From: Vicinamibacterales bacterium | GTDB lineage: Bacteria; Acidobacteriota; Vicinamibacteria; Vicinamibacterales; UBA8438 | Length of the DNA stretch: 64,000 nt | Reading direction: 5' to 3' | Assembly: GCA_965199675.1 (NCBI GenBank) | Contig: CBDATI010000059.1 | Span: forward strand, 78,291-142,290 | Shown: positions 1-64,000 of the stretch, piece by piece | Position numbering within the stretch: position 1 is the first letter of the stretch | How the letters are laid out: each line of letters opens with the position of its first letter | Made by a program: the position numbers and the translations under genes | The notes under the pieces: model-generated | What the model saw: only the letters and a program-made list of their open reading frames with translations | Database searches by the model: none | What the model was told of the DNA's origin: nothing

Positions 1-795
1 TGGCCAGCGCGAACTGGGCCTCGGCATGGCCCTGGTCGGCCGCCCGCCGGATCCAGCGGACCGCCTCGGCGTCGTCCTCGGGCACTCCGGCGCCGGCGTC
101 GTGGAGATAGCCCAGCGTGACCTGGGCGGCGGGGTCGCCCTGCACCGCGGCGAGGCGGTACCAGCGGGCGGCGAGGGCGAGGTCCCGGGCGACGCCTGAA
201 CCGGTCTCGTACATGCTGGCCAGGGTCACCTGGGCGGTGGGATTGCCCTGCGCCGCGGCCTGCCGCACCCAGCGCGCGGCGCGCGCGCGGTCCTGCGGCG
301 CCCCGCGGCCGTTGTAGTACATCTGGCCGAGGTAGAACTGGGCCTCGGCGTGGCCCTGGACGGCGGCTCGGCGGAACCAGCGGACCGCCTCGGCGTCGTC
401 GCGGTCGACGCCGGCGCCGCGGGCGTACATGCGCCCCAGCCGGAACTGCGCCTCCCAGTGGCCCTGGTCGGCGGCTCGGCGGAACCAGCGGACCGCCTCG
501 GCGTCGTCCTCGGGCGCCCCGAGGCCCGCGTCGTAACGCACCCCGAGGCCGTGCTGGGCCCCCGCGTGCCCCTGCTCGGCCGCCCTCCGGTACCAGTACG
601 CGGCCCGCTCGGCGTCCCGGGGGACGCCGACGCCGGCGACGTGGAGGCGGGCCAGGTTGAACTGCGCCGCCGCGTCGCCCGCCTCCGCGCGAGCGCGCAG
701 CGCCGAGACGTCCGGTTGGGCGTGGACCGGCGTCGAGAGGAGGATCGCGACGGCGCCGAGGACGAGCGCTCGAGCCAGGGGATCGCGATGCAGGC
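1..795 (-). CDS. Sel1-repeat (TPR-like) secreted protein, partial (3' end beyond window start; start codon unresolved)
   Basis: My own reverse-strand translation (this frame has no in-window stop, so it is absent from the ORF track) reads ..LARALVLGAVAILLSTPVHAQPDVSALRARAEAGDAAAQFNLARLHVAGVGVPRDAERAAYWYRRAAEQGHAGAQHGLGVRYDAGLGAPEDDAEAVRWFRRAADQGHWEAQFRLGRMYARGAGVDRDDAEAVRWFRRAAVQGHAEAQFYLGQMYYNGRG... This is a signal-like segment followed by at least 6 Sel1 repeats of about 36 aa. The DNA shows 108-bp periodicity with near-identical segments (about 348-410 vs 456-518). No ATG or GTG lies just upstream of the hydrophobic segment, so the start is uncertain. Confidence 0.75.
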
Positions 796-948
796 CTGAC
801 CCTGAAACTCGACCGAGCAGGTGTGCGAGTCGCCGGGGCGGCGCATCCCCGGGGGCATCGCCGGCGCCGCGGGCGGGTCGCGAACGAACGCCATGGCGAA
901 CGGTCGAGGCGGTCGGCGTCCGGGCCTGCGAATGGCGGGGCAAGATGC

Positions 949-2622
949 CTATCTCGCGGCGGGGAGCGTCGCGGTGTCGACGATTCCCGCGCCTTCCTCG
1001 ACGGTGATCATCCGGTCGGCGGGGACCGGGCCGAGGCGGTCCACGGCGCCGCTGGGCCAGGTCACCACGACCGAGTCGGCTCGCGTCCGGCTGCCGAGGC
1101 CGAAGGTCACCGGCATCTCGCTCTGCGACAGGTAGCTCGATCCCGTCTTGACCAACTGCCAGCGCGAGCGTCCGCCCGCCGTCACGTCGATGCGGGCCCC
1201 GATGCCGTCGCGGTTCGAGGCCGTGCCCACGGTCCGGATGCGCAGCACGCGGTTCTCGTTGCCCCCGTCGTTGCGCAGCAGCCGCGGGGGACCGCCGTTG
1301 GCGGTGACCACCACGTCGAGGTCACCGTCCCCGTCGAAGTCGGCATAGGCGGCCCCGCGTCCCACCTGCGCGGCGCCGAGGGCGGTGTCGGGCGCGCTCA
1401 CCTCCTCGAACCGTCCACGGCCGGTGTTGCGGAACAACTGCGGCGGCTGCGCGTAGGTGATGCGGGCCTGCACCCGCTCGACGTCGTCGGCGACGTGCCC
1501 GTTGGCGGCGAAGACGTCCGGCCAGCCGTCGAGGTCGAAGTCGAAGAAGAAGCAGCCGAACGTCAGGGTCAGCAGGGTCGCCCGGCCGATGGCCGAGCGC
1601 GGCCCCTCGTCGATGAACAGCCCGTTGCCCTCGTTGTGGTAGAGGGCCATCATCTCGGTCGAGAAGTGGCCGATCACGAGGTCGGGCCGGCCCGAGCCGT
1701 CGTAGTCGGCGGCGTCGACCCCCATGCCGGCGCGGGCCACCCCGGCGTCGCTGAACGCCACCCCCGCGAGGACCCCGATATCCTCGAACGTGCCGTCGCC
1801 GCGGTTCTCGAAGAGCTGGTCGGGCTGGGTGTCGTTGGCCACGAACAGGTCCATCCAGCCATCGTCGTTGTGGTCGAGCATGACGACGCCGAGCGCCTTC
1901 GACGAGGGCGCGCGCAGGCCCGCCGCGGTCGTCACGTCCTCGAAGGTCGAGTCTCCCCGGTTCCGGTACAGGGTGCCGCTCTGCCCCTGGTACGACTCGG
2001 GCGTGCAGTACGACTTCGTGTCGCCGCTCAACGAGCAGAACAGGTCGGTCTCCGGCGTCCAGCGCACGTAGTTGCCCACGAACAGGTCGAGATGGCCGTC
2101 CTCGTCATAGTCGAACCAGAGGGCGGCGGTCGAGAACCCCGGGTCGCCGACCCCCGCCGCGTCGGTGACGTCGGTGAAGGTGCCGTCGCCGGCCCCCCTG
2201 AACAGGCGGTTCGGTCCCAGCACCGTCAGATAGACATCGACGTGTCCGTCGTTGTCGAAGTCGGCGGCGGCCCCGCCCATCCCGTACAGCGGGACGTCGA
2301 GCCCCGATCCGGCGGTGATGTCGGTGAACGTCCCGTCGCCGTCGTTCCGGTACAGTGCGGCATGCGTCTCCCGCTCGCCCCGCCCCGGCCACGCGGTGCC
2401 GTTGACGAGCAGCAGGTCCTGCCAGCCGTCGCCGTCGGCGTCGAGCCAGAGGGCGCCCGAGCCGAAGGTCTCCGGCATGTACTTGGCGCCGAAGGCCCCG
2501 GTGTTGTGGGTAAAGCGGATGCCGGCCGACTCGGTGACGTCGGTGAAGACGACCGGGGTGGCCGCGGTGAGAACGAGGGCCGGGACGGACGCGGCCAGGG
2601 TCAGCGCGAGTAGGCGTTTCAT
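949..2622 (-). CDS. CRTAC1/ASPIC-UnbV family FG-GAP (VCBS) repeat protein, secreted
   Basis: 557-aa ORF with signal peptide MKRLLALTLAASVPALVL. Repeated FG-GAP Ca-binding motifs are present (LDADGDGWQDLLLVNG, ADFDNDGHVDVYL, FDYDEDGHLDLFVGN, LDHNDDGWMDLFVAN, ADFDGDGDLDVVV). The C-terminus is UnbV/ASPIC-like (RDGIGARIDVTAGG..SSYLSQSE). It lies 4 bp downstream of the multihaem gene, so they form an operon. Confidence 0.9.
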   Translation of the reverse strand: MKRLLALTLAASVPALVLTAATPVVFTDVTESAGIRFTHNTGAFGAKYMPETFGSGALWLDADGDGWQDLLLVNGTAWPGRGERETHAALYRNDGDGTFTDITAGSGLDVPLYGMGGAAADFDNDGHVDVYLTVLGPNRLFRGAGDGTFTDVTDAAGVGDPGFSTAALWFDYDEDGHLDLFVGNYVRWTPETDLFCSLSGDTKSYCTPESYQGQSGTLYRNRGDSTFEDVTTAAGLRAPSSKALGVVMLDHNDDGWMDLFVANDTQPDQLFENRGDGTFEDIGVLAGVAFSDAGVARAGMGVDAADYDGSGRPDLVIGHFSTEMMALYHNEGNGLFIDEGPRSAIGRATLLTLTFGCFFFDFDLDGWPDVFAANGHVADDVERVQARITYAQPPQLFRNTGRGRFEEVSAPDTALGAAQVGRGAAYADFDGDGDLDVVVTANGGPPRLLRNDGGNENRVLRIRTVGTASNRDGIGARIDVTAGGRSRWQLVKTGSSYLSQSEMPVTFGLGSRTRADSVVVTWPSGAVDRLGPVPADRMITVEEGAGIVDTATLPAAR

Positions 2623-2626
2623 CGTG

Positions 2627-5437
2627 TCAGGGGGTGGCGGGCCGCGGGTCCGGGTGCCGGTGCTCGTGGATGGCCTGCCGTTCGTTGTTGTCTTCGGGCG
2701 AGGCGCGTCGGAAGCCCCCGGTGATCGCCTGGGCCGCCTCGTCCGCCTTGAACCGTTCGTACAGGGCGCGCTCCCGCATCGCCTCCTCCCGGTCGCCCGC
2801 GCCCTGGTGGGCCAGCATCAGATTGTAGTGGGCCCCGACGTCCTCGGGGTCGATGGCGAGCACCGCCTGGTAGGTGGCGATGGCCGCCTCGTACTGCCGA
2901 TCGAGGAACTGCAGGCGTCCGATCTGGCCGAGGACCACGCGGTCGCGCGGATACTGCGCCCGCGCCGTCTCGAGGTGCTCCAGCGCCTCGTCGTAGCGGC
3001 CGAGGGCGCGCAGGGCGGTGCCCAGGAAGAAGTGGGCGCGGGCGAGGTCCGGCTCGAGAGCGAGGGCCTCCTCGAGCAGGGGAATCGCGGCGTCGACATC
3101 GCCCTCCTGCAACCGCGCCCGCGCCGCGTTCACGGGTCCGTCCGGATAGCCCGGGTCGATTGCCATCACCCGGCGGAACGCCGCCTCCGCCCCCCGCAGG
3201 TCGCCCTGCAGCAGCAGGCCGATGCCGTAGTCGTTCCAGCGTCCCCGCTGCCGCGCGTCGCCTGTCGGCGATACCGGGGCCGGGGGCAGCGGCGCGTCGG
3301 CGTCGACGACGGCGAGGGTGGCCTCGGCTTCCGCCATCACCGTGGTGGGGATGTCGGGAATCGCCTTGATCTGCCCCGACACCCCGCTCGTGTCGCCGGT
3401 GAACACCCACCGACCGTCGTCGTGGGCGCTCGTGACCGAGGGCGCGTGGTCGGCGGGGTCGCGTACGCCCGCGTACGCCCACTGTGTGAACCACCAGGCG
3501 AACTTCCGGTAGTTGACCCTGGCGCGGATGCTGATGCGGTCGCCGGCGTCCTCGGGAATCTCGAGCCGGTAGTGCACGGTGTCGGCCGCGCCGGGGGGGA
3601 TGAGCCGCACGTAGGCGACGGAGCGGGTCGCCCAGGCGTTCCGCTTGTTGATGGGGTTGCCGTGCTCGTCGAGCTGCAGGCTGCGGTAGAAGTGGGCGCC
3701 GGGGTCGACCGGCCCGCTGCCCCCGTCCGCCGCCTCGCCGCTGTGGAGCAGCACCCGGCCGCGGTCGTCCACCGCCTCGAGCTCGACCCAGACGTCGAAG
3801 GCGTCGACGGTGCCCCCGGGGAAGAAGTGGCCGACGTTGCGGGTGCGGACCACCACCTCGAGGCGCACCGACTCGCCGCGCCGCACCGCCACCGGCGACA
3901 GGTCGAGGGGGGCGATGACCTCGGCCGGGGCAGGGCCGCCGGGCAGCCGCCGTCCCGCCCCGAACTGCAGCGACTCTTCGCCCACCGCGAAGGTGCTCGA
4001 CAGGGCGGGGTCGCCTCCCGGCAGGACCGCCGCGGCAGAGGCCGGCGCGTCGGCCACGCGGGTGATGCCGAACACATCGATCGAGACCTGTCCGGCCCGC
4101 AGGAAGTCCTGCACCGCTTTCAACTGCGCCGCGTCCCGGTTGACGAACGGCAGGGCGGTGTTCGCGCCGGGGAAGCGGTGTGACCGCACGTAGCCGTCGC
4201 GGGCGGCGGGGTCGTCGGACCGCACCAGGGGCATGTGGCACGAGCTGCACGTCTGCGGCGTCTCGGGGTAGTAGAACGACCGCGCACCCTGCCCGGAGAC
4301 GCCCGACGCCTGCCAGTTGTCGTACTCGTTGAACCCCCGCACCCACCGGTAGTCGTTGACCGGCAGGTCGAGGTGCACCTTGTGGCAGGACGAGCAGAAC
4401 TCGGCGCTCTGCTCGGTGTGGAACGGCTTCATGAACGTGTCGCGGTGGGGTTTCGGGGCGAGCCGCAGCAGCAGGTCGTGCACGCTCCGCAACAGGGGGT
4501 TCTCGCTCGCCGCGAGGTCGTGCAGGGGGGGATACTCGATGGTGAAGTCGCCCTGGCCCATGGTGCTGCCGACGTGCACGATGGAGTGGCACGACGTGCA
4601 GCCGAGCCCCGCCTGGGCCTCGGGCGTGTCGATCTGGTCCACGATCGGCGTGTCGAAGCGTCCGTTGAAGAACACCGCGTGGTCGTGGCAGCCGGCGCAC
4701 CACTTCGACGGGGTCGTGCCCACCACCTCCTGCATGTACTCGATGGACCGCCGGTACCACTGGTTGTTGAACGACGAGAAGTGATGGGCCGACGCGTTCC
4801 ACTGCTCGTAGATGTCGGCGTGGCAGCGGCCGCAGGTCTCGCTCGTGAGGAAGAAGTCGGCGGGAATCGTGCCGCCGGTGTTCGTCGTCGCCGACGACGG
4901 CGCGAACGGGCTCGACGCGCCCGCACCCTCCTCGGCCATGCTCGCGGGCGGCCGCACGGGGTTCTCGATGCGGTGGGTCTCGCGCCACTCGGCGTCCCGC
5001 GCCGCGCGCAGGAGCGGCGCGCTCAGGCCGGCCGCGGCGGCGACGACGAGGGCGATGCGGACGGCCCGGGTCCACCCGGGCGTCCACGCGACGGCGCGCC
5101 AGAGATGCGCGCCCCAGAGGATCGCGCCGGCCGTCGATACGGCGACGTGGATCTGCAGCAGCCACGCGTGGTCGCGGGTGGCGCCCACCGCGGCCACCGC
5201 CACCCCGAGAGCCAGCCCCGCCGCCAGCAGCCCGACCCCGGCCGCGGCCAGGGCGCCGTCCCGCCACCGACGCCGCCATGCCTCCCGCACCAGCGCGCCC
5301 ACCAGCACCAGGCCCAGCAGGGGATGCAGCGCGACGCTGGCGAAGTACGTCAGGGAGGCGGCCGGCGCCGCGACCAGGTGGACCGCGGTCAGCACGAGGG
5401 CGATGAAGCCGAACGCGGCCAACCGGGACGTGCTCAT
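2627..5437 (-). CDS. membrane-anchored multihaem c-type cytochrome fused to C-terminal TPR repeats
   Basis: 936-aa ORF. The N-terminus has several hydrophobic helices. Five CxxCH motifs are present (CGRCH, CAGCH, CTSCH, CSSCH x2). The C-terminal third is TPR-like (..ALALEPDLARAHFFLGTALRALGRYDEALEHLE..IDPEDVGAHYNLMLAH). Confidence 0.85.
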   Translation of the reverse strand: MSTSRLAAFGFIALVLTAVHLVAAPAASLTYFASVALHPLLGLVLVGALVREAWRRRWRDGALAAAGVGLLAAGLALGVAVAAVGATRDHAWLLQIHVAVSTAGAILWGAHLWRAVAWTPGWTRAVRIALVVAAAAGLSAPLLRAARDAEWRETHRIENPVRPPASMAEEGAGASSPFAPSSATTNTGGTIPADFFLTSETCGRCHADIYEQWNASAHHFSSFNNQWYRRSIEYMQEVVGTTPSKWCAGCHDHAVFFNGRFDTPIVDQIDTPEAQAGLGCTSCHSIVHVGSTMGQGDFTIEYPPLHDLAASENPLLRSVHDLLLRLAPKPHRDTFMKPFHTEQSAEFCSSCHKVHLDLPVNDYRWVRGFNEYDNWQASGVSGQGARSFYYPETPQTCSSCHMPLVRSDDPAARDGYVRSHRFPGANTALPFVNRDAAQLKAVQDFLRAGQVSIDVFGITRVADAPASAAAVLPGGDPALSSTFAVGEESLQFGAGRRLPGGPAPAEVIAPLDLSPVAVRRGESVRLEVVVRTRNVGHFFPGGTVDAFDVWVELEAVDDRGRVLLHSGEAADGGSGPVDPGAHFYRSLQLDEHGNPINKRNAWATRSVAYVRLIPPGAADTVHYRLEIPEDAGDRISIRARVNYRKFAWWFTQWAYAGVRDPADHAPSVTSAHDDGRWVFTGDTSGVSGQIKAIPDIPTTVMAEAEATLAVVDADAPLPPAPVSPTGDARQRGRWNDYGIGLLLQGDLRGAEAAFRRVMAIDPGYPDGPVNAARARLQEGDVDAAIPLLEEALALEPDLARAHFFLGTALRALGRYDEALEHLETARAQYPRDRVVLGQIGRLQFLDRQYEAAIATYQAVLAIDPEDVGAHYNLMLAHQGAGDREEAMRERALYERFKADEAAQAITGGFRRASPEDNNERQAIHEHRHPDPRPATP

Positions 5438-5709
5438 CGTCTTTCATCGTAACGCACGACGGGCGGCTCGTGGCGCGGCGCCGTGTGGTCGGGGCCCGCG
5501 CCGCCGCGGGACCGCGCCGGCGTGAGGCGCCCGCCGATGATGCGTCGGTCCGGGGCGGCGACAGAGAACAGCGCCGCCGCGGGGCGCCGCCGGAGCGAGG
5601 CGCCGCCGGATGCCCGGGTTCGCGGCGCCGCCCGCGCGTCGGGCGAAGGTCCGCGCCCACCCGCGCAGGGCGTCTCGGTCCGCGGCCCGACGGGTCCGGC
5701 GGCCGGTGG

Positions 5710-5715
5710 TAGAAT
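5710..5715 (+). promoter_or_regulatory. -10-like box TAGAAT 8 nt upstream of ATG 5724 (possible leaderless transcript)
   Basis: ggtggTAGAATcgcccgcgATG. This is an isolated AT-rich hexamer in GC-rich intergenic DNA, and no Shine-Dalgarno sequence fits in the 8-nt gap. Confidence 0.4.
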
Positions 5716-5723
5716 CGCCCGCG

Positions 5724-7175
5724 ATGCCTGCGCCGCGACCTGCCTCCCCCCGTCTCGTCTGGGCCTGCGTGCTCGCCGCTGCGGGCGCCCTCGCGCTGGC
5801 ATCGCCCGGCGACGAGCGCGAATGGCTGGCCGGCGACTCGCACATCCACAGCCACTGGAGCGCCGGCTACGACTACCGCACCAGTCCGCCGACCCCGATC
5901 AAGGCGCGGGACGCCCTGTACTCGACCCCGCGCAACGCCGCCATGGCGCGCCGGTTCGGCCTGCGCTGGATGGTGACGACCGACCACGGCGGTCCGAACC
6001 ACGCCAAGCTGAATCTGGAGCAGGCGTACCGCGAGCTCACCCTGTCGCGCGAGCTGGTTCCCGACGTGCTCCAGTTCTATGGTCTGGAGCTCAACATGCC
6101 GGGCATGGACCACCACACCCTGATTGTCCCCCGCGCGGAGGACGAGGCGCAGGTGCTCCACGAGATCGAGCGCCGCTTCGACGCCAACGAGGACTGGGCG
6201 TTGCCTCCCGACCCGCGCCGGCAGTCGGCGGCGCTGAGGCGGCAGGCGCTCGCGCACATGCAGGGGCTCGATCGCCTGCCGATCCTGTTCGCGAACCATC
6301 CCTCCCGCTCGGCGGCGGCGATCGGGCGCTACGGCCGCGACGAACCGTGGGAGCTCCGCGAGAACAACGATCTCGCGCCCGACGTCTACCGCGGCATGGA
6401 GGGCGCGCCCGGCCACCAGGCGGCGACCCTCACCGACCGGAACACCATGGTGTACCGCGGCGCCTACTGGAACCCCGGCGCGCAGACCCTGGGCGGTTTC
6501 GACCAGATGACCGCCATCGTCGGCGGCCTGTGGGACGCCATGCTCGGCGAGGGGCGCCGGTTCTGGATCGTGGCCTCGTCCGATTCGCACTTCCACTACA
6601 CCGAGCCGGTGCGGGCGGGGAGCGACTTCTGGCCCGGCGAGTTCCACAAGACCTGGGTCCACGCCCATCCGAGCTACGACGACGTGCTCGACGGGTTGCG
6701 GCAGGGGCGCATGTTCGCGGTCGCCGGCGACCTCGTCACCGAGCTCGAGTTCGGCCTGAAGAGCGCCGCGGGTCGCGGGGCGGGGCTCGGCGGCACGCTG
6801 CGCGTCGCGCGGGGGGGCCGGGTCACCGCCACCGTCCGGTTCCGCGACCCCGAAACCCCCAACGCGGCGGGGGAGAACCCCGCCGTGCGCCGGGTCGATG
6901 TGATCGTGGGTGCGGTGACGGGACCGTCTTCGGACCCCGCCAACGACCACAACCCCACGACGCGGGTCCTCGCGCGATTCACGCGGGACGCGCTGGCCCG
7001 CGACGGCGACCGCTATTCCTTCGAGGTGGAGCTGCCCGCCGTCGACCGCGACCTCTACGTCCGGGTGCGCGGCACGAGCACCGACGACCCCGAGCCCCGG
7101 GTGGACGGTCCCGACGAGAACCCCTGGCGCGACCTCTGGTTCTACTCGAACCCGATCTTCATCGAGGTCGAGTGA
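5724..7175 (+). CDS. secreted PHP-like / CehA-McbA-type metallohydrolase (function uncertain)
   Basis: Internal ATG of ORF 5610..7175 gives MPAPRPASPRLVWACVLAAAGALALASP (signal peptide). This is followed by GDSHIHSHWS (H-x-H), TTDHGG and SSDSHFH motifs typical of PHP-type metal sites. Confidence 0.6.
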   Translation: MPAPRPASPRLVWACVLAAAGALALASPGDEREWLAGDSHIHSHWSAGYDYRTSPPTPIKARDALYSTPRNAAMARRFGLRWMVTTDHGGPNHAKLNLEQAYRELTLSRELVPDVLQFYGLELNMPGMDHHTLIVPRAEDEAQVLHEIERRFDANEDWALPPDPRRQSAALRRQALAHMQGLDRLPILFANHPSRSAAAIGRYGRDEPWELRENNDLAPDVYRGMEGAPGHQAATLTDRNTMVYRGAYWNPGAQTLGGFDQMTAIVGGLWDAMLGEGRRFWIVASSDSHFHYTEPVRAGSDFWPGEFHKTWVHAHPSYDDVLDGLRQGRMFAVAGDLVTELEFGLKSAAGRGAGLGGTLRVARGGRVTATVRFRDPETPNAAGENPAVRRVDVIVGAVTGPSSDPANDHNPTTRVLARFTRDALARDGDRYSFEVELPAVDRDLYVRVRGTSTDDPEPRVDGPDENPWRDLWFYSNPIFIEVE

Positions 7176-7185
7176 CGGCGCCCTC

Positions 7186-7929
7186 TTGATCGTCGATCCC
7201 TGGTTCTACGCCGCCGCGACGGTCGCGGTGCTCATCGTCGGCATCGCCAAGGGCGGGCTCGGCGGCGGCATCGCGGTGGTCGGCGTGCCCCTGATGGCGA
7301 TGGTCATCAGCCCCGCCCAGGCCGCCGCGGTGCTGCTGCCGATCCTCATGGTCATGGACGTCCTCGCGGTCCGCGCCTACCGGGGGGCGTGGGACTGGCC
7401 CAACCTGCGGGTGCTGGTGCCGTCGGCGCTGCTGGGCACGGCGCTGGGCGCGGCGACCTTCGGCTATCTGACCCCCGACGGCCTTCGCGCGCTGGTGGGG
7501 GTGATCGCACTGACCTACTCGCTGCAGTACTTCGCGCCGCGGACGGCGTCGCCCCCGAGGTCTCCGCGCCGTGCGACCGGCGTCCTCTGGGGCGCGCTGG
7601 CGGGATTCGCGAGCTTCTCGGTGCACGCGGGCGGACCCCCGCTCCACGCCTACCTGCTGCCGCAGCGCATGGACCGCACGACATTCCAGGCCACCGGCGT
7701 GGCGTTCTTCTTCGTCGTCAACTGGTCGAAGGTGGGCCCCTACGCGTGGCTGGGCCAGTGGAACGCCGACAACCTGCTCACCTCGCTGGTGCTGCTGCCC
7801 CTCGCGCCGGTGGGCATCTGGATCGGCCGCCGGCTGCACGAGCGCGCCACCGACGACCTCTTCTTCCGCATCGTCCACGCGTCACTCTTCGTCATCGGCG
7901 CGAAGCTGCTGTACGACGTCACGACGTGA
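7186..7929 (+). CDS. TauE/SafE (DUF81) family sulfite/anion exporter
   Basis: 247-aa polytopic membrane ORF with a TTG start. It has the characteristic IAKGGLGGGIAVVGVPLM N-terminal motif and a second half-repeat. Confidence 0.85.
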   Translation: MIVDPWFYAAATVAVLIVGIAKGGLGGGIAVVGVPLMAMVISPAQAAAVLLPILMVMDVLAVRAYRGAWDWPNLRVLVPSALLGTALGAATFGYLTPDGLRALVGVIALTYSLQYFAPRTASPPRSPRRATGVLWGALAGFASFSVHAGGPPLHAYLLPQRMDRTTFQATGVAFFFVVNWSKVGPYAWLGQWNADNLLTSLVLLPLAPVGIWIGRRLHERATDDLFFRIVHASLFVIGAKLLYDVTT

Positions 7930-7950
7930 TGTGCGGGTGCAGTCGGACGT

Positions 7951-8379
7951 TCAGTCCGCCGGCGCGGTGCGTTCTTCGATGATCTGCAGCAGCAGGCTGC
8001 GGATCTCGCGGATCTCGCTGCGGACTTCGCGGAACTCGGTCTGGATCTCGCTGCGGATTTCGCGGAACTCGGTCTGGATCTCGCTGCGCATCTCGCGCAT
8101 ATCGGTCTGCACGTGATCGATTCGGCGGTTGGTGTCGTCGATTCGACGGTTGGTGTCGTCGATTCGGGCGCTGATGGAGGTGTTGGTGTCGTCGATTCGG
8201 GCGTTGATGGTGGCGTACTGCTGCATCAGCATGGCGTTCTGCTGGAACATCATGCCGACGAGGGCAACCAGCAGGGCGGCGATCGTCATGCCGGTGCTGA
8301 CGATCCACCTTGCGTCGGTCGAGAGTCCCGTCTTCGCGGGCCTGGCAGCGGGCCCGGCGTCGATCTCGGTGTCGGCCAT
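7951..8379 (-). CDS. small N-terminally anchored coiled-coil protein with 11-residue repeats (paralog A)
   Basis: Internal ATG of the artefactual 447-aa ORF 7951..9294 gives MADTEIDAGPAARPAKTGLSTDARWIVSTGMTIAALLVALVGMMF.. (TM). This is followed by ARIDDTN and REIRSEIQTEF hendecad repeats. AAGGAG sits 9 nt upstream of the ATG and a TAGAAT box lies upstream. Confidence 0.75.
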   Translation of the reverse strand: MADTEIDAGPAARPAKTGLSTDARWIVSTGMTIAALLVALVGMMFQQNAMLMQQYATINARIDDTNTSISARIDDTNRRIDDTNRRIDHVQTDMREMRSEIQTEFREIRSEIQTEFREVRSEIREIRSLLLQIIEERTAPAD

Positions 8380-8399
8380 GTCGTCGAGCTCCTTCAGTG

Positions 8400-8405
8400 A
8401 TTCTA
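8400..8405 (-). promoter_or_regulatory. -10-like TAGAAT for paralog A
   Basis: The minus strand reads ..gtgTAGAATcactgAAGGAGctcgacgacATG. The same GTAGAATCAC motif precedes paralog B. Confidence 0.45.
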
Positions 8406-8609
8406 CACGTGGGTCCGCGCTGGTGTCGCGTTCTCGACTGGGTTCGGCACGAGAGATCGCGGGCCGCTCGTCGTTCATCGGCGCTCGTGTTCCGGTGTCG
8501 GCGGTGATGGCCGACGAGACGGAAGCGGCGGGCTGATGACGCCGCAACGTCGGGCGGGCTGTTGGTGGGCGACGTTCTCGAGACCGCTTCCCGTCCTGCA
8601 ATCGGGAGT

Positions 8610-9014
8610 TCAGTCCGCCGGCGCGGTGCGTTCGATGACCTGCAGCAGCAGGCTGCGGATCTCGCGGATCTCGCTGCGCATCTCGCGGAACTCGGTCTGG
8701 ATCTCGCTGCGCATCTCGCGCATATCGGTCTGCAGGTGGTCGATGCGGCGGTTGGTGTCGTCGATTCGGGCGTTGATGGAGGCGTTGGTGTCGTCGATTC
8801 GCGCGCTGATGGAGGTGTTGGTGTCGTCGATTCGGGCGTTGATGGTGCCGTACTGCTGCATCAGCATGGCGTTCTGCTGGAACATCATGCCGACGAGGGC
8901 AACCAGCAGGGCGGCGATCGTCATGCCGGTGCTGACGATCCACCTTGCGTCGGTCGAGAGTCTCGTCTTCGCGGGCCTGGCAGCCGGCCCAGTGTCGATC
9001 GCGGTGTCGGACAT
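8610..9014 (-). CDS. small N-terminally anchored coiled-coil protein with 11-residue repeats (paralog B)
   Basis: ORF 8610..9032 begins at a TTG. The ATG at 9014 (MSDTAIDTGPAARPAKTRLSTDARWIVSTGMTIAALLVALVGMMF..) is preceded by GAGGGAG at 9 nt. The protein is near-identical to paralog A apart from repeat number. Confidence 0.75.
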   Translation of the reverse strand: MSDTAIDTGPAARPAKTRLSTDARWIVSTGMTIAALLVALVGMMFQQNAMLMQQYGTINARIDDTNTSISARIDDTNASINARIDDTNRRIDHLQTDMREMRSEIQTEFREMRSEIREIRSLLLQVIERTAPAD

Positions 9015-9035
9015 GTCCGTGATCTCCCTCAAGTG

Positions 9036-9041
9036 ATTCTA
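9036..9041 (-). promoter_or_regulatory. -10-like TAGAAT for paralog B
   Basis: The minus strand reads ..cagggTAGAATcacttGAGGGAGatcacggacATG. Confidence 0.4.
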
Positions 9042-9177
9042 CCCTGGGATTCGCAGCGTCGCCGAATCGCCCGCCGACGTATCCTGCTCCGGTCGTCGGG
9101 AGGTTTGGTGCCCGTCCAGATCCGAAGACCGCGCGGGCAGCGTCGGTGAGTGAGATACTGCGCGCTCGACCGAGCTC

Positions 9178-9206
9178 TTGACGTGCGAACGACCCGAGTG
9201 TAAGCT
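9178..9206 (+). promoter_or_regulatory. sigma70-like promoter TTGACG-17nt-TAAGCT for the XRE gene
   Basis: ctcTTGACGtgcgaacgacccgagtgTAAGCTgacAGGAGAcgcgcATG(9221). The spacing is canonical and an SD sequence is present. Confidence 0.5.
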
Positions 9207-9220
9207 GACAGGAGACGCGC

Positions 9221-9562
9221 ATGAAGAAACCGATGGGGGAGCGTATCAGGGAACTGCGGGAGATCAAGGACCTATCGGTCCGGGAGCTTGCCAAGAGACT
9301 CGGCGTGTCGGCTCCGTTTCTGTCTGACGTCGAGCTCGGAAGGCGTCACCCGTCCGACGAGGTGCTCGCGAAGATCGCACGGGAACTCGACACACCGATT
9401 GCGGAGCTGCGACGACACGATGCCCGGCCACCTATTCCTGAGCTTCGACGGATCGCCGCGAGCAACCCCGCGATGGGCTTCGCGCTGCGAAAGGTCGTTG
9501 AAGACGGGGTCGATCCGGAGGACCTGCTCCGCTACCTGAGCAAGAGGAACAAGACAGGATGA
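9221..9562 (+). CDS. XRE-family helix-turn-helix transcriptional regulator
   Basis: 113 aa. IRELREIKDLSVRELAKRLGVSAPFLSDVELGRRHPSDEVLAKIAREL is a classic HTH_3/Cro-CI motif. The gene overlaps the next gene by 4 nt. Confidence 0.9.
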   Translation: MKKPMGERIRELREIKDLSVRELAKRLGVSAPFLSDVELGRRHPSDEVLAKIARELDTPIAELRRHDARPPIPELRRIAASNPAMGFALRKVVEDGVDPEDLLRYLSKRNKTG

Positions 9563-10284
9563 GGACCTTCCCCGCATCCGAGCGCCGGTTCACCGAGAAG
9601 CCGTTTTTCACGCCGAAGGACTTCGAGCGGATCTGCGGGGACGCGCTGCAACAGCAGCGCCTGTATCCGTCCGAGCCATCACCCATTCGGATCGACCGCT
9701 TCGTAGAGAAGCACTTCAAGATCTCGCCACGCTACGAGAATCTGCCCGTGGGGCTTCTCGGATTCACCCACTTCGGTCCCAACGGAGTAGAGGAGATCGT
9801 GGTCTCGAAGGCCTTGGATGATGAGGGCACTCGGGTCGCGGAGCGCCGGTTGCGGACAACTCTCGCCCACGAGAGCGGCCACGGCCTGCTTCATGCTCAT
9901 CTCTTCGCGCTCGGAAGTCGGTCGCGTTCGCTGTTTGGTGATCGCGTCGATGATAATGAACAGAAGATCCTCTGCCGCTCCGGGGGCATCACTGGTTCCG
10001 ACGGTTCCGACGGGCCACGGATCGACAAGCTGCGGTATCGGTGGTGGGAATACCAGGCCAATCAAGCAATAGGAGCACTTCTCCTGCCGAACCGTCTGGT
10101 CGCGACTGCGCTCGTTGGCTCACTGATGCCTCACGGGGCGTTCGGAGCCCCGATTCTGCCAGCGAACCGTCGCAAGGAGGCGATCCAACTGCTCGCGCAC
10201 ACCTTCGACGTGAACCTCGTCGTGGCGCGGCTGCGCTTGGACACCCTGTTTCCCGTGGCTGCCGAGGGCCAGTTGTTGCTTTGA
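9559..10284 (+). CDS. ImmA/IrrE-family (DUF955) zinc metallopeptidase
   Basis: 241 aa with HExxH (LAHESGHGLLH). It sits immediately downstream of, and overlaps, an XRE gene. This is the canonical ImmR/ImmA-type arrangement. Confidence 0.85.
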   Translation: MRTFPASERRFTEKPFFTPKDFERICGDALQQQRLYPSEPSPIRIDRFVEKHFKISPRYENLPVGLLGFTHFGPNGVEEIVVSKALDDEGTRVAERRLRTTLAHESGHGLLHAHLFALGSRSRSLFGDRVDDNEQKILCRSGGITGSDGSDGPRIDKLRYRWWEYQANQAIGALLLPNRLVATALVGSLMPHGAFGAPILPANRRKEAIQLLAHTFDVNLVVARLRLDTLFPVAAEGQLLL

Positions 10285-10308
10285 TTTTTTTTGCGGGGGG
10301 TGTAAGCT
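10281..10308 (+). promoter_or_regulatory. candidate promoter TTGATT-16nt-TAAGCT; shares the GTGTAAGCTG 10-mer with the XRE promoter
   Basis: cTTTGATTttttttgcgggggGTGTAAGCTGgctg. A T8 run is very unusual in this GC-rich sequence. The -35 overlaps the ImmA stop codon. Confidence 0.35.
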
Positions 10309-10345
10309 GGCTGTAGCCGACATACGCTTTACAACGAGAATTCCA

Positions 10346-10555
10346 TTGAGCAACTACTACGTCAACAAGAACGCGCAACTGAATGGGGATCATGAGGTTC
10401 ACCAAGAGTATTCTTGCCCGTTTCCGGCGGCCGTTGAGAGTCGCCTTTACCTCGGCTGGTTCGGTAGCTGTCATGACGCTGTCTTGGCGGCACGGAGAAT
10501 CTACACGAGAGTGAACGGTTGCGCCTATTGCTCACCGGCGTGCCACACTGGGTGA
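10346..10555 (+). CDS. small Cys/His-rich protein of unknown function (69 aa)
   Basis: TTG start. The protein is MSNYYVNKNAQLNGDHEVHQEYSCPFP..LGWFGSCHDAVLAARRIYTRVNGCAYCSPACHTG. From memory it resembles a widespread uncharacterised small-protein family (N-terminal Y.VNK.AQ.NGDHEVH, C-terminal NGC.YC...CHT). The local GC is low. Confidence 0.6.
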   Translation: MSNYYVNKNAQLNGDHEVHQEYSCPFPAAVESRLYLGWFGSCHDAVLAARRIYTRVNGCAYCSPACHTG

Positions 10556-10641
10556 CAGCGCGAAGCCGATGCGCCATTCCGTAGTAAGTAGATCGGCGAA
10601 CTGGACGACGACCACGTCAAGGTAAGAAGGGGAGTATCTGA

Positions 10642-10833
10642 ATGCGCTGGAATGTTCTGATCTTAGTTGGGCTCGGATACGTCACCATCCTCATCTTGTT
10701 CTGCGCGTTGGCGCTCGGTGGAGGCTGGAAGCCTTCAGACGCATACGACGCCGTGCAGGGGCCGCTGATGGCGCTGGTCGGTGGGTCGCTCGCTATCGCA
10801 AAGGATCTCGTCGGTCCGAACGGCGCGGGTTAG
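10642..10833 (+). CDS. small two-helix membrane protein (63 aa), hypothetical
   Basis: MRWNVLILVGLGYVTILILFCALALGG.. plus a second hydrophobic stretch. A strong SD (AAGGGGAG) lies 8 nt upstream. Confidence 0.45.
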   Translation: MRWNVLILVGLGYVTILILFCALALGGGWKPSDAYDAVQGPLMALVGGSLAIAKDLVGPNGAG

Positions 10834-10928
10834 ACAGGATCGGCCCTGCGGCCGCCTACGCCGTTCTGGGATTCGTCGGAGCGGCGGTATCGGTGGCCCC
10901 GACAGCCGCATTCAGGAGTTGAGTCGAG

Positions 10929-11417
10929 ATGAGTGATGGCTTCTACGACTTGGGGCAGGTCTGCGAGAACGGCCATGCTGTGAACGGTCACGCCCGCAGC
11001 GATCCCGTCCGCAATGAGAAGCACTGCAGCATGTGTGGCGCTCGTACGATCACGGTCTGTCCATCCTGCAGCATGGAGATTCGCGGGACGTACGAAGTAC
11101 CCGGCGTTGTGGTGCTCGGCGCCGGTTACGCCCCTCCCGCATTCTGCCACGAGTGTGGCCAACCCTACCCTTGGACCGCAGACGGCTTGCGCGCCGCCGA
11201 GTCCCTGGCGGACGAGATGGCTCTTCCAGACGACGAGACGGCGCTCTTGAAGGAGAGTGTACGCGACATGGTCAGGGAGACTCCCAATGCGCCAGTCGCC
11301 AAGGCCCGCTTCAAGAGGATCATCCGGAACGTGGAAGGCGAAGCCAAGGGCGCAATGCGAGCGGTCCTCACGAACATCACCAGCAAGGCCATCATCGAGT
11401 CGATATTCGGTCCGTAG
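10929..11417 (+). CDS. DUF2321-like zinc-ribbon protein
   Basis: 162 aa. It has CENGH..CSMCG..CPSC..CHECG (two CxxC pairs typical of zinc ribbons) and a helical C-terminus. An SD (AGGAG) lies upstream. The family name is recalled from memory. Confidence 0.65.
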   Translation: MSDGFYDLGQVCENGHAVNGHARSDPVRNEKHCSMCGARTITVCPSCSMEIRGTYEVPGVVVLGAGYAPPAFCHECGQPYPWTADGLRAAESLADEMALPDDETALLKESVRDMVRETPNAPVAKARFKRIIRNVEGEAKGAMRAVLTNITSKAIIESIFGP

Positions 11418-11434
11418 CCCCAGCCCCCGCGCTT

Positions 11435-12616
11435 CTACCCAGAGCCGCGCAGGGACTCGGACATGAGAGACGCCATCAGGGTAGCAGCAACTCCCGTGCT
11501 GAATTCGTCCACCTTGGCGAGCGCACGCACCGCATCGACGATCTCAGCGAATCGACGCTGAAGATCAATCGGCGGAAGAGATACGTCGCAGGCTCTCACA
11601 TCGGAGGTCGTAATCGTGTTGAGGCCGGACGTGGTCTTGCCACGTTGCAGCAGGTGCTGGCGTCCGGACGACGAGTTCAGATGGGCGGCTGCGAAAGCGG
11701 GTAGAAGACAAGATTGATCCGGGCGCGCCCGAATGAGATGGTTCTGGTGCACACAGTTCTGGATCCGACCATCCCATACCGCTACCCTGCCAATCTCGGT
11801 CGCGTTGCCGTGGCCCTCGACGATCAATAGGTCGCCGGGCGCCAATCGGGTTCGCATGAGTTCGCCGTCGGTGAGGCGGATGAGCTTGATGGTGTCAAGA
11901 GCAAGTCGGTCTCGAAGCACGTTCGCTACTCGGAGATAGGGCGTAGCCAGCGGATAAGCGCGTCGCTTCTTCGTGACCTGAAGCCCACCCTGCACGTCGC
12001 ACACATCGCCAACGCGGCGTCGTGGCCATCCCATGGGATTCTCGACCGGGTCGCCGAACATCTTGACGAACAGCGCCGGCACGAACTCCCGCATCCGCTC
12101 GTCTGCCCGCCTTCGCAGCGCCTCGATCCTCGCGGCCCGGTTCAGGATGACCACGATCCGCCGCTGTTCCTCCAGCGGCGGGAGGTAGATCGATAGATCC
12201 AAGAGCGCCTTGGGCGATATTCTCTCTCTGCTTTTTGTCGCGGCAGTAGTGCTGACAGGTAATTGTCCAACGATATTTGGAACCCGCAAGCGCCATGCCA
12301 GATAGTCCAGATCCAAACACTCCGCGTTAGGGACGAGGCAAACAAACTCGGTTGACGATACGGGCTTGCGACGGTTACTTACGCGAAACGGCCAGACGCG
12401 GTTGATTCGGGGATTCAGCTTTGAGAACAACACGCCAGTTGGCGGAAGGACGGTCTTGTTGCTGCGAATTTCTGAACCAGTCACTAACTCTGGCGTTCGG
12501 TTGTCGTCGAACGCAGGGATACTGAACAGATCAAATGTTGTATCAGGGAAGCGTCCAGGATCGATCGAGCCGCGGTGTATGGTCGCCACCTCGCCAATCG
12601 AAAGCGTAGAGCTCAT
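11435..12616 (-). CDS. hsdS: type I restriction-modification specificity subunit
   Basis: The internal ATG at 12616 (MSSTLSIGEVATIHRGS..) overlaps the hsdM stop as ATGA. It has two target-recognition domains separated by a conserved LPPLEEQRRIV..L helix. GC is lower than in the neighbours. Confidence 0.9.
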   Translation of the reverse strand: MSSTLSIGEVATIHRGSIDPGRFPDTTFDLFSIPAFDDNRTPELVTGSEIRSNKTVLPPTGVLFSKLNPRINRVWPFRVSNRRKPVSSTEFVCLVPNAECLDLDYLAWRLRVPNIVGQLPVSTTAATKSRERISPKALLDLSIYLPPLEEQRRIVVILNRAARIEALRRRADERMREFVPALFVKMFGDPVENPMGWPRRRVGDVCDVQGGLQVTKKRRAYPLATPYLRVANVLRDRLALDTIKLIRLTDGELMRTRLAPGDLLIVEGHGNATEIGRVAVWDGRIQNCVHQNHLIRARPDQSCLLPAFAAAHLNSSSGRQHLLQRGKTTSGLNTITTSDVRACDVSLPPIDLQRRFAEIVDAVRALAKVDEFSTGVAATLMASLMSESLRGSG

Positions 12617-14244
12617 TCCGCCACCGTTCCCCGCACCGCTTCGGCTAGCGCGTCGATCTCCCCAAGGATTTCGGTCTCGATGGCCTTCAGTTCGTCGAGG
12701 ATCTCCAGCGGGTCGCGGTGCTCCTCCTTCGTCCGGCTCCGCGGCCGATACCGCCCGGCGCTCAGGTTGCAGTCCGCTTCCCGGATGGCGTCCGCGTCGG
12801 CGAACCACCAGTTCTCGGTCCAGTCCGCCTCCAAGTCGCGGCTACTCCAGTCCGTCCACCGCGCCTCCCGCTCCCGGAACGCCGAGACGAGACCGGGCAG
12901 GTCGTCGGCGTCGATCGGCGTGTCGTGGTTGGCGTCGAGCTTGAACCCGTCGTTGTCGGCGTGGAGGAACATCACGCGGTCGGTCGCCCCGCCCTTGCGG
13001 AAGACCAGCACCGACGTCTTGACGCCCGAGTACGGATTGAACACGCCGCCGGGCAGCGACAGCACGGCTTCGACGCGGTTGTTCTCGACGAGCTTGCGCC
13101 GCAGCTCCCTATGAGCACTGGTCGAGCCGAACAGGACGCCCTCGGGCACGACGACGCCGCAGCGGCCGCCGTCCTTCAGGTGGTTCAGCATGTACTGGAT
13201 GAACAGCAGTTCGGTCTGCCGCGTCCGGCCGATCTTCACGTCCTCGACGATGCGGTCGGGGTCGAGCCGGCCGGAGAACGGCGGGTTGGCGAGGACGACG
13301 TCGAAGCCCTGCACCGGCAGGCCGAGGTCGGCCTTCGTCGAGCGGTCGAGCGCGCGGGTCAGGGCGTCGCGGCGGAGGATGCGCACGCGGTCGAGCCCGC
13401 GCAGGGAGAGATTCATCGTGGCGAGCCGGACCATCCGCCGGTCCACGTCGTGGCCGAAGAAGGTCGCCTCGTGCAGTTGGCGCACGGCGGCGCGGCTCAA
13501 GGTGTCGCCGAGCCCGCGCCGCACGGTCTTGCCGTCGGCCTCGATGTCCTCGATGCCGGCGGGCGACGAGTTCGCGAGCCGGATGTGGTCGTACGCGCCC
13601 ACCAGGAAGCCCGCGGTGCCGGCGGCGGGGTCGTGGACGGTTTCACCGATGCGGGGATCGACGAGCTCGACGAGGGTGCGGATGACGTGGCGCGGGGTGC
13701 GGAACTGGCCCAGCTCACCGGCCTGACGTATCTGCCGCAGCACGTGCTCGAAAAGGTCGCCCTTGGTGTCGGCGTCCACCTGCTCGAGATGCAGGTCGTT
13801 GACGTGGCTGACGACCTGCGAGAGCACCGTCGGCTCGTCGATGACCAGCCGCGCGTCGGCCATGAAGTCGGTGACGCCGTCGGCGGCGAGTCCGGCGTGG
13901 AAGGGGAAGACCTCTTCCCGCACCCACGACACGAGCCGCGGGCCGTTCAGCGCGTTGGCCCAGTTGGACCAGCGCAGGAGATCGCTCGGGATCGTCTGCA
14001 CGCCGGGCTCGTACGCGTTGCGCGGGTTCCGCAGCGTCCAGTCGCCCGCGAACGCGCCGGCGTACGGCTTGGCGCCCGGGCGGCGGGCCGCGCGGACCCG
14101 CGCCGCGTCGGCCGCCTCGAACATATAGAAGTAGATGAGGAAGCTGAGCTGTTCGGCGTTCTGGGCGGGGTCCGGATAGCCTCCGGCGAAGAGGTAGTCG
14201 CGGATGCGGTCGATGGCGCGGCGCAGCTCCGGGGTCAGGGGCAT
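12613..14244 (-). CDS. hsdM: type I R-M N6-adenine DNA methyltransferase
   Basis: MPLTPELRRAIDRIRDYLF.. (HsdM_N-like). Motif I is DPAAGTAGFL and motif IV is NPPFSG. The ATG at 14244 is preferred over the ORF-track start at 14289. Confidence 0.92.
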   Translation of the reverse strand: MPLTPELRRAIDRIRDYLFAGGYPDPAQNAEQLSFLIYFYMFEAADAARVRAARRPGAKPYAGAFAGDWTLRNPRNAYEPGVQTIPSDLLRWSNWANALNGPRLVSWVREEVFPFHAGLAADGVTDFMADARLVIDEPTVLSQVVSHVNDLHLEQVDADTKGDLFEHVLRQIRQAGELGQFRTPRHVIRTLVELVDPRIGETVHDPAAGTAGFLVGAYDHIRLANSSPAGIEDIEADGKTVRRGLGDTLSRAAVRQLHEATFFGHDVDRRMVRLATMNLSLRGLDRVRILRRDALTRALDRSTKADLGLPVQGFDVVLANPPFSGRLDPDRIVEDVKIGRTRQTELLFIQYMLNHLKDGGRCGVVVPEGVLFGSTSAHRELRRKLVENNRVEAVLSLPGGVFNPYSGVKTSVLVFRKGGATDRVMFLHADNDGFKLDANHDTPIDADDLPGLVSAFREREARWTDWSSRDLEADWTENWWFADADAIREADCNLSAGRYRPRSRTKEEHRDPLEILDELKAIETEILGEIDALAEAVRGTVAE

Positions 14245-14254
14245 GGCGCAGGTG

Positions 14255-16393
14255 TCACAGAGCGGTCGGGTCGTCGCCGCGCTGCGCATCGGTCGGGCCG
14301 GCCGGCGGGAACACGGCCGCGTTGAAGCCGGAGATCAGGCGGTCGAGGGCGGACGGGCCGCCGAACACCCGCTGCGCCCGGTCGTAGCCGCCGAGTCCCT
14401 TGAACGGGTGCTCGTCGAAGTCGTAGTCGCCGAAGGCGTCCATGTGCAGCGCGTCGGCCCGGATGCGGCTGCCGATGAGGCCGGCCCAGCGCGCCTGTTC
14501 CGCGTCGAACGTCTGGTCGCTGCGCCACGCCTCGAAGCGCAGGCCGACCTCGGCCGCGCGGGTCTCGTGCTCGGCCGTGCGCACGATGCGGCCGTGCTCA
14601 TCCAGCGCCAGCCAGTCGCGGGTAGCGGGGTCGATCTGGTCGTCCACGTCGAGGGTCAGCATCAGGCGGGGATCGCCGGCGCGATAGTCGGCGCGGCGCT
14701 CGCGCACGCTGCCGCCCGCCAGGTCCCGGTCGTCGTCGCCGTGGAAGTCGGTCACCCCGACGAAGTCGAAGATCGTGAAGTCGGTCTTCCCGATGTGCGG
14801 CGCCTTGCGGGTGCCGCGCCCGCGCATCTGCCGGTAGAGGATGGCGCTGCGCGTGAACCGCGCCATGACCAGGCTGACCACCTCCGGGCAGTCGAAGCCG
14901 GTATCCAGCATGTTGACGCTGACCAGGATCTTCGGGAACTCCTCGTCCTTGAAGCGCTTGATGACGGCGCTCGCATCCGGGGCCGGACCGCCGCCCACGT
15001 CGCTGACCACGAAGTCCGCGTAGCGTGTGGTCGGATGCGGCTTCAGGTCGGCGAAGTGCTCGTCGAGCATCGTGGCCAGCGTCTCGGCGTGGCGCTTCGT
15101 CACCGCGAAGACGATGGTCTTGCCCCATGTCGGCCAGCGGCGGACGCCGTCGCGGCCCATGAACCCCTTCTCGTGGGCGTCGCGGAACTCCCGCACGATG
15201 GCGCGGTTGCGCTCGGGGATCGTGAACCGCCGCTCCAGCGCGCGCGGGTCGACGGTGATGCGGTCGGACGACGTGAACAGCGCCTCGAGTTCGTCGCGCG
15301 CGGCCCCGTCCATCGCGGTCCAGTCGAGTTCGTCGCGCGCCACCTCGAACCCGCCCTCGGCGGCCGTCTTGACCGTCAGCGCCTTATAGATGCGGTAGGG
15401 CGCCAGGTGTCCGTCCCGGACGGCTTCGCGGAGCGTGTAGCGGAACGTCGGTTCGGCGAGCTCGAAGAACCGCAGCGTGTCGCGCACGAAGTGGCCGTCC
15501 TCGGGGTCGGGCGCGTCGGCCTCGGCGGTGCAGGGCGTGGCGGTCAGGCCGAGCTGGATGCCGTCGAAGTGGCGCAGCACGCTGCTCCACTGCCCGTAGA
15601 TCGAACGGTGGCACTCGTCGGTGATCACGAGGTCGAAGTAGCCCGACGACAGGTCGCGGTACTCCGTGATCATCGTCTGCAGCGTCGCGATGGTGATGCG
15701 CTTCGTGCGGTCGAAGCCGCGGCCGGGCCGCAGCACGTGGCAGGGGTAGTCGCGCAGGTGGTCGCCGAAGGCGTCCTCGGCCTGCCCGGCGAGGGCGATG
15801 CGGTCCACGAGGAACAGGACGCGGGTGACGAGGCCGGCCTCGAACAGGCGCTTGACGAAGGCCGCCGTGGTGCGGGTCTTGCCGGCGCCGGTCGCCATCT
15901 CGACCAGCAGCTTGCGGCGGCCGCGCGACACCTCGGCCGACAGCGCCTCGATGCATGCAATCTGGTACCGGCGTTCGACGATCCGCCGGTCGATCTCGAC
16001 GCCGGACAGGTCCCGTCGATTCTGGCGGGCGGCGATGCGTCGCTCCAGGTCGTCGGGCGCGTAGAACGTGGCGATCTGCCGCGCGTGGGCGTCCGTCTCG
16101 CGGTCCAGGAACCAGACTTCCTCGCCGTTCGACAGGAACACGAATGGCACGCCGAGCTGCTCGGCGTAGTGGCGCCCCTGGTCCTGCGCGGCGATGGGGT
16201 TGATGCTCGCGCGCTTGGCCTCGACCGCGGCCACGGGGACGCCGGCGCGGTTGCAGAGCGCGTAGTCGGCCCGCGAACCGTCCGGGAGCACGTGCTCGAA
16301 GACGACGCTCGCGCCGTCGGTGAGATTCCAGCCCGCATCGTTGAGCAGGGCGTCGATCTTGACGCGGGAGAAGGCCTCGGGGGTGCGACTCAT
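14255..16393 (-). CDS. hsdR: type I restriction endonuclease subunit R (short, EcoEI-like form)
   Basis: It has an N-terminal nuclease region (..DYALCNRAGVPVAAVEAKR). Helicase motifs are MATGAGKT and ITDECHRS. The C-terminal domain is EcoEI-R-like. The start is 16393 (MSRTPEAF) or 16453. Confidence 0.9.
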   Translation of the reverse strand: MSRTPEAFSRVKIDALLNDAGWNLTDGASVVFEHVLPDGSRADYALCNRAGVPVAAVEAKRASINPIAAQDQGRHYAEQLGVPFVFLSNGEEVWFLDRETDAHARQIATFYAPDDLERRIAARQNRRDLSGVEIDRRIVERRYQIACIEALSAEVSRGRRKLLVEMATGAGKTRTTAAFVKRLFEAGLVTRVLFLVDRIALAGQAEDAFGDHLRDYPCHVLRPGRGFDRTKRITIATLQTMITEYRDLSSGYFDLVITDECHRSIYGQWSSVLRHFDGIQLGLTATPCTAEADAPDPEDGHFVRDTLRFFELAEPTFRYTLREAVRDGHLAPYRIYKALTVKTAAEGGFEVARDELDWTAMDGAARDELEALFTSSDRITVDPRALERRFTIPERNRAIVREFRDAHEKGFMGRDGVRRWPTWGKTIVFAVTKRHAETLATMLDEHFADLKPHPTTRYADFVVSDVGGGPAPDASAVIKRFKDEEFPKILVSVNMLDTGFDCPEVVSLVMARFTRSAILYRQMRGRGTRKAPHIGKTDFTIFDFVGVTDFHGDDDRDLAGGSVRERRADYRAGDPRLMLTLDVDDQIDPATRDWLALDEHGRIVRTAEHETRAAEVGLRFEAWRSDQTFDAEQARWAGLIGSRIRADALHMDAFGDYDFDEHPFKGLGGYDRAQRVFGGPSALDRLISGFNAAVFPPAGPTDAQRGDDPTAL

Positions 16394-16785
16394 GCGTTCG
16401 CTGTCGGGTCGCCCACCTGTGCTGCGACGAGCGTCGGCGGTGGCGTCCGCCAACTCGCGAGTCCTGTCCGCCTCGGTCAGCCGCCGGGCAATGGTCAGGG
16501 ATCGAACATCGGATGCGCCTGGGCTCTGCCGCCCTCGGTGGCGCGCTGGCGACCAGTATCACAACACCACGACCACGCGACCGAGACAGTATACCGTGCG
16601 CCATCAGGGGGAAGACGGTGGGACGGCAGGCAGGAGGGGAGCGGGGCTGATTATGTCGCTGGCCGTGTGAGCGTCGCCCTGAGTTGGCCCGGGCGCCGGG
16701 GCAGCACCAGGCGGCGATCAGCCGGCCGGGGGACGGGCCGTTGTAGAATCTGCAGACAGGCCAACTTGCGAGGAGAGCACCCTTG

Positions 16786-17799
16786 ATGAATCGATCTGAC
16801 GTGCGGGTTCTGGCGGTGATGGTGGCGTTGGCGGGGGTGGCGGCGCCAGCCCTGGGGCAGGAGCCGGGCGAGACCTGGGAGCCTCCCCGGCTGAGCGACG
16901 GCCGTCCCGATCTGCAGGGGGTCTGGGACTTCCGCACCGCCACGCCGTTCGAGCGTCCCCAGGGTCTTGGCGAGACGCTGACCGACGAGGAGGCGGCGGC
17001 CGTCGAGTCGCTCGCGGCGGCGTTCCAGCAGGCCGCCGACCAGCCCCCGGTCGAGGGCAATGTCGGCGCCTACAACGCCTTCTGGCTCGACTTCGGCACC
17101 TCCGTCGGCGACGACCGCCGCTCGTCCCTCATCGTCGAGCCTTCGACCGGCCGGATGCCCGAGCTGGTCGAGGGCGCCGCCCGCCAGGCAGGATCGCTCG
17201 ACGTCGACGTGCCCGGCGAGCGCCCCTGGCGCGTGAGGTCGGCCGGCATCGGGGCCGACGGGCCCGAGGATCGCGGTCTCGCCGAGCGGTGCCTCGTCGG
17301 CTTCAACTCCGGCCCCCCGATGATGCCGAGCGCCTACAACAACAACATGCAGCTCTTCCAGACCGGGGACCACGTGGTCATCCTGAACGAGATGGTCCAC
17401 GACGCCCGCATCGTCCCGCTCGAGCCGCGGGACCACCTGCCGGAGAGCATCCGACAGTGGAACGGTGACTCGCGCGGCCGGTGGGAGGGCGACACCCTCG
17501 TCGTCGAGAGCCGGAACTACTCGGACCAGCGGGCCAGCTTCGAGCCGAACGCGCTGGTGGCGCTGGGGTTCGGCTCGACCCTGCGGCTGACCGAGCGGTT
17601 CACCCGGGTGAGCGAGGACACGCTGCTCTACGAGTACACGGTCGACGACCCGGCCACGTTCACGGCGCCGTTCACCGCCGCGGTGCCGATGCGGCTCTCG
17701 GACTCGCTCATCTACGAGTACGCGTGCCACGAGGGCAACTACGGCATGATCAACGCCCTGAGCGGGGCGCGGGCGGCCGACGCGTCTTCGGAGCAGTAG
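16786..17799 (+). CDS. secreted hypothetical protein
   Basis: Signal peptide MNRSDVRVLAVMVALAGVAAPALGQ, with AGGAGA 9 nt upstream and TAGAAT at 16744-16749. I recognise no family. Confidence 0.7.
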   Translation: MNRSDVRVLAVMVALAGVAAPALGQEPGETWEPPRLSDGRPDLQGVWDFRTATPFERPQGLGETLTDEEAAAVESLAAAFQQAADQPPVEGNVGAYNAFWLDFGTSVGDDRRSSLIVEPSTGRMPELVEGAARQAGSLDVDVPGERPWRVRSAGIGADGPEDRGLAERCLVGFNSGPPMMPSAYNNNMQLFQTGDHVVILNEMVHDARIVPLEPRDHLPESIRQWNGDSRGRWEGDTLVVESRNYSDQRASFEPNALVALGFGSTLRLTERFTRVSEDTLLYEYTVDDPATFTAPFTAAVPMRLSDSLIYEYACHEGNYGMINALSGARAADASSEQ

Positions 17800-17820
17800 A
17801 TTCGACGAGCGGAGGCCCGA

Positions 17821-18317
17821 ATGGCGACGGATGTCTTGCGGTTCGACACGCAGCAGGAAGCGGCCAGGCTCGGCTCCGCCGGGTTCCGCCAACGACAGGC
17901 GGAGGGCATCGCGGAGACGGTGGCGCGGGCCGTGGAGCCCTCGTGACGACGGGCGACCTGGCCGAGGCTGTTGCCAGCGTGAAAGAAGACATCACCACGG
18001 CGTTGAAGGCGGACATCGCCGCGCTGAAGACGGCGTTGAAGGCGGATCTCAATCGCCAGATGGCCGAGCTGAAGGCGGATATCAGCCGCCAGACGGCCGA
18101 TCTGAAGATCGAGCTGAAAGAAGACATCAGTCAGCAGACGACCGCGCTGAAAGACCGGATCCACGACACGGAGAACGATATCCACAAGGCCATCATCGAC
18201 GTTCACAAGGCCATCTACGTGCAGACCTGGCGCTTCGTCGCCATCATCTTCACGCTGTTCGCCGGCCAGGCCGCCTTCCTGCTCGGTCTGTTACGGCTGC
18301 TGGTCCCGCCGTCGTAG
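17821..18317 (+). pseudogene. DUF1640-like coiled-coil/C-terminal TM protein split into 41-aa and 124-aa ORFs (-1 frame change at a GTGA overlap)
   Basis: ORF1 is MATDVLRFDTQQEAARLGSAGFRQRQAEGIAETVARAVEPS* (SD GGAGG upstream). ORF2 starts at GTG 17943 as VTTGDLAEAVASVKEDITTALKADIAALK... and ends with the TM FVAIIFTLFAGQAAFLLGLL. As I recall them, DUF1640 proteins carry both parts in one chain. Confidence 0.55.
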
Positions 18318-18436
18318 CCGGGCGCCGCCTTGAACCGACGAGACGGGTGGGAACGGACGAGAAACGAGGACGACAGATCGCCGAGCGAGGTTGCGCGACG
18401 GAGGCCGACGACCTACCATCCCTTCCGGGAGATGCC

Positions 18437-21400
18437 ATGCGGATGACTTTTCTGCGGTTGTTGTTGACGGTGCTGGGTGCGGCGGCGGTGGCGGCTGGGC
18501 TCTACCCGGGCGGCGGTCCGGACCCGGCCCGCGCCCAGGGACCGGAGCGGGTCGAGTTCCACCGCGACGTGCGGCCGGTGCTCGCCGAGGCGTGCTTCGC
18601 GTGCCACGGGGCGTCCGAGGCGACCCGACAGGCCGAGCTGCGGCTCGACACCGCCGAGTTCATCGAGACCCACGTGCGGCCCGGCGACGCCGAGGGCAGC
18701 CCGCTGTTCCAGCGGCTGACGACCGACGAGCCGATCGCCCTCATGCCCCCGGCCTCGTCGGGGCGGTCGCTGACGGTCGACCAGATCCAGCTCGTGCGCA
18801 CCTGGATCGAGCAGGGCGCCCACCTCGGGACCGCGGCGGGCGCGGCGCCCTCGGTGGCCGCGCGCACCGTCGACTTCGCGCGCGAGGTGCGGCCGCTGCT
18901 CTCGCAGAACTGCTTCTCGTGCCACGGGCCCGACGAGGCGTCGCGTCAGGCCGGCCTGCGGCTCGACGTGCCCGAGGGGCCGTTCGCCGACCGCGGTCGC
19001 TACGGCGGTCCCGCCGTCGTCGCGGGAGACTCGGCCGCGAGCCTGCTCGTCCACCGTGTCGCGGCCGACGACGCGCGCGTCCGGATGCCCCGTGGCGGCG
19101 AGGCCCTCGACGAAGCCGAGGTCGAGACCCTGCGCCTGTGGATCGACCAGGGGGCGGAGTGGGAGTCGCACTGGGCGTTCATCCCCCCCGAGCGGCCCGC
19201 GGTGCCCCCGGTGGCGGACGCGGAATGGCCCCGCAGCGCCATCGACAACTTCGTGCTGCGGCGGCTCGAGGCCGAGGGACTGACCCCGTCGGACGAAGCG
19301 GACCGCGCGACCCTGCTGCGCCGCGTCACCCTCGACCTGACCGGCGTGCCCCCGACCCCGGCCGAGCTCGCCGACTTCCTGAACGACGACTCCGCCGACG
19401 CCTACGAGGAGGCCGTCGACCGGCTGCTCGCGTCGCCGCGCTACGGCGAGCGCATGGCCGTGGAGTGGCTCGACGCCGCCCGCTACGCCGACACCAACGG
19501 TTACCAGACCGACGGCGAGCGGTCGATGTGGCGCTGGCGCGACTGGGTCATCGACGCCTACAACGCCAACATGCCGTTCGACCAGTTCACGGTCGAGCAG
19601 CTCGCGGGCGACATGCTGCCCGGCGCGACGCTGGAGCAGCGCATCGCCACCGCGTTCAACCGCAACCACAGCCTGAACAGCGAGGGCGGCATCGTCGTCG
19701 ACGAGTTCCTCGCCGAGTACGGCGTCGACCGCGTGTCGACCACCGGCACCGTGTGGATGGGCCTGACCCTGGGCTGCGCGCGCTGCCACGACCACAAGTT
19801 CGACCCGATCTCGCAGAAGGAGTTCTACGAGGTCATGGCGAACTTCAACAACATCCCCGAGCGGGGCAAGGGCTTCAAGTACGTGAACTCGCCGCCCCTG
19901 GTGACCGCCCCCACCGACGAACAGCAGTCCGACCTGGACGCGCTCGACGCCGAGCTCGCCGAGGCGCGGGCCGCGCTGGCCGCCCTCGACGCAGACGCGA
20001 CGGCGGCCCGCGCCGAGTGGGAGGCCGCGCTCGAGGCGGCGGGGCCCGTCGACTGGAACCTCCGCGACGGACTGCTCGCCTATCACGCCTTCGAGGGGAC
20101 CATCGACGGCATCCAGACGTCGACGGACGTGCCGGCGGTGCTCGAGGACGGGCTGCCGCAGTTCTATCCCGGCGTCCTCGGCTACGCCGCGAGCTTCGAC
20201 GGGCGGCGCTTCGTCAACGCCGGCCACCACCCGGACGTCGGCTACGACGACGCGTTCAGCGTCGCGGCGTGGATGTACCCGACGGCCGAGAACGGGGTGA
20301 TCGTCTCGCGCGCGGCCGGCGGCGACCAGGGCGAGGTGGGCTGGGGCCTCTACCTCGAGGACGGCCGACTTCGTCTCAACCTGTCGACGCGCGTGCTCGA
20401 CGACGGGGTGGCGGCGGAGACTGTCGACGATATCGCGCTCGGCCGGTGGCAGCACGTGGTCGCCACCTACGACGGGTCGAAGACCCCCGAGGGCATCCGC
20501 ATCTACGTCGACGGCCGCCTGCAGGCGATCGAGCCGCTGCTCGACCTGGTCGGCAACCGGTTGCCGGCGACGCGCTACCCCCTGCGCATCGGGGCCAGCG
20601 GGTCTGACAAGCCGCGGTTCCGGGGCAGCCTCGACGAGGTCCGCATCTACGAGGGGGTGCTCTCTCCGGCCGAGGCGGCGGTGGTGGCGACACCGGAGTC
20701 GCTCGGGCAGATCGCGGCCCTCGAGCCCGGCCAGCGGACCGCGGCCCAGGCCGACAAGCTGCGGCTGGCGTTCCTCGACCAGTACGCGCCGCCCGCCGTG
20801 CAGCAGGCGGTGCGCGAGGTCGCCCGCCTCGAGCGGCAGCGCGACGAGCTGTGGGCGAGCTTCCCGACCGTCATGGTCATGGAGGAGCGGACCTCCCGCA
20901 AGCCCACCTACCGGCTGAACCGCGGGGCCTACGACAGCCCCGCCGAAGAGGTGTTCCCCGGCGTGCCCGCCGTGCTGCCGCCGCTGCCGGAGGGCGTCGA
21001 GGCCAACCGCCTGTCGTTCGCGCGCTGGCTCGTCGACCCCGGGCACCCGCTGACGGCCCGGGTCACCGTGAACCGGTTCTGGCAGATGTACTTCGGCACG
21101 GGCCTCGTCAAGACGGCCGAGAACTTCGGCACCCAGGGCGAGTTCCCCAGCCACCCCGAGCTGCTCGACTGGCTGGCCACCGAGTTCATCGACTCGGGCT
21201 GGGACGTCAAGGCCCTGCAGCGGGCCATCGTGACCAGCGCCGCCTACCGCCAGGCGTCTCACGTCACCGCCGACGAGTACGAGAGCGACCCCGAGAACCG
21301 CCTGCTCGCGCGCGGTCCCCGGCTGCGCCTGCCGGCGCCGATGATCCGCGACCAGGCCCTCGCCCTGTCCGGCCTTCTCGTCGAGAAGGTGGGCGGGCCG

Positions 21401-21949
21401 TCGGTCAAGCCGTACCAGCCCGAGGGCCTGTGGGCCGACATGGTCGAGGGCGGCTACGGCGACTATGTGCAGGCGACCGGCGACGACCTCTACCGCCGCA
21501 GCCTCTACACGTTCTGGAAGCGCACCCTCGGGCCGCCGACGATGATGACGTTCGACGCGTCGACTCGCGAGACGTGCATCGTGAGGACCGGCCGCACCAA
21601 CACGCCGCTCCAGGCCCTGAACCTGATGAACGACGTGACCTATGTGGAGGCGGCCCGCCGCCTCGCCGAGCGCATGATGACCGAGGGCGGGGAGACGCCG
21701 GAAGACCGCATCGGCTACGCGTACCTGCTGGCCACTGCCCGCCGGCCGCCGACGGCCGCCCGCGAGATTCTCGTCGACGGCTACCGGCGGCACCTCGACC
21801 GCTACCAGGCCGAACGCGGCGCCGCCCTCGAGCTCGTCAGCCTGGGCGAGTCGGGGCGGGACGAGACCCTCGACGTGGCCGAGCTGGCGTCGTACACGAT
21901 GGTCGCTAACCTGATCCTGAACTTCGACGGCACGATCACGAAGGAATAG
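18437..21949 (+). CDS. PSCyt1(x2)/PSCyt2(DUF1549)/LamG/PSD1(DUF1553) domain protein
   Basis: The true start [21 protein letters not shown] lies inside ORF 17831..21949. Motifs are CFACHG and CFSCHG (haem-binding-like), [47 protein letters not shown] (DUF1549), LDEVRIY (LamG-like) and a DUF1553-type C-terminus. Confidence 0.9.
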
Positions 21950-22022
21950 ACCGGACCGGCGCCTGGCCGCTGGACACGATTGGACGGCACGAACGACTGG
22001 ACGGCACGAGCGAGAGGAACCG

Positions 22023-23486
22023 ATGATGGACGCGCATCTCGAACGGCTACTGACCCGGCGGCGCTTCTTCGAGCTCACGAGCACCGGCATCGGGACCGCG
22101 GCCCTGGCCACGCTCTTCGGGCAGGACCTGGCGGCCCAGGCTCCCGGCGGCGGTGTCCCGGCGCCTATCGGCGCCCTGCCCGGCCTGCCGCACCATGCGC
22201 CGAAAGCCCGGCGCATCATCTACCTGTTCCAGTCCGGCGCCCCGTCGCAGCACGAGCTGTGGGACTATAAGCCGGCCCTCGCGCAGATGGTCGGTGAGGA
22301 CCTGCCGCCGTCGGTGCGCGGCGATCAGCGCGTCACCACGATGACGGCGGGGCAGGAGCGGTTTCCGCTCGTGCCGTCGATGTTCGAGTTCAGGCAGCAC
22401 GGCGCGACGGGCGCCTGGGTCAGCGACCTCATGCCCCACACCGCCAAGATCGTCGACGAGCTGTGCTTCATCAAGTCGATGCACACCGAGGCGATCAACC
22501 ACGACCCCGGCATCACCTTCTTTCAGACCGGGGCCCAGCTCGCGGGCCGCCCCAGCATGGGGGCGTGGCTGTCGTACGGCCTCGGCAGCATGAACGCCGA
22601 CCTGCCGACCTTCGTCGCCATGATTTCCAAGGGCTCGGCCCAGACCGGTCAGCCTCTCTACGACCGCCTGTGGGGCAGCGGCTTCCTCCCCACCCGCTAC
22701 CAGGGCGTGAAGTTCCTCTCGACCGGCGACCCCGTGCTCTACCTGTCGAACCCCCCGGGCGTCGACCAGGGCACGCGCCGCCGCTACCTGGACGACCTCG
22801 GTGCGCTGAACCGCCTGAAGGAGGCCGAGTACGGCGACCCCGAGACGAGCACGCGCATCTCCCAGTACGAGATGGCCTACCGCATGCAGAGCTCGGTGCC
22901 CGAGCTGACCGACCTGTCGGACGAGCCCGACAGCACCTTCGAGCTCTACGGCCCCGACTCGCGCACCCCCGGCACCTTCGCCCGCAACTGCCTGCTCGCC
23001 CGCCGGCTCGCCGAGCGCGACGTCCGGTTCATCCAGTGCTTCCACCGCGGCTGGGACCAGCACACGCGCCTTCCCCGCGGCATCCAGCGCCAGGCCCGCG
23101 ACGTCGACCAGGCCCAGGCCGCCCTCGTCACCGACCTCAAGCAGCGCGGACTGCTCGACGACACCCTCGTCGTCTGGGGCGGCGAGTTCGGCCGCAGCGC
23201 CTACTGCCAGGGCGTGTTCAACGAGGACACCTACGGGCGCGACCACCACCCCCGCTGCTTCACCATCTGGATGGCCGGCGGCGGCGTCAGGCCCGGCGTC
23301 ACCCATGGCGCGAGCGACGACTTCTCGTACAACATCGCCCGCGACCCGGTGCACATCCACGACCTGCACGCCACCATGCTGCACCTCCTCGGCATCGACC
23401 ACACCCGGCTGACCTATGCCTACCAGGGGCGGAACTTCCGCCTGACCGACGTGGCCGGCCGGGTGGTGAACGGCATTCTGACGTAA
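22023..23486 (+). CDS. DUF1501 (sulfatase-like) protein with Tat signal
   Basis: It has [18 protein letters not shown] (twin-arginine) and typical DUF1501 motifs ([30 protein letters not shown]). It is the canonical partner of DUF1549/DUF1553 genes. Confidence 0.9.
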
Positions 23487-23840
23487 CGGGTGGCGGCGGC
23501 GACCGGCGTCATGGCAAGGACGTCTGCAGGACGTTCATCGGGGAGTCGGTGCCGGGGTTGGCGCCGCTGCCAGCCGAACGCGCGAGGATGGTCGCAGTCC
23601 CGATGCCTGGTTCTGGGGCGCACCATGTAGGCCCCGATCAGCAGGTCGAGGTAGCGGCGGACGGTCTTGTCGGAAGCGGCGATGGCCCGCGCACCCCGGC
23701 ATGGTGCACGGCCGGGTGGTGGACTGCACCTTGGCGTGACGGCGCCGCGGCCGACCCGTTCCCGGTTCGGGAGCGGGCGACCGTTCGCCGATTGCTCGGG
23801 CAGGAAAGCCTGCGGGCCTGAACTGGCGTTCCCGCCACCT

Positions 23841-24058
23841 TCACCCGTCCTCGAGGAGGAAACGCCACACCGGGACCACGTCGATGCGGCCGGCCTCGAC
23901 CGCAACCGTTTCTTCCTCGTCACGGGTCACGATGGCGCCCTCCCGCACCCCGAGCGCGGTCATCGCGTGATTGAGCGCCGCGACTTCCGGCGCGGGATCC
24001 CGGTTGGCAGATCGGCCTCGCGGAAGTCGAGGATGATGTCGCGCAGCGAGTCGGGCAT
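23841..24058 (-). pseudogene. remnant of an AAA-ATPase (AAA_14/DUF4143 family) gene with a large internal deletion
   Basis: The minus strand encodes MPDSLRDIILDFREADLPTGIPR, a typical family N-terminus. This is joined out of frame to ..PEVAALNHAMTALGVREGAIVTRDEEETVAVEAGRIDVVPVWRFLLEDG*, a typical family C-terminus. A further short mid-gene-like piece (ARAIAASDKTVRRYLDLLIGAYMVR) lies at about 23610-23690. Confidence 0.6.
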
Positions 24059-24125
24059 GGTTTCTGGTCATGATTGTCATCGAAAAACGGCTGGATTGGC
24101 AACAATCGTGACCGGTTTCAGAGGC

Positions 24126-25268
24126 ATGTGGTACGTTCATCGGACCGATTTACAGGTCGAGAAAGCAGAGCACGTCAGAACGTCTGCTTCTCCCGAGTGG
24201 CGGGCTGCTGCGTCGAGCTGCCAGAGGTGGCCCGACCGCGCGCTTCGACGAGCGGAAGGCTATCGAGGCTGTCGCGTCTACGGCGGGGTGGCGGTGGCGC
24301 TTTGCGTTTGGACCGGGCTGGCCGCGCAGCAACAGCCGCCGCTGGTCGAGCGGGTCGAGGTTGCGCGCGTCCTGATCGATGTGCGGGTCATCGGCGACGA
24401 GGGCGAGCCGGTGGCGGGGCTGGAGCCCGACGACTTCGACGTTCGCATCGGCGGCGCGCCGGTGGACGTCGAGTCGGCCCTGTGGCTCGGCGCCGGCGAG
24501 CCCCATCGGGCGCCCCTGCCTTCGACCGACCTCACCGCCGTCCTCGCCCCGCGCGACCGCCGGCAGCTCGTGGTGTTCTTCGTGCAGAAGAGTCTGGAGG
24601 CGGACCGGGCGCTGGGTCTGCTGCGGCTGCTGCAGGACAGCGACCGCCTGCTCGCGGGCGTCGGGCCGGACGATCGGGTGGCGGTGGTCTCGTTCGAGCA
24701 CCACTTCAAGATCTGGCTCGACTTCACCGCCGACCTCGACCGCGCGCGCGCCGTGCTCGCCTGGGATGTGATGCACGAGGAGCCGCCGGTGCTCGAGCCG
24801 CGGGCCGGGCCCTCGATCGCGGCGGGGATCGACCCGGCGGAGGGGCGGCGGATCTGGCGCGTCGAGGACGCGCTCAGGCGGGTCGGCGAGGTGCTCGAAC
24901 CCCTGCCCGGGTCGAAGTCGGTGATCCTGATCGGTTACGGTTTCGACCACGGGTTCAAGCGCTACGAACGGGCCCTCGACGCGCTCGATGCAGCGCGCGC
25001 CGCCGTGTTTTCGCTCGACGTGACCCAGGCCGACTATCACACCTTCGAGCATGCTCTGCGCGACGTGTCGCACCACACCGGCGGGTTGTTCCTGACGACC
25101 TTCCACCAGCCGCGGCGCGCCATCGAGCGGGTGGCCAACGCGGTCGGCGGTCGCTACGTGCTGTTCACCCGGGCGCCCGACCTCGAGCCCGGTTCCCACG
25201 CCATCGACGTGGAGTTGCGGCGCGGCGACGGGCGCGTGCTGGCCCGCAGCACGTACGTCCACGAGTAG
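24126..25268 (+). CDS. VWA-domain protein (acidobacterial VWFA-related type)
   Basis: The internal start of ORF 23667..25268 is uncertain (ATG 24126 or a later GTG). It has a hydrophobic leader VAVALCVWTGLAAQQ, then VARVLIDVRV..G.PV.GL..DDF.V..G and a RQLVVFFVQ VWA-like core. Confidence 0.7.
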   Translation: MWYVHRTDLQVEKAEHVRTSASPEWRAAASSCQRWPDRALRRAEGYRGCRVYGGVAVALCVWTGLAAQQQPPLVERVEVARVLIDVRVIGDEGEPVAGLEPDDFDVRIGGAPVDVESALWLGAGEPHRAPLPSTDLTAVLAPRDRRQLVVFFVQKSLEADRALGLLRLLQDSDRLLAGVGPDDRVAVVSFEHHFKIWLDFTADLDRARAVLAWDVMHEEPPVLEPRAGPSIAAGIDPAEGRRIWRVEDALRRVGEVLEPLPGSKSVILIGYGFDHGFKRYERALDALDAARAAVFSLDVTQADYHTFEHALRDVSHHTGGLFLTTFHQPRRAIERVANAVGGRYVLFTRAPDLEPGSHAIDVELRRGDGRVLARSTYVHE

Positions 25269-25369
25269 TCTGCGCGCAGTGGAACGGCGCGGACTGCCGC
25301 GGGTTGGTTGGGCGCCGGGGCGGAGCCGTCAGGCGTCGATTGGCGGGCGAGGAACGCGCCGCGAGCCCG

Positions 25370-25375
25370 TATAAT
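25370..25375 (+). promoter_or_regulatory. -10-like TATAAT upstream of the DUF1592-family gene
   Basis: gagcccgTATAATgagcg lies 60 nt upstream of ATG 25436. No convincing -35 was seen. Confidence 0.35.
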
Positions 25376-25435
25376 GAGCGCGTGAAGGTGCCTGCTCGCA
25401 CGGGCGGTCGAGACGATTCGGCATCGGGGATTCGC

Positions 25436-27454
25436 ATGATGAGAAGCAGCGCTCGCCCGGCGGGCGTGGTCGCCCTGCTGTTCGCCGGTGCGTTGTGGAC
25501 GGCCGCGGCCGCTTCGGCCCAGCCGGACGCCGGCGCCCACGCCGTCGCTCCCCTGGTCGAGCAGTACTGCTACCGCTGCCACGGGCCGCAGACCCAGACG
25601 GCCGGCATCAACCTCGCCACGCTCGTCGCCGAGCGCCCCCTCGTCCGCAACCGCGAGACCTGGGAGCGCGTCATCGAGGCCCTCGACCAGGGCGAGATGC
25701 CGCCGGCCGCTGCCCCGCCGCTGCCGCCCGAGGTGCGGCGGCGGATGGCCGCCCTGCTGCATCGGGACATCGAGGAGTTCGACTATTCGACCCTCGACGA
25801 CCCCGGCTTCGAGCTGATGCGGCGGCTCACCCACACCGAATACGACAACACCGTCCGCGACCTGTTCGGGGTCGCGCTGAACGTCACCGACCGGTTTCCC
25901 GACGAGCTGACGGGGTCGAGCGGGTTCGACAACTCGTCGAACACCCTGTTCCTGCAGCCGGCGCTCATGGAGCGCTACATCGCGGCGGCCGAGCGCGTCG
26001 TCGAGCTCGCCCTGCCCGCCGAGCCGACCGATGTCCGCCACTTCGTGTCCCGCGCGCTGGTGTTCGTGGCGACGCCGGGTGACGGGCTCGGCGAGGAGGA
26101 CGCGGCCGAGGCGGTGCTCGATCGGTTCCTGGGGCGAGCCTACCGCCGTCCGGCCACCGCCGGCGAGGTCGAGCAGGCGCTCGACCGGTACCGCATCGGC
26201 CGCGCGGCGGGGCTCGACCACGAGCCTGCGGTCAAGCGGGTGCTGCAATCCGTCCTGATCTCGCCCAAGTTCCTGCTTCGGGTCGAGCGCGGCCGCAAGG
26301 GCGGCGACGCCTACCGGGTCGACGACTGGGAGCTGGCCTCGCGCCTGTCCTACTTCCTCTGGGCCTCGATGCCCGACCAGGCGCTGTTCGACCTCGCGGC
26401 GCGCGGAGAGTTGCACGACGCCGAGACGCTGCGCGCCCAGGTCGCGCGGATGCTCGCCGACCCGAAGGCCGACACCCTGGGGACGGTGTTCGCCGCCCAG
26501 TGGCTCGGCTTCCAGCACGTCGGCGTCCGCATCTGGCTCGACCCCATCGACAACCCCTGGTGCACCGCGTCGCTGATGACCGCCATGCGCGACGAGTCGG
26601 CGCTGTTCTTCCTGTCGCTGCTCCGCGAGGACCGGCCCATCCACGAGCTCATCGACGCCGACTACACCTACGTCAACGAGGAGTTGGCGGGCACCCTGTA
26701 CGCCATGGACGGCGTCCGCGGCGAGCACATGCGGCGCGTCGCCCTCGACGACCCCAACCGCGGCGGGGTCCTGGGGCAGCCCAGCATCCTCGCCCTGACC
26801 TCGAACTACAAGGACACGAGTCCGGTCAAGCGGGGCAACTACGTGCTCGACGTGCTGCTCGGCACGCCGCCCCCGCCGCCCCCGCCCAACGCCGGGGTGC
26901 TGAGCGAGGAGGTGGCCGACCTGCGCGGGCTCAGCTTCCGCGAGAAGCTCGAGATGCACTCGAGCAACGAGACCTGCGCGGCGTGTCACCGCCGCATCGA
27001 TCCCATCGGCTTCAGTCTCGAGAACTTCGACTATTTCGGGCGCTGGCGCGAGACCTATCACTTCCGGCAGCGCGTGGACGACCCCGCCGAGGCCGACGAG
27101 ACCGTCGAGATCCAGACCGAGACCAGCCCCGACCCCGTCGTGCGGTACTACAAGAACACCCACCGGATCATCGCCGCGGACGGGGCCCTGCCCGACGGGA
27201 CGCCGTTCGTGGGCCCCGCGGGGTTGAAGCGGGCCCTCCTCGAGCACCGGCACGACGACCTCGTGCGGCAGGTGGTGTCGAAGATGCTCGCCTACGCCCT
27301 CGGCCGCCAGCTCGAGTACTACGACGAGCCCGCGGTGCGCGCGATCGTCGCCGCCCTCGAGGCCGACGGCTACCGGTTCCAGACCCTGCTGCAGGCGATC
27401 GTGGCCAGCTACCCCTTCCAGTACAAGAAGAACCGCGTCGAGGAGACCGACTGA
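25436..27454 (+). CDS. DUF1592/DUF1595/DUF1587/DUF1588/DUF1585-type protein (cytochrome-like N-terminus)
   Basis: The true start MMRSSARPAGVVALLFAGALWTAAAASA lies inside ORF 24074..27454. Motifs are CYRCHG and CAACHRRIDPIGFSLENFDYFGRWR. Confidence 0.88.
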   Translation: MMRSSARPAGVVALLFAGALWTAAAASAQPDAGAHAVAPLVEQYCYRCHGPQTQTAGINLATLVAERPLVRNRETWERVIEALDQGEMPPAAAPPLPPEVRRRMAALLHRDIEEFDYSTLDDPGFELMRRLTHTEYDNTVRDLFGVALNVTDRFPDELTGSSGFDNSSNTLFLQPALMERYIAAAERVVELALPAEPTDVRHFVSRALVFVATPGDGLGEEDAAEAVLDRFLGRAYRRPATAGEVEQALDRYRIGRAAGLDHEPAVKRVLQSVLISPKFLLRVERGRKGGDAYRVDDWELASRLSYFLWASMPDQALFDLAARGELHDAETLRAQVARMLADPKADTLGTVFAAQWLGFQHVGVRIWLDPIDNPWCTASLMTAMRDESALFFLSLLREDRPIHELIDADYTYVNEELAGTLYAMDGVRGEHMRRVALDDPNRGGVLGQPSILALTSNYKDTSPVKRGNYVLDVLLGTPPPPPPPNAGVLSEEVADLRGLSFREKLEMHSSNETCAACHRRIDPIGFSLENFDYFGRWRETYHFRQRVDDPAEADETVEIQTETSPDPVVRYYKNTHRIIAADGALPDGTPFVGPAGLKRALLEHRHDDLVRQVVSKMLAYALGRQLEYYDEPAVRAIVAALEADGYRFQTLLQAIVASYPFQYKKNRVEETD

Positions 27455-28818
27455 TGCCGACTCGCCGCCTGTCACGCCGCACCGTGTTGCGCGGGCTCGG
27501 GGCTGCCGTGGCCCTCCCGCTGCTCGACGTCATGCCCGCCGCCGCGTCCGGGGCCGGGGGCGCGGCGGAGGGCGCCTCGGCTTCCGCGAACCGGCTGGCC
27601 TATCTCTACTTTCCGAACGGGATCCCCCGCGGCGCCTGGTATCCGGAAAAGACCGGCGCCGGGGGACGGCTCGTGAAGCTCAACGAGTGGATGAGCCCTC
27701 TGGAGCCGTTCAAGGAGCACCTCCTCATTCCCACCAACATCTGGACGCCCAGGGGCAACGGGCACGTGGGCGGGCCCCCGACGTGGCTGACCGGCGGCGA
27801 CTACGACCGCCTCGCGGTCAACGCCGGCGGGGTGTCGGCCGACCAGGTCGCGGCCCGTCACCTGCGCGACGAGACGATGCTGCCGTCGCTCGAACTGTCG
27901 GTGCAGGGCGAGGGGTTCTTCTCGAACTCGCTGCCGCGCAACGCCATCTCGTGGTCGGCGCCTGACCGGCCGATGGCCCGCGAGATCGAGCCCCGCGCCG
28001 TCTTCGACCGGATGTTCCGCCCGCCGTCGGGGGGCGCGACCGACCGCTCGGTCATGGACGCGGTGCTCGCCGACGCGCGGGCCCTAGGCCACTACGTCAG
28101 CACCGCGGACCGCTACCGGCTCGACGAGTACTTCGAGTCGATCCGGGCGCTGGAGCGCCGCATCGAGTTCGCAGAGCGCCGTTCGACCGAGGTGCGCGAC
28201 GACGGGGCGCTGACCGACACCCTCGTGACGCCCACCCCGGGCATCCCGACCGAACACGAGTCGTACGTGCGGCTGATGATGGACCTGATGGTGGCCGCGT
28301 TCCAGTCCGACGCCACCCGCGTCTGCACGTTCATGCTCGACCACGGGCAGTCGAACCGCTACTTCAACTTCATCGAAGGCGTGCGCGGCACTTGGCACGC
28401 GCTGTCGCACTACAAGAACGCCTCGGGCAAGACCGAGGACGACGACGGCGTCACCTCGTGGGACTCGGTGGAGCAGAAGCGGGCGATGTACGCCGAGGTC
28501 ATCCGCTGGCACCACCGCCAGGTCGCGTATCTGCTCGAACGGCTCAGAGCGGTGCGCGAGCCGAACGGCGGGACCCTGCTCGACAACAGCGCGATCGTCT
28601 ATGGCGCGACCCTCGGCGACGGCAACGAGCACGACGCCCGGCACCTGCCGACCCTGCTCGCGGGCGGCGGGGGCGGAACCATCGCGGCCGGGCGCTTCCT
28701 CGAGCACGCCGAGCCGACCGACCTCGCGCGCATCCACGTGTCGCTGCTGCAGGGGATGGGGGTGCCGATCGAACGGTTCGGCGCCGCCGGCGGTCCGCTG
28801 GAAGGGCTGGCGGGATGA
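27454..28818 (+). CDS. DUF1552 protein (Tat-like signal)
   Basis: MPTRRLSRRTVLRGLGAAVALPLL. The ATG overlaps the upstream stop codon (TGATG). It is the canonical partner of DUF1592-family genes. Confidence 0.88.
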   Translation: MPTRRLSRRTVLRGLGAAVALPLLDVMPAAASGAGGAAEGASASANRLAYLYFPNGIPRGAWYPEKTGAGGRLVKLNEWMSPLEPFKEHLLIPTNIWTPRGNGHVGGPPTWLTGGDYDRLAVNAGGVSADQVAARHLRDETMLPSLELSVQGEGFFSNSLPRNAISWSAPDRPMAREIEPRAVFDRMFRPPSGGATDRSVMDAVLADARALGHYVSTADRYRLDEYFESIRALERRIEFAERRSTEVRDDGALTDTLVTPTPGIPTEHESYVRLMMDLMVAAFQSDATRVCTFMLDHGQSNRYFNFIEGVRGTWHALSHYKNASGKTEDDDGVTSWDSVEQKRAMYAEVIRWHHRQVAYLLERLRAVREPNGGTLLDNSAIVYGATLGDGNEHDARHLPTLLAGGGGGTIAAGRFLEHAEPTDLARIHVSLLQGMGVPIERFGAAGGPLEGLAG

Positions 28819-29161
28819 GGCGGCCGACACCGGTCCCGTTCAGCCGGCTTGCGCAAAGTCACAGGACGGTGACGGGCGCTTGGTACTGCGGTCGGCCCGC
28901 CGGAAGCCCCCGGGTGGCGCACCTTCGAATCCAGAGTCCCGATATCGAAGGCGCGGATTGGTTCTGTACACAGTTGCGGGTGGCGAACTCCCGGCCGGGC
29001 CGCGGGGTTGGCCGGGTGCACGAGATGCGACGCGGCCGGGGGGGGCAGTGCGGCAGGCCGACGGGGCATGCAGTGCCGCCGAAGCCCCGGACAGCGCACG
29101 TCGAGCGAGAAACTCCCCGCCGTCGTTGCCGGCGGCGGGATGGAGGTGGAGGCCGGTGAAG

Positions 29162-29785
29162 ATGACCATCAGGAACATCGCCATGACCCTGGGCGTGGCC
29201 GCGGCGACGGCGGCCGGCGCCGCATCGCTGGCCGTCACCGCCCGCGCCCAGTCGGAGCCCGGCGACGGTCCCCGCTACCGCAACGGCAACGAGCTCGTCC
29301 GCCCCGACGACTACCGCGAGTGGATGTTCCTGAGCGCTGGCCTGGGGATGACCTACGAGGCTGAGAGAGTCGGAGAGGCGGGCAGCGGCGCGCGCCCCAT
29401 GCGGTTCCAGAACGTCTTCGTGAACCGCTCGGCCTATGCCGGGTTCGAGGAGACGGGGGCGTGGCCGGACGGGAGCATCTTCATCCTCGAGATCCGGGAG
29501 GCGGCCTCCGAGTCGTCGATCAACGTCGAGGGGAGCTTCCAGAGCCGACTGCTTTCCCTCGAGGCCGAGGTGAAAGACTCGCGCTTCGAGGACGGGTGGG
29601 CGTTCTACGCCTTCGGCCGCGCCGGCTCGATGCCCGACTCCGTCGCGCCCCTGACCGGCGACGCCGTGGCGCGCTGCGTCGAGTGCCACACCGAGCACAC
29701 CGCGGTCGAGCGCACCTTCGTGCAGTTCTATCCGACCCTGCTGGACATCGCGCGCGAGAAGGGGACCCTGAATCCTGGCTTCTAA
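29162..29785 (+). CDS. cytochrome P460 family protein
   Basis: 207 aa with signal peptide MTIRNIAMTLGVAAATAAGAASLAVTARA and a single C-terminal CVECH haem motif. The size and layout are typical of P460. Confidence 0.8.
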   Translation: MTIRNIAMTLGVAAATAAGAASLAVTARAQSEPGDGPRYRNGNELVRPDDYREWMFLSAGLGMTYEAERVGEAGSGARPMRFQNVFVNRSAYAGFEETGAWPDGSIFILEIREAASESSINVEGSFQSRLLSLEAEVKDSRFEDGWAFYAFGRAGSMPDSVAPLTGDAVARCVECHTEHTAVERTFVQFYPTLLDIAREKGTLNPGF

Positions 29786-29960
29786 CGGTTCGTCACGCCG
29801 TCGTCTTCGGACACGGACGTGCGTTTACCGCGCGCTATCGTTGACGAATCACGGCACGCACACAGCGAACATTCGGTCGTGACGGACCACGGGCCGCGAG
29901 GGTCAGGCGGACCGCCTGTGCGGCTGGCGGGATGGGCAAGGGCGGCCGGCGTCGCACGGT

Positions 29961-30557
29961 TCAGCCGAGGCGGCCGAGATGGTCGCTGCACTCGGCCACC
30001 CCGGCCTCGACAGAAGCGGTGCGGTAGAGTTCGCGCGCCCGCCGCCACAGGGTCCGGGCTTCGTCGATCTGACCCTGCTCCTCCTTGAGGATGGCCATCG
30101 GTCGGAGGGCGTTCGCGTGATCGAGCGGGAGCGCCTCTTGCTGTCCGCCATAGAGGGCGAGGGCCTCGGTGTAGCAGGCTTCCGCCGCGGCCAGCCGTCC
30201 CGCCTTCCGGTGCAGGTCGCCGAGGTGCCGCACCGCGTGGGCGAGGGGCAGCGGCAGATCCGCGCCGCGCGCGACCGCCACCGCCTCCTCGTAGCAGGCG
30301 AGGGCGGCATCGTCGCGCCCGGCATTCTCCTCGGCATGACCCAGCTTGCCCAGCGCCGCCGCCAGCTCGCGGGTCGCGCCGGCCGTGCGCAGGAGGCTCA
30401 CGGCCTCGGAGAGATATCCGTGGAACCGGGCGACGGCCCGCTGCCGCTCGGCCGGGGTGTCGGGCGGCGACTGCAGCGCCCGCCAACGGAGCGTCCAGGC
30501 CTTGTCGATCAGCGCCTGCGCCTCGTCGACGGGGGAGCGCGCGTCGGTGTCGTCCAT
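29961..30557 (-). CDS. tetratricopeptide-repeat protein
   Basis: 198 aa with repeated A..Y.EA..L helix pairs (ALACYEEAVAVARG, AEACYTEALALYGG, EARTLWRRARELY). Confidence 0.7.
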   Translation of the reverse strand: MDDTDARSPVDEAQALIDKAWTLRWRALQSPPDTPAERQRAVARFHGYLSEAVSLLRTAGATRELAAALGKLGHAEENAGRDDAALACYEEAVAVARGADLPLPLAHAVRHLGDLHRKAGRLAAAEACYTEALALYGGQQEALPLDHANALRPMAILKEEQGQIDEARTLWRRARELYRTASVEAGVAECSDHLGRLG

Positions 30558-30715
30558 GGGAGGTTCCGCGGCGCAGGGCCGGCTGTCCCGTCGTGGCTCA
30601 ACGGTCGCGCGGCCGTCACGGCAATCGGGACCGACGCCGGCGGACGCAGGTCAGCCGGCGGCCTCGGCGGCGACTCGCAGACCTCGGTAGCATACCGGAA
30701 AGACGGCGGCTGTTC

Positions 30716-31858
30716 ATGACACCCTTCGAGTTCCACCTGCCGACCCGCCTCGTGTTCGGAGCGGGCGCCATCGAGCGGCTCGGGCCCCTGGCCCGGGAGC
30801 TCGGCTTCTCCCGACCGCTGCTCGTCACCGACCGCGGGCTCCGCGACGCCGGTCACGTCGAGCGGGCGCTCGGGCAACTGCGCGCCGCCGGGGTCGAGGC
30901 CGCCGTCTTCGATGCGTGCGAGGCGAACCCCGACGGCGCGATGGTCGATCGGGGGGTCGAGTTCGCCGCCGCGCGCCGCCCCGACGGGGTCATCGGGCTG
31001 GGCGGGGGCAGCCCTCTCGACTGCGCCAAGGGCATCAACCTGCTGCTCACCAACGGGGGGGCGATCGCCGACTACAAGGGCTACGGGCTCGCCCGGAAGC
31101 CGCTGCTCCCGATGATTGCGGCGCCCACCACCGCCGGCACCGGCTCCGAGGCCCAGAGCTACGCGGTCATCGCCGACACCGCGACGCACATGAAGATGGC
31201 GTGCGGCGATCCGAAGCTCGCCTTCGCGGCTGCGATCCTCGATCCCGAGCTGACGGTGTCGCAGCCGGCCGCGGTCACCGCCGCCGCGGGCTTCGACGCT
31301 CTCGCCCACGCGGTGGAGACCGCGGTCACCACGCGTCGCACTCCGATCTCGATGTTGTTCTCGCACGCCGCGTTCCGGCTGCTCGACCCCCACTACGACC
31401 GGGTGCTGGCCGATCCGGAGGACATCGAGGCGCGCGCGGCCATGCAGCTCGGAGCGTTCTACGCCGGCGTGGCCATCGAGCACTCGATGCTCGGGGCTGC
31501 CCACGCCTGCGCCAACCCCCTGACAGCGCGCTACGCGCTGACCCACGGGGTGGCCCTGGCGATCCTGCTGCCGCACGTCGTGCGGTGGAACGCGGAGGGA
31601 GACGGCGGCCTCTACGACGACGTCGCGAGCGGGTTGCCGGCCGCATCGCATGGCGGCCCGGCGGGAGAGCGGCTGGCCCGCCGCCTCGTCGATGTCGGCC
31701 GCTCCGGAGGGTTTCCTCCGGATCTGCGAACCGCCGGGGTGTTGGCGGACGACCTGCCGGCCCTGGCCGAGGCGGCGGCGGGGCAGTGGACGGGCACGTT
31801 CAACCCGAGACCCTTCGGCGTCCGCGAGGCCCTCTCCCTGTACCAGCGAGCCTTCTGA
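30716..31858 (+). CDS. iron-containing (group III) alcohol dehydrogenase
   Basis: MTPFEFHLPTRLVFGAGAIERLG..LLVTD..GLGGGSPLDCAKG..TTAGTGSE..HA.. are motifs characteristic of Fe-ADH. Confidence 0.88.
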   Translation: MTPFEFHLPTRLVFGAGAIERLGPLARELGFSRPLLVTDRGLRDAGHVERALGQLRAAGVEAAVFDACEANPDGAMVDRGVEFAAARRPDGVIGLGGGSPLDCAKGINLLLTNGGAIADYKGYGLARKPLLPMIAAPTTAGTGSEAQSYAVIADTATHMKMACGDPKLAFAAAILDPELTVSQPAAVTAAAGFDALAHAVETAVTTRRTPISMLFSHAAFRLLDPHYDRVLADPEDIEARAAMQLGAFYAGVAIEHSMLGAAHACANPLTARYALTHGVALAILLPHVVRWNAEGDGGLYDDVASGLPAASHGGPAGERLARRLVDVGRSGGFPPDLRTAGVLADDLPALAEAAAGQWTGTFNPRPFGVREALSLYQRAF

Positions 31859-31887
31859 TCGTTTCCGGCCCGAGGTTCAACACGACG

Positions 31888-32256
31888 ATGTCGATAGCCC
31901 ACCTTCGCGTCTACACCATCAACAAGGGGCAGATGGAAAGCTGGCTCGATCTGTTCCACGGCCACATCGCGCCTCTGCTCCGCGCGCACGACATCACGGT
32001 CGAGAGCGCCTGGGTGAACGATGCCCGCACGCAGTTCATCTGGGTGCGGAGCTACGGCGAGACAGACGCCGATCTCGAACGGAAGGAGGCGGCGTTCTAC
32101 GGCTCGGACTGGTGGCGGGCGAACGTCGACCGCGTGCGCAGCCATCTGGCTCACCGTGAGATCACGGTTGTCCGGTCGGCGGCGGCCGCGTCGGCGGCAG
32201 CGGGGACGACACCCTCCGGCGATGCGGATTCTCCACGTCGCGGATCGGCTGAGTGA
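31888..32256 (+). CDS. NIPSNAP-like small protein
   Basis: MSIAHLRVYTINKGQMESWLDLFHGHIAPLLRAHDITVESAWVN.. is a ferredoxin-like NIPSNAP pattern. The tail overlaps the next gene. Confidence 0.6.
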   Translation: MSIAHLRVYTINKGQMESWLDLFHGHIAPLLRAHDITVESAWVNDARTQFIWVRSYGETDADLERKEAAFYGSDWWRANVDRVRSHLAHREITVVRSAAAASAAAGTTPSGDADSPRRGSAE

Positions 32257-33304
32257 CCGCGGGGGCGCCGACCTGGCCCTGCTCGGTCTTGTCGACGCCC
32301 TGTCACGCAGGCACGAGCAATACCTCGCAGTGGGCCGCGACGACGGCGCGGTGTGCGCGCCGTGTCCGGTGACCGTCGTCCCGAACCTCGACGCCAGGCT
32401 GCGGGCGGACGCCGATCTCGATCCCCTGCTGATGCGGCGGCGCCCCGACCTGGTGCACGTGCACAACGTGGTCAACCCCGCGGTGTTGGCGTGGGCGGCC
32501 GGCGTGAACGCGGTGGTGACCATCCAGGACCACCGCTTCTTCTGCCCGGGACGTGGCAAGTGGGCGTCCGACGGCCGGGTCTGCGGCGACGCGATGGGTC
32601 GCGAGGTATGCGCCGGCTGTTTCGAGGACCGGGCGTACTTCGAGAACACGCTGGCGCTGACCGCGCAGCGGCTGGAATCGGTGAGCCGCCTGCGGCTGAC
32701 GGTGCTGTCGGCGTACATGGAACGGGAGCTGATCCAGGCGGGGATTCCCGCGGAGCAGGTCACGGTCGTACCCCCCGTCGCCTACGGTCTCGACCCGCAT
32801 GCGCGGGCCGACGGTCCTCCCTGCGTCCTCTTCGCGGGGCGCGTGGTCGAGGCCAAGGGCATCCGCGACGCCGTCGACGCCTGGCGGCGCTCGGGGGTTG
32901 AGCTGCCGTTCGTCGTGGCGGGCACCGGCCCGTTGCGTCGTCAGATCGAGGCGGAAGGCGTCGAGGTGCTGGGGTGGCTCGACCGCCGTCGCCTCTCCGC
33001 CGCCTACCGGCGCGCCGCGGTGCTCGTCATGCCGTCGCGCTGGCAGGAGCCGTTCGGCATCGTCGGGCTGGAGGCTCTGACCCTCGGCGCGCCGGTGGCC
33101 GCGTGGGACAGCGGCGGCGTGAGCGAGTGGCACCCGGGCGGCGAGCTGCTCGTGCCCTGGGGTGATGTCGACGGGCTGGCCAGGGCCTTGCGCGTCGGGC
33201 CGCGGCGTCGGGCCGAACCTCCTCGCGGGTTCGAGCCGGGCGTTCTGCTCCGAAGGCTGGAAGCCGTGTACGGCGCGCGCGCTTCCGAATCCGCGGCAGA
33301 GTGA
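32222..33304 (+). CDS. glycosyltransferase family 4 (GT-B)
   Basis: MRILHVADRLSDRGGADL.. with a C-terminal PSRWQEPFGIVGLEALTLGAPVAAWDSGG (E-x7-E region). Confidence 0.85.
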   Translation: MRILHVADRLSDRGGADLALLGLVDALSRRHEQYLAVGRDDGAVCAPCPVTVVPNLDARLRADADLDPLLMRRRPDLVHVHNVVNPAVLAWAAGVNAVVTIQDHRFFCPGRGKWASDGRVCGDAMGREVCAGCFEDRAYFENTLALTAQRLESVSRLRLTVLSAYMERELIQAGIPAEQVTVVPPVAYGLDPHARADGPPCVLFAGRVVEAKGIRDAVDAWRRSGVELPFVVAGTGPLRRQIEAEGVEVLGWLDRRRLSAAYRRAAVLVMPSRWQEPFGIVGLEALTLGAPVAAWDSGGVSEWHPGGELLVPWGDVDGLARALRVGPRRRAEPPRGFEPGVLLRRLEAVYGARASESAAE

Positions 33305-33572
33305 TGTTCTCCGGCGGACGTCCAGGTGTTGCCGGGTCCGCGCTACGGGGGCGTTCCCGGGCTGGCACGAGTCTCGTGTGCAGGGTTGCGTGATCGGTGT
33401 CGGCCGGGCGCGAGCCAAGCCATGAGCGGCGCGGAATCGGCGGGCGCCTTCGCGAGCGGCGGATCGGGGGCATCGTCCGCCGCGTTCGGTCGGATTCGTC
33501 GCAGGTCGTCGGCGAAGGTCGGTTGAGCAGCAGTCCCGCGCCGTTCCTGGGGCGCAGACTCGCCGCGCCGGG

Positions 33573-34766
33573 TCAGCTCTCGTCGACGACGTCGAGGTAC
33601 TTCAACGCGCCGCCGGTGTTGAGCAGGACCACCTCGTGGCCGCGGGCGACGACGCCGTCGCGGACGAGCTGCCGCAGGGCGGCGACGGTGGCTCCGCCCT
33701 CCGGGGCGGCGCCGATGCCCTCGCGCCGACCGAGGTCGAGCATGCCCTCGACCATGTCTTGGTCGGACACGGCGACGGCGGTCCCGCCGCTCTCGCGGAG
33801 CGCGCGAAGGACGAGGACGTCCCCCACCGCGGCGGGGACTCGCAGTCCGTCGGCAACCGTCGCCGCTCCCTCCCACGGATCGGCGGTGTCGGCCCCGGCG
33901 TGGAAGGCGCGCACCATCGGCGCGCAACCCTCGGCCTGCACCGTCACCAGCCGCGGACGCGGGCCCTTCACCCAACCGAGCTGCTCGAGCTCCTCGCACG
34001 CCTTCCAGATGCCGACGATGCCGGTACCGCCCCCGGTCGGGTAGACGATCCAGTCCGGCCAGCGCCACCCGAGCTGTTCGGCGATCTCGTAGCCCATGGT
34101 CTTCTTGCCCTCGGCCCGGTACGGCTCCTTCAGCGTGGAGACGTCGTACCAGCCGAGGCGGCGTCCCTCGTCGGCGGCGATGCGGCCGGCGTCGGTGATG
34201 AGGCCGTCCACCAGGGTGACCGTGGCCCCGTGAACGCGGCACTCGCGGATGAACGGCGTCTTCACGTCGCGGGGCATGAAGACGCGGGCCTCGATGCCCG
34301 CGTTGGCGGCGTAGGCGGCGAGCGCGCAGGCCGCGTTACCGGCCGACGGCACCGAGAGGGTGGCCGCTCCCAGGGCGTGGGCCCTCGTGACCGCGGCGGA
34401 CATGCCGCGCGCCTTGAAGGAGTTGGTCGGGTTGAGCGCCTCGTCCTTGACCAGGAGCCGGTCGAGTCCCAGCTCGGCGCCGAGGGCGGGCGCGGAGAAG
34501 AGGGGAGTCCAGCCCTCGCCCAGCGTCACGGGGCGGTCGCCGTCGGCGAGCGGAAGCGCCGGCGCGTACCGCCACATGGACGGGACGGCGTCGCGCAGGG
34601 ACTCGCGGGGCCACGTGGGCGCGATGCGCGCCCAGTCGTAGCGCGCCAGCAGCGGCCGACCGCAGCGGCACAGGTGCTGCCGGCGAGCCGGGTCGAACGG
34701 TCCCGCGCCGCACGAGACGGAACACTCGAGGTGGAAGCGGGTCGACATCGTCGCGCCCGCCGTCAC
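33573..34766 (-). CDS. thrC: threonine synthase (PLP-dependent)
   Basis: It has an N-terminal Cys-rich region and the motifs NPTNSFKARG (PLP lysine) and PTGGGTGIVG. The start overlaps the frr stop as ATGA. Confidence 0.88.
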   Translation of the reverse strand: MTAGATMSTRFHLECSVSCGAGPFDPARRQHLCRCGRPLLARYDWARIAPTWPRESLRDAVPSMWRYAPALPLADGDRPVTLGEGWTPLFSAPALGAELGLDRLLVKDEALNPTNSFKARGMSAAVTRAHALGAATLSVPSAGNAACALAAYAANAGIEARVFMPRDVKTPFIRECRVHGATVTLVDGLITDAGRIAADEGRRLGWYDVSTLKEPYRAEGKKTMGYEIAEQLGWRWPDWIVYPTGGGTGIVGIWKACEELEQLGWVKGPRPRLVTVQAEGCAPMVRAFHAGADTADPWEGAATVADGLRVPAAVGDVLVLRALRESGGTAVAVSDQDMVEGMLDLGRREGIGAAPEGGATVAALRQLVRDGVVARGHEVVLLNTGGALKYLDVVDES

Positions 34767-35332
34767 CGGTCGAGGAGCTCGGCGTCCTTGGCCTTCAGCA
34801 GATCGTCGATCTGCGCGATGTGCTCGTCGGTGACCTTCTGCACGTCGTCGAGGGCCCGCCGCTCGTCGTCCTCGGAGATCTCGTGGTTCTTGAAGAGCTT
34901 CTTCAGGGCGTCGTTGACGTGCCGGCGCACGCCGCGCACCCCGTTGCGACCCTCTTCGGCGAGGGCGTGCACGATGCGCGAGAGCTCCTTCCGCCGGTCG
35001 TCGTTCAGGGGGGGGATGGGCAGCCTGATGATCTTGCCGTCGTTGGCGGGGTTCAGCCCGAGATTGGCGCGCTGGATGGCCCGCTCGATGGCGCCAATCT
35101 GGCTGGGGTCGAAGGGGTGCACGACGATGAGGGTCGGTTCCGGCACCGACAGGGTGGCGACCTGGTTCAGGGGCATCTGCGTGCCGTAGGTCTCGACCCG
35201 GACCGAGTCGAGAATGCCCACCGAAGCGCGACCCGTGCGCACCCCCGCCAGCTCGTGCCGCACGTGGGCGACCTGTCCCTGCATGCCGGCCCGGGCCTCG
35301 GCCATGGCGCTCTTTCCGTCGGTGACGTTCAT
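34763..35332 (-). CDS. frr: ribosome recycling factor
   Basis: 189 aa with ..LDSVRVETYGTQMPLNQVATLSVPEPTLIVV.PFD...IERAI..ANLGLNP..DG..IRLPIPPL.. Confidence 0.95.
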   Translation of the reverse strand: MNVTDGKSAMAEARAGMQGQVAHVRHELAGVRTGRASVGILDSVRVETYGTQMPLNQVATLSVPEPTLIVVHPFDPSQIGAIERAIQRANLGLNPANDGKIIRLPIPPLNDDRRKELSRIVHALAEEGRNGVRGVRRHVNDALKKLFKNHEISEDDERRALDDVQKVTDEHIAQIDDLLKAKDAELLDR

Positions 35333-35381
35333 CGCGACCCTCGTCCTTTCTGTGCTCGACCCGCGCCGGGGTCGATGCCGT

Positions 35382-36098
35382 TCAGGTGCTGACCACGGAT
35401 CCGACCGGTTCTCCCAGCACCGCCCGCCGCACGTTGCCGGGGGTCTTCAGGTTGAACACCACGATGGGCAGCTTGTTGTCCATGCACAGCGAGATGGCCG
35501 TGGTGTCCATGACGTTCAGGCGCCGCTCCAGCACTTCGTGATGCGAGAGCGAGTCCAGCCGCGTCGCGGAGGGGTCGACGGCCGGGTCGGCCGTGAAGAC
35601 GCCGTCCACCTTCGTGGCCTTCATGATCACGTCGGCCCGCACCTCCATGGCCCGAAGCGCCGCCGCGGTGTCGGTGGTGAAGTACGGGTTGCCGGTGCCG
35701 GCCCCGAACAGCACCACCCGCCCCTTCTCGAGGTGCCGCATGGCGCGCCGCCGGATGAACGGTTCGGCGACGGTGCGCATCTCGATGGCGGTGAGCACGC
35801 GGGTGGCGGCGCCATTGCGCTCGAGGGCGTCTGAGAGGGCGAGGGAGTTCATCACCGTCGCCAGCATGCCCATGTTGTCGGCGGTGGTGCGATCCATGCC
35901 CCCGGCGCTCGCGGCGAGGCCCCGGAAGATGTTGCCGCCGCCGATGACGATCGCGACCTCGACCCCGAGCCGCTGCACGTCCACCACCTCGCGGGCGATC
36001 TGATCGGCGACGGGTGGATCGATGCCGTAAGAACGATCGCCAAGGAGCGCCTCGCCGGACAGCTTGAGGAGGACGCGCCGATAGGCGGGGGCAGGCAT
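35382..36098 (-). CDS. pyrH: UMP kinase
   Basis: [13 protein letters not shown].. and [19 protein letters not shown] on the minus strand (36110-36115) lies 11 nt upstream of the ATG. Confidence 0.95.
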
Positions 36099-36154
36099 CG
36101 AGTGACGGGATTATAGCCGAGCCGCAGCCGTGAGCGGTCGCGGGCGTCGCGGGC

Positions 36155-36757
36155 TCAGTCTGCGGTCTCCCCGATCTTGAACCGTGCGAACCGTACGACG
36201 TTGATGTTCTCGCCCATCTTGGCGATGGCCGCCGTCACCAGGCTGCCGATCGAGGTCTTGGGGTCGCGGATGGAGGGTTGATCGAGCAGCACCACCTGCT
36301 GGTAGTAGCTGTTCATCTTGCCTTCGACGATCTTGTCGATGACCTGCGCCGGCTTGTTCGAGCCCTCGAACTGCGCGCGGAAGATCGCCTTCTCCCGCTC
36401 GACTTCCTCGCTCGGGACCTGGTCGCGGTTGACGTACAGCGGGTTCGCGGCCGCGATGTGCATGGCCACCTCGCGGGTCAGTTGCTGGAATTCGTCGGTC
36501 CGGGCCACGAAGTCGGACTCGCAGCCGACCTCCACCAGCACGCCGACCTGCCCGCCCATGTGGATGTAGCTGCCGACGAGACCCTGGCTCGTGCTTCGGC
36601 CCGAGCGCTTGGCTGCGCGCGCCTGACCGCGCGTCCGCAGGATGGTGATCGCCTTGTCGAGGTCGCCCCCGGCCTCGGTGAGGGCGGCCTTGCAGTCCAT
36701 GAATCCGGCTCCCGTCTTGTCCCGGAGCTCCTTGACCTGTGCGGCGGAAATAGCCAT
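36155..36757 (-). CDS. tsf: elongation factor Ts (short ~200-aa form)
   Basis: The internal ATG of ORF 36155..37204 gives MAISAAQVKELRDKTGAGFMDCKAALTEAGGDLDKAI..L. Confidence 0.93.
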   Translation of the reverse strand: MAISAAQVKELRDKTGAGFMDCKAALTEAGGDLDKAITILRTRGQARAAKRSGRSTSQGLVGSYIHMGGQVGVLVEVGCESDFVARTDEFQQLTREVAMHIAAANPLYVNRDQVPSEEVEREKAIFRAQFEGSNKPAQVIDKIVEGKMNSYYQQVVLLDQPSIRDPKTSIGSLVTAAIAKMGENINVVRFARFKIGETAD

Positions 36758-37064
36758 TCTCAATCTACCTCTCGCGATGGGTGGAACCGGCCGCCCCGGT
36801 GGGTGCATGTCGGAGCGTCGGACGGCGGCGCCATCCGGCGTCCGCGCGGTTCCCGCGCCGTTTCCCGCCTGCGGGTCCCCCGCCGTGGCGGGATGCCTGT
36901 TCTCTCGGGGCCTCCTGCGCGTTCCCTGTGTCTGCGTGACGTGAAGGGGGTCGTTCGGTACGGGTGTCGACGCCTGTCCTCGCGTGGCCGGCGTCATCCC
37001 GTCGCGAGTGCGGCGGCGGGAGGCCGCCGGCAGCGAAGAGCGCCCGGAATCTCCCGCTGCGGAC

Positions 37065-37853
37065 TCAGGCGGAAGCCGGAGACGCCGCGGGCGCCGGGGC
37101 GTCCGCCGCAGGGGACGGGGTGGCGCCGGTGGCCGACGATGAGGCGGTCGGCGCGTTCTGCGACGACTCTCGCCGGTCGCGGCCGGCGAGTGCGGCGTCG
37201 GCAATCCGGGTCAGGAAGAGCCGGATCGACCGCAGCGCATCGTCGTTCCCGGGAATGACATAGTCGACGTCGTCCGGGTTGCAGTTGGTGTCGACGATGC
37301 CGATGACCGGAATCTTCAGCTTGCGCGCCTCGTCGACGGCGATCTTCTCTTTTCGGGTGTCCACCACGAACACGGCGTCCGGCAGCTTGGACATGTGGCG
37401 GATGCCGTCCAGGTTCTTGTGCAGTTTCCGCTTCTCCTTCTCGATGCGGGCGATTTCCTTCTTCGAGAAGGTGTCGTAGCGGCCGTCCTCGGCCATCGCC
37501 TCCATGTCGCGAAGGCGCGCGATGCTGCGCTGGATGGTCACGAAGTTCGTCAGCAGGCCGCCCAGCCAACGCTGGTTGACGAAAAACATGCCGCAGCGTC
37601 TGGCTTCCTCGACGACGAGGTCCTGCGCCTGGCGCTTGGTGCCGACGAACAGCACCGTCTTGCCCTCGGCCGCGAGGTCGCGAACGAACGCCTCCGCCCT
37701 CGCGAACAGCTCCGCCGTGCGGCTCAGGTCGATGATGTAGATGCCGTTGCGGGCTCCGAAGATGTACGGCTTCATCTTCGGGTTCCAGCGCTTGGTCTGG
37801 TGGCCGAAGTGCACGCCTGCCTCGAGCAGGTCCTTGATGGCGATCGACGTCAA
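37065..37853 (-). CDS. rpsB: 30S ribosomal protein S2 (with Ala/Pro-rich C-terminal tail)
   Basis: [34 protein letters not shown]. Confidence 0.95.
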
Positions 37854-37962
37854 GCTTCTTCCATCCCCTCTGCGGAACGCGGGTGACCGGCCCTGCCGGT
37901 CCGTGCCGTATCCCGCCTGCTCACAACGGATTGACCGGGGCTGGCCGGCCGCCGCGACGGGC

Positions 37963-38355
37963 TCAGCGCTTGCTGAACTGGAACCGCTTGCGGGCTCCCG
38001 CCAGACCGTACTTCTTGCGTTCCTTGATCCGGGCGTCGCGGGTCAGCATGCCGGCCTTCTTCAGCACCGGCCGCAAGTCGCCGTCGAAGGCGACGAGGGC
38101 TCGCGCGATGCCGAGCCTGAGGGCATCCGCCTGACCGGTGACGCCGCCGCCCTTCGCCGTCGCGAGAATGTCCACCTTGTCGGCGGCCTCCGCCACCTGC
38201 AGGGGGGCGGTGATGCGCATCCGCACCGCCTCCGACGGGAAACGCTTCTCCAGCGAGGTGCCGCGGATGATCAGATCACCCGAGCCGGGTTTCAGAAAAA
38301 CGCGCGCCGTCGAAGACTTGCGCCGTCCGGTTCCGTAGAAAGTCGTCGCCGCCAC
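37963..38355 (-). CDS. rpsI: 30S ribosomal protein S9
   Basis: 130 aa ending ..[18 protein letters not shown]. Confidence 0.95.
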
Positions 38356-38356
38356 G

Positions 38357-38788
38357 TCAGGACACCTCGAATCGAACGGGTTGCTGAGCCGCGTGCGGAT
38401 GGTCGGGCCCTGCGTAGACCTTCAGCTTGCGGTGCATGTGCTTGCCCAGGCTGGTCTTGGGCAGCATGCCCCGCACCGCTTCCTCGACCATCCGGGCCGG
38501 CATGCGCTGCCGCATCGTCTTGGCCCTCGTCTCCCGCAGGCCGCCCTCGAAACCGCTGTGGCGGCGGTAGAGCTTCTGTTCTTCCTTCGCCCCGCTCAGC
38601 TTGACCTGCCGTGCGTTCGTGATGATCACGAAGTCGCCGGTGTCGAGGAACGGCGCGTATTGTGGCTTGTGCTTGCCCTGAAGCAGCTTCGCGGCGACCG
38701 TCGCCACACGGCCGAGCACCTGCTCGCCCGCGTCGATGACGTGCCATCGCCGCTCGATGCTCGAGGCCGACGGTACATACGTGGACAT
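38357..38788 (-). CDS. rplM: 50S ribosomal protein L13
   Basis: The internal ATG gives MSTYVPSASSIERRWHVIDAGEQVLGRVATVAAKLLQGKHKP.Y.P..D.GD. Confidence 0.95.
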   Translation of the reverse strand: MSTYVPSASSIERRWHVIDAGEQVLGRVATVAAKLLQGKHKPQYAPFLDTGDFVIITNARQVKLSGAKEEQKLYRRHSGFEGGLRETRAKTMRQRMPARMVEEAVRGMLPKTSLGKHMHRKLKVYAGPDHPHAAQQPVRFEVS

Positions 38789-39108
38789 CTGCACTCCAGC
38801 GGCCACCGAGGCCGCATACGCAAACCAAAAGGCTACGCGCAAATCGACCGTGGTGTCAAGAATTGCCGCCTGTCGGGCGGGGGCGATGGCGGATTTCGCA
38901 GCGCCCGACCGTCCGGGAGGCCGCGCGGCGCCGTGCCGGCGGGTTGCGAGGGCGCCGGCGCGGGTGGACCGCGAATTGCATTGGGATTGGGCGGGGGGCG
39001 CGACTCCCGTCGAGCCAAATGTGGGTGGCCGGCGCCGCCCCCCGTGACAGGAGCACCACGCCGTCGGCGGGAACCGCGGCGGAAAGACGCCGCACGAGGA
39101 GCACGCAC

Positions 39109-40167
39109 ATGATCTTTCGCCGCAGGGAATCGGTGGTCGGACTCGACATCGGCTCGGACTCGATCAAGGCGGTCACGCTGCGCAGGACGTCGCAGGGCCG
39201 CGAAGTGGCCGCGATCGGGCGTGAGCCGATTCCGCGCGGGAGCATCGTCGGGGGGGAGATCGCCGACCCGGAGGCGGTGGCCGAGGCCGTCCGAAACACC
39301 CTGGACCGGCGCGGGAGCGGGACGAGGCGGGTGGCGGCCGCCGTCGCCGGCAACGCGGTCATCGTCAAGCGGGTCACCCTGCCCCTGATGGACGAGGACG
39401 ATCTCGCCGGTTCGATCCGTGCAGAGGCCGAGCGCTACATCCCGTTCGACACGAACGACGTCAATCTCGACTACCAGGTCCTGCAGGCGGGCAGCGACGC
39501 TGCGAACGGCGCCTCGATGGACGTGCTGCTGGTGGCCGCCAAGAAGGACAAGGTCGCTGAGTGCGCCGGCGTCATCTCGCGGGCCGATGGGGTGCCGGTG
39601 GTGATTGACGTCGCGGCGTTCGCCCTGCAGAACGCCTTCGAGCTCAACTACGGCGTCGACCCGGGGCGGGTCACGATGCTCGTCAACGCGGAAGCCGTCG
39701 GCCTGAACATCAACATCGTCGAAGGCGGGCAGACGCTGCTGACCCGCGACATCTCTCAGGGAGGTCTTGCCGAGGTCCTGCCGTCGGAGCCGACTCCCTC
39801 GTTCGCCGACGCCGCGCCCTTCGAAGAAGGGTGGGCCCGGGACGAGGCCGGCACGGAGGACGCCGACTCCGTCGCGGGGGCCGTCGGCGAGCACCTCTTG
39901 CAGGAGATTGACAAGACCTTGGGCTTCTTCAGGTCCGCGACCCCCGCGGGGCGCGTCGATGAGCTGCTGGTGAGCGGCGGGTCGGCGGGAGCCGCCGGCT
40001 TTCTGCCGGCGCTCGAGGTGCGCCTCGACGTACCTGTCTCGCTCTTCGATCCGTTCCGCCGGGTGCGCTGCGACCCGGGCGTACGGGGAGAGGACTGCCG
40101 GCCGGAGTCCGACGCCGCCTTCGCGGTCGCCGTCGGCCTCGCCCTGCGCCGCGGGGACGACCGATGA
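39109..40167 (+). CDS. pilM: type IV pilus assembly ATPase-like protein PilM
   Basis: The internal ATG gives MIFRRRESVVGLDIGSDSIKAVTL.. (actin-like fold). It is followed by overlapping pilN. Confidence 0.88.
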   Translation: MIFRRRESVVGLDIGSDSIKAVTLRRTSQGREVAAIGREPIPRGSIVGGEIADPEAVAEAVRNTLDRRGSGTRRVAAAVAGNAVIVKRVTLPLMDEDDLAGSIRAEAERYIPFDTNDVNLDYQVLQAGSDAANGASMDVLLVAAKKDKVAECAGVISRADGVPVVIDVAAFALQNAFELNYGVDPGRVTMLVNAEAVGLNINIVEGGQTLLTRDISQGGLAEVLPSEPTPSFADAAPFEEGWARDEAGTEDADSVAGAVGEHLLQEIDKTLGFFRSATPAGRVDELLVSGGSAGAAGFLPALEVRLDVPVSLFDPFRRVRCDPGVRGEDCRPESDAAFAVAVGLALRRGDDR

Positions 40168-40718
40168 TCCGCATCAACCTGCTGGCCGCGGAACCCGCGT
40201 CGGAAGCTCCGCCGCCGTCGGCCGCGGGCCGTCGGGCGGCGACGGCGGGCGGACTCGTCGTTCTGGCGATCGCGCTGGGACTCATCGCGCGGGACGGGCT
40301 GGCGATTCGAGGCGAATCGAATCGTCTGGACGCGCGTTTGCGCGTCCTCGACCGTGATCTGGCCGCCCTGGCCGACGTGGCCGCGCAGCGGGAGGCCATG
40401 GAACGGCGCCGCGTCGATCTGGCGTGGCGCGTCGCCCGGACGCAGGCGCTGCGGGCGGCCCAGGGGGCGCCGGCGCGCGTGCTCGAACAGGTGGGTCGGG
40501 TCCTGCCCGACGATGCCTGGCTGACGGAGCTTCGACAGCAGGGAGGCAGGGTCACGCTGGCGGGCCGGACGCCGGAGATGACCGGTCTGACCGAGCTGGT
40601 GGCCGGCCTCGAGTCTTCGGGGTACTTCCCGCCGCCGATCGAGATCGTCGAGAGCCGGCGCGAGGGCGGGGCGGTTCACTTCGAGATTCGGGCGCGCTAC
40701 GGGAGTTCGTCGCCCTGA
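40164..40718 (+). CDS. pilN: PilN
   Basis: MIRINLL start with an ATGA overlap with pilM, one TM and a coiled coil. Confidence 0.8.
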   Translation: MIRINLLAAEPASEAPPPSAAGRRAATAGGLVVLAIALGLIARDGLAIRGESNRLDARLRVLDRDLAALADVAAQREAMERRRVDLAWRVARTQALRAAQGAPARVLEQVGRVLPDDAWLTELRQQGGRVTLAGRTPEMTGLTELVAGLESSGYFPPPIEIVESRREGGAVHFEIRARYGSSSP

Positions 40719-40793
40719 ATGGCGGCGGGGCGGGTTGGGGGCCGGGGCGCCGCACGGGGGCGTCACGCGATACGAGATGTCGAGGTGGGCAGG

Positions 40794-41393
40794 ATGGAAA
40801 CGGATTTCACGAGGCTTCCGCGCTACGCGCGCATCGGGCTGGCGGCGGCCGTCGTCGCGTCGCTGCCGTTGGTCTTTCGACTCGCCTGGGTGGGGCCGCG
40901 AACGCGCGAGCTGGACGCGAAACGGGCGGTGCTGGCGGGAAGGGAAGCGGAACTGATGGAGGCGCGTCGGGAACACGCAAGCCTTGCGCAGGCGCGCGAC
41001 GAGGTCGACGCGCTGCGCCTCAGGTTCGATGGGCTCGGCGCAGTCCCGCCGGGGCAGGAAGAAGACGTCTCCGCGCTGCTGCGGCGCCTGCAGTTCTTCG
41101 CCCTTCAGTCCGACCTGACGATTCGGGCCATCCGTCCCCGACCTGCCGGACCCGACGAGCCGGCGACGGCGTGGTCGTACCGGTTGCACGTCGACGGCAC
41201 CTACGACGGCCTGACCCGGTTCTTCCGGCAGGTCGGCGGCCTCTCTCGAATCGTCGCCATCGACGACGTGGTGATCCGGGCCGTCGACCCGCCCGAGTCC
41301 GGCCACACCATCGCGGCCGAGTGCACGGCCACCGCGTTCGTGCTGCGCGGGCCCTCCCCGTCCGGCGCGCCGCGAACCGGGGAGGCGGGATAG
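40794..41393 (+). CDS. pilO: PilO
   Basis: The call rests on position, a TM (IGLAAAVVASLPLVF), a coiled coil and a C-terminal ferredoxin-like part. The start may be 40719. Confidence 0.72.
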   Translation: METDFTRLPRYARIGLAAAVVASLPLVFRLAWVGPRTRELDAKRAVLAGREAELMEARREHASLAQARDEVDALRLRFDGLGAVPPGQEEDVSALLRRLQFFALQSDLTIRAIRPRPAGPDEPATAWSYRLHVDGTYDGLTRFFRQVGGLSRIVAIDDVVIRAVDPPESGHTIAAECTATAFVLRGPSPSGAPRTGEAG

Positions 41394-41888
41394 ATGGGCG
41401 CCGGGAGGGCCGCGGTGATGTCGGTGATGCTGACGGGGCTGGGGGTGACGGTCGTCGCGCTGGTCGGGGCGGCAGCGCCGCTCCGGGCGGGAGGGGCGAG
41501 TCAGGCGGGGGAGGCGGCGGGAGAAGCGCGTCAGGCGGCGCAGGCCGCGACGGGCGAAGGGGCGGGCGGGGGCCGGGACCCGTTCGAGAGGCCGCTCGCG
41601 CCGGTTTCCCGGTCCCCCGTTGAGGTTCGCGCCGCCGGTCTTTCGGGTCTCTCGGTCGACGAGGTCGTCCTGCGCGGCGTCGTCGCAATCCGGGGGAGGC
41701 GCCTGGCCGTGCTGGAGGGGCCCGACGCGCGGGCCCATGTCGTGAGGCCGGGCGACCGCCTGCACGACGGCAGGGTGCAGGAAATCACCCCGGACGGTGT
41801 GCTGTTCCGGCGGGATGCGGCCGATTCGGTCCCGACCGCGGAACGGGTGGTGCGCATGGGGCTTCGCGATTCGGAGGGTGCGCGATGA
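41394..41888 (+). CDS. pilP: PilP-like protein
   Basis: Position between pilO and pilQ. It has a lipoprotein-like N-terminus, the RDPF motif, and L.G.V...G.R.A.L.......V..GD.L.DG.V..I..DGV. Confidence 0.65.
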   Translation: MGAGRAAVMSVMLTGLGVTVVALVGAAAPLRAGGASQAGEAAGEARQAAQAATGEGAGGGRDPFERPLAPVSRSPVEVRAAGLSGLSVDEVVLRGVVAIRGRRLAVLEGPDARAHVVRPGDRLHDGRVQEITPDGVLFRRDAADSVPTAERVVRMGLRDSEGAR

Positions 41889-44095
41889 GAGGACGAGCGA
41901 GTTGCGTGATGGCCTGGATGCTGCTGGGTTCCTTTCCGGCGGCGGCCGGGGGCGAGGGGGCGCAGGCCACGGGGGCGGCGACCGCGATTGTGGCGGTCGA
42001 GGCCGCGGTCGCGCCCGATGCGGTCACGGTTGCGATCCGCGGGAACGGCGGCCTGTCGCCGGAGGCCATCCGGCTGGTCGAGCACTTTCGGCCCCGGCTG
42101 GTGCTGGACTTCCCGGGGCTTGCAGTCGAGGCCACCCTCGCCAGTCGCATCGGCATCGACCCCGTCGACCGGATTCGGGTCGCCCGACAGTCGGTGGCAC
42201 TGACCCGCGTGGTTGTCGAACTGTCTCGTTCGGTGCCGTATCGGGTCGAGACCGAAGGACCCGGCGCGTCGACCCTGCGGGTGGTGTTTCCGCGGCAGCC
42301 GGCGTCGATCGAGGCTCGGGTCGACAGCGCTCCCGACGTCCTCCCCGGCCCCGTCCTCGATGCCGTCGTTCCCCCGGCGGGGCCGGCGTTTCGGGTCGAC
42401 AGCGTTCCCGACGCCCGTCTGGGCCCCGTCCTCGACGCCGTCGTTCCCCCGGCGGGGCCGGCGTTTCGGGTCGCCGATGTTCCCGACGTCCATCCCGGCC
42501 TCGTCCTCGACGCCCCTTCCCCGGCGGGGCCGGCGTTTCGGGTCGCCGATGCTCCCGACGCCCGTCCGGGCCCCGTCCTCGACGCCGTCGTTCCCCCGGC
42601 GGGCTCGGCGTTTCGGGCCGACAGCGTTCCCGACGCCCGTCCGGGCCCCGTCCTCGACGCCGTCGTTCCCCCGGCGGGGCCGGCGTTTCGGGTTGCCGAT
42701 GCTCCCGACGTCCTCGCCGGCCCCGTCCTCGACGCCGTCGTTCCCCCGGCGGGGCCGTCGTTTCGGGCCGACAGCGTTCCCGATGCCCGTCCGGGCTTGC
42801 GTAGCGACGTCGCCCTCGCCGTCGGGGGCCGCGCTCCGGCCGCGGCCGCCCGGTTCGCCGGCCAGCCGCCTCCCGTCGGGCGGGTCTATGCCGGTGACCC
42901 GGTGTCGATGGACTTCCAGAACGCAGACCTGCGGGCGGTGCTTCGGGTGTTCGCCGAGATCAGCGCCCTGAACCTCGTCATCGATCCCAGCGTGCAGGGC
43001 GAGGTGAACGTCGCTCTCACCCAGGTGCCGTGGGACCAGGCGTTCGACGTCATCCTGCGAGCCAACGGCCTCGGCTATGAGATGGACGGAACCGTGGTGC
43101 GGATCGCGTCGATCGAACGGTTGCAGGAGGAAGCCGAGGCGCGGGCGGCCCTGGTCCGGCGCGAGGCGGAGGCAGGCGAGCTCGCGGTGTTCTCGCGGAC
43201 CCTGAGCCACGCCCGCGCAGACGATCTCGTGGCGCTCGTCACCGGCGCGTCACTGTCGTCGCGCGGCGAGGTGTTCACCGACCCGCGAACCAATACCCTC
43301 ATCGTCCGAGACCTCGAAGATCGGTTGCCGGCTCTCGACGTCCTGCTGGACACGCTGGACCGGTCGCAACCCCAGGTCGAGATCGAGGCGCGGGTCGTGC
43401 GCGCCGGTCACGATTCGGCGCGGGCCCTGGGCGTGCAATGGGGGCTCGGGGCGCGGCGCGACGCCGCGGCAGGGGCATCTGGAAGCGAGGTGCGCGACGG
43501 GCCGGACCGGCGCCTCGCCAGCGGCGTCGATCTCGGCGTCGGCGCGCCGACATCGATCCTGGGCGTCGCCATCGGCCCGTCCGACGGCCCCCTCGACCTC
43601 GACGTGACCCTGACGGCGCTCGAAAGCCGGGGCGAACTGCGCATCATCTCGAGTCCGCGCGTGACGACCCAGAACAACGTCGAGGCCGAGATTCTCCAGG
43701 GCGACCAGATCCCGTACCAGACGGTCGCCAACAACACCGTCACGGTCCAGTTCAAGGAGGCGGCGCTGACCCTGCGCGTGACTCCCCAGATTACGTCCGC
43801 CGATACCGTCATCATGCAGGTCGAGGTCGAGAACTCGTTCGCGGACTTCGCGCGGGCTCTCGGGAACCCCCCGATTCCTTCCATCGTGACCCAGCGCGCG
43901 GCGACGACGGTCCAGGTGCGTGACGGCGAGACGGCGGTCATCGCCGGCATCTACGAGAACACCCGCAGCGAGCAGCGCAGCCGCACCCCCGGCCTGCACC
44001 GCGTTCCCGTGCTCGGCTGGCTCTTCCGGAGTTCGGCCCGCAACGAGAGCACGGACGAGCTGATGATCTTCCTCACTCCCCGCATCGTACCGTGA
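41885..44095 (+). CDS. pilQ: type IV pilus secretin PilQ (AMIN domain + repeat linker + secretin)
   Basis: It has an AMIN-like N-terminus and the motifs MDFQNADLRAVLRVFAEISALNLVIDPSV (STN/N0) and C-terminal ..VPVLGWLFRS....E.DELMIFLTPRIV (secretin). Confidence 0.9.
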   Translation: MRGRASCVMAWMLLGSFPAAAGGEGAQATGAATAIVAVEAAVAPDAVTVAIRGNGGLSPEAIRLVEHFRPRLVLDFPGLAVEATLASRIGIDPVDRIRVARQSVALTRVVVELSRSVPYRVETEGPGASTLRVVFPRQPASIEARVDSAPDVLPGPVLDAVVPPAGPAFRVDSVPDARLGPVLDAVVPPAGPAFRVADVPDVHPGLVLDAPSPAGPAFRVADAPDARPGPVLDAVVPPAGSAFRADSVPDARPGPVLDAVVPPAGPAFRVADAPDVLAGPVLDAVVPPAGPSFRADSVPDARPGLRSDVALAVGGRAPAAAARFAGQPPPVGRVYAGDPVSMDFQNADLRAVLRVFAEISALNLVIDPSVQGEVNVALTQVPWDQAFDVILRANGLGYEMDGTVVRIASIERLQEEAEARAALVRREAEAGELAVFSRTLSHARADDLVALVTGASLSSRGEVFTDPRTNTLIVRDLEDRLPALDVLLDTLDRSQPQVEIEARVVRAGHDSARALGVQWGLGARRDAAAGASGSEVRDGPDRRLASGVDLGVGAPTSILGVAIGPSDGPLDLDVTLTALESRGELRIISSPRVTTQNNVEAEILQGDQIPYQTVANNTVTVQFKEAALTLRVTPQITSADTVIMQVEVENSFADFARALGNPPIPSIVTQRAATTVQVRDGETAVIAGIYENTRSEQRSRTPGLHRVPVLGWLFRSSARNESTDELMIFLTPRIVP
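42320..42799 (+). repeat. about 6.4 tandem copies of a 75-nt (25-aa) Pro-rich unit inside pilQ
   Basis: Protein repeat VDSxPDxxPGPVLDAVVPPAGPAFR occurs six times (one unit lacks a codon) plus a partial seventh. It lies between the AMIN and N0 domains. Confidence 0.85.
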
Positions 44096-44186
44096 CCGGG
44101 CCTGCGCGCCGGCCGCCGGTTGGAGTATCGTTCTCCGACGACAGCCGGCGGCGCGGGCGGCCGGCGGAGCCGCGGAGGCGGGCACA

Positions 44187-45344
44187 GTGGGGCAGGACGG
44201 GTATTGGGCGCGACGCAGGAGTCGTCTGTTCACGACGCCGGCCGGGAGCGGCGAGGGCGCGCCGAAGCCCGACGATCCGCCCGATCTCCTGCTCGTGACC
44301 CACGCCGCCAACGTCTTTTACCTGACCGGTTTCCGGGGCAGCGCGGGCATGCTGCTCGCCGGCCCCGGCGAGGCCACCCTGATCGTCGACGCGCGCTACG
44401 TCACGGCGGCGCGGCGCGTGCTCGATGACGCCTCGACGCCAGGCGCGCCGATCGCCCTCGCAGAGGTCGAGACGTCGTACGAGGAGACCCTCTGCGAGCT
44501 CCTGCGGGCGCGCGGGCGGTGCCGGGTGGGCGTGGAGGCCGATCACATGACCCTCGCCCGGCACGCGTGGCTCGAGCAGGCGCTTGACGGCTCCGGGGTC
44601 GAGCTGTGTCAGACCTCGGGACTCGTCGAGGCGGGCCGGCTGGTGAAGGATGCGGACGAGGTGGAGGTCCTGCGCGAGGGCGGAGCCCGCATCTCCGCGG
44701 TGATGGCCGAGATGCTCTCCGCCCTGCGGCCGGGCCGCCGCGAGCGCGACGTGGCCGCGGACGTCGATTGGGCGATCCGCCGCGCCGGGTTCGAAGGTCC
44801 CGCTTTCGAGACCATCGTTGCGAGCGGGCCCAACACCGCCCTGCCGCATGCGCGGCCCGGCGACCGCGAGCTGGCCGGGGGGGACCTGGTGCTGCTCGAC
44901 TTCGGCGGCGTGCACGAGGGGTACTGCGTGGACCTCACGCGGGTGGCGAGCCTCGGCCCCCCGACGCCGCCCGCCGCGGTCTGGCACGACGCGGTGCGGG
45001 CGGCCCAGGCGGCGGCGCTGGCCGCCGTGAGGCCGGGCGTGCGGACGGTCGAGGTGGACGGCGCGGCCCGGACGGTGTTGACGGACCGGGGCCTGGGGGA
45101 GGCGTTCGGGCACGGCACCGGCCACGGCCTGGGCATCGAGGTGCACGAGGCGCCGCGCATCGGCAAGCCGCGCGCGACCGACGGCGCTGAAGAGACACGG
45201 TTGGCAGCAGGGATGGTCATCACCGTCGAGCCCGGCGTCTACGTGGCGGGCGCGGGGGGCGTGCGGCTGGAGGACGACGTGGTGGTGACGGAGACCGGCT
45301 GCGAGCTGCTGACCGACGCGCCGCTCGATCTGGTTGTGGTCTAA
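44187..45344 (+). CDS. M24-family Xaa-Pro aminopeptidase
   Basis: GTG start with GGAGG upstream. Metal ligand pattern: DFGGVHEGYCVDLTR, HGTGHGLGIEVHE, ITVEPG, RLEDD. Confidence 0.88.
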   Translation: MGQDGYWARRRSRLFTTPAGSGEGAPKPDDPPDLLLVTHAANVFYLTGFRGSAGMLLAGPGEATLIVDARYVTAARRVLDDASTPGAPIALAEVETSYEETLCELLRARGRCRVGVEADHMTLARHAWLEQALDGSGVELCQTSGLVEAGRLVKDADEVEVLREGGARISAVMAEMLSALRPGRRERDVAADVDWAIRRAGFEGPAFETIVASGPNTALPHARPGDRELAGGDLVLLDFGGVHEGYCVDLTRVASLGPPTPPAAVWHDAVRAAQAAALAAVRPGVRTVEVDGAARTVLTDRGLGEAFGHGTGHGLGIEVHEAPRIGKPRATDGAEETRLAAGMVITVEPGVYVAGAGGVRLEDDVVVTETGCELLTDAPLDLVVV

Positions 45345-45386
45345 TGGGCTTCCGCAGGAGCGGACGGTAACCGCTGGGCTTCGGCA

Positions 45387-45682
45387 CCGTCACGGTCGGT
45401 GACGCCGGTTTCCTGTTGGTGGATTCGCTGACATGGATGTCGATCGGATCGGTCCCGTGCTGGACCGCGTGCTCGGTCTGACGCGCGGGCCGTCACGGTC
45501 GGTGACGCCGGTTTCCTGTTGGTGGATTCGCTGATATGGATGTCGATCGGATCGGTCCCGTGCTGGACCGCGTGCTCGGTCTGACGCGCGGGCCGTCACG
45601 GTCGGTGACGCCGGTTTCCCGTTGGTGGACTTGCTGACATGGATGTCGATCGGATCGGTCCCGTGCTGGACCGCGTGCTCGG
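45387..45682 (+). repeat. 103-bp unit in three tandem copies covering the accB 5' leader and first 15 codons
   Basis: Units start at 45387, 45490 and 45593 (ccgtcacggtcggtgacgccggtttcc.gttggtgga.t.gctga.ATGGATGTCGATCGGATCGGTCCCGTGCTGGACCGCGTGCTCGG). The copies differ at a few positions. Each begins with the hairpin CGTCAC-ggtcg-GTGACG. Confidence 0.9.
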
Positions 45683-46088
45683 CGCGATGCGCGAGCACGG
45701 ACTGGCTGAGCTGGAACTCGAAACGGAGGATCTGCGCGTCAGTGCGCGGAAGATCGGGACGGCGGCGCCGGTCGACGCGGCGCCGGTCGCGCCGGGTCGC
45801 GCGGCGGCCGGACCGGCGCCGGTCGCGACGGTCGTCGAGGCGCCCGTCGTGGGCACCTTCTACCGGGCCGGCGCACCCGACGCGGCGCCCTTCGTCGCCG
45901 TCGGCGACCGGGTCGAGCCGGGAGACGTTCTCTGCGTCATCGAGGCGATGAAGCTGATGAACGACATCAAGGCGGAGTTCGCGGGCGAGGTGGTGGAGGT
46001 CCTGGCCGAGAACGGCCAGGCGGTGGAATACGGACAACCGCTGTTCACGCTCCTGCCGGTTTCCGGCGCGCAGGAGTCTGCACGGTAG
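45639..46088 (+). CDS. accB: biotin carboxyl carrier protein
   Basis: 149 aa with a Pro/Ala linker and the biotinylation motif EAMKLMN. Confidence 0.93.
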   Translation: MDVDRIGPVLDRVLGAMREHGLAELELETEDLRVSARKIGTAAPVDAAPVAPGRAAAGPAPVATVVEAPVVGTFYRAGAPDAAPFVAVGDRVEPGDVLCVIEAMKLMNDIKAEFAGEVVEVLAENGQAVEYGQPLFTLLPVSGAQESAR

Positions 46089-46236
46089 AACGGCGCAGAC
46101 TCCGGGATGGTTGGTCGGCCGCCCGGCGGAGCCGTCAGGCGACGATGGGCGGGGCCGGAAGTCTGCGCCGCGGCCGCAGGCGACACTTGGCGGACCCGCG
46201 AGCGCGCCGGCGCCCTCGTCCCGCTGTGGTCCTGAC

Positions 46237-47586
46237 ATGTTCCGAAAGGTCCTCGTCGCCAACCGGGGCGAGATCGCCCTGCGGGTCGTCGCTGCCTGCC
46301 GGGAACTCGGCGTCCGCACGGTGGTCGCGCATTCGCAGGCCGACCGGGACGGCCTGCCCGCGAGGTTCGCCGACGAGACCGTGTGCATCGGGCCCGCCCC
46401 GAGCCGGCACAGCTATCTGAACCACCTCGCCGTCCTGGCCGCGGCGGAGACGACCGGCGCCGACGCCGTCCACCCCGGCTACGGCTTTCTGTCGGAGCGG
46501 ACCGACCTCGCCGAGGGGTGCGCGGCCGCCGGTGTCGCGTTCATCGGGCCGCCGCCGGAGGTGCTGCGGCTGCTCGGCGACAAGGCCCGCGCCCGGCGGG
46601 CGATGGGGGCGGCGGGGCTGCCCCTCGTGCCCGGCACCGAGCCCGTCGAGGACGCGGCGGCGGCGGCGCGGGCGGCCCCGGCGGTCGGTTATCCGCTCCT
46701 CGTCAAGGCGGTCGGCGGCGGCGGCGGCCGCGGGATGCGGCTCGTCGAGGCCCCCGACCGGCTGTCCGAGGCGTTCCGCGCCGCGGTGAGCGAGGCGGAT
46801 GCGGCCTTCGGCGACCCCCGCGTCTATCTCGAGCGTTACCTCGGCGGCGCGCGCCACATCGAGTTCCAGGTCCTCGCCGACAGCCAGGGTCGCACCGTGC
46901 ACCTCGGCGAACGCGAGTGCTCGGTGCAGCGCCGGCAGCAGAAGGTCATCGAGGAGGCCCCCGCGCCGGGCCTCGAGGCGGGCGTGCGCGAGCGCGTCGG
47001 CGGGCTCGTCGCGGCCGCCGCCCGGTCCGTCGGCTACGTGAACGCGGGCACGTTCGAGTTCCTGATGGACGGAGACGGCCGGTTCCACTTCATGGAGGTC
47101 AATCCCCGCGTCCAGGTCGAGCACGGGATCACCGAAACGGTGACCGGGGTCGACATCGTCAAGGCGCAGATCCGCATCGCCGCCGGAGAACCGCTCGGGG
47201 TGGAGCAGGACGAGGTCCATCTCGCCGGGCACGCCGTCGAGTGCCGGGTGAACGCCGAGCATCCCGAGACGTTCACCCCCAGCCCGGGCGCGATTCGGGC
47301 CCTCGTGCTACCCGGGGGCCCGGGCATCCGGGTGGAGACCGCAGCCCACGCCGGCGACATGGTCTCGCCGTTCTACGACTCGCTGCTCGCCAAGGTGATC
47401 GCCCACGGCGGCGACCGCACCGAAGCCCTGGCCCGCATGCGGCGGGCGCTGGGGATGATGGCGGTGGAAGGGGTAGACACCAACCTCGCGCTGCATCTGC
47501 GCATCCTCGGCGATCCCGATTTTCTCGCCGGCCGCCTGAGCACCGCGTTCCTCGACCGGTTCCTCGCCGACGCGGGGACGGGGTGA
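46237..47586 (+). CDS. accC: biotin carboxylase
   Basis: MFRKVLVANRGEIALRV.. and HPGYGFLSE. It has an ATP-grasp core. Confidence 0.95.
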   Translation: MFRKVLVANRGEIALRVVAACRELGVRTVVAHSQADRDGLPARFADETVCIGPAPSRHSYLNHLAVLAAAETTGADAVHPGYGFLSERTDLAEGCAAAGVAFIGPPPEVLRLLGDKARARRAMGAAGLPLVPGTEPVEDAAAAARAAPAVGYPLLVKAVGGGGGRGMRLVEAPDRLSEAFRAAVSEADAAFGDPRVYLERYLGGARHIEFQVLADSQGRTVHLGERECSVQRRQQKVIEEAPAPGLEAGVRERVGGLVAAAARSVGYVNAGTFEFLMDGDGRFHFMEVNPRVQVEHGITETVTGVDIVKAQIRIAAGEPLGVEQDEVHLAGHAVECRVNAEHPETFTPSPGAIRALVLPGGPGIRVETAAHAGDMVSPFYDSLLAKVIAHGGDRTEALARMRRALGMMAVEGVDTNLALHLRILGDPDFLAGRLSTAFLDRFLADAGTG

Positions 47587-48221
47587 GCGGCTACCCCCGG
47601 CTCTATGCGATCGTCGACGCGGGGTCCGCGTCCCGCGCGGGCTGGACGCCCGTCGATCTGGCGCGTGCGTATCTCGATGGGGGAGCGCGCCTCCTGCAGT
47701 TGCGGGCCCCCGCCGTCGACACCCGGACCCTGTTCGAGTGGGCGCGCGACATCGCCGCCCTGGCGGCGTCGCGGGGGGGCCGGGTCGTCGTCAACGACCG
47801 TTGCGACGTGGCCCTGATGGCGGGGGCCGACGGCGTGCACGTCGGTCAGGACGATCTTCCCGCGCAGGCCGCCCGGGAGCTGCTGGGGCCGGCCGCCCTC
47901 GTCGGTCTCTCGACTCACGACGCCTCGCAACTGGAGGACGCCCTCGCGCAGCCGGTCAGCTATCTCGCAGTCGGCCCGGTACGCGACACCCGGACGAAGG
48001 ATACGGGCTACGCCCCGGTCGGCCTGGCGGCCGTGCGGCGGGCCGCGCGCGCGGCCGGGGGGCGCCCGGTGGTGGCCATCGGTGGGATCACCCTGGAGAC
48101 CGCGCCGGCGGTGGTCGCGGCCGGGGCGGCCTCGGTCGCGGTCATCTCCGACCTGCTCGCCGGCGGCGACCCGGCGGGGCGCGTGCGGGCCTATCTGGAC
48201 GTGCTCGGCGACCCGGTCTGA
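47583..48221 (+). CDS. thiE: thiamine-phosphate synthase
   Basis: GTG start overlapping the accC stop as GTGA. Sequence features are LYAIVD.., VVVNDR.D.A...ADGVHVGQDDL and AIGGI. Confidence 0.85.
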   Translation: MSGYPRLYAIVDAGSASRAGWTPVDLARAYLDGGARLLQLRAPAVDTRTLFEWARDIAALAASRGGRVVVNDRCDVALMAGADGVHVGQDDLPAQAARELLGPAALVGLSTHDASQLEDALAQPVSYLAVGPVRDTRTKDTGYAPVGLAAVRRAARAAGGRPVVAIGGITLETAPAVVAAGAASVAVISDLLAGGDPAGRVRAYLDVLGDPV

Positions 48222-48239
48222 GCCGCCGGGCGGACGGGG

Positions 48240-49958
48240 CTACCGGGCGGACTCTTTCGCATCCCTGCCGCGCAACCACGGTTTACGTTCGAAGTAGCTG
48301 TCCATCAGGGCCCGGGTCTGGCCCGACAGCGCCACCAGGGCGAGCAGATTCGGCAGGATCACGATGCCGAGCGCGATGTCTCCCAGGTCCCACGCGGCGG
48401 CGGGAGCGATCATCGCGCCCAGGAAGACCATCCCGACATAGACGAGCCGGTAGGGCAGGATGGCCCGCGACCCGAAGAGGTACGCGGCGCAGCGATCGCC
48501 GTAGTAGCTCCACGAGATGGCGGTGGAGACGGCGAAGAGCACCACGGAGAGCACCACGATGATCCCGCCCCAATCGCCGAGGGGACTGAGCCCGCGCTGG
48601 AAGCCGAGCTGGGTCAGCGGCGCGCCGCCCTCGGGGGCGTCGCCGTAGAGCACGGCGTGGACGGCGCCGTCGTCGGCGGTGGCGGCGCCGCCGCGCGTGT
48701 CGATGGTTCCCGTGAAGGGCGCCGTCTGCGCTTCGTCGACGAAGAACCGTTCCACCGGCACGTCGTGCCACGCGAAGGCCGCCTGGCCGGGCTCGATCTG
48801 CTGGCGGCCGTCGTCGACGCGGATCCGGGCCGGGGGTTCGACCTCCCGCAACGCTCCGTCGGGTCCCGTCACCACATAGGTCAGGTCGCCCCCGGCCAGC
48901 GTGAACTGCGAAGGCACGCGATCGTGGTGCACCCCGGTGATGACGATCACGAGGCAGGTCATGGTGACGATGACGATGGTGTCGATGAACGGCTCGACAA
49001 GACCCACCACCCCTTCCGACACCGGCTCGTCGGTCTTGGCGGCGGCGTGGGCGATGGGCGCCGACCCCTGTCCCGCCTCGTTCGAGAACAACCCGCGGTT
49101 GACGCCCCAGTTCAGGGTCACGAGGAGAACGCCGATGCCGGTGCCGGCGACCCCCGCGGTGGGGTTGAACGCCTCCCGCAGGATCAGCGCGAAGGTGGGG
49201 ACGACGGCGCCGGCGTTCATCAGGATGATGAGGAGCGCGCCGAAGACGTAGACGCTCGCCATCAGGGGCGCGAGAATCGAGGTGACCCGTCCGATGCGCG
49301 TGATGCCGCCCAGGATCACCGCCGCCACCGCCGAGGCCGCCAGCAGCCCCGTCACGACGTTGGGGGTGCCGAAGTTCGACTCCAGTGTGTCGGCGAGGGT
49401 GTTCGCCTGCACCGCGTTGCCCGTGATGAACGCGGTGAAGCCGAGGGCGATGGCGAAGAACACCGCCATCCACCGCCAGCGCTCGCCCATGCCCCGCTCG
49501 ATGTAGTACATCGGGCCGCCGGCCACCGTGCCCTCGTGCCGGCGGGCCTCCGCGTGCACGTCGCGGTAGCGCTGGGCCAGGGTCACCTCCGAGAACTTCG
49601 TGGCTGCGCCGAGCAGGGCCGTCATCCACATCCAGAACAGCGCCCCCGGGCCGCCGTAGTGGATGGCCCACGCCGCTCCCGCGATGTTGCCGATGCCCAC
49701 CGTGGCGGACAGGGCGGTGGTCAGGGCCTGGAAATGCGACACGTCGCCGGGGTCGTCGGGGTCGTCGTAGCGACCCGCCGTCACCGCGAACCCGTGGGCG
49801 AGGCGCCGCAACTGGACGAACCCCAGTCGAACGGTCAGGAACCCGCCCACCCCGAGCAGCGCGATGACCTTGAGGGGCACGACCTGCTCGCCGACGGGGA
49901 CGCCGAAGCTGTCGACGTAGAACTTGACGGTCCGGATGAGCTGCTCGAGGGTCTCCAT
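48240..49958 (-). CDS. alanine/glycine:cation symporter (AGCS) family transporter with ~100-aa insertion
   Basis: SHFQALTTALSATVGIGNIAGAAWAIHYGGPGALFWMW is the AGCS signature. At 572 aa it is longer than I recall for this family. Confidence 0.9.
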   Translation of the reverse strand: METLEQLIRTVKFYVDSFGVPVGEQVVPLKVIALLGVGGFLTVRLGFVQLRRLAHGFAVTAGRYDDPDDPGDVSHFQALTTALSATVGIGNIAGAAWAIHYGGPGALFWMWMTALLGAATKFSEVTLAQRYRDVHAEARRHEGTVAGGPMYYIERGMGERWRWMAVFFAIALGFTAFITGNAVQANTLADTLESNFGTPNVVTGLLAASAVAAVILGGITRIGRVTSILAPLMASVYVFGALLIILMNAGAVVPTFALILREAFNPTAGVAGTGIGVLLVTLNWGVNRGLFSNEAGQGSAPIAHAAAKTDEPVSEGVVGLVEPFIDTIVIVTMTCLVIVITGVHHDRVPSQFTLAGGDLTYVVTGPDGALREVEPPARIRVDDGRQQIEPGQAAFAWHDVPVERFFVDEAQTAPFTGTIDTRGGAATADDGAVHAVLYGDAPEGGAPLTQLGFQRGLSPLGDWGGIIVVLSVVLFAVSTAISWSYYGDRCAAYLFGSRAILPYRLVYVGMVFLGAMIAPAAAWDLGDIALGIVILPNLLALVALSGQTRALMDSYFERKPWLRGRDAKESAR

Positions 49959-50230
49959 GCCTGCGCTCCCATCCCGTCCCGCGGAACGGGACGGCCGATC
50001 GTCGGTGCGGGGCGACCTGCGGGCCGGACCTCGGCGCGCCCTTGCGGCCCGCGCACGGTCGGCCTGTCACCGGCCGCCTGCGTTCGGCCGGCGGCAGCAG
50101 GCGTTCAGCCCGCGCGACGGCGTCGATGACCTCCGGGTGGTGATGCCGGCCCGCATGGCCGGGTGGCGGCCGAAGTGCTGCGGCCTGTCAATGCCTGTTA
50201 CCGGTCGGGGCGACAGTATAGTAGGGATCG

Positions 50231-51169
<939 letters not shown>

Positions 51170-51259
51170 AGTGGCCTCGAATCGCGGCCGGCCGCGCCGG
51201 CCGGCGCCGAGGTCGAGGGCGCGGGGGGCGTCTGCGGGCGAGGAGCAGCGAGGCGTGGG

Positions 51260-52666
51260 TCAGTCGGCGGGCTGCTCGGTCCGGGACGCGCCCGCGTCCG
51301 TGCGGACCGCCTGAAGCACCCGTGGCAGCGCCTCTACAGCGTACAACGGCAACGAGAGAATACGCGCGGTCACGTCCTGGGTGCCCGTGGCGGTACGAAT
51401 GGCGTGGCGGACGGTCTGCAGGCTGGGCGGATTGGTGTCGAACCGCACCGCGATGGGCGGTCGTTTCTCGTGGGCGAACTGCAGGAGTGATTTCAACGCG
51501 CCGCTGCGTCCGGCCTTGACCTCGATCGGCACGAGCCAGTCCCGGTGCGAGACGACGTAGTCGATTTCCGCGTTGCCCCGCCGGGCGTGCCGCAGCCAGT
51601 AGTGGAGGTCCGGCGGGTGGTCGCCGCCGCTCAGCGCCGTCAGTTGCTGCCCCACGTACTGTTCGGCCACCCCGCCTTCGTTCACGAGCCGGGTATCGTC
51701 CAGCGTCTCGATGTCGGTCAGGTCCAGACCGCACAGGTGGTTCATCAGCCCCACGTCCATGAAGATCAGCTTGCTCGCCCGCTGGCCGGCGTCGGCGCCG
51801 AGCGGCAGCCCCGAACAGTGGGTGTGGGAGACGCGGTGGCAGACCCGCGCCTTGACCAGCAGGTCGATAGCCCGGCTCACTTCCGCCGCGCGCGCATCCG
51901 GGTCGAGACGGCGGTAGCTCACGGGCTGGCCCACGGATCGAGGCACGAGACGGAACAGCCGCTGGAGACGGGCGAGCGGCGTCCGCCGCGCGTACTTGGC
52001 GAAGTCGTCCTCATAGGTCGACGCGATGGACCGGTGGACGGCCGCCACCTCCAGCGGGGAACCCGATTCGCGGTACGCCAGTACCGCTTCGGGCAATCCG
52101 CCAACGACGAGATACTCGCGGAGCCGCCGGCCGAGTCGACGGTGGGCGGCCTCGGTCGGTGGCGCGTCCACGGCGAGGTCATCGAGAGGCCGGATCGCAG
52201 CCGGCTCGACCGCCGCCAGGAACTCGCGAAACGTCAGCGGCCCCAGATGCAGGTACTGAATGCGCCCGACCGGCATGGAGAATCCGTGGTCGGCGAGGGT
52301 GAACTCGAGCAGCGAGCCCGCCGCCACCACCGGCAGTTCCGGTCGGTCCTCGTACAGGTAGCGCAGAGCCGGCAGGGCATGGGGCGTCGCCTGCACCTCG
52401 TCCAGGAACAGGACCGCCTCGTCCAGTCGGGCGCCCCCGAGCGTCTCCAGCTCGCGCAGGATGCGGCCGGTGTCGAGGCTCTCGAACACGCGGTCGAGGT
52501 AGAGATGCCGCTCCAGGTTCACTTCGCAGAGCGCCATGCCGGCCGCCGCCGCGAACCGGCGAACCAGGGTCGTCTTCCCGACCTGCCGCGCCCCTCGCAG
52601 CACCAGCGGCTTGCGGCGGCGCGCCGTCAGCCAGCGTTGCAAGGTGTCTTCTACGATGCGCTTCAT
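51260..52666 (-). CDS. AAA+ ATPase with DUF4143 domain
   Basis: LVLRGARQVGKTTL (Walker A), LFLDEVQ (Walker B) and a DUF4143-like C-terminal half. TATAAT on the minus strand (52691-52696) lies in an AT-rich patch upstream. Confidence 0.85.
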   Translation of the reverse strand: MKRIVEDTLQRWLTARRRKPLVLRGARQVGKTTLVRRFAAAAGMALCEVNLERHLYLDRVFESLDTGRILRELETLGGARLDEAVLFLDEVQATPHALPALRYLYEDRPELPVVAAGSLLEFTLADHGFSMPVGRIQYLHLGPLTFREFLAAVEPAAIRPLDDLAVDAPPTEAAHRRLGRRLREYLVVGGLPEAVLAYRESGSPLEVAAVHRSIASTYEDDFAKYARRTPLARLQRLFRLVPRSVGQPVSYRRLDPDARAAEVSRAIDLLVKARVCHRVSHTHCSGLPLGADAGQRASKLIFMDVGLMNHLCGLDLTDIETLDDTRLVNEGGVAEQYVGQQLTALSGGDHPPDLHYWLRHARRGNAEIDYVVSHRDWLVPIEVKAGRSGALKSLLQFAHEKRPPIAVRFDTNPPSLQTVRHAIRTATGTQDVTARILSLPLYAVEALPRVLQAVRTDAGASRTEQPAD

Positions 52667-52867
52667 GACGATATAGACGTCTAAAATATCATTATAGGCG
52701 ACAATTCAGGCGTATCTACATGCTGTCGTGGCGTACGGCTCCCCGACCCGATCTGCGCGATTCCGGGCCGGCGAGTGCCCGTTCCGCGCGACGTCGGCGG
52801 CGGGAGACCCCAATCGTCGGACGACCCGCCGCGTCTGGTTTCAGACTGGTCGTACAATCCGGTCTCG

Positions 52868-52913
52868 AGTCACGAGTTCACATCGAGGGGAGTCACGAGT
52901 TCACATCGAGGGG
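52868..52913. repeat. perfect 23-bp direct repeat x2 (AGTCACGAGTTCACATCGAGGGG) abutting a TTGACC hexamer
   Basis: Units at 52868-52890 and 52891-52913 are read directly from the sequence. TTGACC lies at 52914-52919, about 105 bp upstream of the hsdM GTG. Confidence 0.85.
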
Positions 52914-53022
52914 TTGACCTTGGACATTGGCGCCTACGTTGCACTCATGGGCCACCGGAACGTCGGGAGGGGCGGCCGGACAGGGCTGCTGAGCGTCCAG
53001 GAGACGGACGGAGGGGCGTCCT

Positions 53023-55470
53023 GTGAGCAATCATGACCTGCACTGGATCGCCAACTACATCTGGGGCATCGCCGACGACGTGCTGCGCGACCTCTACGTC
53101 CGCGGCAAGTACCGCGACGTGATTCTGCCGATGACCGTGCTGCGCCGGCTCGACGCCGTGCTGGAGGACACCAAGCGGGCGGTGCTCGACATGGCAGGCC
53201 GGCTCGACCAGCACGGCGTCGTCGAGCAGGACTCGGCCCTGCGGCAGGCGGCGGGGCAGGCGTTCTACAACACGTCGCCGTTCACCCTGCACGACCTGCG
53301 CGCCCGCGCCAGCCGCCAGCAGCTCGAGGCCGACTTCCGGGCCTACCTCGACGGCTTCTCGCGCAACGTGCAGGACATCCTCGACAACTTCGAGTTCCGC
53401 AACCAGATCCCGCGCCTGTCGAAGGCCGACGCCCTGGGCACCCTGATTGAGCGGCTCACCTCGCCGGACATCAACCTCAGCCCGCATCCAGTGATGAACG
53501 CCGACGGCTCCATCCGGCATCCCGGCCTCGACAACCACGCCGTGGGCTCGATCTTCGAGGAGCTGGTCCGCCGCTTCAACGAGGAGAACAATGAGGAGGC
53601 GGGCGAGCACTGGACGCCGCGCGACGCCGTGCGGCTGATGGCCTGGCTCGTCTTCCTCCCGGTCGCCGACGACATCAAGTCCGGCACCTACCTGCTCTAC
53701 GATGGCGCCTGCGGCACCGGAGGCATGCTCACGGTCGCCGAGGAGACGCTGCAACAGCTCGCGGCCGAGCACGGGAAGGACGTCTCCACGCACCTGTACG
53801 GCCAGGAGATCAACGCCGAGACCTACGCCATCTGCAAGGCCGACCTGCTGCTGAAGGGCGAGGGCGAGGCGGCCGACAACATCGTCGGCGGCCCCGAGCA
53901 CTCCACCCTCGCCAACGACGCCTTCCCGGCTCGCGAGTTCGACTTCATGCTCTCGAACCCGCCGTACGGCAAGAGCTGGAAGACCGACCTCGAGCGCATG
54001 GGCGGCAAGCAGGCGATGCGCGACCCCCGCTTCGTCATCGACCACGCCGGCGACCCCGAGTACTCGCTGGTCACGCGCTCGAGCGATGGCCAGATGCTCT
54101 TCCTCGCCAACAAGCTCTCGAAGATGAAACAGGGCACGCCGCTCGGCAGCCGCATTGCCGAGGTGCACAACGGCAGCTCGCTCTTCACCGGCGACGCCGG
54201 GCAGGGCGAGAGCAACATCCGCCGCTGGATCATCGAGAACGACTGGCTGGAGGCCATCGTCGCCCTCCCCCTCAACCTGTTCTACAACACCGGCATCGCC
54301 ACTTACGTCTGGGTGCTCACCAACCGCAAACCCGAGCACCGCCGCGGCCAGGTGCAGCTCATCGACGCCACCGGGTGGTACCGGCCGTTGCGCAAGAACC
54401 TGGGCAAGAAGAACTGCGAGCTCGGCGAGGACGACATCACCCGCATCTGCGAGACCTTCTTGGACTTCGATGAGAGCGAGCAGTCGAAGATCTTCGACAA
54501 CGCCGCCTTCGGCTACTCGAAGGTGACCGTCGAGCGGCCGCTGCGCATCGAGGGAGCCGACCCGGAGCGCGTACACAAGGCGGCCGAGATCAAGGAGCTG
54601 AAGAAGAACGGCGCGCGCAGCGAGGATGCGCCGCCGATCATCCGCAAGGTCCACAAGCGGGGCACCGAGCCCGACCCGTTGCGCGGCCGGTTCGCGGCGA
54701 CCGTCAACGGCCGGCCGGCCTTGGTGGAGTACGAGCCGGACCCCGACCTGCGCGACACCGAGCAGATCCCGCTCACCGAGGCGGGCGGCATCGAGGCGTT
54801 CCTCCGTCGCGAGGTGCTGCCCTACGCCGCCGACGCCTGGTACCGGCCCGACAGTGTCAAGGTCGGCTACGAGATCAGCTTCACGCGCTACTTCTACAAG
54901 CCGAAGCCGATGCGGACCCTGGCCGAGATCCGAGCCGACATCCTCGCCCTGGAGCAGGAGACCGAGGGGATGCTGGGCGACATCCTCGCCGTCCGCGAGC
55001 GTCCGCCGGTCGAGCGCCTGCGCGTATACGCCGATACGTCGGTGATAGGCGGTTGCGAGGACCCCGAGTTCCGCGACCCGTCCCGCCGCTTGGTGGACCG
55101 CTTCGTCCGCGGCGATCTGATCCTCGTACTGTCGCCGCTCACGGTGGAGGAGCTCGCCGCGGCTCCGCCGTCGGTCCGCCGTGTCCTGGACACCGTGCCG
55201 CTCAACCACATCGAACGACTCCAGCGGAGCGTTGAAGCTCGGACGCTGGCCGCCGCCTATGTCGAGCGCGGCGCGCTGCCCGCACGGAGCGCAGTCGACG
55301 CCGAACACATTGCCATGGCCACCGTCGCCCAGGCCGACGTCCTGGTGAGCTGGAACTTCCGCCACATCGTCAGCTTGCGTCGCATGCGGGCGTACAATCG
55401 CATCAACCGGGCCCTGAAGCATCGGGCCATCGATATCCGCACGCCGAGGGAGATGAGCGATGACGGCTGA
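53023..55470 (+). CDS. hsdM: type I R-M DNA methyltransferase fused in frame to a C-terminal PIN-like domain
   Basis: 815-aa uninterrupted ORF with a GTG start and GGAGGGG upstream. The N-terminus IANYIWGIADDVLRDLYVRGKYRDVILPMTVLRRLD is HsdM-type. Motifs are DGACGTGGML and NPPYGKSW. From nt 55021 (aa 667) it reads RVYADTSVIGGCEDPEF..LTVEELAAAP..SAVDAEHIAMATVAQADVLVSWNFRHIV..IDIRTPREM, a PIN-like acidic-residue pattern. Confidence 0.85.
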   Translation: MSNHDLHWIANYIWGIADDVLRDLYVRGKYRDVILPMTVLRRLDAVLEDTKRAVLDMAGRLDQHGVVEQDSALRQAAGQAFYNTSPFTLHDLRARASRQQLEADFRAYLDGFSRNVQDILDNFEFRNQIPRLSKADALGTLIERLTSPDINLSPHPVMNADGSIRHPGLDNHAVGSIFEELVRRFNEENNEEAGEHWTPRDAVRLMAWLVFLPVADDIKSGTYLLYDGACGTGGMLTVAEETLQQLAAEHGKDVSTHLYGQEINAETYAICKADLLLKGEGEAADNIVGGPEHSTLANDAFPAREFDFMLSNPPYGKSWKTDLERMGGKQAMRDPRFVIDHAGDPEYSLVTRSSDGQMLFLANKLSKMKQGTPLGSRIAEVHNGSSLFTGDAGQGESNIRRWIIENDWLEAIVALPLNLFYNTGIATYVWVLTNRKPEHRRGQVQLIDATGWYRPLRKNLGKKNCELGEDDITRICETFLDFDESEQSKIFDNAAFGYSKVTVERPLRIEGADPERVHKAAEIKELKKNGARSEDAPPIIRKVHKRGTEPDPLRGRFAATVNGRPALVEYEPDPDLRDTEQIPLTEAGGIEAFLRREVLPYAADAWYRPDSVKVGYEISFTRYFYKPKPMRTLAEIRADILALEQETEGMLGDILAVRERPPVERLRVYADTSVIGGCEDPEFRDPSRRLVDRFVRGDLILVLSPLTVEELAAAPPSVRRVLDTVPLNHIERLQRSVEARTLAAAYVERGALPARSAVDAEHIAMATVAQADVLVSWNFRHIVSLRRMRAYNRINRALKHRAIDIRTPREMSDDG

Positions 55471-55921
55471 GCGCGACGAGAAGCGGTTCGATTGCGTGAA
55501 GTTCATGCGGGAACAGCGAGATCGACTCAGCGACAAGATGGCGACCATGAGCTCGGCGGAGTTCAGCGACTGGCTGGACAGCCGGCGCTACGACGACCCC
55601 GTCCTGCAGCGCCTCGCCAACCTGCCCCCTGGCCCCCGTTCGTCGCGCCACGAGGAAGGGACGAGCCCCGCGGACCACCGCGAGAGTCCGCCGGAGCAAG
55701 CAGGGTCCCCGACCGAGATCACCTTCGAGGTGCGGTCGGGCGGGCGCGACGGTCCGTACACCGCCCGGGCCCCCGGGTTCGGCCTCAGCGCCGCTGGCGG
55801 CTCCATCGAGGAGATCCGTCGGAACGTTCGGAAGGCGGTCGAACATCACTTCGACGACCTCGCGCGACGACCCCGCGCGATCCGTCTGCGTGTCGTCGGG
55901 GAAGAGGTGCTGCAGCTTTGA
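55460..55921 (+). CDS. two-part ORF: antitoxin-like N-terminus + HicB-like C-terminal domain
   Basis: 153 aa, overlapping the hsdM-PIN end by 11 nt. The N-terminus KRFDCVKFMREQRDRLSDKMATMSSAEFSDWL resembles, from memory, small proteins encoded beside SWNF-type PIN genes. The C-terminus EITFEVRSGG..YTARAPGFG..GGSIEEIRRNVRKAVEHHFDD..IRLRVVGEE is paralogous to the hicB product at 56420. Confidence 0.55.
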   Translation: MTAERDEKRFDCVKFMREQRDRLSDKMATMSSAEFSDWLDSRRYDDPVLQRLANLPPGPRSSRHEEGTSPADHRESPPEQAGSPTEITFEVRSGGRDGPYTARAPGFGLSAAGGSIEEIRRNVRKAVEHHFDDLARRPRAIRLRVVGEEVLQL

Positions 55922-55995
55922 CGGAAACCGTCGAGCAGTCTGCACGCGGCGGCAACCGAACCGATGCATTCGCTGGCCAAGATCCTCTACCGGGG

Positions 55996-56423
55996 GCCGA
56001 GATCAAGGCGCTGAAGGAGGCCGGCAAGTGCGGTGACGAGGCGCCGCCCGTCGTCCGCAAGGTCCACAAGCGGGGCACGGCCGCCGACCCGCTGCGCGGC
56101 CGGTTCGCGACCATCATCGACGGCCGGTCCGTCGTGGTGGAGTACGAGCCGGACCGCGACCTGCGCGACACCGAGCAGATTCCGCTCACCGAGAAGGGGG
56201 GCATCGAGGCGTTCCTCCGCCGCGAGGTTCTGCCCTATGCCGCCGATGCGTCGCACCGGCCCGACAGCGTGAAGGTCGGCCGAAGCCGATGCGGACCTTG
56301 GCCGAGATCCGCGCTGATATCTTGGCCCTGGAGCAGGAGACTGACGGCCTGCTGGCGGAGATTCTGGGCCACGGCGAACCGGCGCGACGCGATGAAGACG
56401 ACACCACGGGGATCGGACAATGA
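55996..56423 (+). pseudogene. diverged, internally deleted copy of an hsdM 3' end
   Basis: AEIKALKEAG..APPVVRKVHKRGTAADPLRGRFATIIDGRSVVVEYEPDRDLRDTEQIPLTEKGGIEAFLRREVLPYAADA..PDSVKVG aligns with hsdM codons at 54584-54870. A 34-nt stretch (tacgag..caagc, encoding YEISFTRYFYK) is missing. Past the deletion the other frame reads KPMRTLAEIRADILALEQETDGLLAEILGHGEPARRDEDDTTGIGQ*, with its stop overlapping the hicB ATG as ATGA. Confidence 0.8.
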
Positions 56424-56662
56424 CTGACAAACCAAACGCGGAGTCGCGGGCGCGGCCTTCGGAGATCATCTTCGAGGTCACCGAGGCGATCGAGGGGGGT
56501 TACGACGCCCGTGCGCTCGGCTACAGCATCTACACGCAGGGAGATGACTGGGACGATCTGAAGGAGATGGCGAGAGACGCGGTTCGCTGCCACTTCGATG
56601 ACGGCGATGCGCCGTGCGTGATCCGGCTGCATCTCGTGCGCGAGGAGGCCATCGCGGTATGA
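56420..56662 (+). CDS. hicB: HicB-like antitoxin
   Basis: 80 aa: SEIIFEVTEAIEGGYDARALGYSIYTQGDDWDDLKEMARDAVRCHFDD..IRLHLVREE. It is followed by an overlapping hicA (ATGA). Confidence 0.7.
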   Translation: MTDKPNAESRARPSEIIFEVTEAIEGGYDARALGYSIYTQGDDWDDLKEMARDAVRCHFDDGDAPCVIRLHLVREEAIAV

Positions 56663-56900
56663 AGCTGCCGCGCGATCTTTCGGGCACCGAGGTGGCTCGG
56701 CGGCTCGCCCGTCACTACGGCTACCGAGTGACTCGCAGCCGAGGCAGCCACATGACCGTGACGCGGATTATGAACGACAAGACCCATCAGGTCACCGTGC
56801 CCGCGATGTGCGCGTCGGCACGCTCGACGCGATCATCACCGATGTGGCGGCGTTCCTTGGCCTGACCAAGGGCGAGGTGCGCGACACGCTCTTCGGATAA
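56659..56900 (+). pseudogene. hicA: HicA-family mRNA interferase toxin, frameshifted
   Basis: MKLPRDLSGTEVARRLARHYGYRVTRSRGSHMTVTR...HQVTVPA then leaves the family pattern at about 56803-56811. The -1 frame continues as RVGTLDAIITDVAAFLGLTKGEVRDTLFG* and ends 3 nt before hsdS. The expected His after VTVP is missing. Confidence 0.7.
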
Positions 56901-58121
56901 CCCATGCTTGGCGACTTGAGGCCCTACTCGAAGACGAAGGACTCCGGCGTGGAGTGGCTGGGGAAGGTGCCGGCGCATTGGGAGGTCGTGCAGCTCGGCC
57001 GGATGGGTCGGCTCTTCAAAGGCGGCGGTGGCACGAAGGCGGACGATCGCGAGGACGGCGTGCCGTGCGTCCGCTACGGGGACCTGTACACGCATCACCG
57101 CTTCTTCATCACCGACAGCAGAGCGCGCGTTGCGCCCGAGACGGCCGCCACATACACACCGCTCCGCTACGGCGACGTCCTGTTCGCCGGGTCGGGCGAG
57201 ACCATCGACGAGATCGGCAAGTCCGCCGTCAACCTGATGCGCGACCCCGCCTGTTGTGGCGGTGACGTGATCGTCTTCCGGCCGTCCATCGATGTCGATA
57301 CCAGGTTCCTGGGCTACGCCGCGGACTGTCCGCAGGTGGCGTGGCAGAAGGCACGCATGGGGCGCGGCATCACGGTGATGCACATCTATGGGAGCGAACT
57401 CAAGTACCTGTTCGTCGCTCTGCCGCCGCTCCCCGAGCAGACCGCCATCGTCCGCTTCCTCGACCACGCCGACCGGCGCATCCGGCGCTACATCCGCGCC
57501 AAGGAGAAGCTGATCGCGCTGCTGGAGGAGCAGAAGCAGGCTTTCATCGACGAGGCCGTTACCGGGCGGATCGACGTGCGGACCGGCCGGCCGTACCCGG
57601 CCTACAAGGATTCAGGGGTGAAGTGGTTGGGGAGAGTGCCAGAACAGTGGGAGGTCAGGCCGCTCGGTCGCATCGGTCGGTTCTTCAAGGGAGGCGGCGG
57701 AACCAAGGAGGACGAGAGAGAGGACGGCATTCCTTGTGTCCGCTACGGCGACCTGTACACACAACACGAGTTCACCATCGCCGCGGCCCGGGCGTGCGTT
57801 ACCTCGGAGCTGGCGGCAACGGTTTACACGCCAATTCGGTACGGAGACGTTTGTTTCGCAGGGTCGGGGGAAACCATCGATGAAATTGGCAAGTCTGCAG
57901 TCAACTTGATTCGTGGCCCGGCTGTATGTGGCGGCGACGTGATCATTTTCCGACCCTCCAATGAAGCAGATGCTCGGTTCCTCGGTTACGCAACGGATTG
58001 TTCCGCGTCTGCGCGCCAGAAGGCGACGATCGGCCGCGGTTTCACGATCGTTCACATCTATTCCAGTGACCTCAAGCACGTCACGGTTGCGATTCCCAGC
58101 CTTTCCGAACAAGCTGCCCTA

Positions 58122-59623
58122 CCAGCCCGTGGAAAAAGTCGGCAAATTCGGGCCGATCGGGTCGATCTGAGTGGTTGTAGTGTCGTAGACTTCACAGCAT
58201 GGCGATGGGCAAGAGGCCGGCGGCTCGACCGGCGCCACCGATGTGGGTGACGGCAGAGGACCTTCCCAAGAGTGCGGGGCATCCCTTCTTCGAGCGGCTG
58301 AATCGGATTCTGGAGAAATCCAGGTTCGACGCTTTCGTGGAGGGGTTGTGTGCGGTCTTCTACGCGGAGCGAATGGGTCGTCCGAGTCTGCGACCCGGGC
58401 GGTATTTCCGGCTTCTGTTCATCGGGTATTTCGAGGGTCTGTCATCGGAGCGCGCGATTGCGTGGCGGGTCGCGGATTCGCTGAGCCTGCGGGCTTTCCT
58501 GGATCTGGACGTGACGGAGGCGACGCCGAACCACTCGACGCTGTCACGGACTCGGCGTCTGATCGACGTGGAGACGCACGCGGCGGTGTTCACGTGGGTG
58601 CTGGAGCGGTTGTCGGAAGCGGGTCTGGTGAAGGGGAAGACGATCGGGGTGGACGCGACGACGCTGGAAGCGAACGCGGCGATGCGGAGCATCGAGCGTC
58701 GGGATACGGGGGACTCGTACGACGCGTTCGTGCGGGGGCTGGCGGAGGCATCTGGCATTGCGACGCCGACGCGGGCGGAGTTGGCGCGTTTCGACCGTTC
58801 GCGGAAGGGCCGGAAGACGTCGAATGAAGAGTGGACGTCTCCGCAGGACCCGGACGCGAAGATCGCGAAGATGAAGGACGGTCGGACGCATCTGGCCCAC
58901 AAGGCGGAGCACGGTGTCGACCTGGAGACGGGAGCGCTCCTGTCGGTGACGGTTCAGGACGCGTCGGAGGGTGATACGGCGACGCTGCCGGAGACGCTGA
59001 CGAAGGCGGCGGAGCAGGTGGAGGCGGTTCAGCCTGACGGTGAGGGCGTCGAAGAGGTGGTGGCCGACAAGGGGTATCACAGCGACGCGACGCTGGTGGC
59101 GCTCGACGACCTTGGTGTACGCAGCTACATCGCGGAGCCGGCGCGTGGTCGGCGCGTCTGGCAGGACAAGAAGACGGGTGAGACGCCGCCGGAGAAGCGT
59201 GCTGCGCAGTCGGCGCTGTATGGGAATCGTCGGCGTATTCGCGGGGACCGGGGCCGTCGTCTCCAACGCTGCCGGGGGGAACTGGTGGAGCGGCCTTTCG
59301 CTCACCAGTATGAGACCGGGGGTCTGCGTCGGGTGTGGGTGCGCGGCCATGAGAATGTCCGCAAGCGGGTGCTGGTCCAGGCGGCGGGCTGCAACCTGGG
59401 TCTGTTGCTGCGCCGCCTGACGGGCGTCGGTACGCCCCGGAGCCTGCAGGGGCGGGCTCTTTCGGCGATTCTCGGGCTGATCGAACGCCTCATGGGCCTC
59501 TGGGGGCGTCTGAACGGCCTCTGGAGGGCCAAATGGGCTCCGGTCGCCCCCTGGGGCTCAGCCGCTCGTCCCCAAGCTGCTTGAACAGGCCCGCTCAGCG
59601 AACCGACTTCGTCCACGGGCTGA
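58122..59623 (+). mobile_element. 1502-bp insertion sequence (IS5/IS1182-like DDE transposase) with imperfect terminal IRs and TA duplication
   Basis: IRL is CCAGCCCGTGGAAAAAGTCGG (58122-). The reverse complement of the right end is TCAGCCCGTGGACGAAGTCGG (-59623). It is flanked by TA (58120-58121) and TA (59624-59625) and carries a single 461-aa transposase ORF. Confidence 0.85.
58199..59584 (+). CDS. DDE transposase (IS5/IS1182-like; N-terminal DUF772-type domain)
   Basis: ..HPFFERLNRILEKSRFDAFVE..GRPSLRPGRYFRLLFIGYFEGLSSERAI..VDATTLEANAA..KMKDGRTHLAHKAEHGVDLETGALLSVTVQDASEGD..VADKGYHS. The family-level call is from memory. Confidence 0.85.
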   Translation: MAMGKRPAARPAPPMWVTAEDLPKSAGHPFFERLNRILEKSRFDAFVEGLCAVFYAERMGRPSLRPGRYFRLLFIGYFEGLSSERAIAWRVADSLSLRAFLDLDVTEATPNHSTLSRTRRLIDVETHAAVFTWVLERLSEAGLVKGKTIGVDATTLEANAAMRSIERRDTGDSYDAFVRGLAEASGIATPTRAELARFDRSRKGRKTSNEEWTSPQDPDAKIAKMKDGRTHLAHKAEHGVDLETGALLSVTVQDASEGDTATLPETLTKAAEQVEAVQPDGEGVEEVVADKGYHSDATLVALDDLGVRSYIAEPARGRRVWQDKKTGETPPEKRAAQSALYGNRRRIRGDRGRRLQRCRGELVERPFAHQYETGGLRRVWVRGHENVRKRVLVQAAGCNLGLLLRRLTGVGTPRSLQGRALSAILGLIERLMGLWGRLNGLWRAKWAPVAPWGSAARPQAA

Positions 59624-59882
59624 TAGCCGGTTTCATTGAGGATGGGACTCGGAACATGAGCGCGGCTATTGCCGGCAGTCGGGGCCAGATCAAACGGGTA
59701 CGCGAGTACCGCACGCGCCTGATCGCGGACGTCGTCGCCGGCAAGCTCGATGTTCGCGAGGAGGCAGCTGGTCTTCCCGATGTCGATGCGCTGGCCGCCG
59801 AAGACGAGGCGGAGGACGCGGCCGCGGGCGGCGCCGTAACCGATGAAGAGCGACTCGAGGCAGGGCGCGAGGGGGCCGTCGC

Positions 59883-60285
59883 GTGACGCGGGGAGGCGCG
59901 GGCGCGAGCGGGCGGCGCGCGTTGAGGACGCTGCAACCTGCGGTGTTGCGCTGGGCGCGCGAACGCGCCGGGCTCAAGCCCGAGACGCTGGCCGCCGGGA
60001 TGAAAGTGAAGCCGGAGCGGGTCCACCACTGGGAACGGTCCGGCGAGATCAGCGTCTCCCAGGCGGGACCGGTTGGCGCGGCGTACCCATACGCCCCTCG
60101 GCTTCCTCTACCTTCGCGAACCCCCGGACGACGATCTGCCGATACCGGATTTCCGCGCGCCGCACGATCTGAGCCACTTCGACGCCACGGCGGACATCTG
60201 GCGGGATGAGCATTTCCGGGGTTGGTCGAACCGTTGTCCGCGGTGTCGCGGTGGTCGTGGCCCCACGAGTTCGCCGCGATCCTGA
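59883..60285 (+). pseudogene. decayed HTH(XRE)-type gene, likely the N-terminal part of an HTH + ImmA/IrrE-like protein
   Basis: The GTG overlaps the hsdS stop as GTGA. It reads LQPAVLRWARERAGLKPETLAAGMKVKPERVHHWERSGEISVSQA, then switches frame near 60060-60075 to ..RRTHTPLGFLYLREPPDDDLPIPDFRAP.. and terminates early. No peptidase part is present. Confidence 0.55.
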
Positions 60286-60339
60286 GCGAAGCCGCCTGAC
60301 GGCCACCGAGCGAGGAGCGGCAGGTCGAAGGAGAACGTC

Positions 60340-60597
60340 ATGAGTGTGGAATCGGAACTGGTCGATCGCATCACCGTGCGCCAGGACGTGTTCGGTGGCA
60401 AGCCTGTCATCCGTGACATGCGCATCGCGGTGGAGCACGTCCTCGGGATGTTGGGGGCGGGCGATACGGCGGATACCATCCTGCGGGAATACCCGGACCT
60501 CGAACCGGATGATATACAGGCGTGCCTGCTGTTTGCGCATCGCTCGATGGCTGGCGAGCAGGTGTACGACCGGCTTCCGGTTCGAGAGGCTTCGTGA
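60340..60597 (+). CDS. DUF433 domain protein (antitoxin-like)
   Basis: 85 aa: ITVRQDVFGGKPVIRDMRIAVEHVLGMLGAGDTADTILREYPDLEPDDIQACLLFA. AAGGAGA lies upstream. Confidence 0.8.
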   Translation: MSVESELVDRITVRQDVFGGKPVIRDMRIAVEHVLGMLGAGDTADTILREYPDLEPDDIQACLLFAHRSMAGEQVYDRLPVREAS

Positions 60598-60971
60598 GAT
60601 TTCTTCTCGATGCGTGCGCCGCATCGCGGAGCTTGCGCGAGTTCTTGATGAACCTGGGCCATGATGTCCGGTCCGCGCGAGGTGAGCACGCGCGGGCGTC
60701 GGACGAGGCGCTGCTCGCGTTGGCGTACGATGAGCACCGGGTGCTGGTCACAGAGGACAAGGATTTCGGCGAGCTCGTCTTCCTGCGGCGGCTGTCGCAC
60801 CCGTGCATCGTTCGGCTGGTGGCATTGACGGTCTCGGAGCAGGTGGCGGCGATGCAGGACTTAATCGAGCGGCATGGCGATGCGTTGCGCGCAGGCGCCA
60901 TTGTCGTCGTGACCAGGAGGCGCGTGCGAATACGAGGGACGGCTGGATTCGGGGAGGGAGACCGTGGCTGA
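60594..60971 (+). CDS. DUF5615-like (Mut7-C/PIN-like) protein
   Basis: GTG start overlapping the DUF433 stop as GTGA. It reads VRFLLDACAASRSLREFLMNLGHDV.....ASDEALLALAYDEHRVLVTEDKDFGELVF, the usual partner pattern of DUF433 genes. Confidence 0.72.
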   Translation: MRFLLDACAASRSLREFLMNLGHDVRSARGEHARASDEALLALAYDEHRVLVTEDKDFGELVFLRRLSHPCIVRLVALTVSEQVAAMQDLIERHGDALRAGAIVVVTRRRVRIRGTAGFGEGDRG

Positions 60972-63900
60972 GGCGACAGACACCACCGAGCGCGGCCTCG
61001 AACGCCTCATCTGCACCGCGCTGACCGGCCATCCCTGTGACCCGCCGCAAGAGGGGCGGGTGCGCGAGCCGCGGTCCGGCTACGGCGGAGTGGGCTGGAA
61101 CGCGGGGAATCCGCGGGACTACGACCGTGAATATTGCGTCGATCGGATCCAGCTTGCCGCCTTCCTGCAGGAGACCCAGCCGCAGACCGCCGACGCGCTC
61201 GCGCTGGATGAGGACGGTCCAACCCGACGGAAGTTCCTGGCGCGCCTCCAGGGCGAGATCGCGAAGCGCGGCACCATCGACGTGCTGCGCCACGGCGTCC
61301 GGCATGGCCCGCACGAGCTGGAGCTCTTCTACGGCGCCCCGTCGGCCGGGAACCCGCGGGCGCACGAGTGCTTCGAGCAGAACCGCTTCACGGTCGTCCG
61401 CCAGTTTCGTTACAGCCGCGACGAGACGCAGCGGGCGCTCGACATCGCCCTGTTCATCAACGGCCTGCCCGTGTTCACCTTCGAGCTGAAGAACAACCTC
61501 ACGAAGCAGACGACGGCCGACGCGGTCGAGCAGTACCGGCGGGACCGCAACCCGCGGGAGAAGCTGTTCGAGCTCGGCCGCTGCGTCGCCCACTTCGCGG
61601 TGGACGAGAGCGAGGTGCGCTTCTGCACGCAGCTTCGGGGCAAGGCGTCGTGGTTCCTGCCGTTCGACCGGGGCTGGAACGACGGCGCCGGCAACCCGCC
61701 CCACCCTGCCGGCATCAGGACCAGCTATCTGTGGCGGGAGGTGCTGGCCCGCGAGAGCCTGACCGACATCCTGGAGAACTACGCCCAGGTGGTGGAGGCG
61801 AAGGACGAGAAGACCGGCTGGAAGCAGCGCACGCAGGTCTGGCCCCGCTACCACCAGCTCGACGTGGTGCGGCGGCTGCTGGCCGACGCCGCAGCGCACG
61901 GGGCGGGCCGGCGCTACCTGATCCAGCACTCGGCGGGCAGCGGCAAGAGCAACTCCATCGCCTGGCTGGCCCACCAGTTGATCGGCCTGCGCCGGGACGA
62001 CGCGCCGGTCTTCGACTCGATCATCGTGGTCACCGACCGCCTCGTCCTCGACCGGCAGATCGGCGACACCATCCGGCAGTACGCCCAGGTCGGCGCCACG
62101 GTGGGGCGCGCGCAGCGGTCCGGCGACCTGCGGCGGTTCATCGAGGCGGGGAAGAAGATCATCATCTCGACCGTCCAGAAGTTCCCCTTCATCCTCGACG
62201 AGATCGGCAACGAGCAGCGCACGCGGCAGTTCGCCATCGTCATCGACGAGGCGCATTCCAGCCAGGGCGGGCGCACGTCGGCCTCCATCTCGGCCGCGCT
62301 GGGGACGGCCGGCGAGGAGGGCGAGGACGAGACCTTCGAGGATCGCATCAACCGCGTGATGGAATCACGCAAGCTGCTGCCCAACGCCAGCTACTTCGCG
62401 TTCACCGCGACGCCGAAGAACCGGACGCTGGAGATCTTCGGCGCGCCCGATCCGCAGCCCGACGGCGCGGTCCGACACCGCGCCTTCCACCGCTACACCA
62501 TGAAGCAGGCCATCGAGGAGGGCTTCATCCTGGACGTGCTGGCGCACTATACGCCGGTGGCCAGCTTCTATCGGCTCGCCAAGACGGTGGAGGACGACCC
62601 GGAGTTCGACGTCAGGAAGGCGCAGAAGAAGCTGCGGCGCTTCGTCGAGGGCCACGACCACGCTATCCGCCTCAAGGCCGAGATCATGGTCGACCACTTC
62701 CACGCCCAGGTCCTCGCCAGGAACAAGATCGGCGGTCAGGCGCGGGCGATGGTCGTGACGAATGGCATCGAGCGCGCCATCCAGTACTTCCACGCCATCC
62801 GCGACTACCTCCAGGAACGCAAGAGCCCCTGCCGCCCCATCGTCGCCTTCTCCGGCGAGCACGAGTTCGGCGGCCGGAAGGTGACCGAGACGTCACTGAA
62901 CGGCTTCCCGTCCGGGCAGATCGCCGAGAAGGTCCGGGAGGACCCGTACCGCTTCCTCGTCTGCGCCGACAAGTTCCAGACCGGCTACGACGAGCCGCTG
63001 CTGCACACGATGTACGTCGACAAGACGCTGTCCGGCATCAAGGCGGTACAGACGCTCTCGCGCCTCAACCGGGCGCACCCGCAGAAGCACGACGCGTTCG
63101 TGCTCGACTTCCTCAACGACGCCGACACCGTCCGGGACGCCTTCGCCGACTTCTACCGCGCGACAATCCTGGCCGGCGAGACCGACCCCGACAAGCTCCA
63201 CGACCTGCAGGCCGATCTCGACGCCGCACAGGTCTACTCACCGGAGCAGGTGGATGACCTCGTCGAACGCTACCTCGACGGGGCCGAGCGCGACGAACTC
63301 GATCCGATCCTCGACGCCTGCGTCGCCGTCTATGTGCAGGACCTCGACGAGGACGCGCAGGTGGCCTTCAAGGGCAGGGCCAAGGCGTTCGTGCGGACCT
63401 ACGGCTTCCTGTCGTGCGTCCTGCCGTACGCGAATGCGGCGTGGGAGAAGCGCTCCATCTTCCTGAACTTCCTGATCCCGAAGCTGCCGGCTCCCGCGGA
63501 GGAGGATCTGTCGAAGGGCATCCTCGACGCCATCGACATGGACAGCTACCGGGTGGAGAAGCGCGCGGCGCAGCAGCTCCTGCTGCCCGACGAGGATGCG
63601 GAGGTCGATCCGGTGCCGGCCAGCGGCGGTGGCCACCGGCCGGAGCCGGAACTCGACCGCCTGTCGAACATACTCAGGACGTTCAACGATCTGTTCGGCG
63701 ACATTCCCTGGAACGATGCCGATCGAGTGCGACAACTCATCACGGATACCATCCCGTCGCGCGTCGCCGACGATGCCGCATTCCAGAATGCAAGGCGCAA
63801 CTCGGATGACGAGAACACCCAAATCGAGCATGACAAGGCGCTGCGTCGCGTGGTGAACAACGTCATGAACGACGACGCCGAGTTGTTCAAGCGGTTCATG

Positions 63901-64000
63901 GACGACGAGGGCTTCAGGCGGTGGATGACCGACGCAGTCTTCGAGCTGGCCTGCGCGAGGACGGAGGATACTGCGGGTGTCGGCCGGACGGTCGTTGGGC
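60964..64000 (+). CDS. hsdR: type I restriction endonuclease subunit R, partial (continues past window end)
   Basis: My own translation from GTG 60964 (GGGGAGGGAG upstream) has no stop before the window end. It reads VAEATDTTERGLERLICTAL..ALDIALFINGLPVFTFELKN (nuclease region). It continues YLIQHSAGSGKSNSIAWLAHQL (Walker A), FAIVIDEAHSSQGG (DEAH) and FTATPKN. The last codons (..DDEGFRRWMTDAVFELA..) look close to the C-terminus. Confidence 0.9.
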   Translation, partial: MAEATDTTERGLERLICTALTGHPCDPPQEGRVREPRSGYGGVGWNAGNPRDYDREYCVDRIQLAAFLQETQPQTADALALDEDGPTRRKFLARLQGEIAKRGTIDVLRHGVRHGPHELELFYGAPSAGNPRAHECFEQNRFTVVRQFRYSRDETQRALDIALFINGLPVFTFELKNNLTKQTTADAVEQYRRDRNPREKLFELGRCVAHFAVDESEVRFCTQLRGKASWFLPFDRGWNDGAGNPPHPAGIRTSYLWREVLARESLTDILENYAQVVEAKDEKTGWKQRTQVWPRYHQLDVVRRLLADAAAHGAGRRYLIQHSAGSGKSNSIAWLAHQLIGLRRDDAPVFDSIIVVTDRLVLDRQIGDTIRQYAQVGATVGRAQRSGDLRRFIEAGKKIIISTVQKFPFILDEIGNEQRTRQFAIVIDEAHSSQGGRTSASISAALGTAGEEGEDETFEDRINRVMESRKLLPNASYFAFTATPKNRTLEIFGAPDPQPDGAVRHRAFHRYTMKQAIEEGFILDVLAHYTPVASFYRLAKTVEDDPEFDVRKAQKKLRRFVEGHDHAIRLKAEIMVDHFHAQVLARNKIGGQARAMVVTNGIERAIQYFHAIRDYLQERKSPCRPIVAFSGEHEFGGRKVTETSLNGFPSGQIAEKVREDPYRFLVCADKFQTGYDEPLLHTMYVDKTLSGIKAVQTLSRLNRAHPQKHDAFVLDFLNDADTVRDAFADFYRATILAGETDPDKLHDLQADLDAAQVYSPEQVDDLVERYLDGAERDELDPILDACVAVYVQDLDEDAQVAFKGRAKAFVRTYGFLSCVLPYANAAWEKRSIFLNFLIPKLPAPAEEDLSKGILDAIDMDSYRVEKRAAQQLLLPDEDAEVDPVPASGGGHRPEPELDRLSNILRTFNDLFGDIPWNDADRVRQLITDTIPSRVADDAAFQNARRNSDDENTQIEHDKALRRVVNNVMNDDAELFKRFMDDEGFRRWMTDAVFELACARTEDTAGVGRTVVG

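What the first reader, a model, noticed from the sequence alone, without database searches (positions are those of the whole stretch)
53023..55470. HsdM methyltransferase fused in frame to a C-terminal PIN-like nuclease domain
The 815-aa ORF is uninterrupted. Residues up to about 655 form a normal type I methyltransferase (DGACGTGGML, NPPYGKSW, and the C-terminal YEISFTRYFYKPKPMRTLAEIRADILALEQETEG helix). The decayed second hsdM 3' end downstream (55996-56423) shows where such genes normally stop, roughly 25 aa after LEQET. Here the frame instead continues through an 11-aa linker into about 150 aa. These read RVYADTSVIGG...TVEELAAAP...DAEHIAMATVAQADVLVSWNFRHIV...IRTPRE, with the spaced D/E/D/(N,D) pattern of PIN-fold RNases. 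The next ORF overlaps by 11 nt and looks antitoxin-like. Established precedent exists: the anticodon nucleases PrrC and RloC are encoded inside type I R-M loci and are held latent by the R-M complex. A toxin domain covalently tethered to the methylase would be a more direct version of that logic (R-M-coupled abortive infection or addiction). I do not know of it being described.
Basis: partly seen in the sequence, partly recalled or inferred. Interest (0 to 1): 0.85.

Follow-up and report, generated by a model that had tools for sequence, protein, structure and literature searches.

The report
Restriction methylase fused to PIN toxin
[quoted passage not shown] The same fusion recurs in soil and sediment bacteria of three phyla but I found no description of it, so it is a testable candidate for a physical link between restriction and toxin-antitoxin defence.

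Summary
ORF 53023-55470 (+) is an uninterrupted 815-aa gene: HsdM (aa 1-659), a linker of about 5-15 aa, then a 152-aa PIN domain (aa 664-815). An independent assembly from another sequencing run is 100% identical across the junction. The tail is about 60% identical to a large family of free-standing 152-aa PIN proteins. It models confidently (pLDDT 91.8) and its best structural matches are VapC toxins. The acidic site (D671, E710, D759, D772) is intact.

The fusion is not unique to this genome. At least 40 protein clusters and about 9 of 79 species-level genomes of this mobile hsdM clade carry it at the same junction (Acidobacteriota, Gemmatimonadota, Pseudomonadota). Databases name them only "N-6 DNA methylase". 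A conserved partner domain of about 55 aa follows every PIN, fused or free, overlapping by 8-14 nt. Here the partner is additionally fused to a HicB-like domain.

The most likely origin is a PIN-partner toxin-antitoxin cassette that landed in the hsdM-hsdS cassette hotspot and was captured by loss of the hsdM stop codon. I infer ordinary toxin-antitoxin behaviour (island addiction or abortive backup) with the toxin riding on the methylase. A PrrC-like guard role is possible but untested. I found no published description. I rate it a new variant of a known kind.

The parts
53023..55470 (+). hsdM-PIN fusion gene, 815 aa
   Evidence: Uninterrupted ORF. HsdM_N, N6_Mtase and weak PIN hits. PADLOC type I MTase PDLC03029 at 781 bits. 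Called as an 815-aa gene in the source record.
53023..54999 (+). HsdM portion (aa 1-659), including the C-terminal helix at aa 633-646
   Evidence: Pfam. 71-89% identical to hsdM of many MAGs. Nucleotide homology to the unfused paralogous 3' end stops at 54998. Helix from the full-length model.
54964..55011 (+). Flexible linker (aa 648-663); the residues not homologous to either parent are only aa 660-663 (RPPV)
   Evidence: pLDDT below 50 for aa 648-662 in the full-length model. Junction alignment of 25 fused proteins shows the conserved motif '..VREPxxxYxKLRVY'. No internal start codon is conserved among fused loci.
55012..55467 (+). VapC-like PIN domain (aa 664-815); putative active site D671, E710, D759, D772, plus N778
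   Evidence: About 60% identical to free-standing 152-aa PIN proteins whose Met aligns with E664. AF2 pLDDT 91.8, pTM 0.87. Foldseek top hits are VapC toxins, probability 1.0, TM 0.54-0.66. Residue conservation.
55460..55921 (+). Partner gene, 153 aa: a conserved partner domain of about 55 aa (55460-55624, putative antitoxin), a Pro/Ser-rich spacer, and a HicB/UPF0150-like domain (about 55700-55918)
   Evidence: The ATG lies 11 nt before the fusion's stop. The same partner domain follows every fused and free-standing PIN examined, overlapping by 8-14 nt. No Pfam or PADLOC family for the N-terminal domain; UPF0150 E 0.0035 for the C-terminal domain. The C-domain is 44-52% identical to HicB-like genes next to hicA in other loci. 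A second instance of the two-domain form is P0389.
55992..56427 (+). Remnant of a second, unfused hsdM 3' end (pseudogene fragment)
   Evidence: 81-85% identical to 54579-54998 with a 34-nt deletion. It shows the normal end of the gene, '...LEQETDGLLAEILGHGEPARRDEDDTTGIGQ*'. Similar same-strand remnants occur in five other genomes.
56420..56662 (+). hicB-like antitoxin gene (80 aa)
   Evidence: Homologous to HicB-like genes that precede hicA in L025, L059, L077, L080 and L082.
56659..56900 (+). hicA toxin gene, frameshifted near 56800-56806
   Evidence: HicA_toxin E 1.6e-4. Frame 0 followed by frame +2 reconstitutes a full HicA when compared with intact homologues.
56904..58121 (+). hsdS, 5' part (about 405 codons), interrupted by an IS
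   Evidence: Methylase_S. PADLOC Specificity_I. 70% identical to L012 HsdS aa 4-405.
58119..59626 (+). Insertion sequence inside hsdS (transposase 58199-59584; 24-nt inverted repeats)
   Evidence: Inverted repeat I1. ORF. The same element at 99.9% identity in L099 is annotated DDE_Tnp_1/DUF772.
59623..59886 (+). hsdS 3' tail displaced by the IS
   Evidence: tblastn to L012 HsdS aa 405-457.
60340..60971 (+). DUF433 antitoxin-like gene plus DUF5615 (PIN-like/Mut7-C) gene: a third TA-type pair inside the R-M operon
   Evidence: Pfam DUF433 E 3.8e-22; DUF5615 E 3.4e-15.
60973..64000 (+). hsdR, apparently intact; runs off the end of the window
   Evidence: One continuous tblastn match, 66.5% identity over 1009 aa, to the HsdR of L011.

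Best explanation
This is a genuine, heritable gene fusion. A complete type I methyltransferase subunit (HsdM) carries a separately folded VapC-type PIN nuclease domain, attached by a short disordered linker straight after the HsdM C-terminal helix. A small conserved partner gene is translationally coupled to the fusion's stop codon.

Origin (inferred). The gap between hsdM and hsdS in this very mobile hsdM clade is a hotspot for small toxin-antitoxin cassettes, either HicBA or PIN plus partner. A PIN-partner cassette landed directly behind hsdM. Loss of the hsdM stop codon and of the PIN start codon then welded the toxin to the methylase. The fused allele spread horizontally, probably by recombination within the conserved hsdM 3' end.

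Mechanism (inferred, not shown). The PIN is an Mg2+-dependent RNase toxin that the partner keeps inactive by binding it. Because the toxin is part of the HsdM polypeptide, it is made in fixed proportion to the methylase and sits on the M2S1 and R2M2S1 complexes. If partner supply fails, through loss of the island or through phage-induced shut-off of host expression, the tethered PIN is freed and arrests the cell. That would stabilise the R-M island (addiction) and provide an abortive second line of defence.

In this particular genome the R-M system is decaying: hsdS is split by an IS, hicA is frameshifted, and an older hsdM end survives as a remnant. The toxin-partner pair is intact, as expected for an addictive module.
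For: Shown by tool results.

- The ORF is open and independently re-assembled at 100% identity.
- The tail belongs to a family of more than 1,400 clusters of free-standing 152-aa PIN proteins, and their start codon aligns with E664.
- The PIN model is confident and matches VapC toxins.
- The acidic tetrad is intact here, in 18 of 23 fused relatives and in 30 of 33 free-standing ones.
- At least 40 clusters span the junction at 50-70% identity.
- Full-length in-frame fusions of 774-817 aa occur in L011, L017, L018, L019 and L021, and an in-frame fusion in L020 (first in-frame start gives 888 aa); further 815- and 874-aa members are on record.
- The junction is at the same position, with a conserved linker motif, in all of them.
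- Fused loci come from Vicinamibacterales, Thermoanaerobaculia, Bryobacterales, Longimicrobiales and Pseudomonadales MAGs.
- The partner domain follows every PIN examined (14 of 14), with an 8-14 nt overlap.
- Free-standing PIN-partner pairs sit in TA-rich islands unrelated to R-M.
- HicBA occupies the same hsdM-hsdS slot in other genomes: HicB in 25 of 80 loci and PIN in 9 of 80.
- One locus (L047) shows hsdM read-through into hicB, so stop-codon loss does happen at this spot.
- The PIN is a separate module after a low-confidence linker.
- In L099 hsdM and the 5' half of the PIN are deleted while the partner gene is intact. Toxin lost first and antitoxin kept is the usual order of TA decay.
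- No terminator-like site on the + strand separates hsdM-PIN from hsdS.
Against: - Nothing shows RNase activity, toxicity, or neutralisation by the partner.
- The partner has no recognisable antitoxin or DNA-binding family. It lies downstream of the toxin, unlike classical VapBC.
- PIN hits are below Pfam gathering scores.
- Five of 23 fused copies have one active-site substitution. The two I checked still keep the partner, and their hsdM is truncated or split, so that test did not discriminate.
- The PIN tree does not resolve a single origin; the split between free-standing and fused copies has bootstrap support of 37/100.
- Fused PINs are more divergent from each other (mean 51% identity) than the sampled free-standing ones (73%). 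That could mean relaxed constraint.
- No data show that the 815-aa protein is made, or that it assembles with HsdS.
- In this genome hsdS is disrupted, so any coupling to the R-M system may be moot here.
Confidence: 0.55

Rival explanations
1. PrrC-like guard. The tethered PIN is held latent by the assembled HsdM/HsdS(/HsdR) complex, not only by the partner. It is switched on when a phage anti-restriction protein, or disassembly of the complex, perturbs HsdM. That would give abortive infection triggered by attack on the R-M system.
For: The toxin is physically part of HsdM and starts about 17 residues after the C-terminal helix. From my own recollection of type I MTase structures, that helix packs on the HsdS coiled coil. 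The fusion has been retained without reversion in every PIN-bearing locus of this hsdM clade. There is precedent: PrrC is embedded in EcoprrI and is activated when T4 Stp inhibits the enzyme (review PMC12707154).
Against: There is no homology to PrrC or RloC. The PIN family is overwhelmingly free-standing and carries its own partner, so it already has a dedicated inhibitor. The same slot holds ordinary HicBA cassettes in other genomes. The pair persists here although hsdS is broken. No experiment bears on activation.
Confidence: 0.15
2. Neutral accident or decaying locus. The fusion is a harmless read-through that hitch-hikes with a mobile R-M operon. In this genome it is one more lesion in a degenerating island, and the PIN is inactive or irrelevant when fused.
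For: The island shows decay: hsdS::IS, a hicA frameshift and an hsdM remnant. A read-through into hicB occurs in L047. Several fused copies are frameshifted, truncated or have lost an acidic residue (L022, L023, P0280, P0281). Fused PINs evolve faster than free-standing ones.
Against: The frame, the fold-defining residues and the acidic tetrad are kept across 40-50% sequence divergence and three phyla. The partner gene with its coupled start is kept in all fused loci; an inert toxin would not need it. The hsdM-PIN gene, the partner and hsdR are all intact in the window.
Confidence: 0.2
3. Accessory restriction nuclease. The PIN acts on nucleic acid at the R-M target, either DNA or nascent RNA, as part of restriction. 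It is not a growth-arrest toxin.
For: Matelska et al. [quoted passage not shown] The Foldseek hits also include PcrIIC1, a PIN-like partner of Cas9 (8wmm).
Against: hsdR is present and intact next to the fusion here and in L011. The closest relatives are two-gene TA-like modules with no R-M context. The best structural matches are VapC RNase toxins.
Confidence: 0.05
4. Sequencing or assembly artefact that hides a stop codon or an indel at the junction.
For: None found. Some related long-read contigs (L009, L061) do carry frameshift errors.
Against: An independent contig is 100% identical across 54827-56186. The same in-frame junction is present in many unrelated assemblies, including short-read MAGs and a 45x long-read contig.
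Confidence: 0.01

Closest known systems
PIN-domain TA genes embedded in type I R-M operons (Matelska, Steczkiewicz and Ginalski 2017, PMC5499597)
   Same: PIN-like toxins of TA type lie within hsdM/hsdS/hsdR operons. That paper even notes a DUF433 plus PIN-like pair with HsdM/HsdS, as seen here at 60340-60971.
   Different: Those are separate genes, and the paper states that no direct TA-R-M interaction has been shown. Here the PIN is part of the HsdM polypeptide.
PrrC/EcoprrI and RloC (anticodon nucleases in type I R-M loci)
   Same: An RNA-targeting suicide nuclease is encoded inside a type I R-M locus, with potential physical association with the R-M proteins.
   Different: PrrC and RloC are ABC-ATPase-type proteins with no PIN fold and no dedicated small partner, and they are non-covalently bound. 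There is no sequence or fold relationship to this tail.
VapBC type II toxin-antitoxin systems
   Same: The PIN fold with four conserved acidic residues, a two-gene module with overlapping coding regions, and location in TA-rich islands.
   Different: The gene order is toxin first. The partner has no AbrB, RHH, Phd or other recognised DNA-binding domain and belongs to no curated family. The toxin is fused to an enzyme of about 660 aa.
DarTG2 embedded in a type I R-M system (RptR island, PMC12255303) and 'embedded' defence systems (Payne et al. 2024 preprint)
   Same: A TA or Abi module is nested in a type I R-M operon, which acts as a recombination hotspot.
   Different: Those are embedded as separate genes between hsdS and hsdR. 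Here the module lies between hsdM and hsdS and is fused to hsdM.
HicAB toxin-antitoxin
   Same: HicBA cassettes occupy the same hsdM-hsdS slot in sister genomes and downstream in this window. The partner ORF here ends in a HicB-like domain.
   Different: The toxin fused to HsdM is a PIN, not HicA.

Membership tests
Type I R-M methyltransferase subunit (HsdM) | HsdM_N domain plus N6-adenine MTase domain above the curated thresholds | tested here: met
   PF12161 at 75.9 bits (cut-off 24.5); PF02384 at 167.6 bits (cut-off 20.4). PADLOC MTase_I at 781 bits.
Type I R-M methyltransferase subunit (HsdM) | SAM-binding motif I and catalytic motif IV (NPPY/F) | tested here: met
   DGACGTGGML and NPPYGKSW are present in the translation.
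Type I R-M methyltransferase subunit (HsdM) | Operon with hsdS and hsdR | tested here: met
   hsdS at 56904-58121 and 59623-59886, split by an IS. hsdR from 60973 to the window's end, intact.
PIN domain superfamily (VapC-like) | Rossmann-like alpha/beta/alpha PIN fold | tested here: met
   AF2 pLDDT 91.8. Foldseek top hits are VapC toxins 3h87, 4chg, 5ecw, 5k8j and 5x3t, probability 1.0, TM 0.54-0.66.
PIN domain superfamily (VapC-like) | Conserved acidic residues at the canonical positions (end of beta1, helix 3, helix 5, beta4) | tested here: met
   D671, E710, D759 and D772 are present. They are invariant or nearly invariant in 57 aligned relatives. Their positions agree with the model's secondary structure. 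Their spatial clustering in the model was not measured.
PIN domain superfamily (VapC-like) | Score above the Pfam gathering threshold for a PIN family | tested here: not met
   PIN_3 at 24.4 bits against 27; PIN at 15.6 bits against 23.6. This is a divergent subfamily. Some relatives carry precomputed PF01850 or PF13470 hits.
PIN domain superfamily (VapC-like) | Metal-dependent ribonuclease activity | not testable with these tools
   Needs biochemistry.
VapBC type II TA system | Antitoxin gene upstream, encoding an N-terminal DNA-binding domain (AbrB, RHH, Phd/YefM or similar) | tested here: not met
   The partner is downstream and matches no Pfam, NCBIfam or PADLOC family.
VapBC type II TA system | Small cognate partner gene conserved next to the toxin and translationally coupled to it | tested here: met
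   14 of 14 loci, with an 8-14 nt overlap.
VapBC type II TA system | The partner neutralises the toxin by direct binding | not testable with these tools
Needs co-expression and pull-down.
PrrC/RloC anticodon nucleases | ABC-ATPase-like N-domain plus anticodon-nuclease C-domain | tested here: not met
   No such domains in Pfam, NCBIfam or PADLOC scans of the fusion or its neighbours.
PrrC/RloC anticodon nucleases | Latency imposed by the R-M complex and release by an anti-restriction factor | not testable with these tools
   Needs genetics and phage assays.
HicAB | HicB-type (UPF0150-like) antitoxin domain adjacent to hicA | tested here: inconclusive
   The C-domain of ORF 55460-55921 scores UPF0150 E 0.0035, below the cut-off. 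It is 44-52% identical to HicB-like genes that precede hicA in L025, L059, L077 and L082. No hicA directly follows it here.

The most novel reading that the evidence does not exclude
The HsdM-tethered PIN is a built-in guard of the restriction complex. Two PIN domains are held apart or occluded on the assembled M2S1/R2M2S1 enzyme, and by the partner. They dimerise into an active RNase when a phage anti-restriction protein or complex disassembly perturbs HsdM. That would be a single-polypeptide version of the PrrC-EcoprrI logic, evolved independently from a VapC-type toxin.
Probability: 0.15. Interest if true: 0.85.

Novelty: new variant of a known kind. Interest (0 to 1): 0.6.

Why it matters
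TA and Abi genes nested in type I R-M operons are well known. Apart from PrrC, however, whether they interact physically with the R-M proteins is an open question, and Matelska et al. 2017 say explicitly that no direct interaction has been shown. A naturally occurring covalent HsdM-toxin fusion, conserved across phyla and still accompanied by its coupled partner, gives a concrete construct for testing that question. Does attaching a toxin to the methylase merely ensure co-inheritance and fixed stoichiometry, or does it make the toxin responsive to the state of the restriction complex? It also affects annotation: these proteins are currently labelled only "N-6 DNA methylase". Finally, the recurring hsdM 3'-end remnants suggest how TA cassettes are exchanged at this site.

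Tried and rejected
- **Sequencing or assembly error at the junction.** Rejected: independent contigs are 100% identical, and the same junction is present in many assemblies.
- **P0028/L010 as another fused fragment.** Rejected: it is a free-standing PIN next to a lipA-like gene, although it keeps a linker-like N-terminus.
- **Independent translation of the PIN from an internal start.** ATG codons exist at 54910 and 54970, but no in-frame start is conserved among fused loci, so I did not adopt this.
- **Single origin from a PIN phylogeny.** Inconclusive. One NJ tree shows 31 free-standing PINs as a clade with the fused ones outside it. Bootstrap support for that split is only 37/100, and a second distance method breaks it. 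The argument for a single origin therefore rests on the identical junction position and the linker motif.
- **Do catalytically substituted fused copies lose the partner?** They do not, but those hsdM genes are themselves truncated, so the test is uninformative.
- **Profile search of solved structures with alignment A3.** Uninformative, because HsdM segments of the fused rows dominated the profile.
- **Full-length AF2 model.** Poor for the N-terminal half (mean pLDDT 65). I used only the C-terminal 300 residues.
- **Homology search with the partner ORF.** It returned only the window's own protein and one relative, because of the word-index limit. The partner family was instead defined from the fetched loci.
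- **PADLOC, NCBIfam and Pfam scans.** No family for the PIN tail (beyond the weak PIN hits) or for the partner.
- **dN/dS.** Not attempted, because synonymous sites are saturated at 50-60% protein identity.
Full report
**1. Observation**

ORF 53023-55470 (+) is open for 815 codons from a GTG start. Pfam places HsdM_N at aa 9-144 and N6_Mtase at aa 171-486. It gives only weak PIN hits on the tail: for the tail alone, PIN_3 scores E 5.4e-5 and 24.4 bits, below the 27-bit gathering score. PADLOC's best type I MTase profile is 661 positions long and scores 781 bits, which fits a normal subunit of about 660 aa.

The downstream "second hsdM 3' end" is real. Bases 55992-56377 are 81-85% identical to 54579-54998 and carry a 34-nt internal deletion. 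The similarity ends at 54998/56377. That unfused copy ends "...LEQETDGLLAEILGHGEPARRDEDDTTGIGQ*". The fused gene instead reads "...LEQETEGMLGDILAVRE-RPPV-ERLRVYADTSVIGG...".

The window is about 68% G+C here, so long open frames are common by chance (one search lists many). Openness alone proves little; the homology described below is what counts.

The artefact explanation fails. Logan contig L097, from a separate SRA run, is 100% identical to window 54827-56186. L096 and L098 are 100% identical over 55396-56807. The source record itself calls an 815-aa gene.

**2. What the tail is**

The last 161 aa find 1,420 protein clusters. The best 120 are all free-standing proteins of 151-175 aa (typically 152) at 55-62% identity, and the few that carry names are called "PIN domain protein". 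Their start codon aligns with E664 of the fusion ("M(R/K)xR(I/V)Y(T/A)DTSV" against "ERLRVYADTSV").

An AlphaFold2 model of aa 664-815 built on a 57-sequence alignment is confident (pLDDT 91.8, pTM 0.87). Its best matches among solved structures are VapC toxins: M. tuberculosis Rv0301, VapC15, VapC11 and VapC20, and the Shigella, Caulobacter and Rickettsia VapCs. These score probability 1.0 and TM 0.54-0.66.

The canonical acidic positions are D671, E710, D759 and D772, with N778 in an invariant SWN motif. All are present here. The tetrad is complete in 30 of 33 free-standing relatives and in 18 of 23 fused ones.

A full-length model is poor in the N-terminal half because the alignment is shallow there. 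Its C-terminal part shows the HsdM C-terminal helix (aa 633-646), then a low-confidence stretch (aa 648-662), then a well-folded PIN (aa 666-811, pLDDT 92-97). That describes a separate module on a flexible tether.

**3. The fusion recurs**

- A 300-aa query spanning the junction finds at least 40 clusters that cover 90% or more of it, at 50-70% identity. They include NCBI MAG proteins named only "N-6 DNA methylase" (for example MCY4629112.1) that carry both N6_Mtase and PIN Pfam hits.
- The exhaustive HMMER search finds P0169, a 774-aa HsdM_N + N6_Mtase + PIN protein on a 45x-coverage contig.
- Among one-genome-per-species GTDB assemblies, the fused form is present in Vicinamibacterales (L016, L061), Thermoanaerobaculia (L017), Acidobacteria (L018), Longimicrobiales (L019; truncated in L023), Bryobacterales (L020), Vicinamibacteria (L021) and Pseudomonadales (L022, frameshifted). 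About 70 other genomes have the same hsdM clade unfused.
- Direct inspection shows full-length in-frame ORFs of 774-817 aa in L011, L017, L018, L019 and L021. L020 is also in frame; its first in-frame start gives 888 aa.
- In 79 loci, 70 hsdM genes stop within 30 residues of the conserved helix. The PIN is the only recurrent long extension. One locus (L047) instead reads through into the adjacent hicB-like gene.
- The junction is at the same place in all fused loci: the PIN begins 24-27 codons after HsdM residue 640. The linker has a conserved motif, "(V/A)(R/A)EP...Y.(K/R)LR(V/I)Y".

This points to one fusion event followed by horizontal spread with a very mobile R-M operon (HsdM is 71-89% identical across phyla). 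A PIN tree does not settle the matter, with bootstrap support of 37/100. Fused PINs are more divergent from one another (mean 51% identity) than the sampled free-standing ones (73%).

**4. The partner**

Every PIN gene examined, fused or free-standing, is followed by a small gene whose ATG lies 8-14 nt before the PIN's stop codon. It encodes a conserved domain of about 55 aa, "FDCVxxMRExRDRISxEIxxMSxEExxxWLxS..DPxLxRL", followed by a basic, variable tail (gene calls). It matches no Pfam, NCBIfam or PADLOC family.

Free-standing PIN-partner pairs sit among other TA genes with no R-M context. So this is an uncharacterised two-gene, TA-like module with the toxin gene first.

In the window the partner ORF is 153 aa rather than 61-86 aa, because it continues through a Pro/Ser-rich spacer into a HicB/UPF0150-like domain. 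One other instance of this two-domain form was found: P0389, 51% identical. In that contig (L099) hsdM and the 5' half of the PIN are missing while the partner gene is intact. Losing the toxin first is the order expected when a TA pair decays.

**5. Context**

The operon reads as follows:

- hsdM-PIN
- partner-HicB-like ORF
- hsdM 3' remnant
- hicB
- hicA, frameshifted near 56800
- hsdS, split by an IS at about 58121/59623
- a DUF433 plus DUF5615 (PIN-like) pair
- hsdR, intact and running off the window

The island has 64-70% G+C against 71-76% in the flanking genes. No terminator-like site on the + strand separates hsdM-PIN from hsdS.

In sister genomes the hsdM-hsdS slot holds HicBA (HicB in 25 of 80 loci) or the PIN-partner pair (9 of 80), sometimes in several copies. 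Extra same-strand remnants of the hsdM 3' end lie downstream of hsdM in L025, L058, L059, L077 and L082, as in the window. This suggests that cassettes arrive together with an hsdM 3' end and recombine within that conserved sequence, pushing the older end and its cassette downstream.

**6. Mechanism**

Shown:

- The protein is a real, recurrent fusion of an apparently catalytically complete HsdM to a VapC-like PIN with an intact acidic site.
- A conserved partner gene is translationally coupled to it.

Inferred:

- The PIN is an RNase toxin and the partner is its inhibitor.
- Fusion makes the toxin stoichiometric with HsdM and a passenger on the methylase and restriction complexes.
- Failure of partner supply, through island loss or phage shut-off, releases the toxin. 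The result is addiction and/or abortive defence.

I put about 0.55 on this TA-type reading. The more specific PrrC-like guard model, with activation by attack on the R-M complex, is possible because the PIN starts about 17 residues after the HsdM C-terminal helix. From my recollection of solved type I MTase structures, that helix binds the HsdS coiled coil; I did not test this here. Nothing in the data requires the guard model (about 0.15). A neutral or decaying fusion (about 0.2) is disfavoured by the retention of the frame, the active site and the partner across three phyla. It cannot be excluded for this particular decaying locus.

**7. Comparison with what is known**

Matelska et al. 2017 (PMC5499597, section 17) reported PIN-type TA genes transcriptionally linked to type I R-M subunits. 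They stated that no direct TA-R-M interaction had been shown, and they do not describe a fusion. PrrC and RloC (review PMC12707154), DarTG2 within a type I system (PMC12255303) and the "embedded defence" survey of Payne et al. 2024 all concern separate genes. Five full-text searches found no paper describing an HsdM-PIN fusion. The library is incomplete, so this is absence of evidence only. The proteins are already in public databases without comment.

**8. Verdict**

The architectural interpretation is supported and extended. The functional interpretation is untested. I rate the finding a new variant of a known kind, with interest 0.6.

Noticed in passing
window 52867-52912: Two perfect tandem copies of a 23-nt unit (GAGTCACGAGTTCACATCGAGGG) lie about 110 nt upstream of the hsdM start, in the intergenic region shared with the divergent PDC-S01 gene. 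They could be an operator; direct repeats control a type I R-M island through RptR in PMC12255303. No regulator gene is obvious nearby.
   Followed up: no
window 55992-56427; L025, L058, L059, L077, L082: Same-strand remnants of the hsdM 3' end recur downstream of hsdM, between TA cassettes, in several genomes (up to five in L059). This suggests cassette accretion or replacement by recombination within the conserved hsdM 3' end.
   Followed up: partly
window 56659-56900: hicA is frameshifted near 56800-56806. Frame 0 gives 'MKLPRDLSG...HQVTVP' and frame +2 gives 'RDVRVGTLDAIITDVAAFLGLTKGEVRDTLFG*'. The upstream hicB (56420-56662) is intact.
   Followed up: yes
window 58119-59626: An IS with a DDE_Tnp_1/DUF772-type transposase (58199-59584) and 24-nt inverted repeats interrupts hsdS about 50 codons before its end. 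Contig L099 carries two tandem copies of the same element at 99.9% identity.
   Followed up: partly
window 60340-60971: A DUF433 gene and a DUF5615 (PIN-like/Mut7-C) gene form a third TA-type pair between hsdS and hsdR. The same pair occurs near the fused hsdM in L009, L016, L099 and L101.
   Followed up: partly
window 51260-52666 (-): An AAA_14 + DUF4143 ATPase matches the PADLOC candidate defence family PDC-S01 (E 4.6e-137) and lies divergently next to the R-M island. A similar gene is near the fused hsdM in L011.
   Followed up: no
L047 (Candidatus Marinacidobacterium MAG), around 6400-6600: The hsdM of this clade reads through into a HicB-like sequence, a 66-residue extension. This is an independent example of stop-codon loss fusing hsdM to the next TA gene.
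   Followed up: no
L010 334-816 (P0028): A free-standing PIN beside a lipA-like gene starts 'VSEGPPPERLRIY'. This resembles the window's linker 'VRERPPVERLRVY', and it groups with the window's PIN in the tree. It may be a secondary fission of a fused allele or a relative of the ancestor.
   Followed up: partly
L099 1-1300: This contig is a mosaic relative of the island. Its IS and DUF433 region are 97-99.9% identical to the window. hsdM and the 5' half of the PIN are absent, leaving an 87-aa PIN remnant and an intact partner-HicB-like gene (P0389, 51% identical to the window's). It is a 1x long-read contig.
   Followed up: partly
window 52000-64000: The R-M/TA island has 64-70% G+C against 71-76% in the flanking housekeeping genes (folD-like, transporter). 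This fits horizontal acquisition.
   Followed up: partly

Follow-up and report, generated by a model that had tools for sequence, protein, structure and literature searches.

A co-oriented Type I restriction-modification operon with an HsdM-PIN fusion and toxin-antitoxin-type cargo in a Vicinamibacterales bacterium

The locus described here occupies positions 53,023 to 64,000 of a 64,000-nt stretch of DNA (the window) from a Vicinamibacterales bacterium, and it comprises a Type I restriction-modification (R-M) operon whose genes, as read from the window sequence, all lie on the + strand (Table 1). The gene order, the gene families, the overlapping junctions and the marks of decay that the initial annotation had reported are all found where it placed them. 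By direct reading of the sequence, hsdM-PIN and the following 153-aa open reading frame (ORF) overlap by 11 nt (55460/55470), ATGA junctions occur at 56420 and 56659, the hsdS start at 56904 is preceded by TAA-ccc-ATG, GTGA junctions occur at 59883 and 60594 (the latter joining DUF433 and DUF5615), and DUF5615 and hsdR overlap by 8 nt (60964/60971). The junctions are thus overlapping or nearly abutting, as had been claimed, and scans for sigma-70 promoters and for terminators, which are unreliable at approximately 68% GC, detected no convincing internal promoters or terminators above background. The arrangement is not a product of chance, since the same overlaps are present in orthologous loci (L038) and since the gene that follows HsdM-PIN, hereafter the partner, overlaps the HsdM-PIN stop codon by 4-23 nt in 21 of the 22 copies compared.

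Table 1. Features of the Type I R-M operon (window coordinates).
Feature	Coordinates	Strand	Supporting matches or remarks
hsdM-PIN	53023..55470	+	Pfam HsdM_N + N6_Mtase; C-terminal PIN
153-aa ORF, PIN partner fused in frame to orphan HicB-like domain	55460..55921	+	
hsdM 3' remnant (second, PIN-less hsdM, last ~137 codons)	55992..56423	+	
hicB-like antitoxin gene, seemingly intact	56420..56662	+	
hicA toxin pseudogene	56659..56900	+	7-nt deletion after 56801
hsdS, two TRDs, IS-split	56904..59886	+	Pfam Methylase_S; PADLOC Specificity_I 229 bits
IS, probably of IS5/IS1182 type, 1500 bp	58123..59622	+	DUF772 + DDE_Tnp_1
HTH remnant (5' part of Xre-HTH + Peptidase_M78, ImmA/IrrE gene)	59883..60158	+	HTH_31 match
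DUF1828-family gene, 3' tail, frameshifted	60178..60300	+	77% nt identity to L036 15323-15447
DUF433 (COG2442) predicted antitoxin, intact	60340..60597	+	Pfam 78.3 bits
DUF5615 / Mut7-C-type PIN-like predicted toxin, intact	60594..60971	+	Pfam DUF5615 60.2 bits
hsdR, 1012 open codons, continues past window end	60964..64000	+	HSDR_N, SWI2_SNF2/ResIII, T1R_D3

The first gene encodes a Type I methylase core (approximately aa 1-655) with the motifs NPPY (SNPPYG in translation) and DGACGTGG and, after a short linker, a VapC-like PIN domain (approximately aa 665-815). The methylase part is recognized by both Pfam (HsdM_N, 75.9 bits; N6_Mtase, 167.6 bits) and PADLOC (MTase_I, 781 bits). The PIN domain of the window copy alone scores 20-24 bits, under the Pfam gathering cut-off of 27, and PIN and PIN_3 matches are obtained for 10 and 7, respectively, of the 12 family members. 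The predicted structure of this domain (AF2 pLDDT 87.8) finds VapC toxins as all of its top Foldseek matches, and the acidic active-site residues D671, E710, D759, and D772 are invariant in the family. Full-length homologs make up at least 120 protein clusters, from Latescibacterota, Acidobacteriota, Gammaproteobacteria, Gemmatimonadota-type MAGs and other hosts. A view of hsdM-PIN as an insertion or an accident finds no support: the fusion is conserved and has a partner gene of its own.

The partner part of the 153-aa ORF covers aa 1 to approximately 60, with the motif FDCVxFMREQRDR, and the HicB-like domain covers approximately aa 80-153. The two are encoded by separate genes in one related locus (L001; 82 and 72 aa), and the fused architecture is also found in two others (L033 and P0122). 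The partner family comprises 79 clusters among 1.84 billion representatives, and all of its fusions are with PIN, HsdM, HsdS, a HicB-like domain or the partner itself; these include single chains with PIN as well as proteins in which it is joined to HsdS or to the tail of HsdM. The partner occurs without PIN in L036, L041, L042, L086/87, and P0305, and PIN without the partner was never seen among the HsdM-PIN copies compared; tandem PIN-partner units are found to duplicate independently. The partner has no recognizable antitoxin or DNA-binding fold, its sole Pfam match being a weak one (DUF6887, E 0.003). The PIN domain departs from the canonical VapBC arrangement, which has an upstream DNA-binding antitoxin: the toxin domain is part of HsdM, and the partner lies downstream and does not carry an RHH, AbrB, PhD or HTH domain. 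As PIN-partner single chains exist, a regulatory or sensor function is conceivable for the partner in place of that of a labile antitoxin. HsdM-PIN, the partner and the HicB-like domain recur together as a conserved block in other loci.

As to the remaining small genes, one example is the hicB-hicA pair. The window hicB is 82-88% identical to orthologs adjoining hicA, and its 80-aa product forms a single beta-beta-beta-alpha-beta domain in the AF2 model, which Foldseek matches to Escherichia coli HicB (6hpb_B, probability 1.00; 6u0i_B, 0.99; rmsd 1.2 over 44 columns), with weak, sub-threshold sequence-profile matches to HicB_lk_antitox and UPF0150. The toxin-binding N-domain stands alone, the C-terminal DNA-binding domain of HicB being absent from the window protein. 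The deletion in hicA, recognized by alignment with L018, L030, and L024, shifts the reading frame, and this frameshifted copy scores 20.7 bits against HicA_toxin (E 4.6e-4; cut-off 27) versus 32.3 bits (E 1e-7) for the intact ortholog in L038. The second HicB-like copy in the window, inside the 153-aa ORF, has no hicA. Another example is the HTH remnant, of approximately 90 codons with a +1 frameshift near 60066, which corresponds in alignment to HTH-M78 genes (387-388 aa) in L038, L036, and L018. It is followed by a deletion of approximately 1.5 kb in the HTH-peptidase/DUF1828 pair, whose right edge is the DUF1828 tail, approximately 40 codons with a frameshift of its own, matching the end of a 288-aa DUF1828 ORF that is the HTH-M78 partner in L036. 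The module, incomplete in the window, is intact in L036 and L038. The frameshift, the deletion and the DUF1828 tail amend the initial annotation, as does the placing of the IS core at 58123-59622. A third example is the DUF433-DUF5615 pair: both products score above the Pfam cut-offs, the DUF433 protein is identical on seven other contigs, and the DUF5615 protein also has weaker PIN_10 and Mut7-C matches. The assignment of the small ORFs to toxin-antitoxin (TA)-type families is confirmed for the PIN fold, the HicB N-domain fold and DUF433/DUF5615, and for HicA through the intact ortholog in L038.

The two TRDs of hsdS are seen as two stretches of Methylase_S similarity and as an internal repeat (D2). 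The gene is not intact, the IS interrupting it after codon approximately 405 and severing the C-terminal conserved region, with the tail resuming at 59623. Other samples contain an IS-free allele (L090/L091), 99.85-100% identical on either side of the IS; in L090, 100% identical over 1.67 kb, hsdS is intact. As hsdS is interrupted, the window allele would probably neither methylate nor restrict, and the IS-free allele would probably do both. The IS has the ends CAGCCCGTGG and CCACGGGCTG, with perfect inverted ends of approximately 10 nt, and an intact transposase gene (58199-59584, 461 aa) that scores below the NCBIfam cut-offs for both IS1182 and IS5. It is a multi-copy element, with 99.9% identical copies at other sites, four of these with 4-bp target duplications; in the window, the left 4 bp (CTAC) differ from the right copy and from the empty site (ATAG). 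HsdR, whose C-terminus lies beyond the window, has a nuclease N-domain and SF2 helicase motor domains and is 81-84% identical at the amino acid level to HsdR of L001, L018, and L029.

The HsdM backbone family is found across many phyla at 78-89% identity, usually with cargo between hsdM and hsdR, the distance between the two varying from 1.1 to more than 9.4 kb. This cargo is very diverse, with 65 Pfam families in 77 cargo cluster representatives, DarT-Macro and GmrSD among them, and a RefSeq-annotated plasmid locus carries cargo likewise. Among 65 related loci, at least 43 contain a minimum of one TA-like module and at least 4 contain four or more, so that the density noted in the initial annotation is indeed high, but is not unique to the window. 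Other Vicinamibacterales genomes show the order hsdM, hicB, hicA, hsdS, HTH-peptidase, DUF433, DUF5615, hsdR with identical overlaps; this cargo order and these overlaps are seen in L038, L018, L029, L030, and L036. L088, a close relative, is 95.8-97.6% identical to the window on the right flank, but its left side has different genes and an identity of only 67-87%, and this combination of the same right flank with different left cargo supports cassette exchange. The suggestion of a recombination hotspot thus gains support from comparison with related loci. The events specific to the window are the hsdM 3' leftover, the partner::HicB-like fusion, the hicA deletion, the deletion of approximately 1.5 kb and the IS in hsdS.

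It seems likely, overall, that the locus is a co-oriented Type I hsd operon belonging to a mobile, cargo-carrying backbone family, and that most of its layout has been inherited as a block, then reshuffled, and is now decaying, the modules representing TA-type cargo. These would be HsdM fused to a VapC-like PIN nuclease with its overlapping partner, here joined to the orphan HicB-like domain (module 1), hicB-hicA (module 2), the remains of the Xre-HTH/M78-peptidase and DUF1828 pair (module 3), and DUF433-DUF5615 (module 4). The backbone family would move widely between phyla, routinely with defence and TA-type cargo between the subunit genes; recombination near the 3' end of hsdM would later have rearranged the inherited block, leaving the scar of a second hsdM, and the block would now be in decay, with hicA frameshifted, the peptidase module deleted and a recently active IS splitting hsdS in the window allele only. 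A different history, which we find improbable, is that of a plain hsdM-hsdS-hsdR operon into which TA modules inserted independently at least four times, a lineage-specific hotspot explaining the density. Differing cargo among related loci, the scars and the IS, and the differing left side of the close relative agree with such a history, but hicBA, HTH-M78, DUF433-DUF5615 and hsdR have the same order and junctions in several other genomes, the HsdM-PIN, partner and HicB-like genes already form a conserved block, and a single exchange, at the 3' end of hsdM, suffices for the window genome. Most of the arrangement is found in the same order in other genomes and is likely to have been inherited as a block, and the four insertions originally proposed for the window genome are not borne out.

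Under the block-inheritance reading, the modules would be transcribed together with the hsd genes, with putative translational coupling, and each predicted toxin (PIN, HicA, DUF5615) would be kept inactive by its adjacent partner. For the PIN, such neutralization has indirect support in that it always accompanies the partner, which can also occur alone. Gene identities, folds, conservation, scars and polymorphism are documented above, and we infer toxicity, neutralization and a role in defence for these modules by analogy; they may either make loss of the operon costly (addiction) or serve as an abortive-infection back-up, triggered by a phage block of the R-M complex or of host gene expression, as PrrC is for EcoprrI. 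The PIN/partner pair would then be a toxin-first TA pair tethered to a methylase. A more specific proposal, which we offer tentatively and regard as rather unlikely, is that HsdM-PIN and the partner form a guardian that is part of the restriction complex itself, with the tethered VapC-like RNase restrained by the co-translated partner and unleashed, with abortive infection as the outcome, once M2S is disturbed or the partner depleted by host shut-off or by an anti-restriction protein of a phage. Alternatively, PIN may give the restriction complex an additional nuclease module or be an RNA/DNA-processing accessory, not a TA toxin, and the partner an assembly or regulatory subunit. Every member of the family has PIN covalently joined to HsdM, the partner is fused to HsdS or the HsdM tail in some proteins, the PIN-partner single chains point in the same direction, and PIN genes have been reported with hsdM/hsdS and without hsdR (Matelska et al., 2017, PMC5499597). 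However, hsdR is present and conserved in the loci compared, VapC toxins are the nearest folds, PIN has been lost repeatedly with the partner kept, as a toxin would show, and the tandem PIN-partner units duplicate independently, and this alternative is hardly probable.

The hsdM remnant is a diverged copy, 81-85% identical at the nucleotide level to positions 54579-54998 (direct repeats D1/D3), with a 34-nt deletion at 56279/56280 (D1/D3 spacing 1413 versus 1379), and it retains its native stop, which shares an ATGA with the start of hicB. That the tandem of hsdM and its remnant is a metagenome assembly chimera, two strains having been joined in conserved hsdM sequence, is very improbable. In its favour, no independent contig confirms the left half (53023-57469), and related strains that differ in the left half are found together. 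Against it, the join at 55921-55992 lies outside the repeat, the copies share just 81-85% identity, independent assemblies agree with the right half at 100%, and comparable hsdM 3' scars are present in L022, L014, and L085, among them closed chromosomes from long reads as well as other contigs.

Looking at what Type I R-M operons carry as nested cargo is an established route to new defence genes, and for this purpose the locus family presents a scaffold of uncommon richness and high conservation; the window, the IS-free allele and the left-swapped relative form a natural series on cassette exchange and loss. HsdM-PIN and its partner would physically link restriction to TA-type or abortive systems, for which we found one well-studied precedent, PrrC/EcoprrI. 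If the guardian proposal is true, this would be the first TA toxin that is physically part of an R-M enzyme, and TA and R-M functions would interact directly; if the modules are simply selfish addiction genes, the locus would be an ordinary one. No published description of the HsdM-PIN/partner module was found in the literature.

As to the known systems, both the embedding of cargo in Type I operons and the notion of a hotspot are already published (PMC12255303, 10.1101/2024.01.29.577857, PMC5499597). Co-transcription of TA genes with hsdM/hsdS has been noted previously (PMC5499597, PMC2701414), and a DUF433(COG2442)-PIN TA pair and HTH-COG2856-PIN three-component systems have been predicted (Makarova et al., 2009, PMC2701414); these predictions correspond exactly to the combinations of DUF433 with a PIN-like toxin and of HTH-M78 with DUF4411. 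That work and the work of Matelska et al. on PIN-like toxins linked to Type I R-M state direct TA-RM interaction as not demonstrated (PMC5499597, PMC2701414), and describe neither the HsdM-PIN fusion nor the partner family. The hicB-hicA module resembles HicAB in its adjacent, overlapping genes, in a HicA Pfam match (below the cut-off for the window copy) and in the N-domain fold shared with E. coli HicB, but differs in that the antitoxin comes first, HicB is a toxin-binding domain of approximately 70 aa without RHH/HTH, and hicA is a pseudogene. DarTG2, embedded between hsdS and hsdR (EPEC RRDM island, RptR), TgvAB in a Vibrio cholerae Type I operon, and the "guilt-by-embedding" approach of Payne et al. 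(2024) all concern the Type I operon embedding site, already proposed as a recombination hotspot (PMC12255303, PMC11411939, 10.1101/2024.01.29.577857). The likeness lies in TA or defence cassettes nested in a Type I operon; however, those cases have one embedded system each, whereas four to five TA-type modules are present in the window, including one that is fused to an R-M subunit, and it lacks the upstream small HTH regulator gene that L001 has. A further example, and the nearest functional model for an HsdM-tethered PIN, is the PrrC anticodon nuclease of the EcoprrI Type IC locus, kept latent via the R-M complex and released upon phage block of restriction (PMC12707154). The likeness is that of an RNA-targeting toxin gene among hsd genes, but PrrC is a separate ABC-ATPase/HEPN-type protein without a small partner dedicated to it, while in the window a VapC-like PIN is fused to HsdM and is accompanied by an overlapping partner.

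A single operon, in which a mobile Type I backbone acts as a scaffold for toxin-antitoxin (TA)-type and defense cargo, is the best reading of the locus. Every element of the gene order proposed in the initial annotation (hsdM-PIN, an antitoxin-like/HicB-like ORF, an hsdM 3' remnant, hicB, hicA, an hsdS split by an insertion sequence (IS), an HTH remnant, DUF433, DUF5615, and hsdR) was recovered on the + strand, at the coordinates proposed, and the sequence bears out the tight junctions as well: neighboring genes overlap by 11 nt at 55460/55470 and by 8 nt at 60964/60971, share ATGA at 56420 and 56659 and GTGA at 59883 and 60594, and meet as TAA-ccc-ATG at 56904. A consensus scan, which is weak evidence, the genome being ~68% GC, returned 7 internal terminator-like sites versus 4.9 ± 2.6 in the shuffled background, a number not above background, and no internal promoters above shuffled background, the sole + strand promoter-like site being upstream of hsdM. 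No Rfam families or tRNAs were found in the window, and neither the IS nor any hsd/TA gene has a further copy elsewhere in its 64 kb. Long antisense ORFs, such as 52945-55548 (- strand, 867 aa, opposite hsdM), are high-GC artefacts, not genes.

[quoted passage not shown]
Feature	Coordinates	Strand	Content
hsdM-PIN	53023-55470	+	HsdM_N + N6_Mtase, PIN-type domain at C-terminus
hsdM 3' end, second copy	55992-56377	+	81-85% nt identity to 54579-54998, minus 34 nt
hsdS	from 56904	+	Methylase_S; broken by transposase gene (DUF772 + DDE_Tnp_1)
HTH remnant	59883-60209	+	truncated HTH_31 match
DUF433	60340-60597	+	domain match
DUF5615	60594-60971	+	Mut7-C-like PIN
hsdR	60964-window end	+	HSDR_N, SWI2_SNF2, ResIII, T1R_D3; 1012 open codons

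The two halves of hsdS (56920-57151 and 57589-57820) share 73% nt identity, so the target-recognition domains are related to each other, and the sequence recognized may be close to symmetric. Upstream of the operon, 52867-52912 is a perfect tandem duplication of the 23-nt unit GAGTCACGAGTTCACATCGAGGG, directly upstream of a -35-like TTGACC and ~110 nt before the hsdM start. A regulator might use this duplication as its operator; in related loci a small HTH gene occupies the corresponding place, and the window has none. The divergent neighbor (51260-52666, - strand) encodes an ATPase (AAA_14 + DUF4143) that matches PDC-S01, a PADLOC phage-defense candidate (E 4.6e-137), so the operon lies within a small defense island.

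As to the mobility of the backbone, 80 loci (L005-L084) were collected in a scan of species-representative genomes, their HsdM cores sharing 70-88% aa identity with that of the window (at least 78% in all but two). These loci span Latescibacterota, Acidobacteriota, Proteobacteria, Chloroflexota, Binatia, Planctomycetota, Gemmatimonadota-type MAGs, and others, at least 10 phylum-level groups represented by uncultured MAGs nearly throughout, and such unusual conservation across phyla points to extensive, recent, and wide horizontal transfer. The nearest backbones belong to Vicinamibacterales MAGs, in whose loci the order of the window (hsdM, hicB, hicA, hsdS, HTH-M78 with DUF4411 or DUF1828, DUF433, DUF5615, hsdR) recurs with the same overlaps, the hsdM-to-hsdR series being present in whole or in part in six loci (L038, L018, L036, L029, L030, and L024). 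Upstream of 53019, synteny was found with none of 84 loci.

Sixty-five loci contain hsdM together with hsdR; in these, 1.1 to >9.4 kb (median 4.5 kb) separates the HsdM core end from the hsdR start. The commonest cargo clusters in this space are DUF433, macro/DarT, RHH-PIN pairs, AlbA_2 ATPases, DUF5615, HicA, GmrSD, HTH-M78, DUF4411, and Mrr, and among the 65 Pfam families matched by the 77 cargo cluster representatives are transposases, ThsB-TIR, and Fic. The same cargo habit is seen on a Meiothermus plasmid annotated in RefSeq. TA-like modules number, as lower bounds, at least one in 43 of the 65 loci, at least two in 22, at least three in 11, and at least four in 4; the window, whose module density was singled out initially, thus ranks among the densest loci but is not unique. 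Decay is also seen in relatives: the hsdR of L036 has a ~1.1-kb internal deletion (17382), HTH/M78 and hsdR are in fragments in L086 (13955-16447), and in L088 (4826-7873) hsdR has lost 2.1 kb through an IS-mediated event.

The first cargo element is part of the methylase itself. Homologs of the 815-aa HsdM-PIN fall into 120 or more clusters, with lengths of 784-865 aa (mostly 811-828), covering 96-100% of the protein at 74-83% identity; an exact look-up of the protein matched no contig. When 15 homologs are aligned, four acidic residues (D671, E710, D759, and D772) do not vary, and of 12 C-terminal domains, 10 match Pfam PIN and 7 match PIN_3. Residues 650-815 are modeled by AlphaFold at pLDDT 87.8, and the best PDB matches in a fold search are all VapC toxins (probability 1.0); sequence profiles returned nothing useful from the PDB, the fold search alone being informative. 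The PIN extension is absent among 72,556 plasmids (PLSDB), though the HsdM core is common there. HsdM-PIN is a conserved fusion and not an accident.

The fusion is accompanied by a partner gene of ~60-90 aa, found directly after it in related loci. In 21 of 22 fused genes, that of the window included, the partner starts inside the hsdM-PIN reading frame, with its ATG 4-23 nt (mostly 11 nt) upstream of the stop, the exception being L019, in which the partner is joined to HsdS instead. The partner is frequently duplicated or triplicated in tandem, or joined to PIN in a single chain. It is also found without an intact PIN, in loci L036 (with a 'KGKAFDCV' scar), L041, L042, and L086/L087 and in protein P0305, and no PIN without a partner was seen among the loci and proteins compared; this asymmetry is what a toxin/antitoxin dependency would predict, and so indirectly suggests one. 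The family is small (79 clusters when a 60-aa query is run against 1.84 billion representatives), Pfam provides no assignment beyond a weak DUF6887 match, and all its fusions are with PIN, the HsdM tail, HsdS, HicB-like proteins, or the partner itself. One example is ORF153 (55460-55921), an in-frame join of the partner and an orphan HicB-like gene, the latter a separate 72-aa gene after the partner in L001-L006 and L016. A word-indexed search with ORF153 returned a single relative; the same type of fusion in locus L033 and protein P0122 marks it as a recurrent architecture. Unusual N-terminal HsdS fusions also occur in relatives: NADAR-HsdS (752 aa; L001 15928-18186) and partner-HsdS (528 aa; L019 12655-14241), with protein P0245 being another of the latter type.

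The other modules are preserved to different degrees. The 80-aa HicB-like protein has 902 relatives, all unannotated; its predicted beta-beta-beta-alpha-beta fold is most similar to E. coli HicB and HicB3 (probability 0.99-1.0), and a DNA-binding domain is absent. Compared with L018, L030, and L024, the hicA gene has lost 7 nt after 56801; an intact ortholog scores above the Pfam HicA cut-off. The HTH remnant, a weak match to PADLOC 'RmrA', aligns with the first ~90 codons of Xre-HTH + Peptidase_M78 genes (387-388 aa), with a +1 frameshift near 60066. This homology ends at 60158, and 60178-60300 corresponds to the frameshifted 3' end of a DUF1828 gene, which in L036 comes after HTH-M78; ~1.5 kb has thus been deleted.

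More recent events are apparent from close relatives. The L088/L089 contig and the window are 95.8% identical over 60197-61082 and 97.6% identical over 63221-64000. On its left side the contig reaches no more than 67-87% and carries other cargo (PRTase-CE and NADAR); two copies of the window's IS in tandem (99.9% identity) have gutted its hsdR. Two short contigs from other runs represent the IS-free allele: L090 matches 57470-58121 (99.85%), and both L090 and L091 match from 59623 onward (100%), with no insert between and an intact hsdS reading '...SLSEQAAIAGFIEDG...'. The HTH remnant is already present in both contigs. The insertion in the window is therefore recent and polymorphic, and the frameshifts in this stretch are real and not sequencing errors. 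The IS core is 58123-59622 (1500 bp); an alternative delimitation, 58119-59626 with a 2-bp 'CC' duplication, was rejected, as the empty site and other copies show the 1500-bp core and 4-bp duplications. These duplications are perfect in four other copies; in the window, CTAC (58119-58122) flanks the IS on the left and ATAG (59623-59626), the sequence of the empty site, on the right, two of four bases differing on the left. Within one sample, an identical transposase is encoded on three or more further contigs. Scars at the hsdM 3' end resembling that of the window (L022, L014, and L085) fit cassette swapping by recombination at this conserved end. The locus would have been inherited largely as blocks, followed by a single exchange at the hsdM 3' end and then by decay.

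Embedding in Type I operons and the hotspot idea have already been published (PMC12255303; 10.1101/2024.01.29.577857; PMC5499597), and Matelska et al. (PMC5499597) explicitly state that a direct TA-RM interaction had not been shown up to then. Our literature search found no published description of the HsdM-PIN fusion or the partner module, which, as far as this search shows, is the undescribed part of the locus. By analogy with PrrC/EcoprrI and the embedded DarTG2 and TgvAB, we infer that the toxins would be held off by the adjacent partners and may serve as addiction modules and/or abortive back-ups. The DUF433-DUF5615 pair, intact in the window, corresponds both to the COG2442-PIN pair that Makarova et al. 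predicted (PMC2701414) and to the DUF433-PIN_10 pair in Matelska et al. (PMC5499597).
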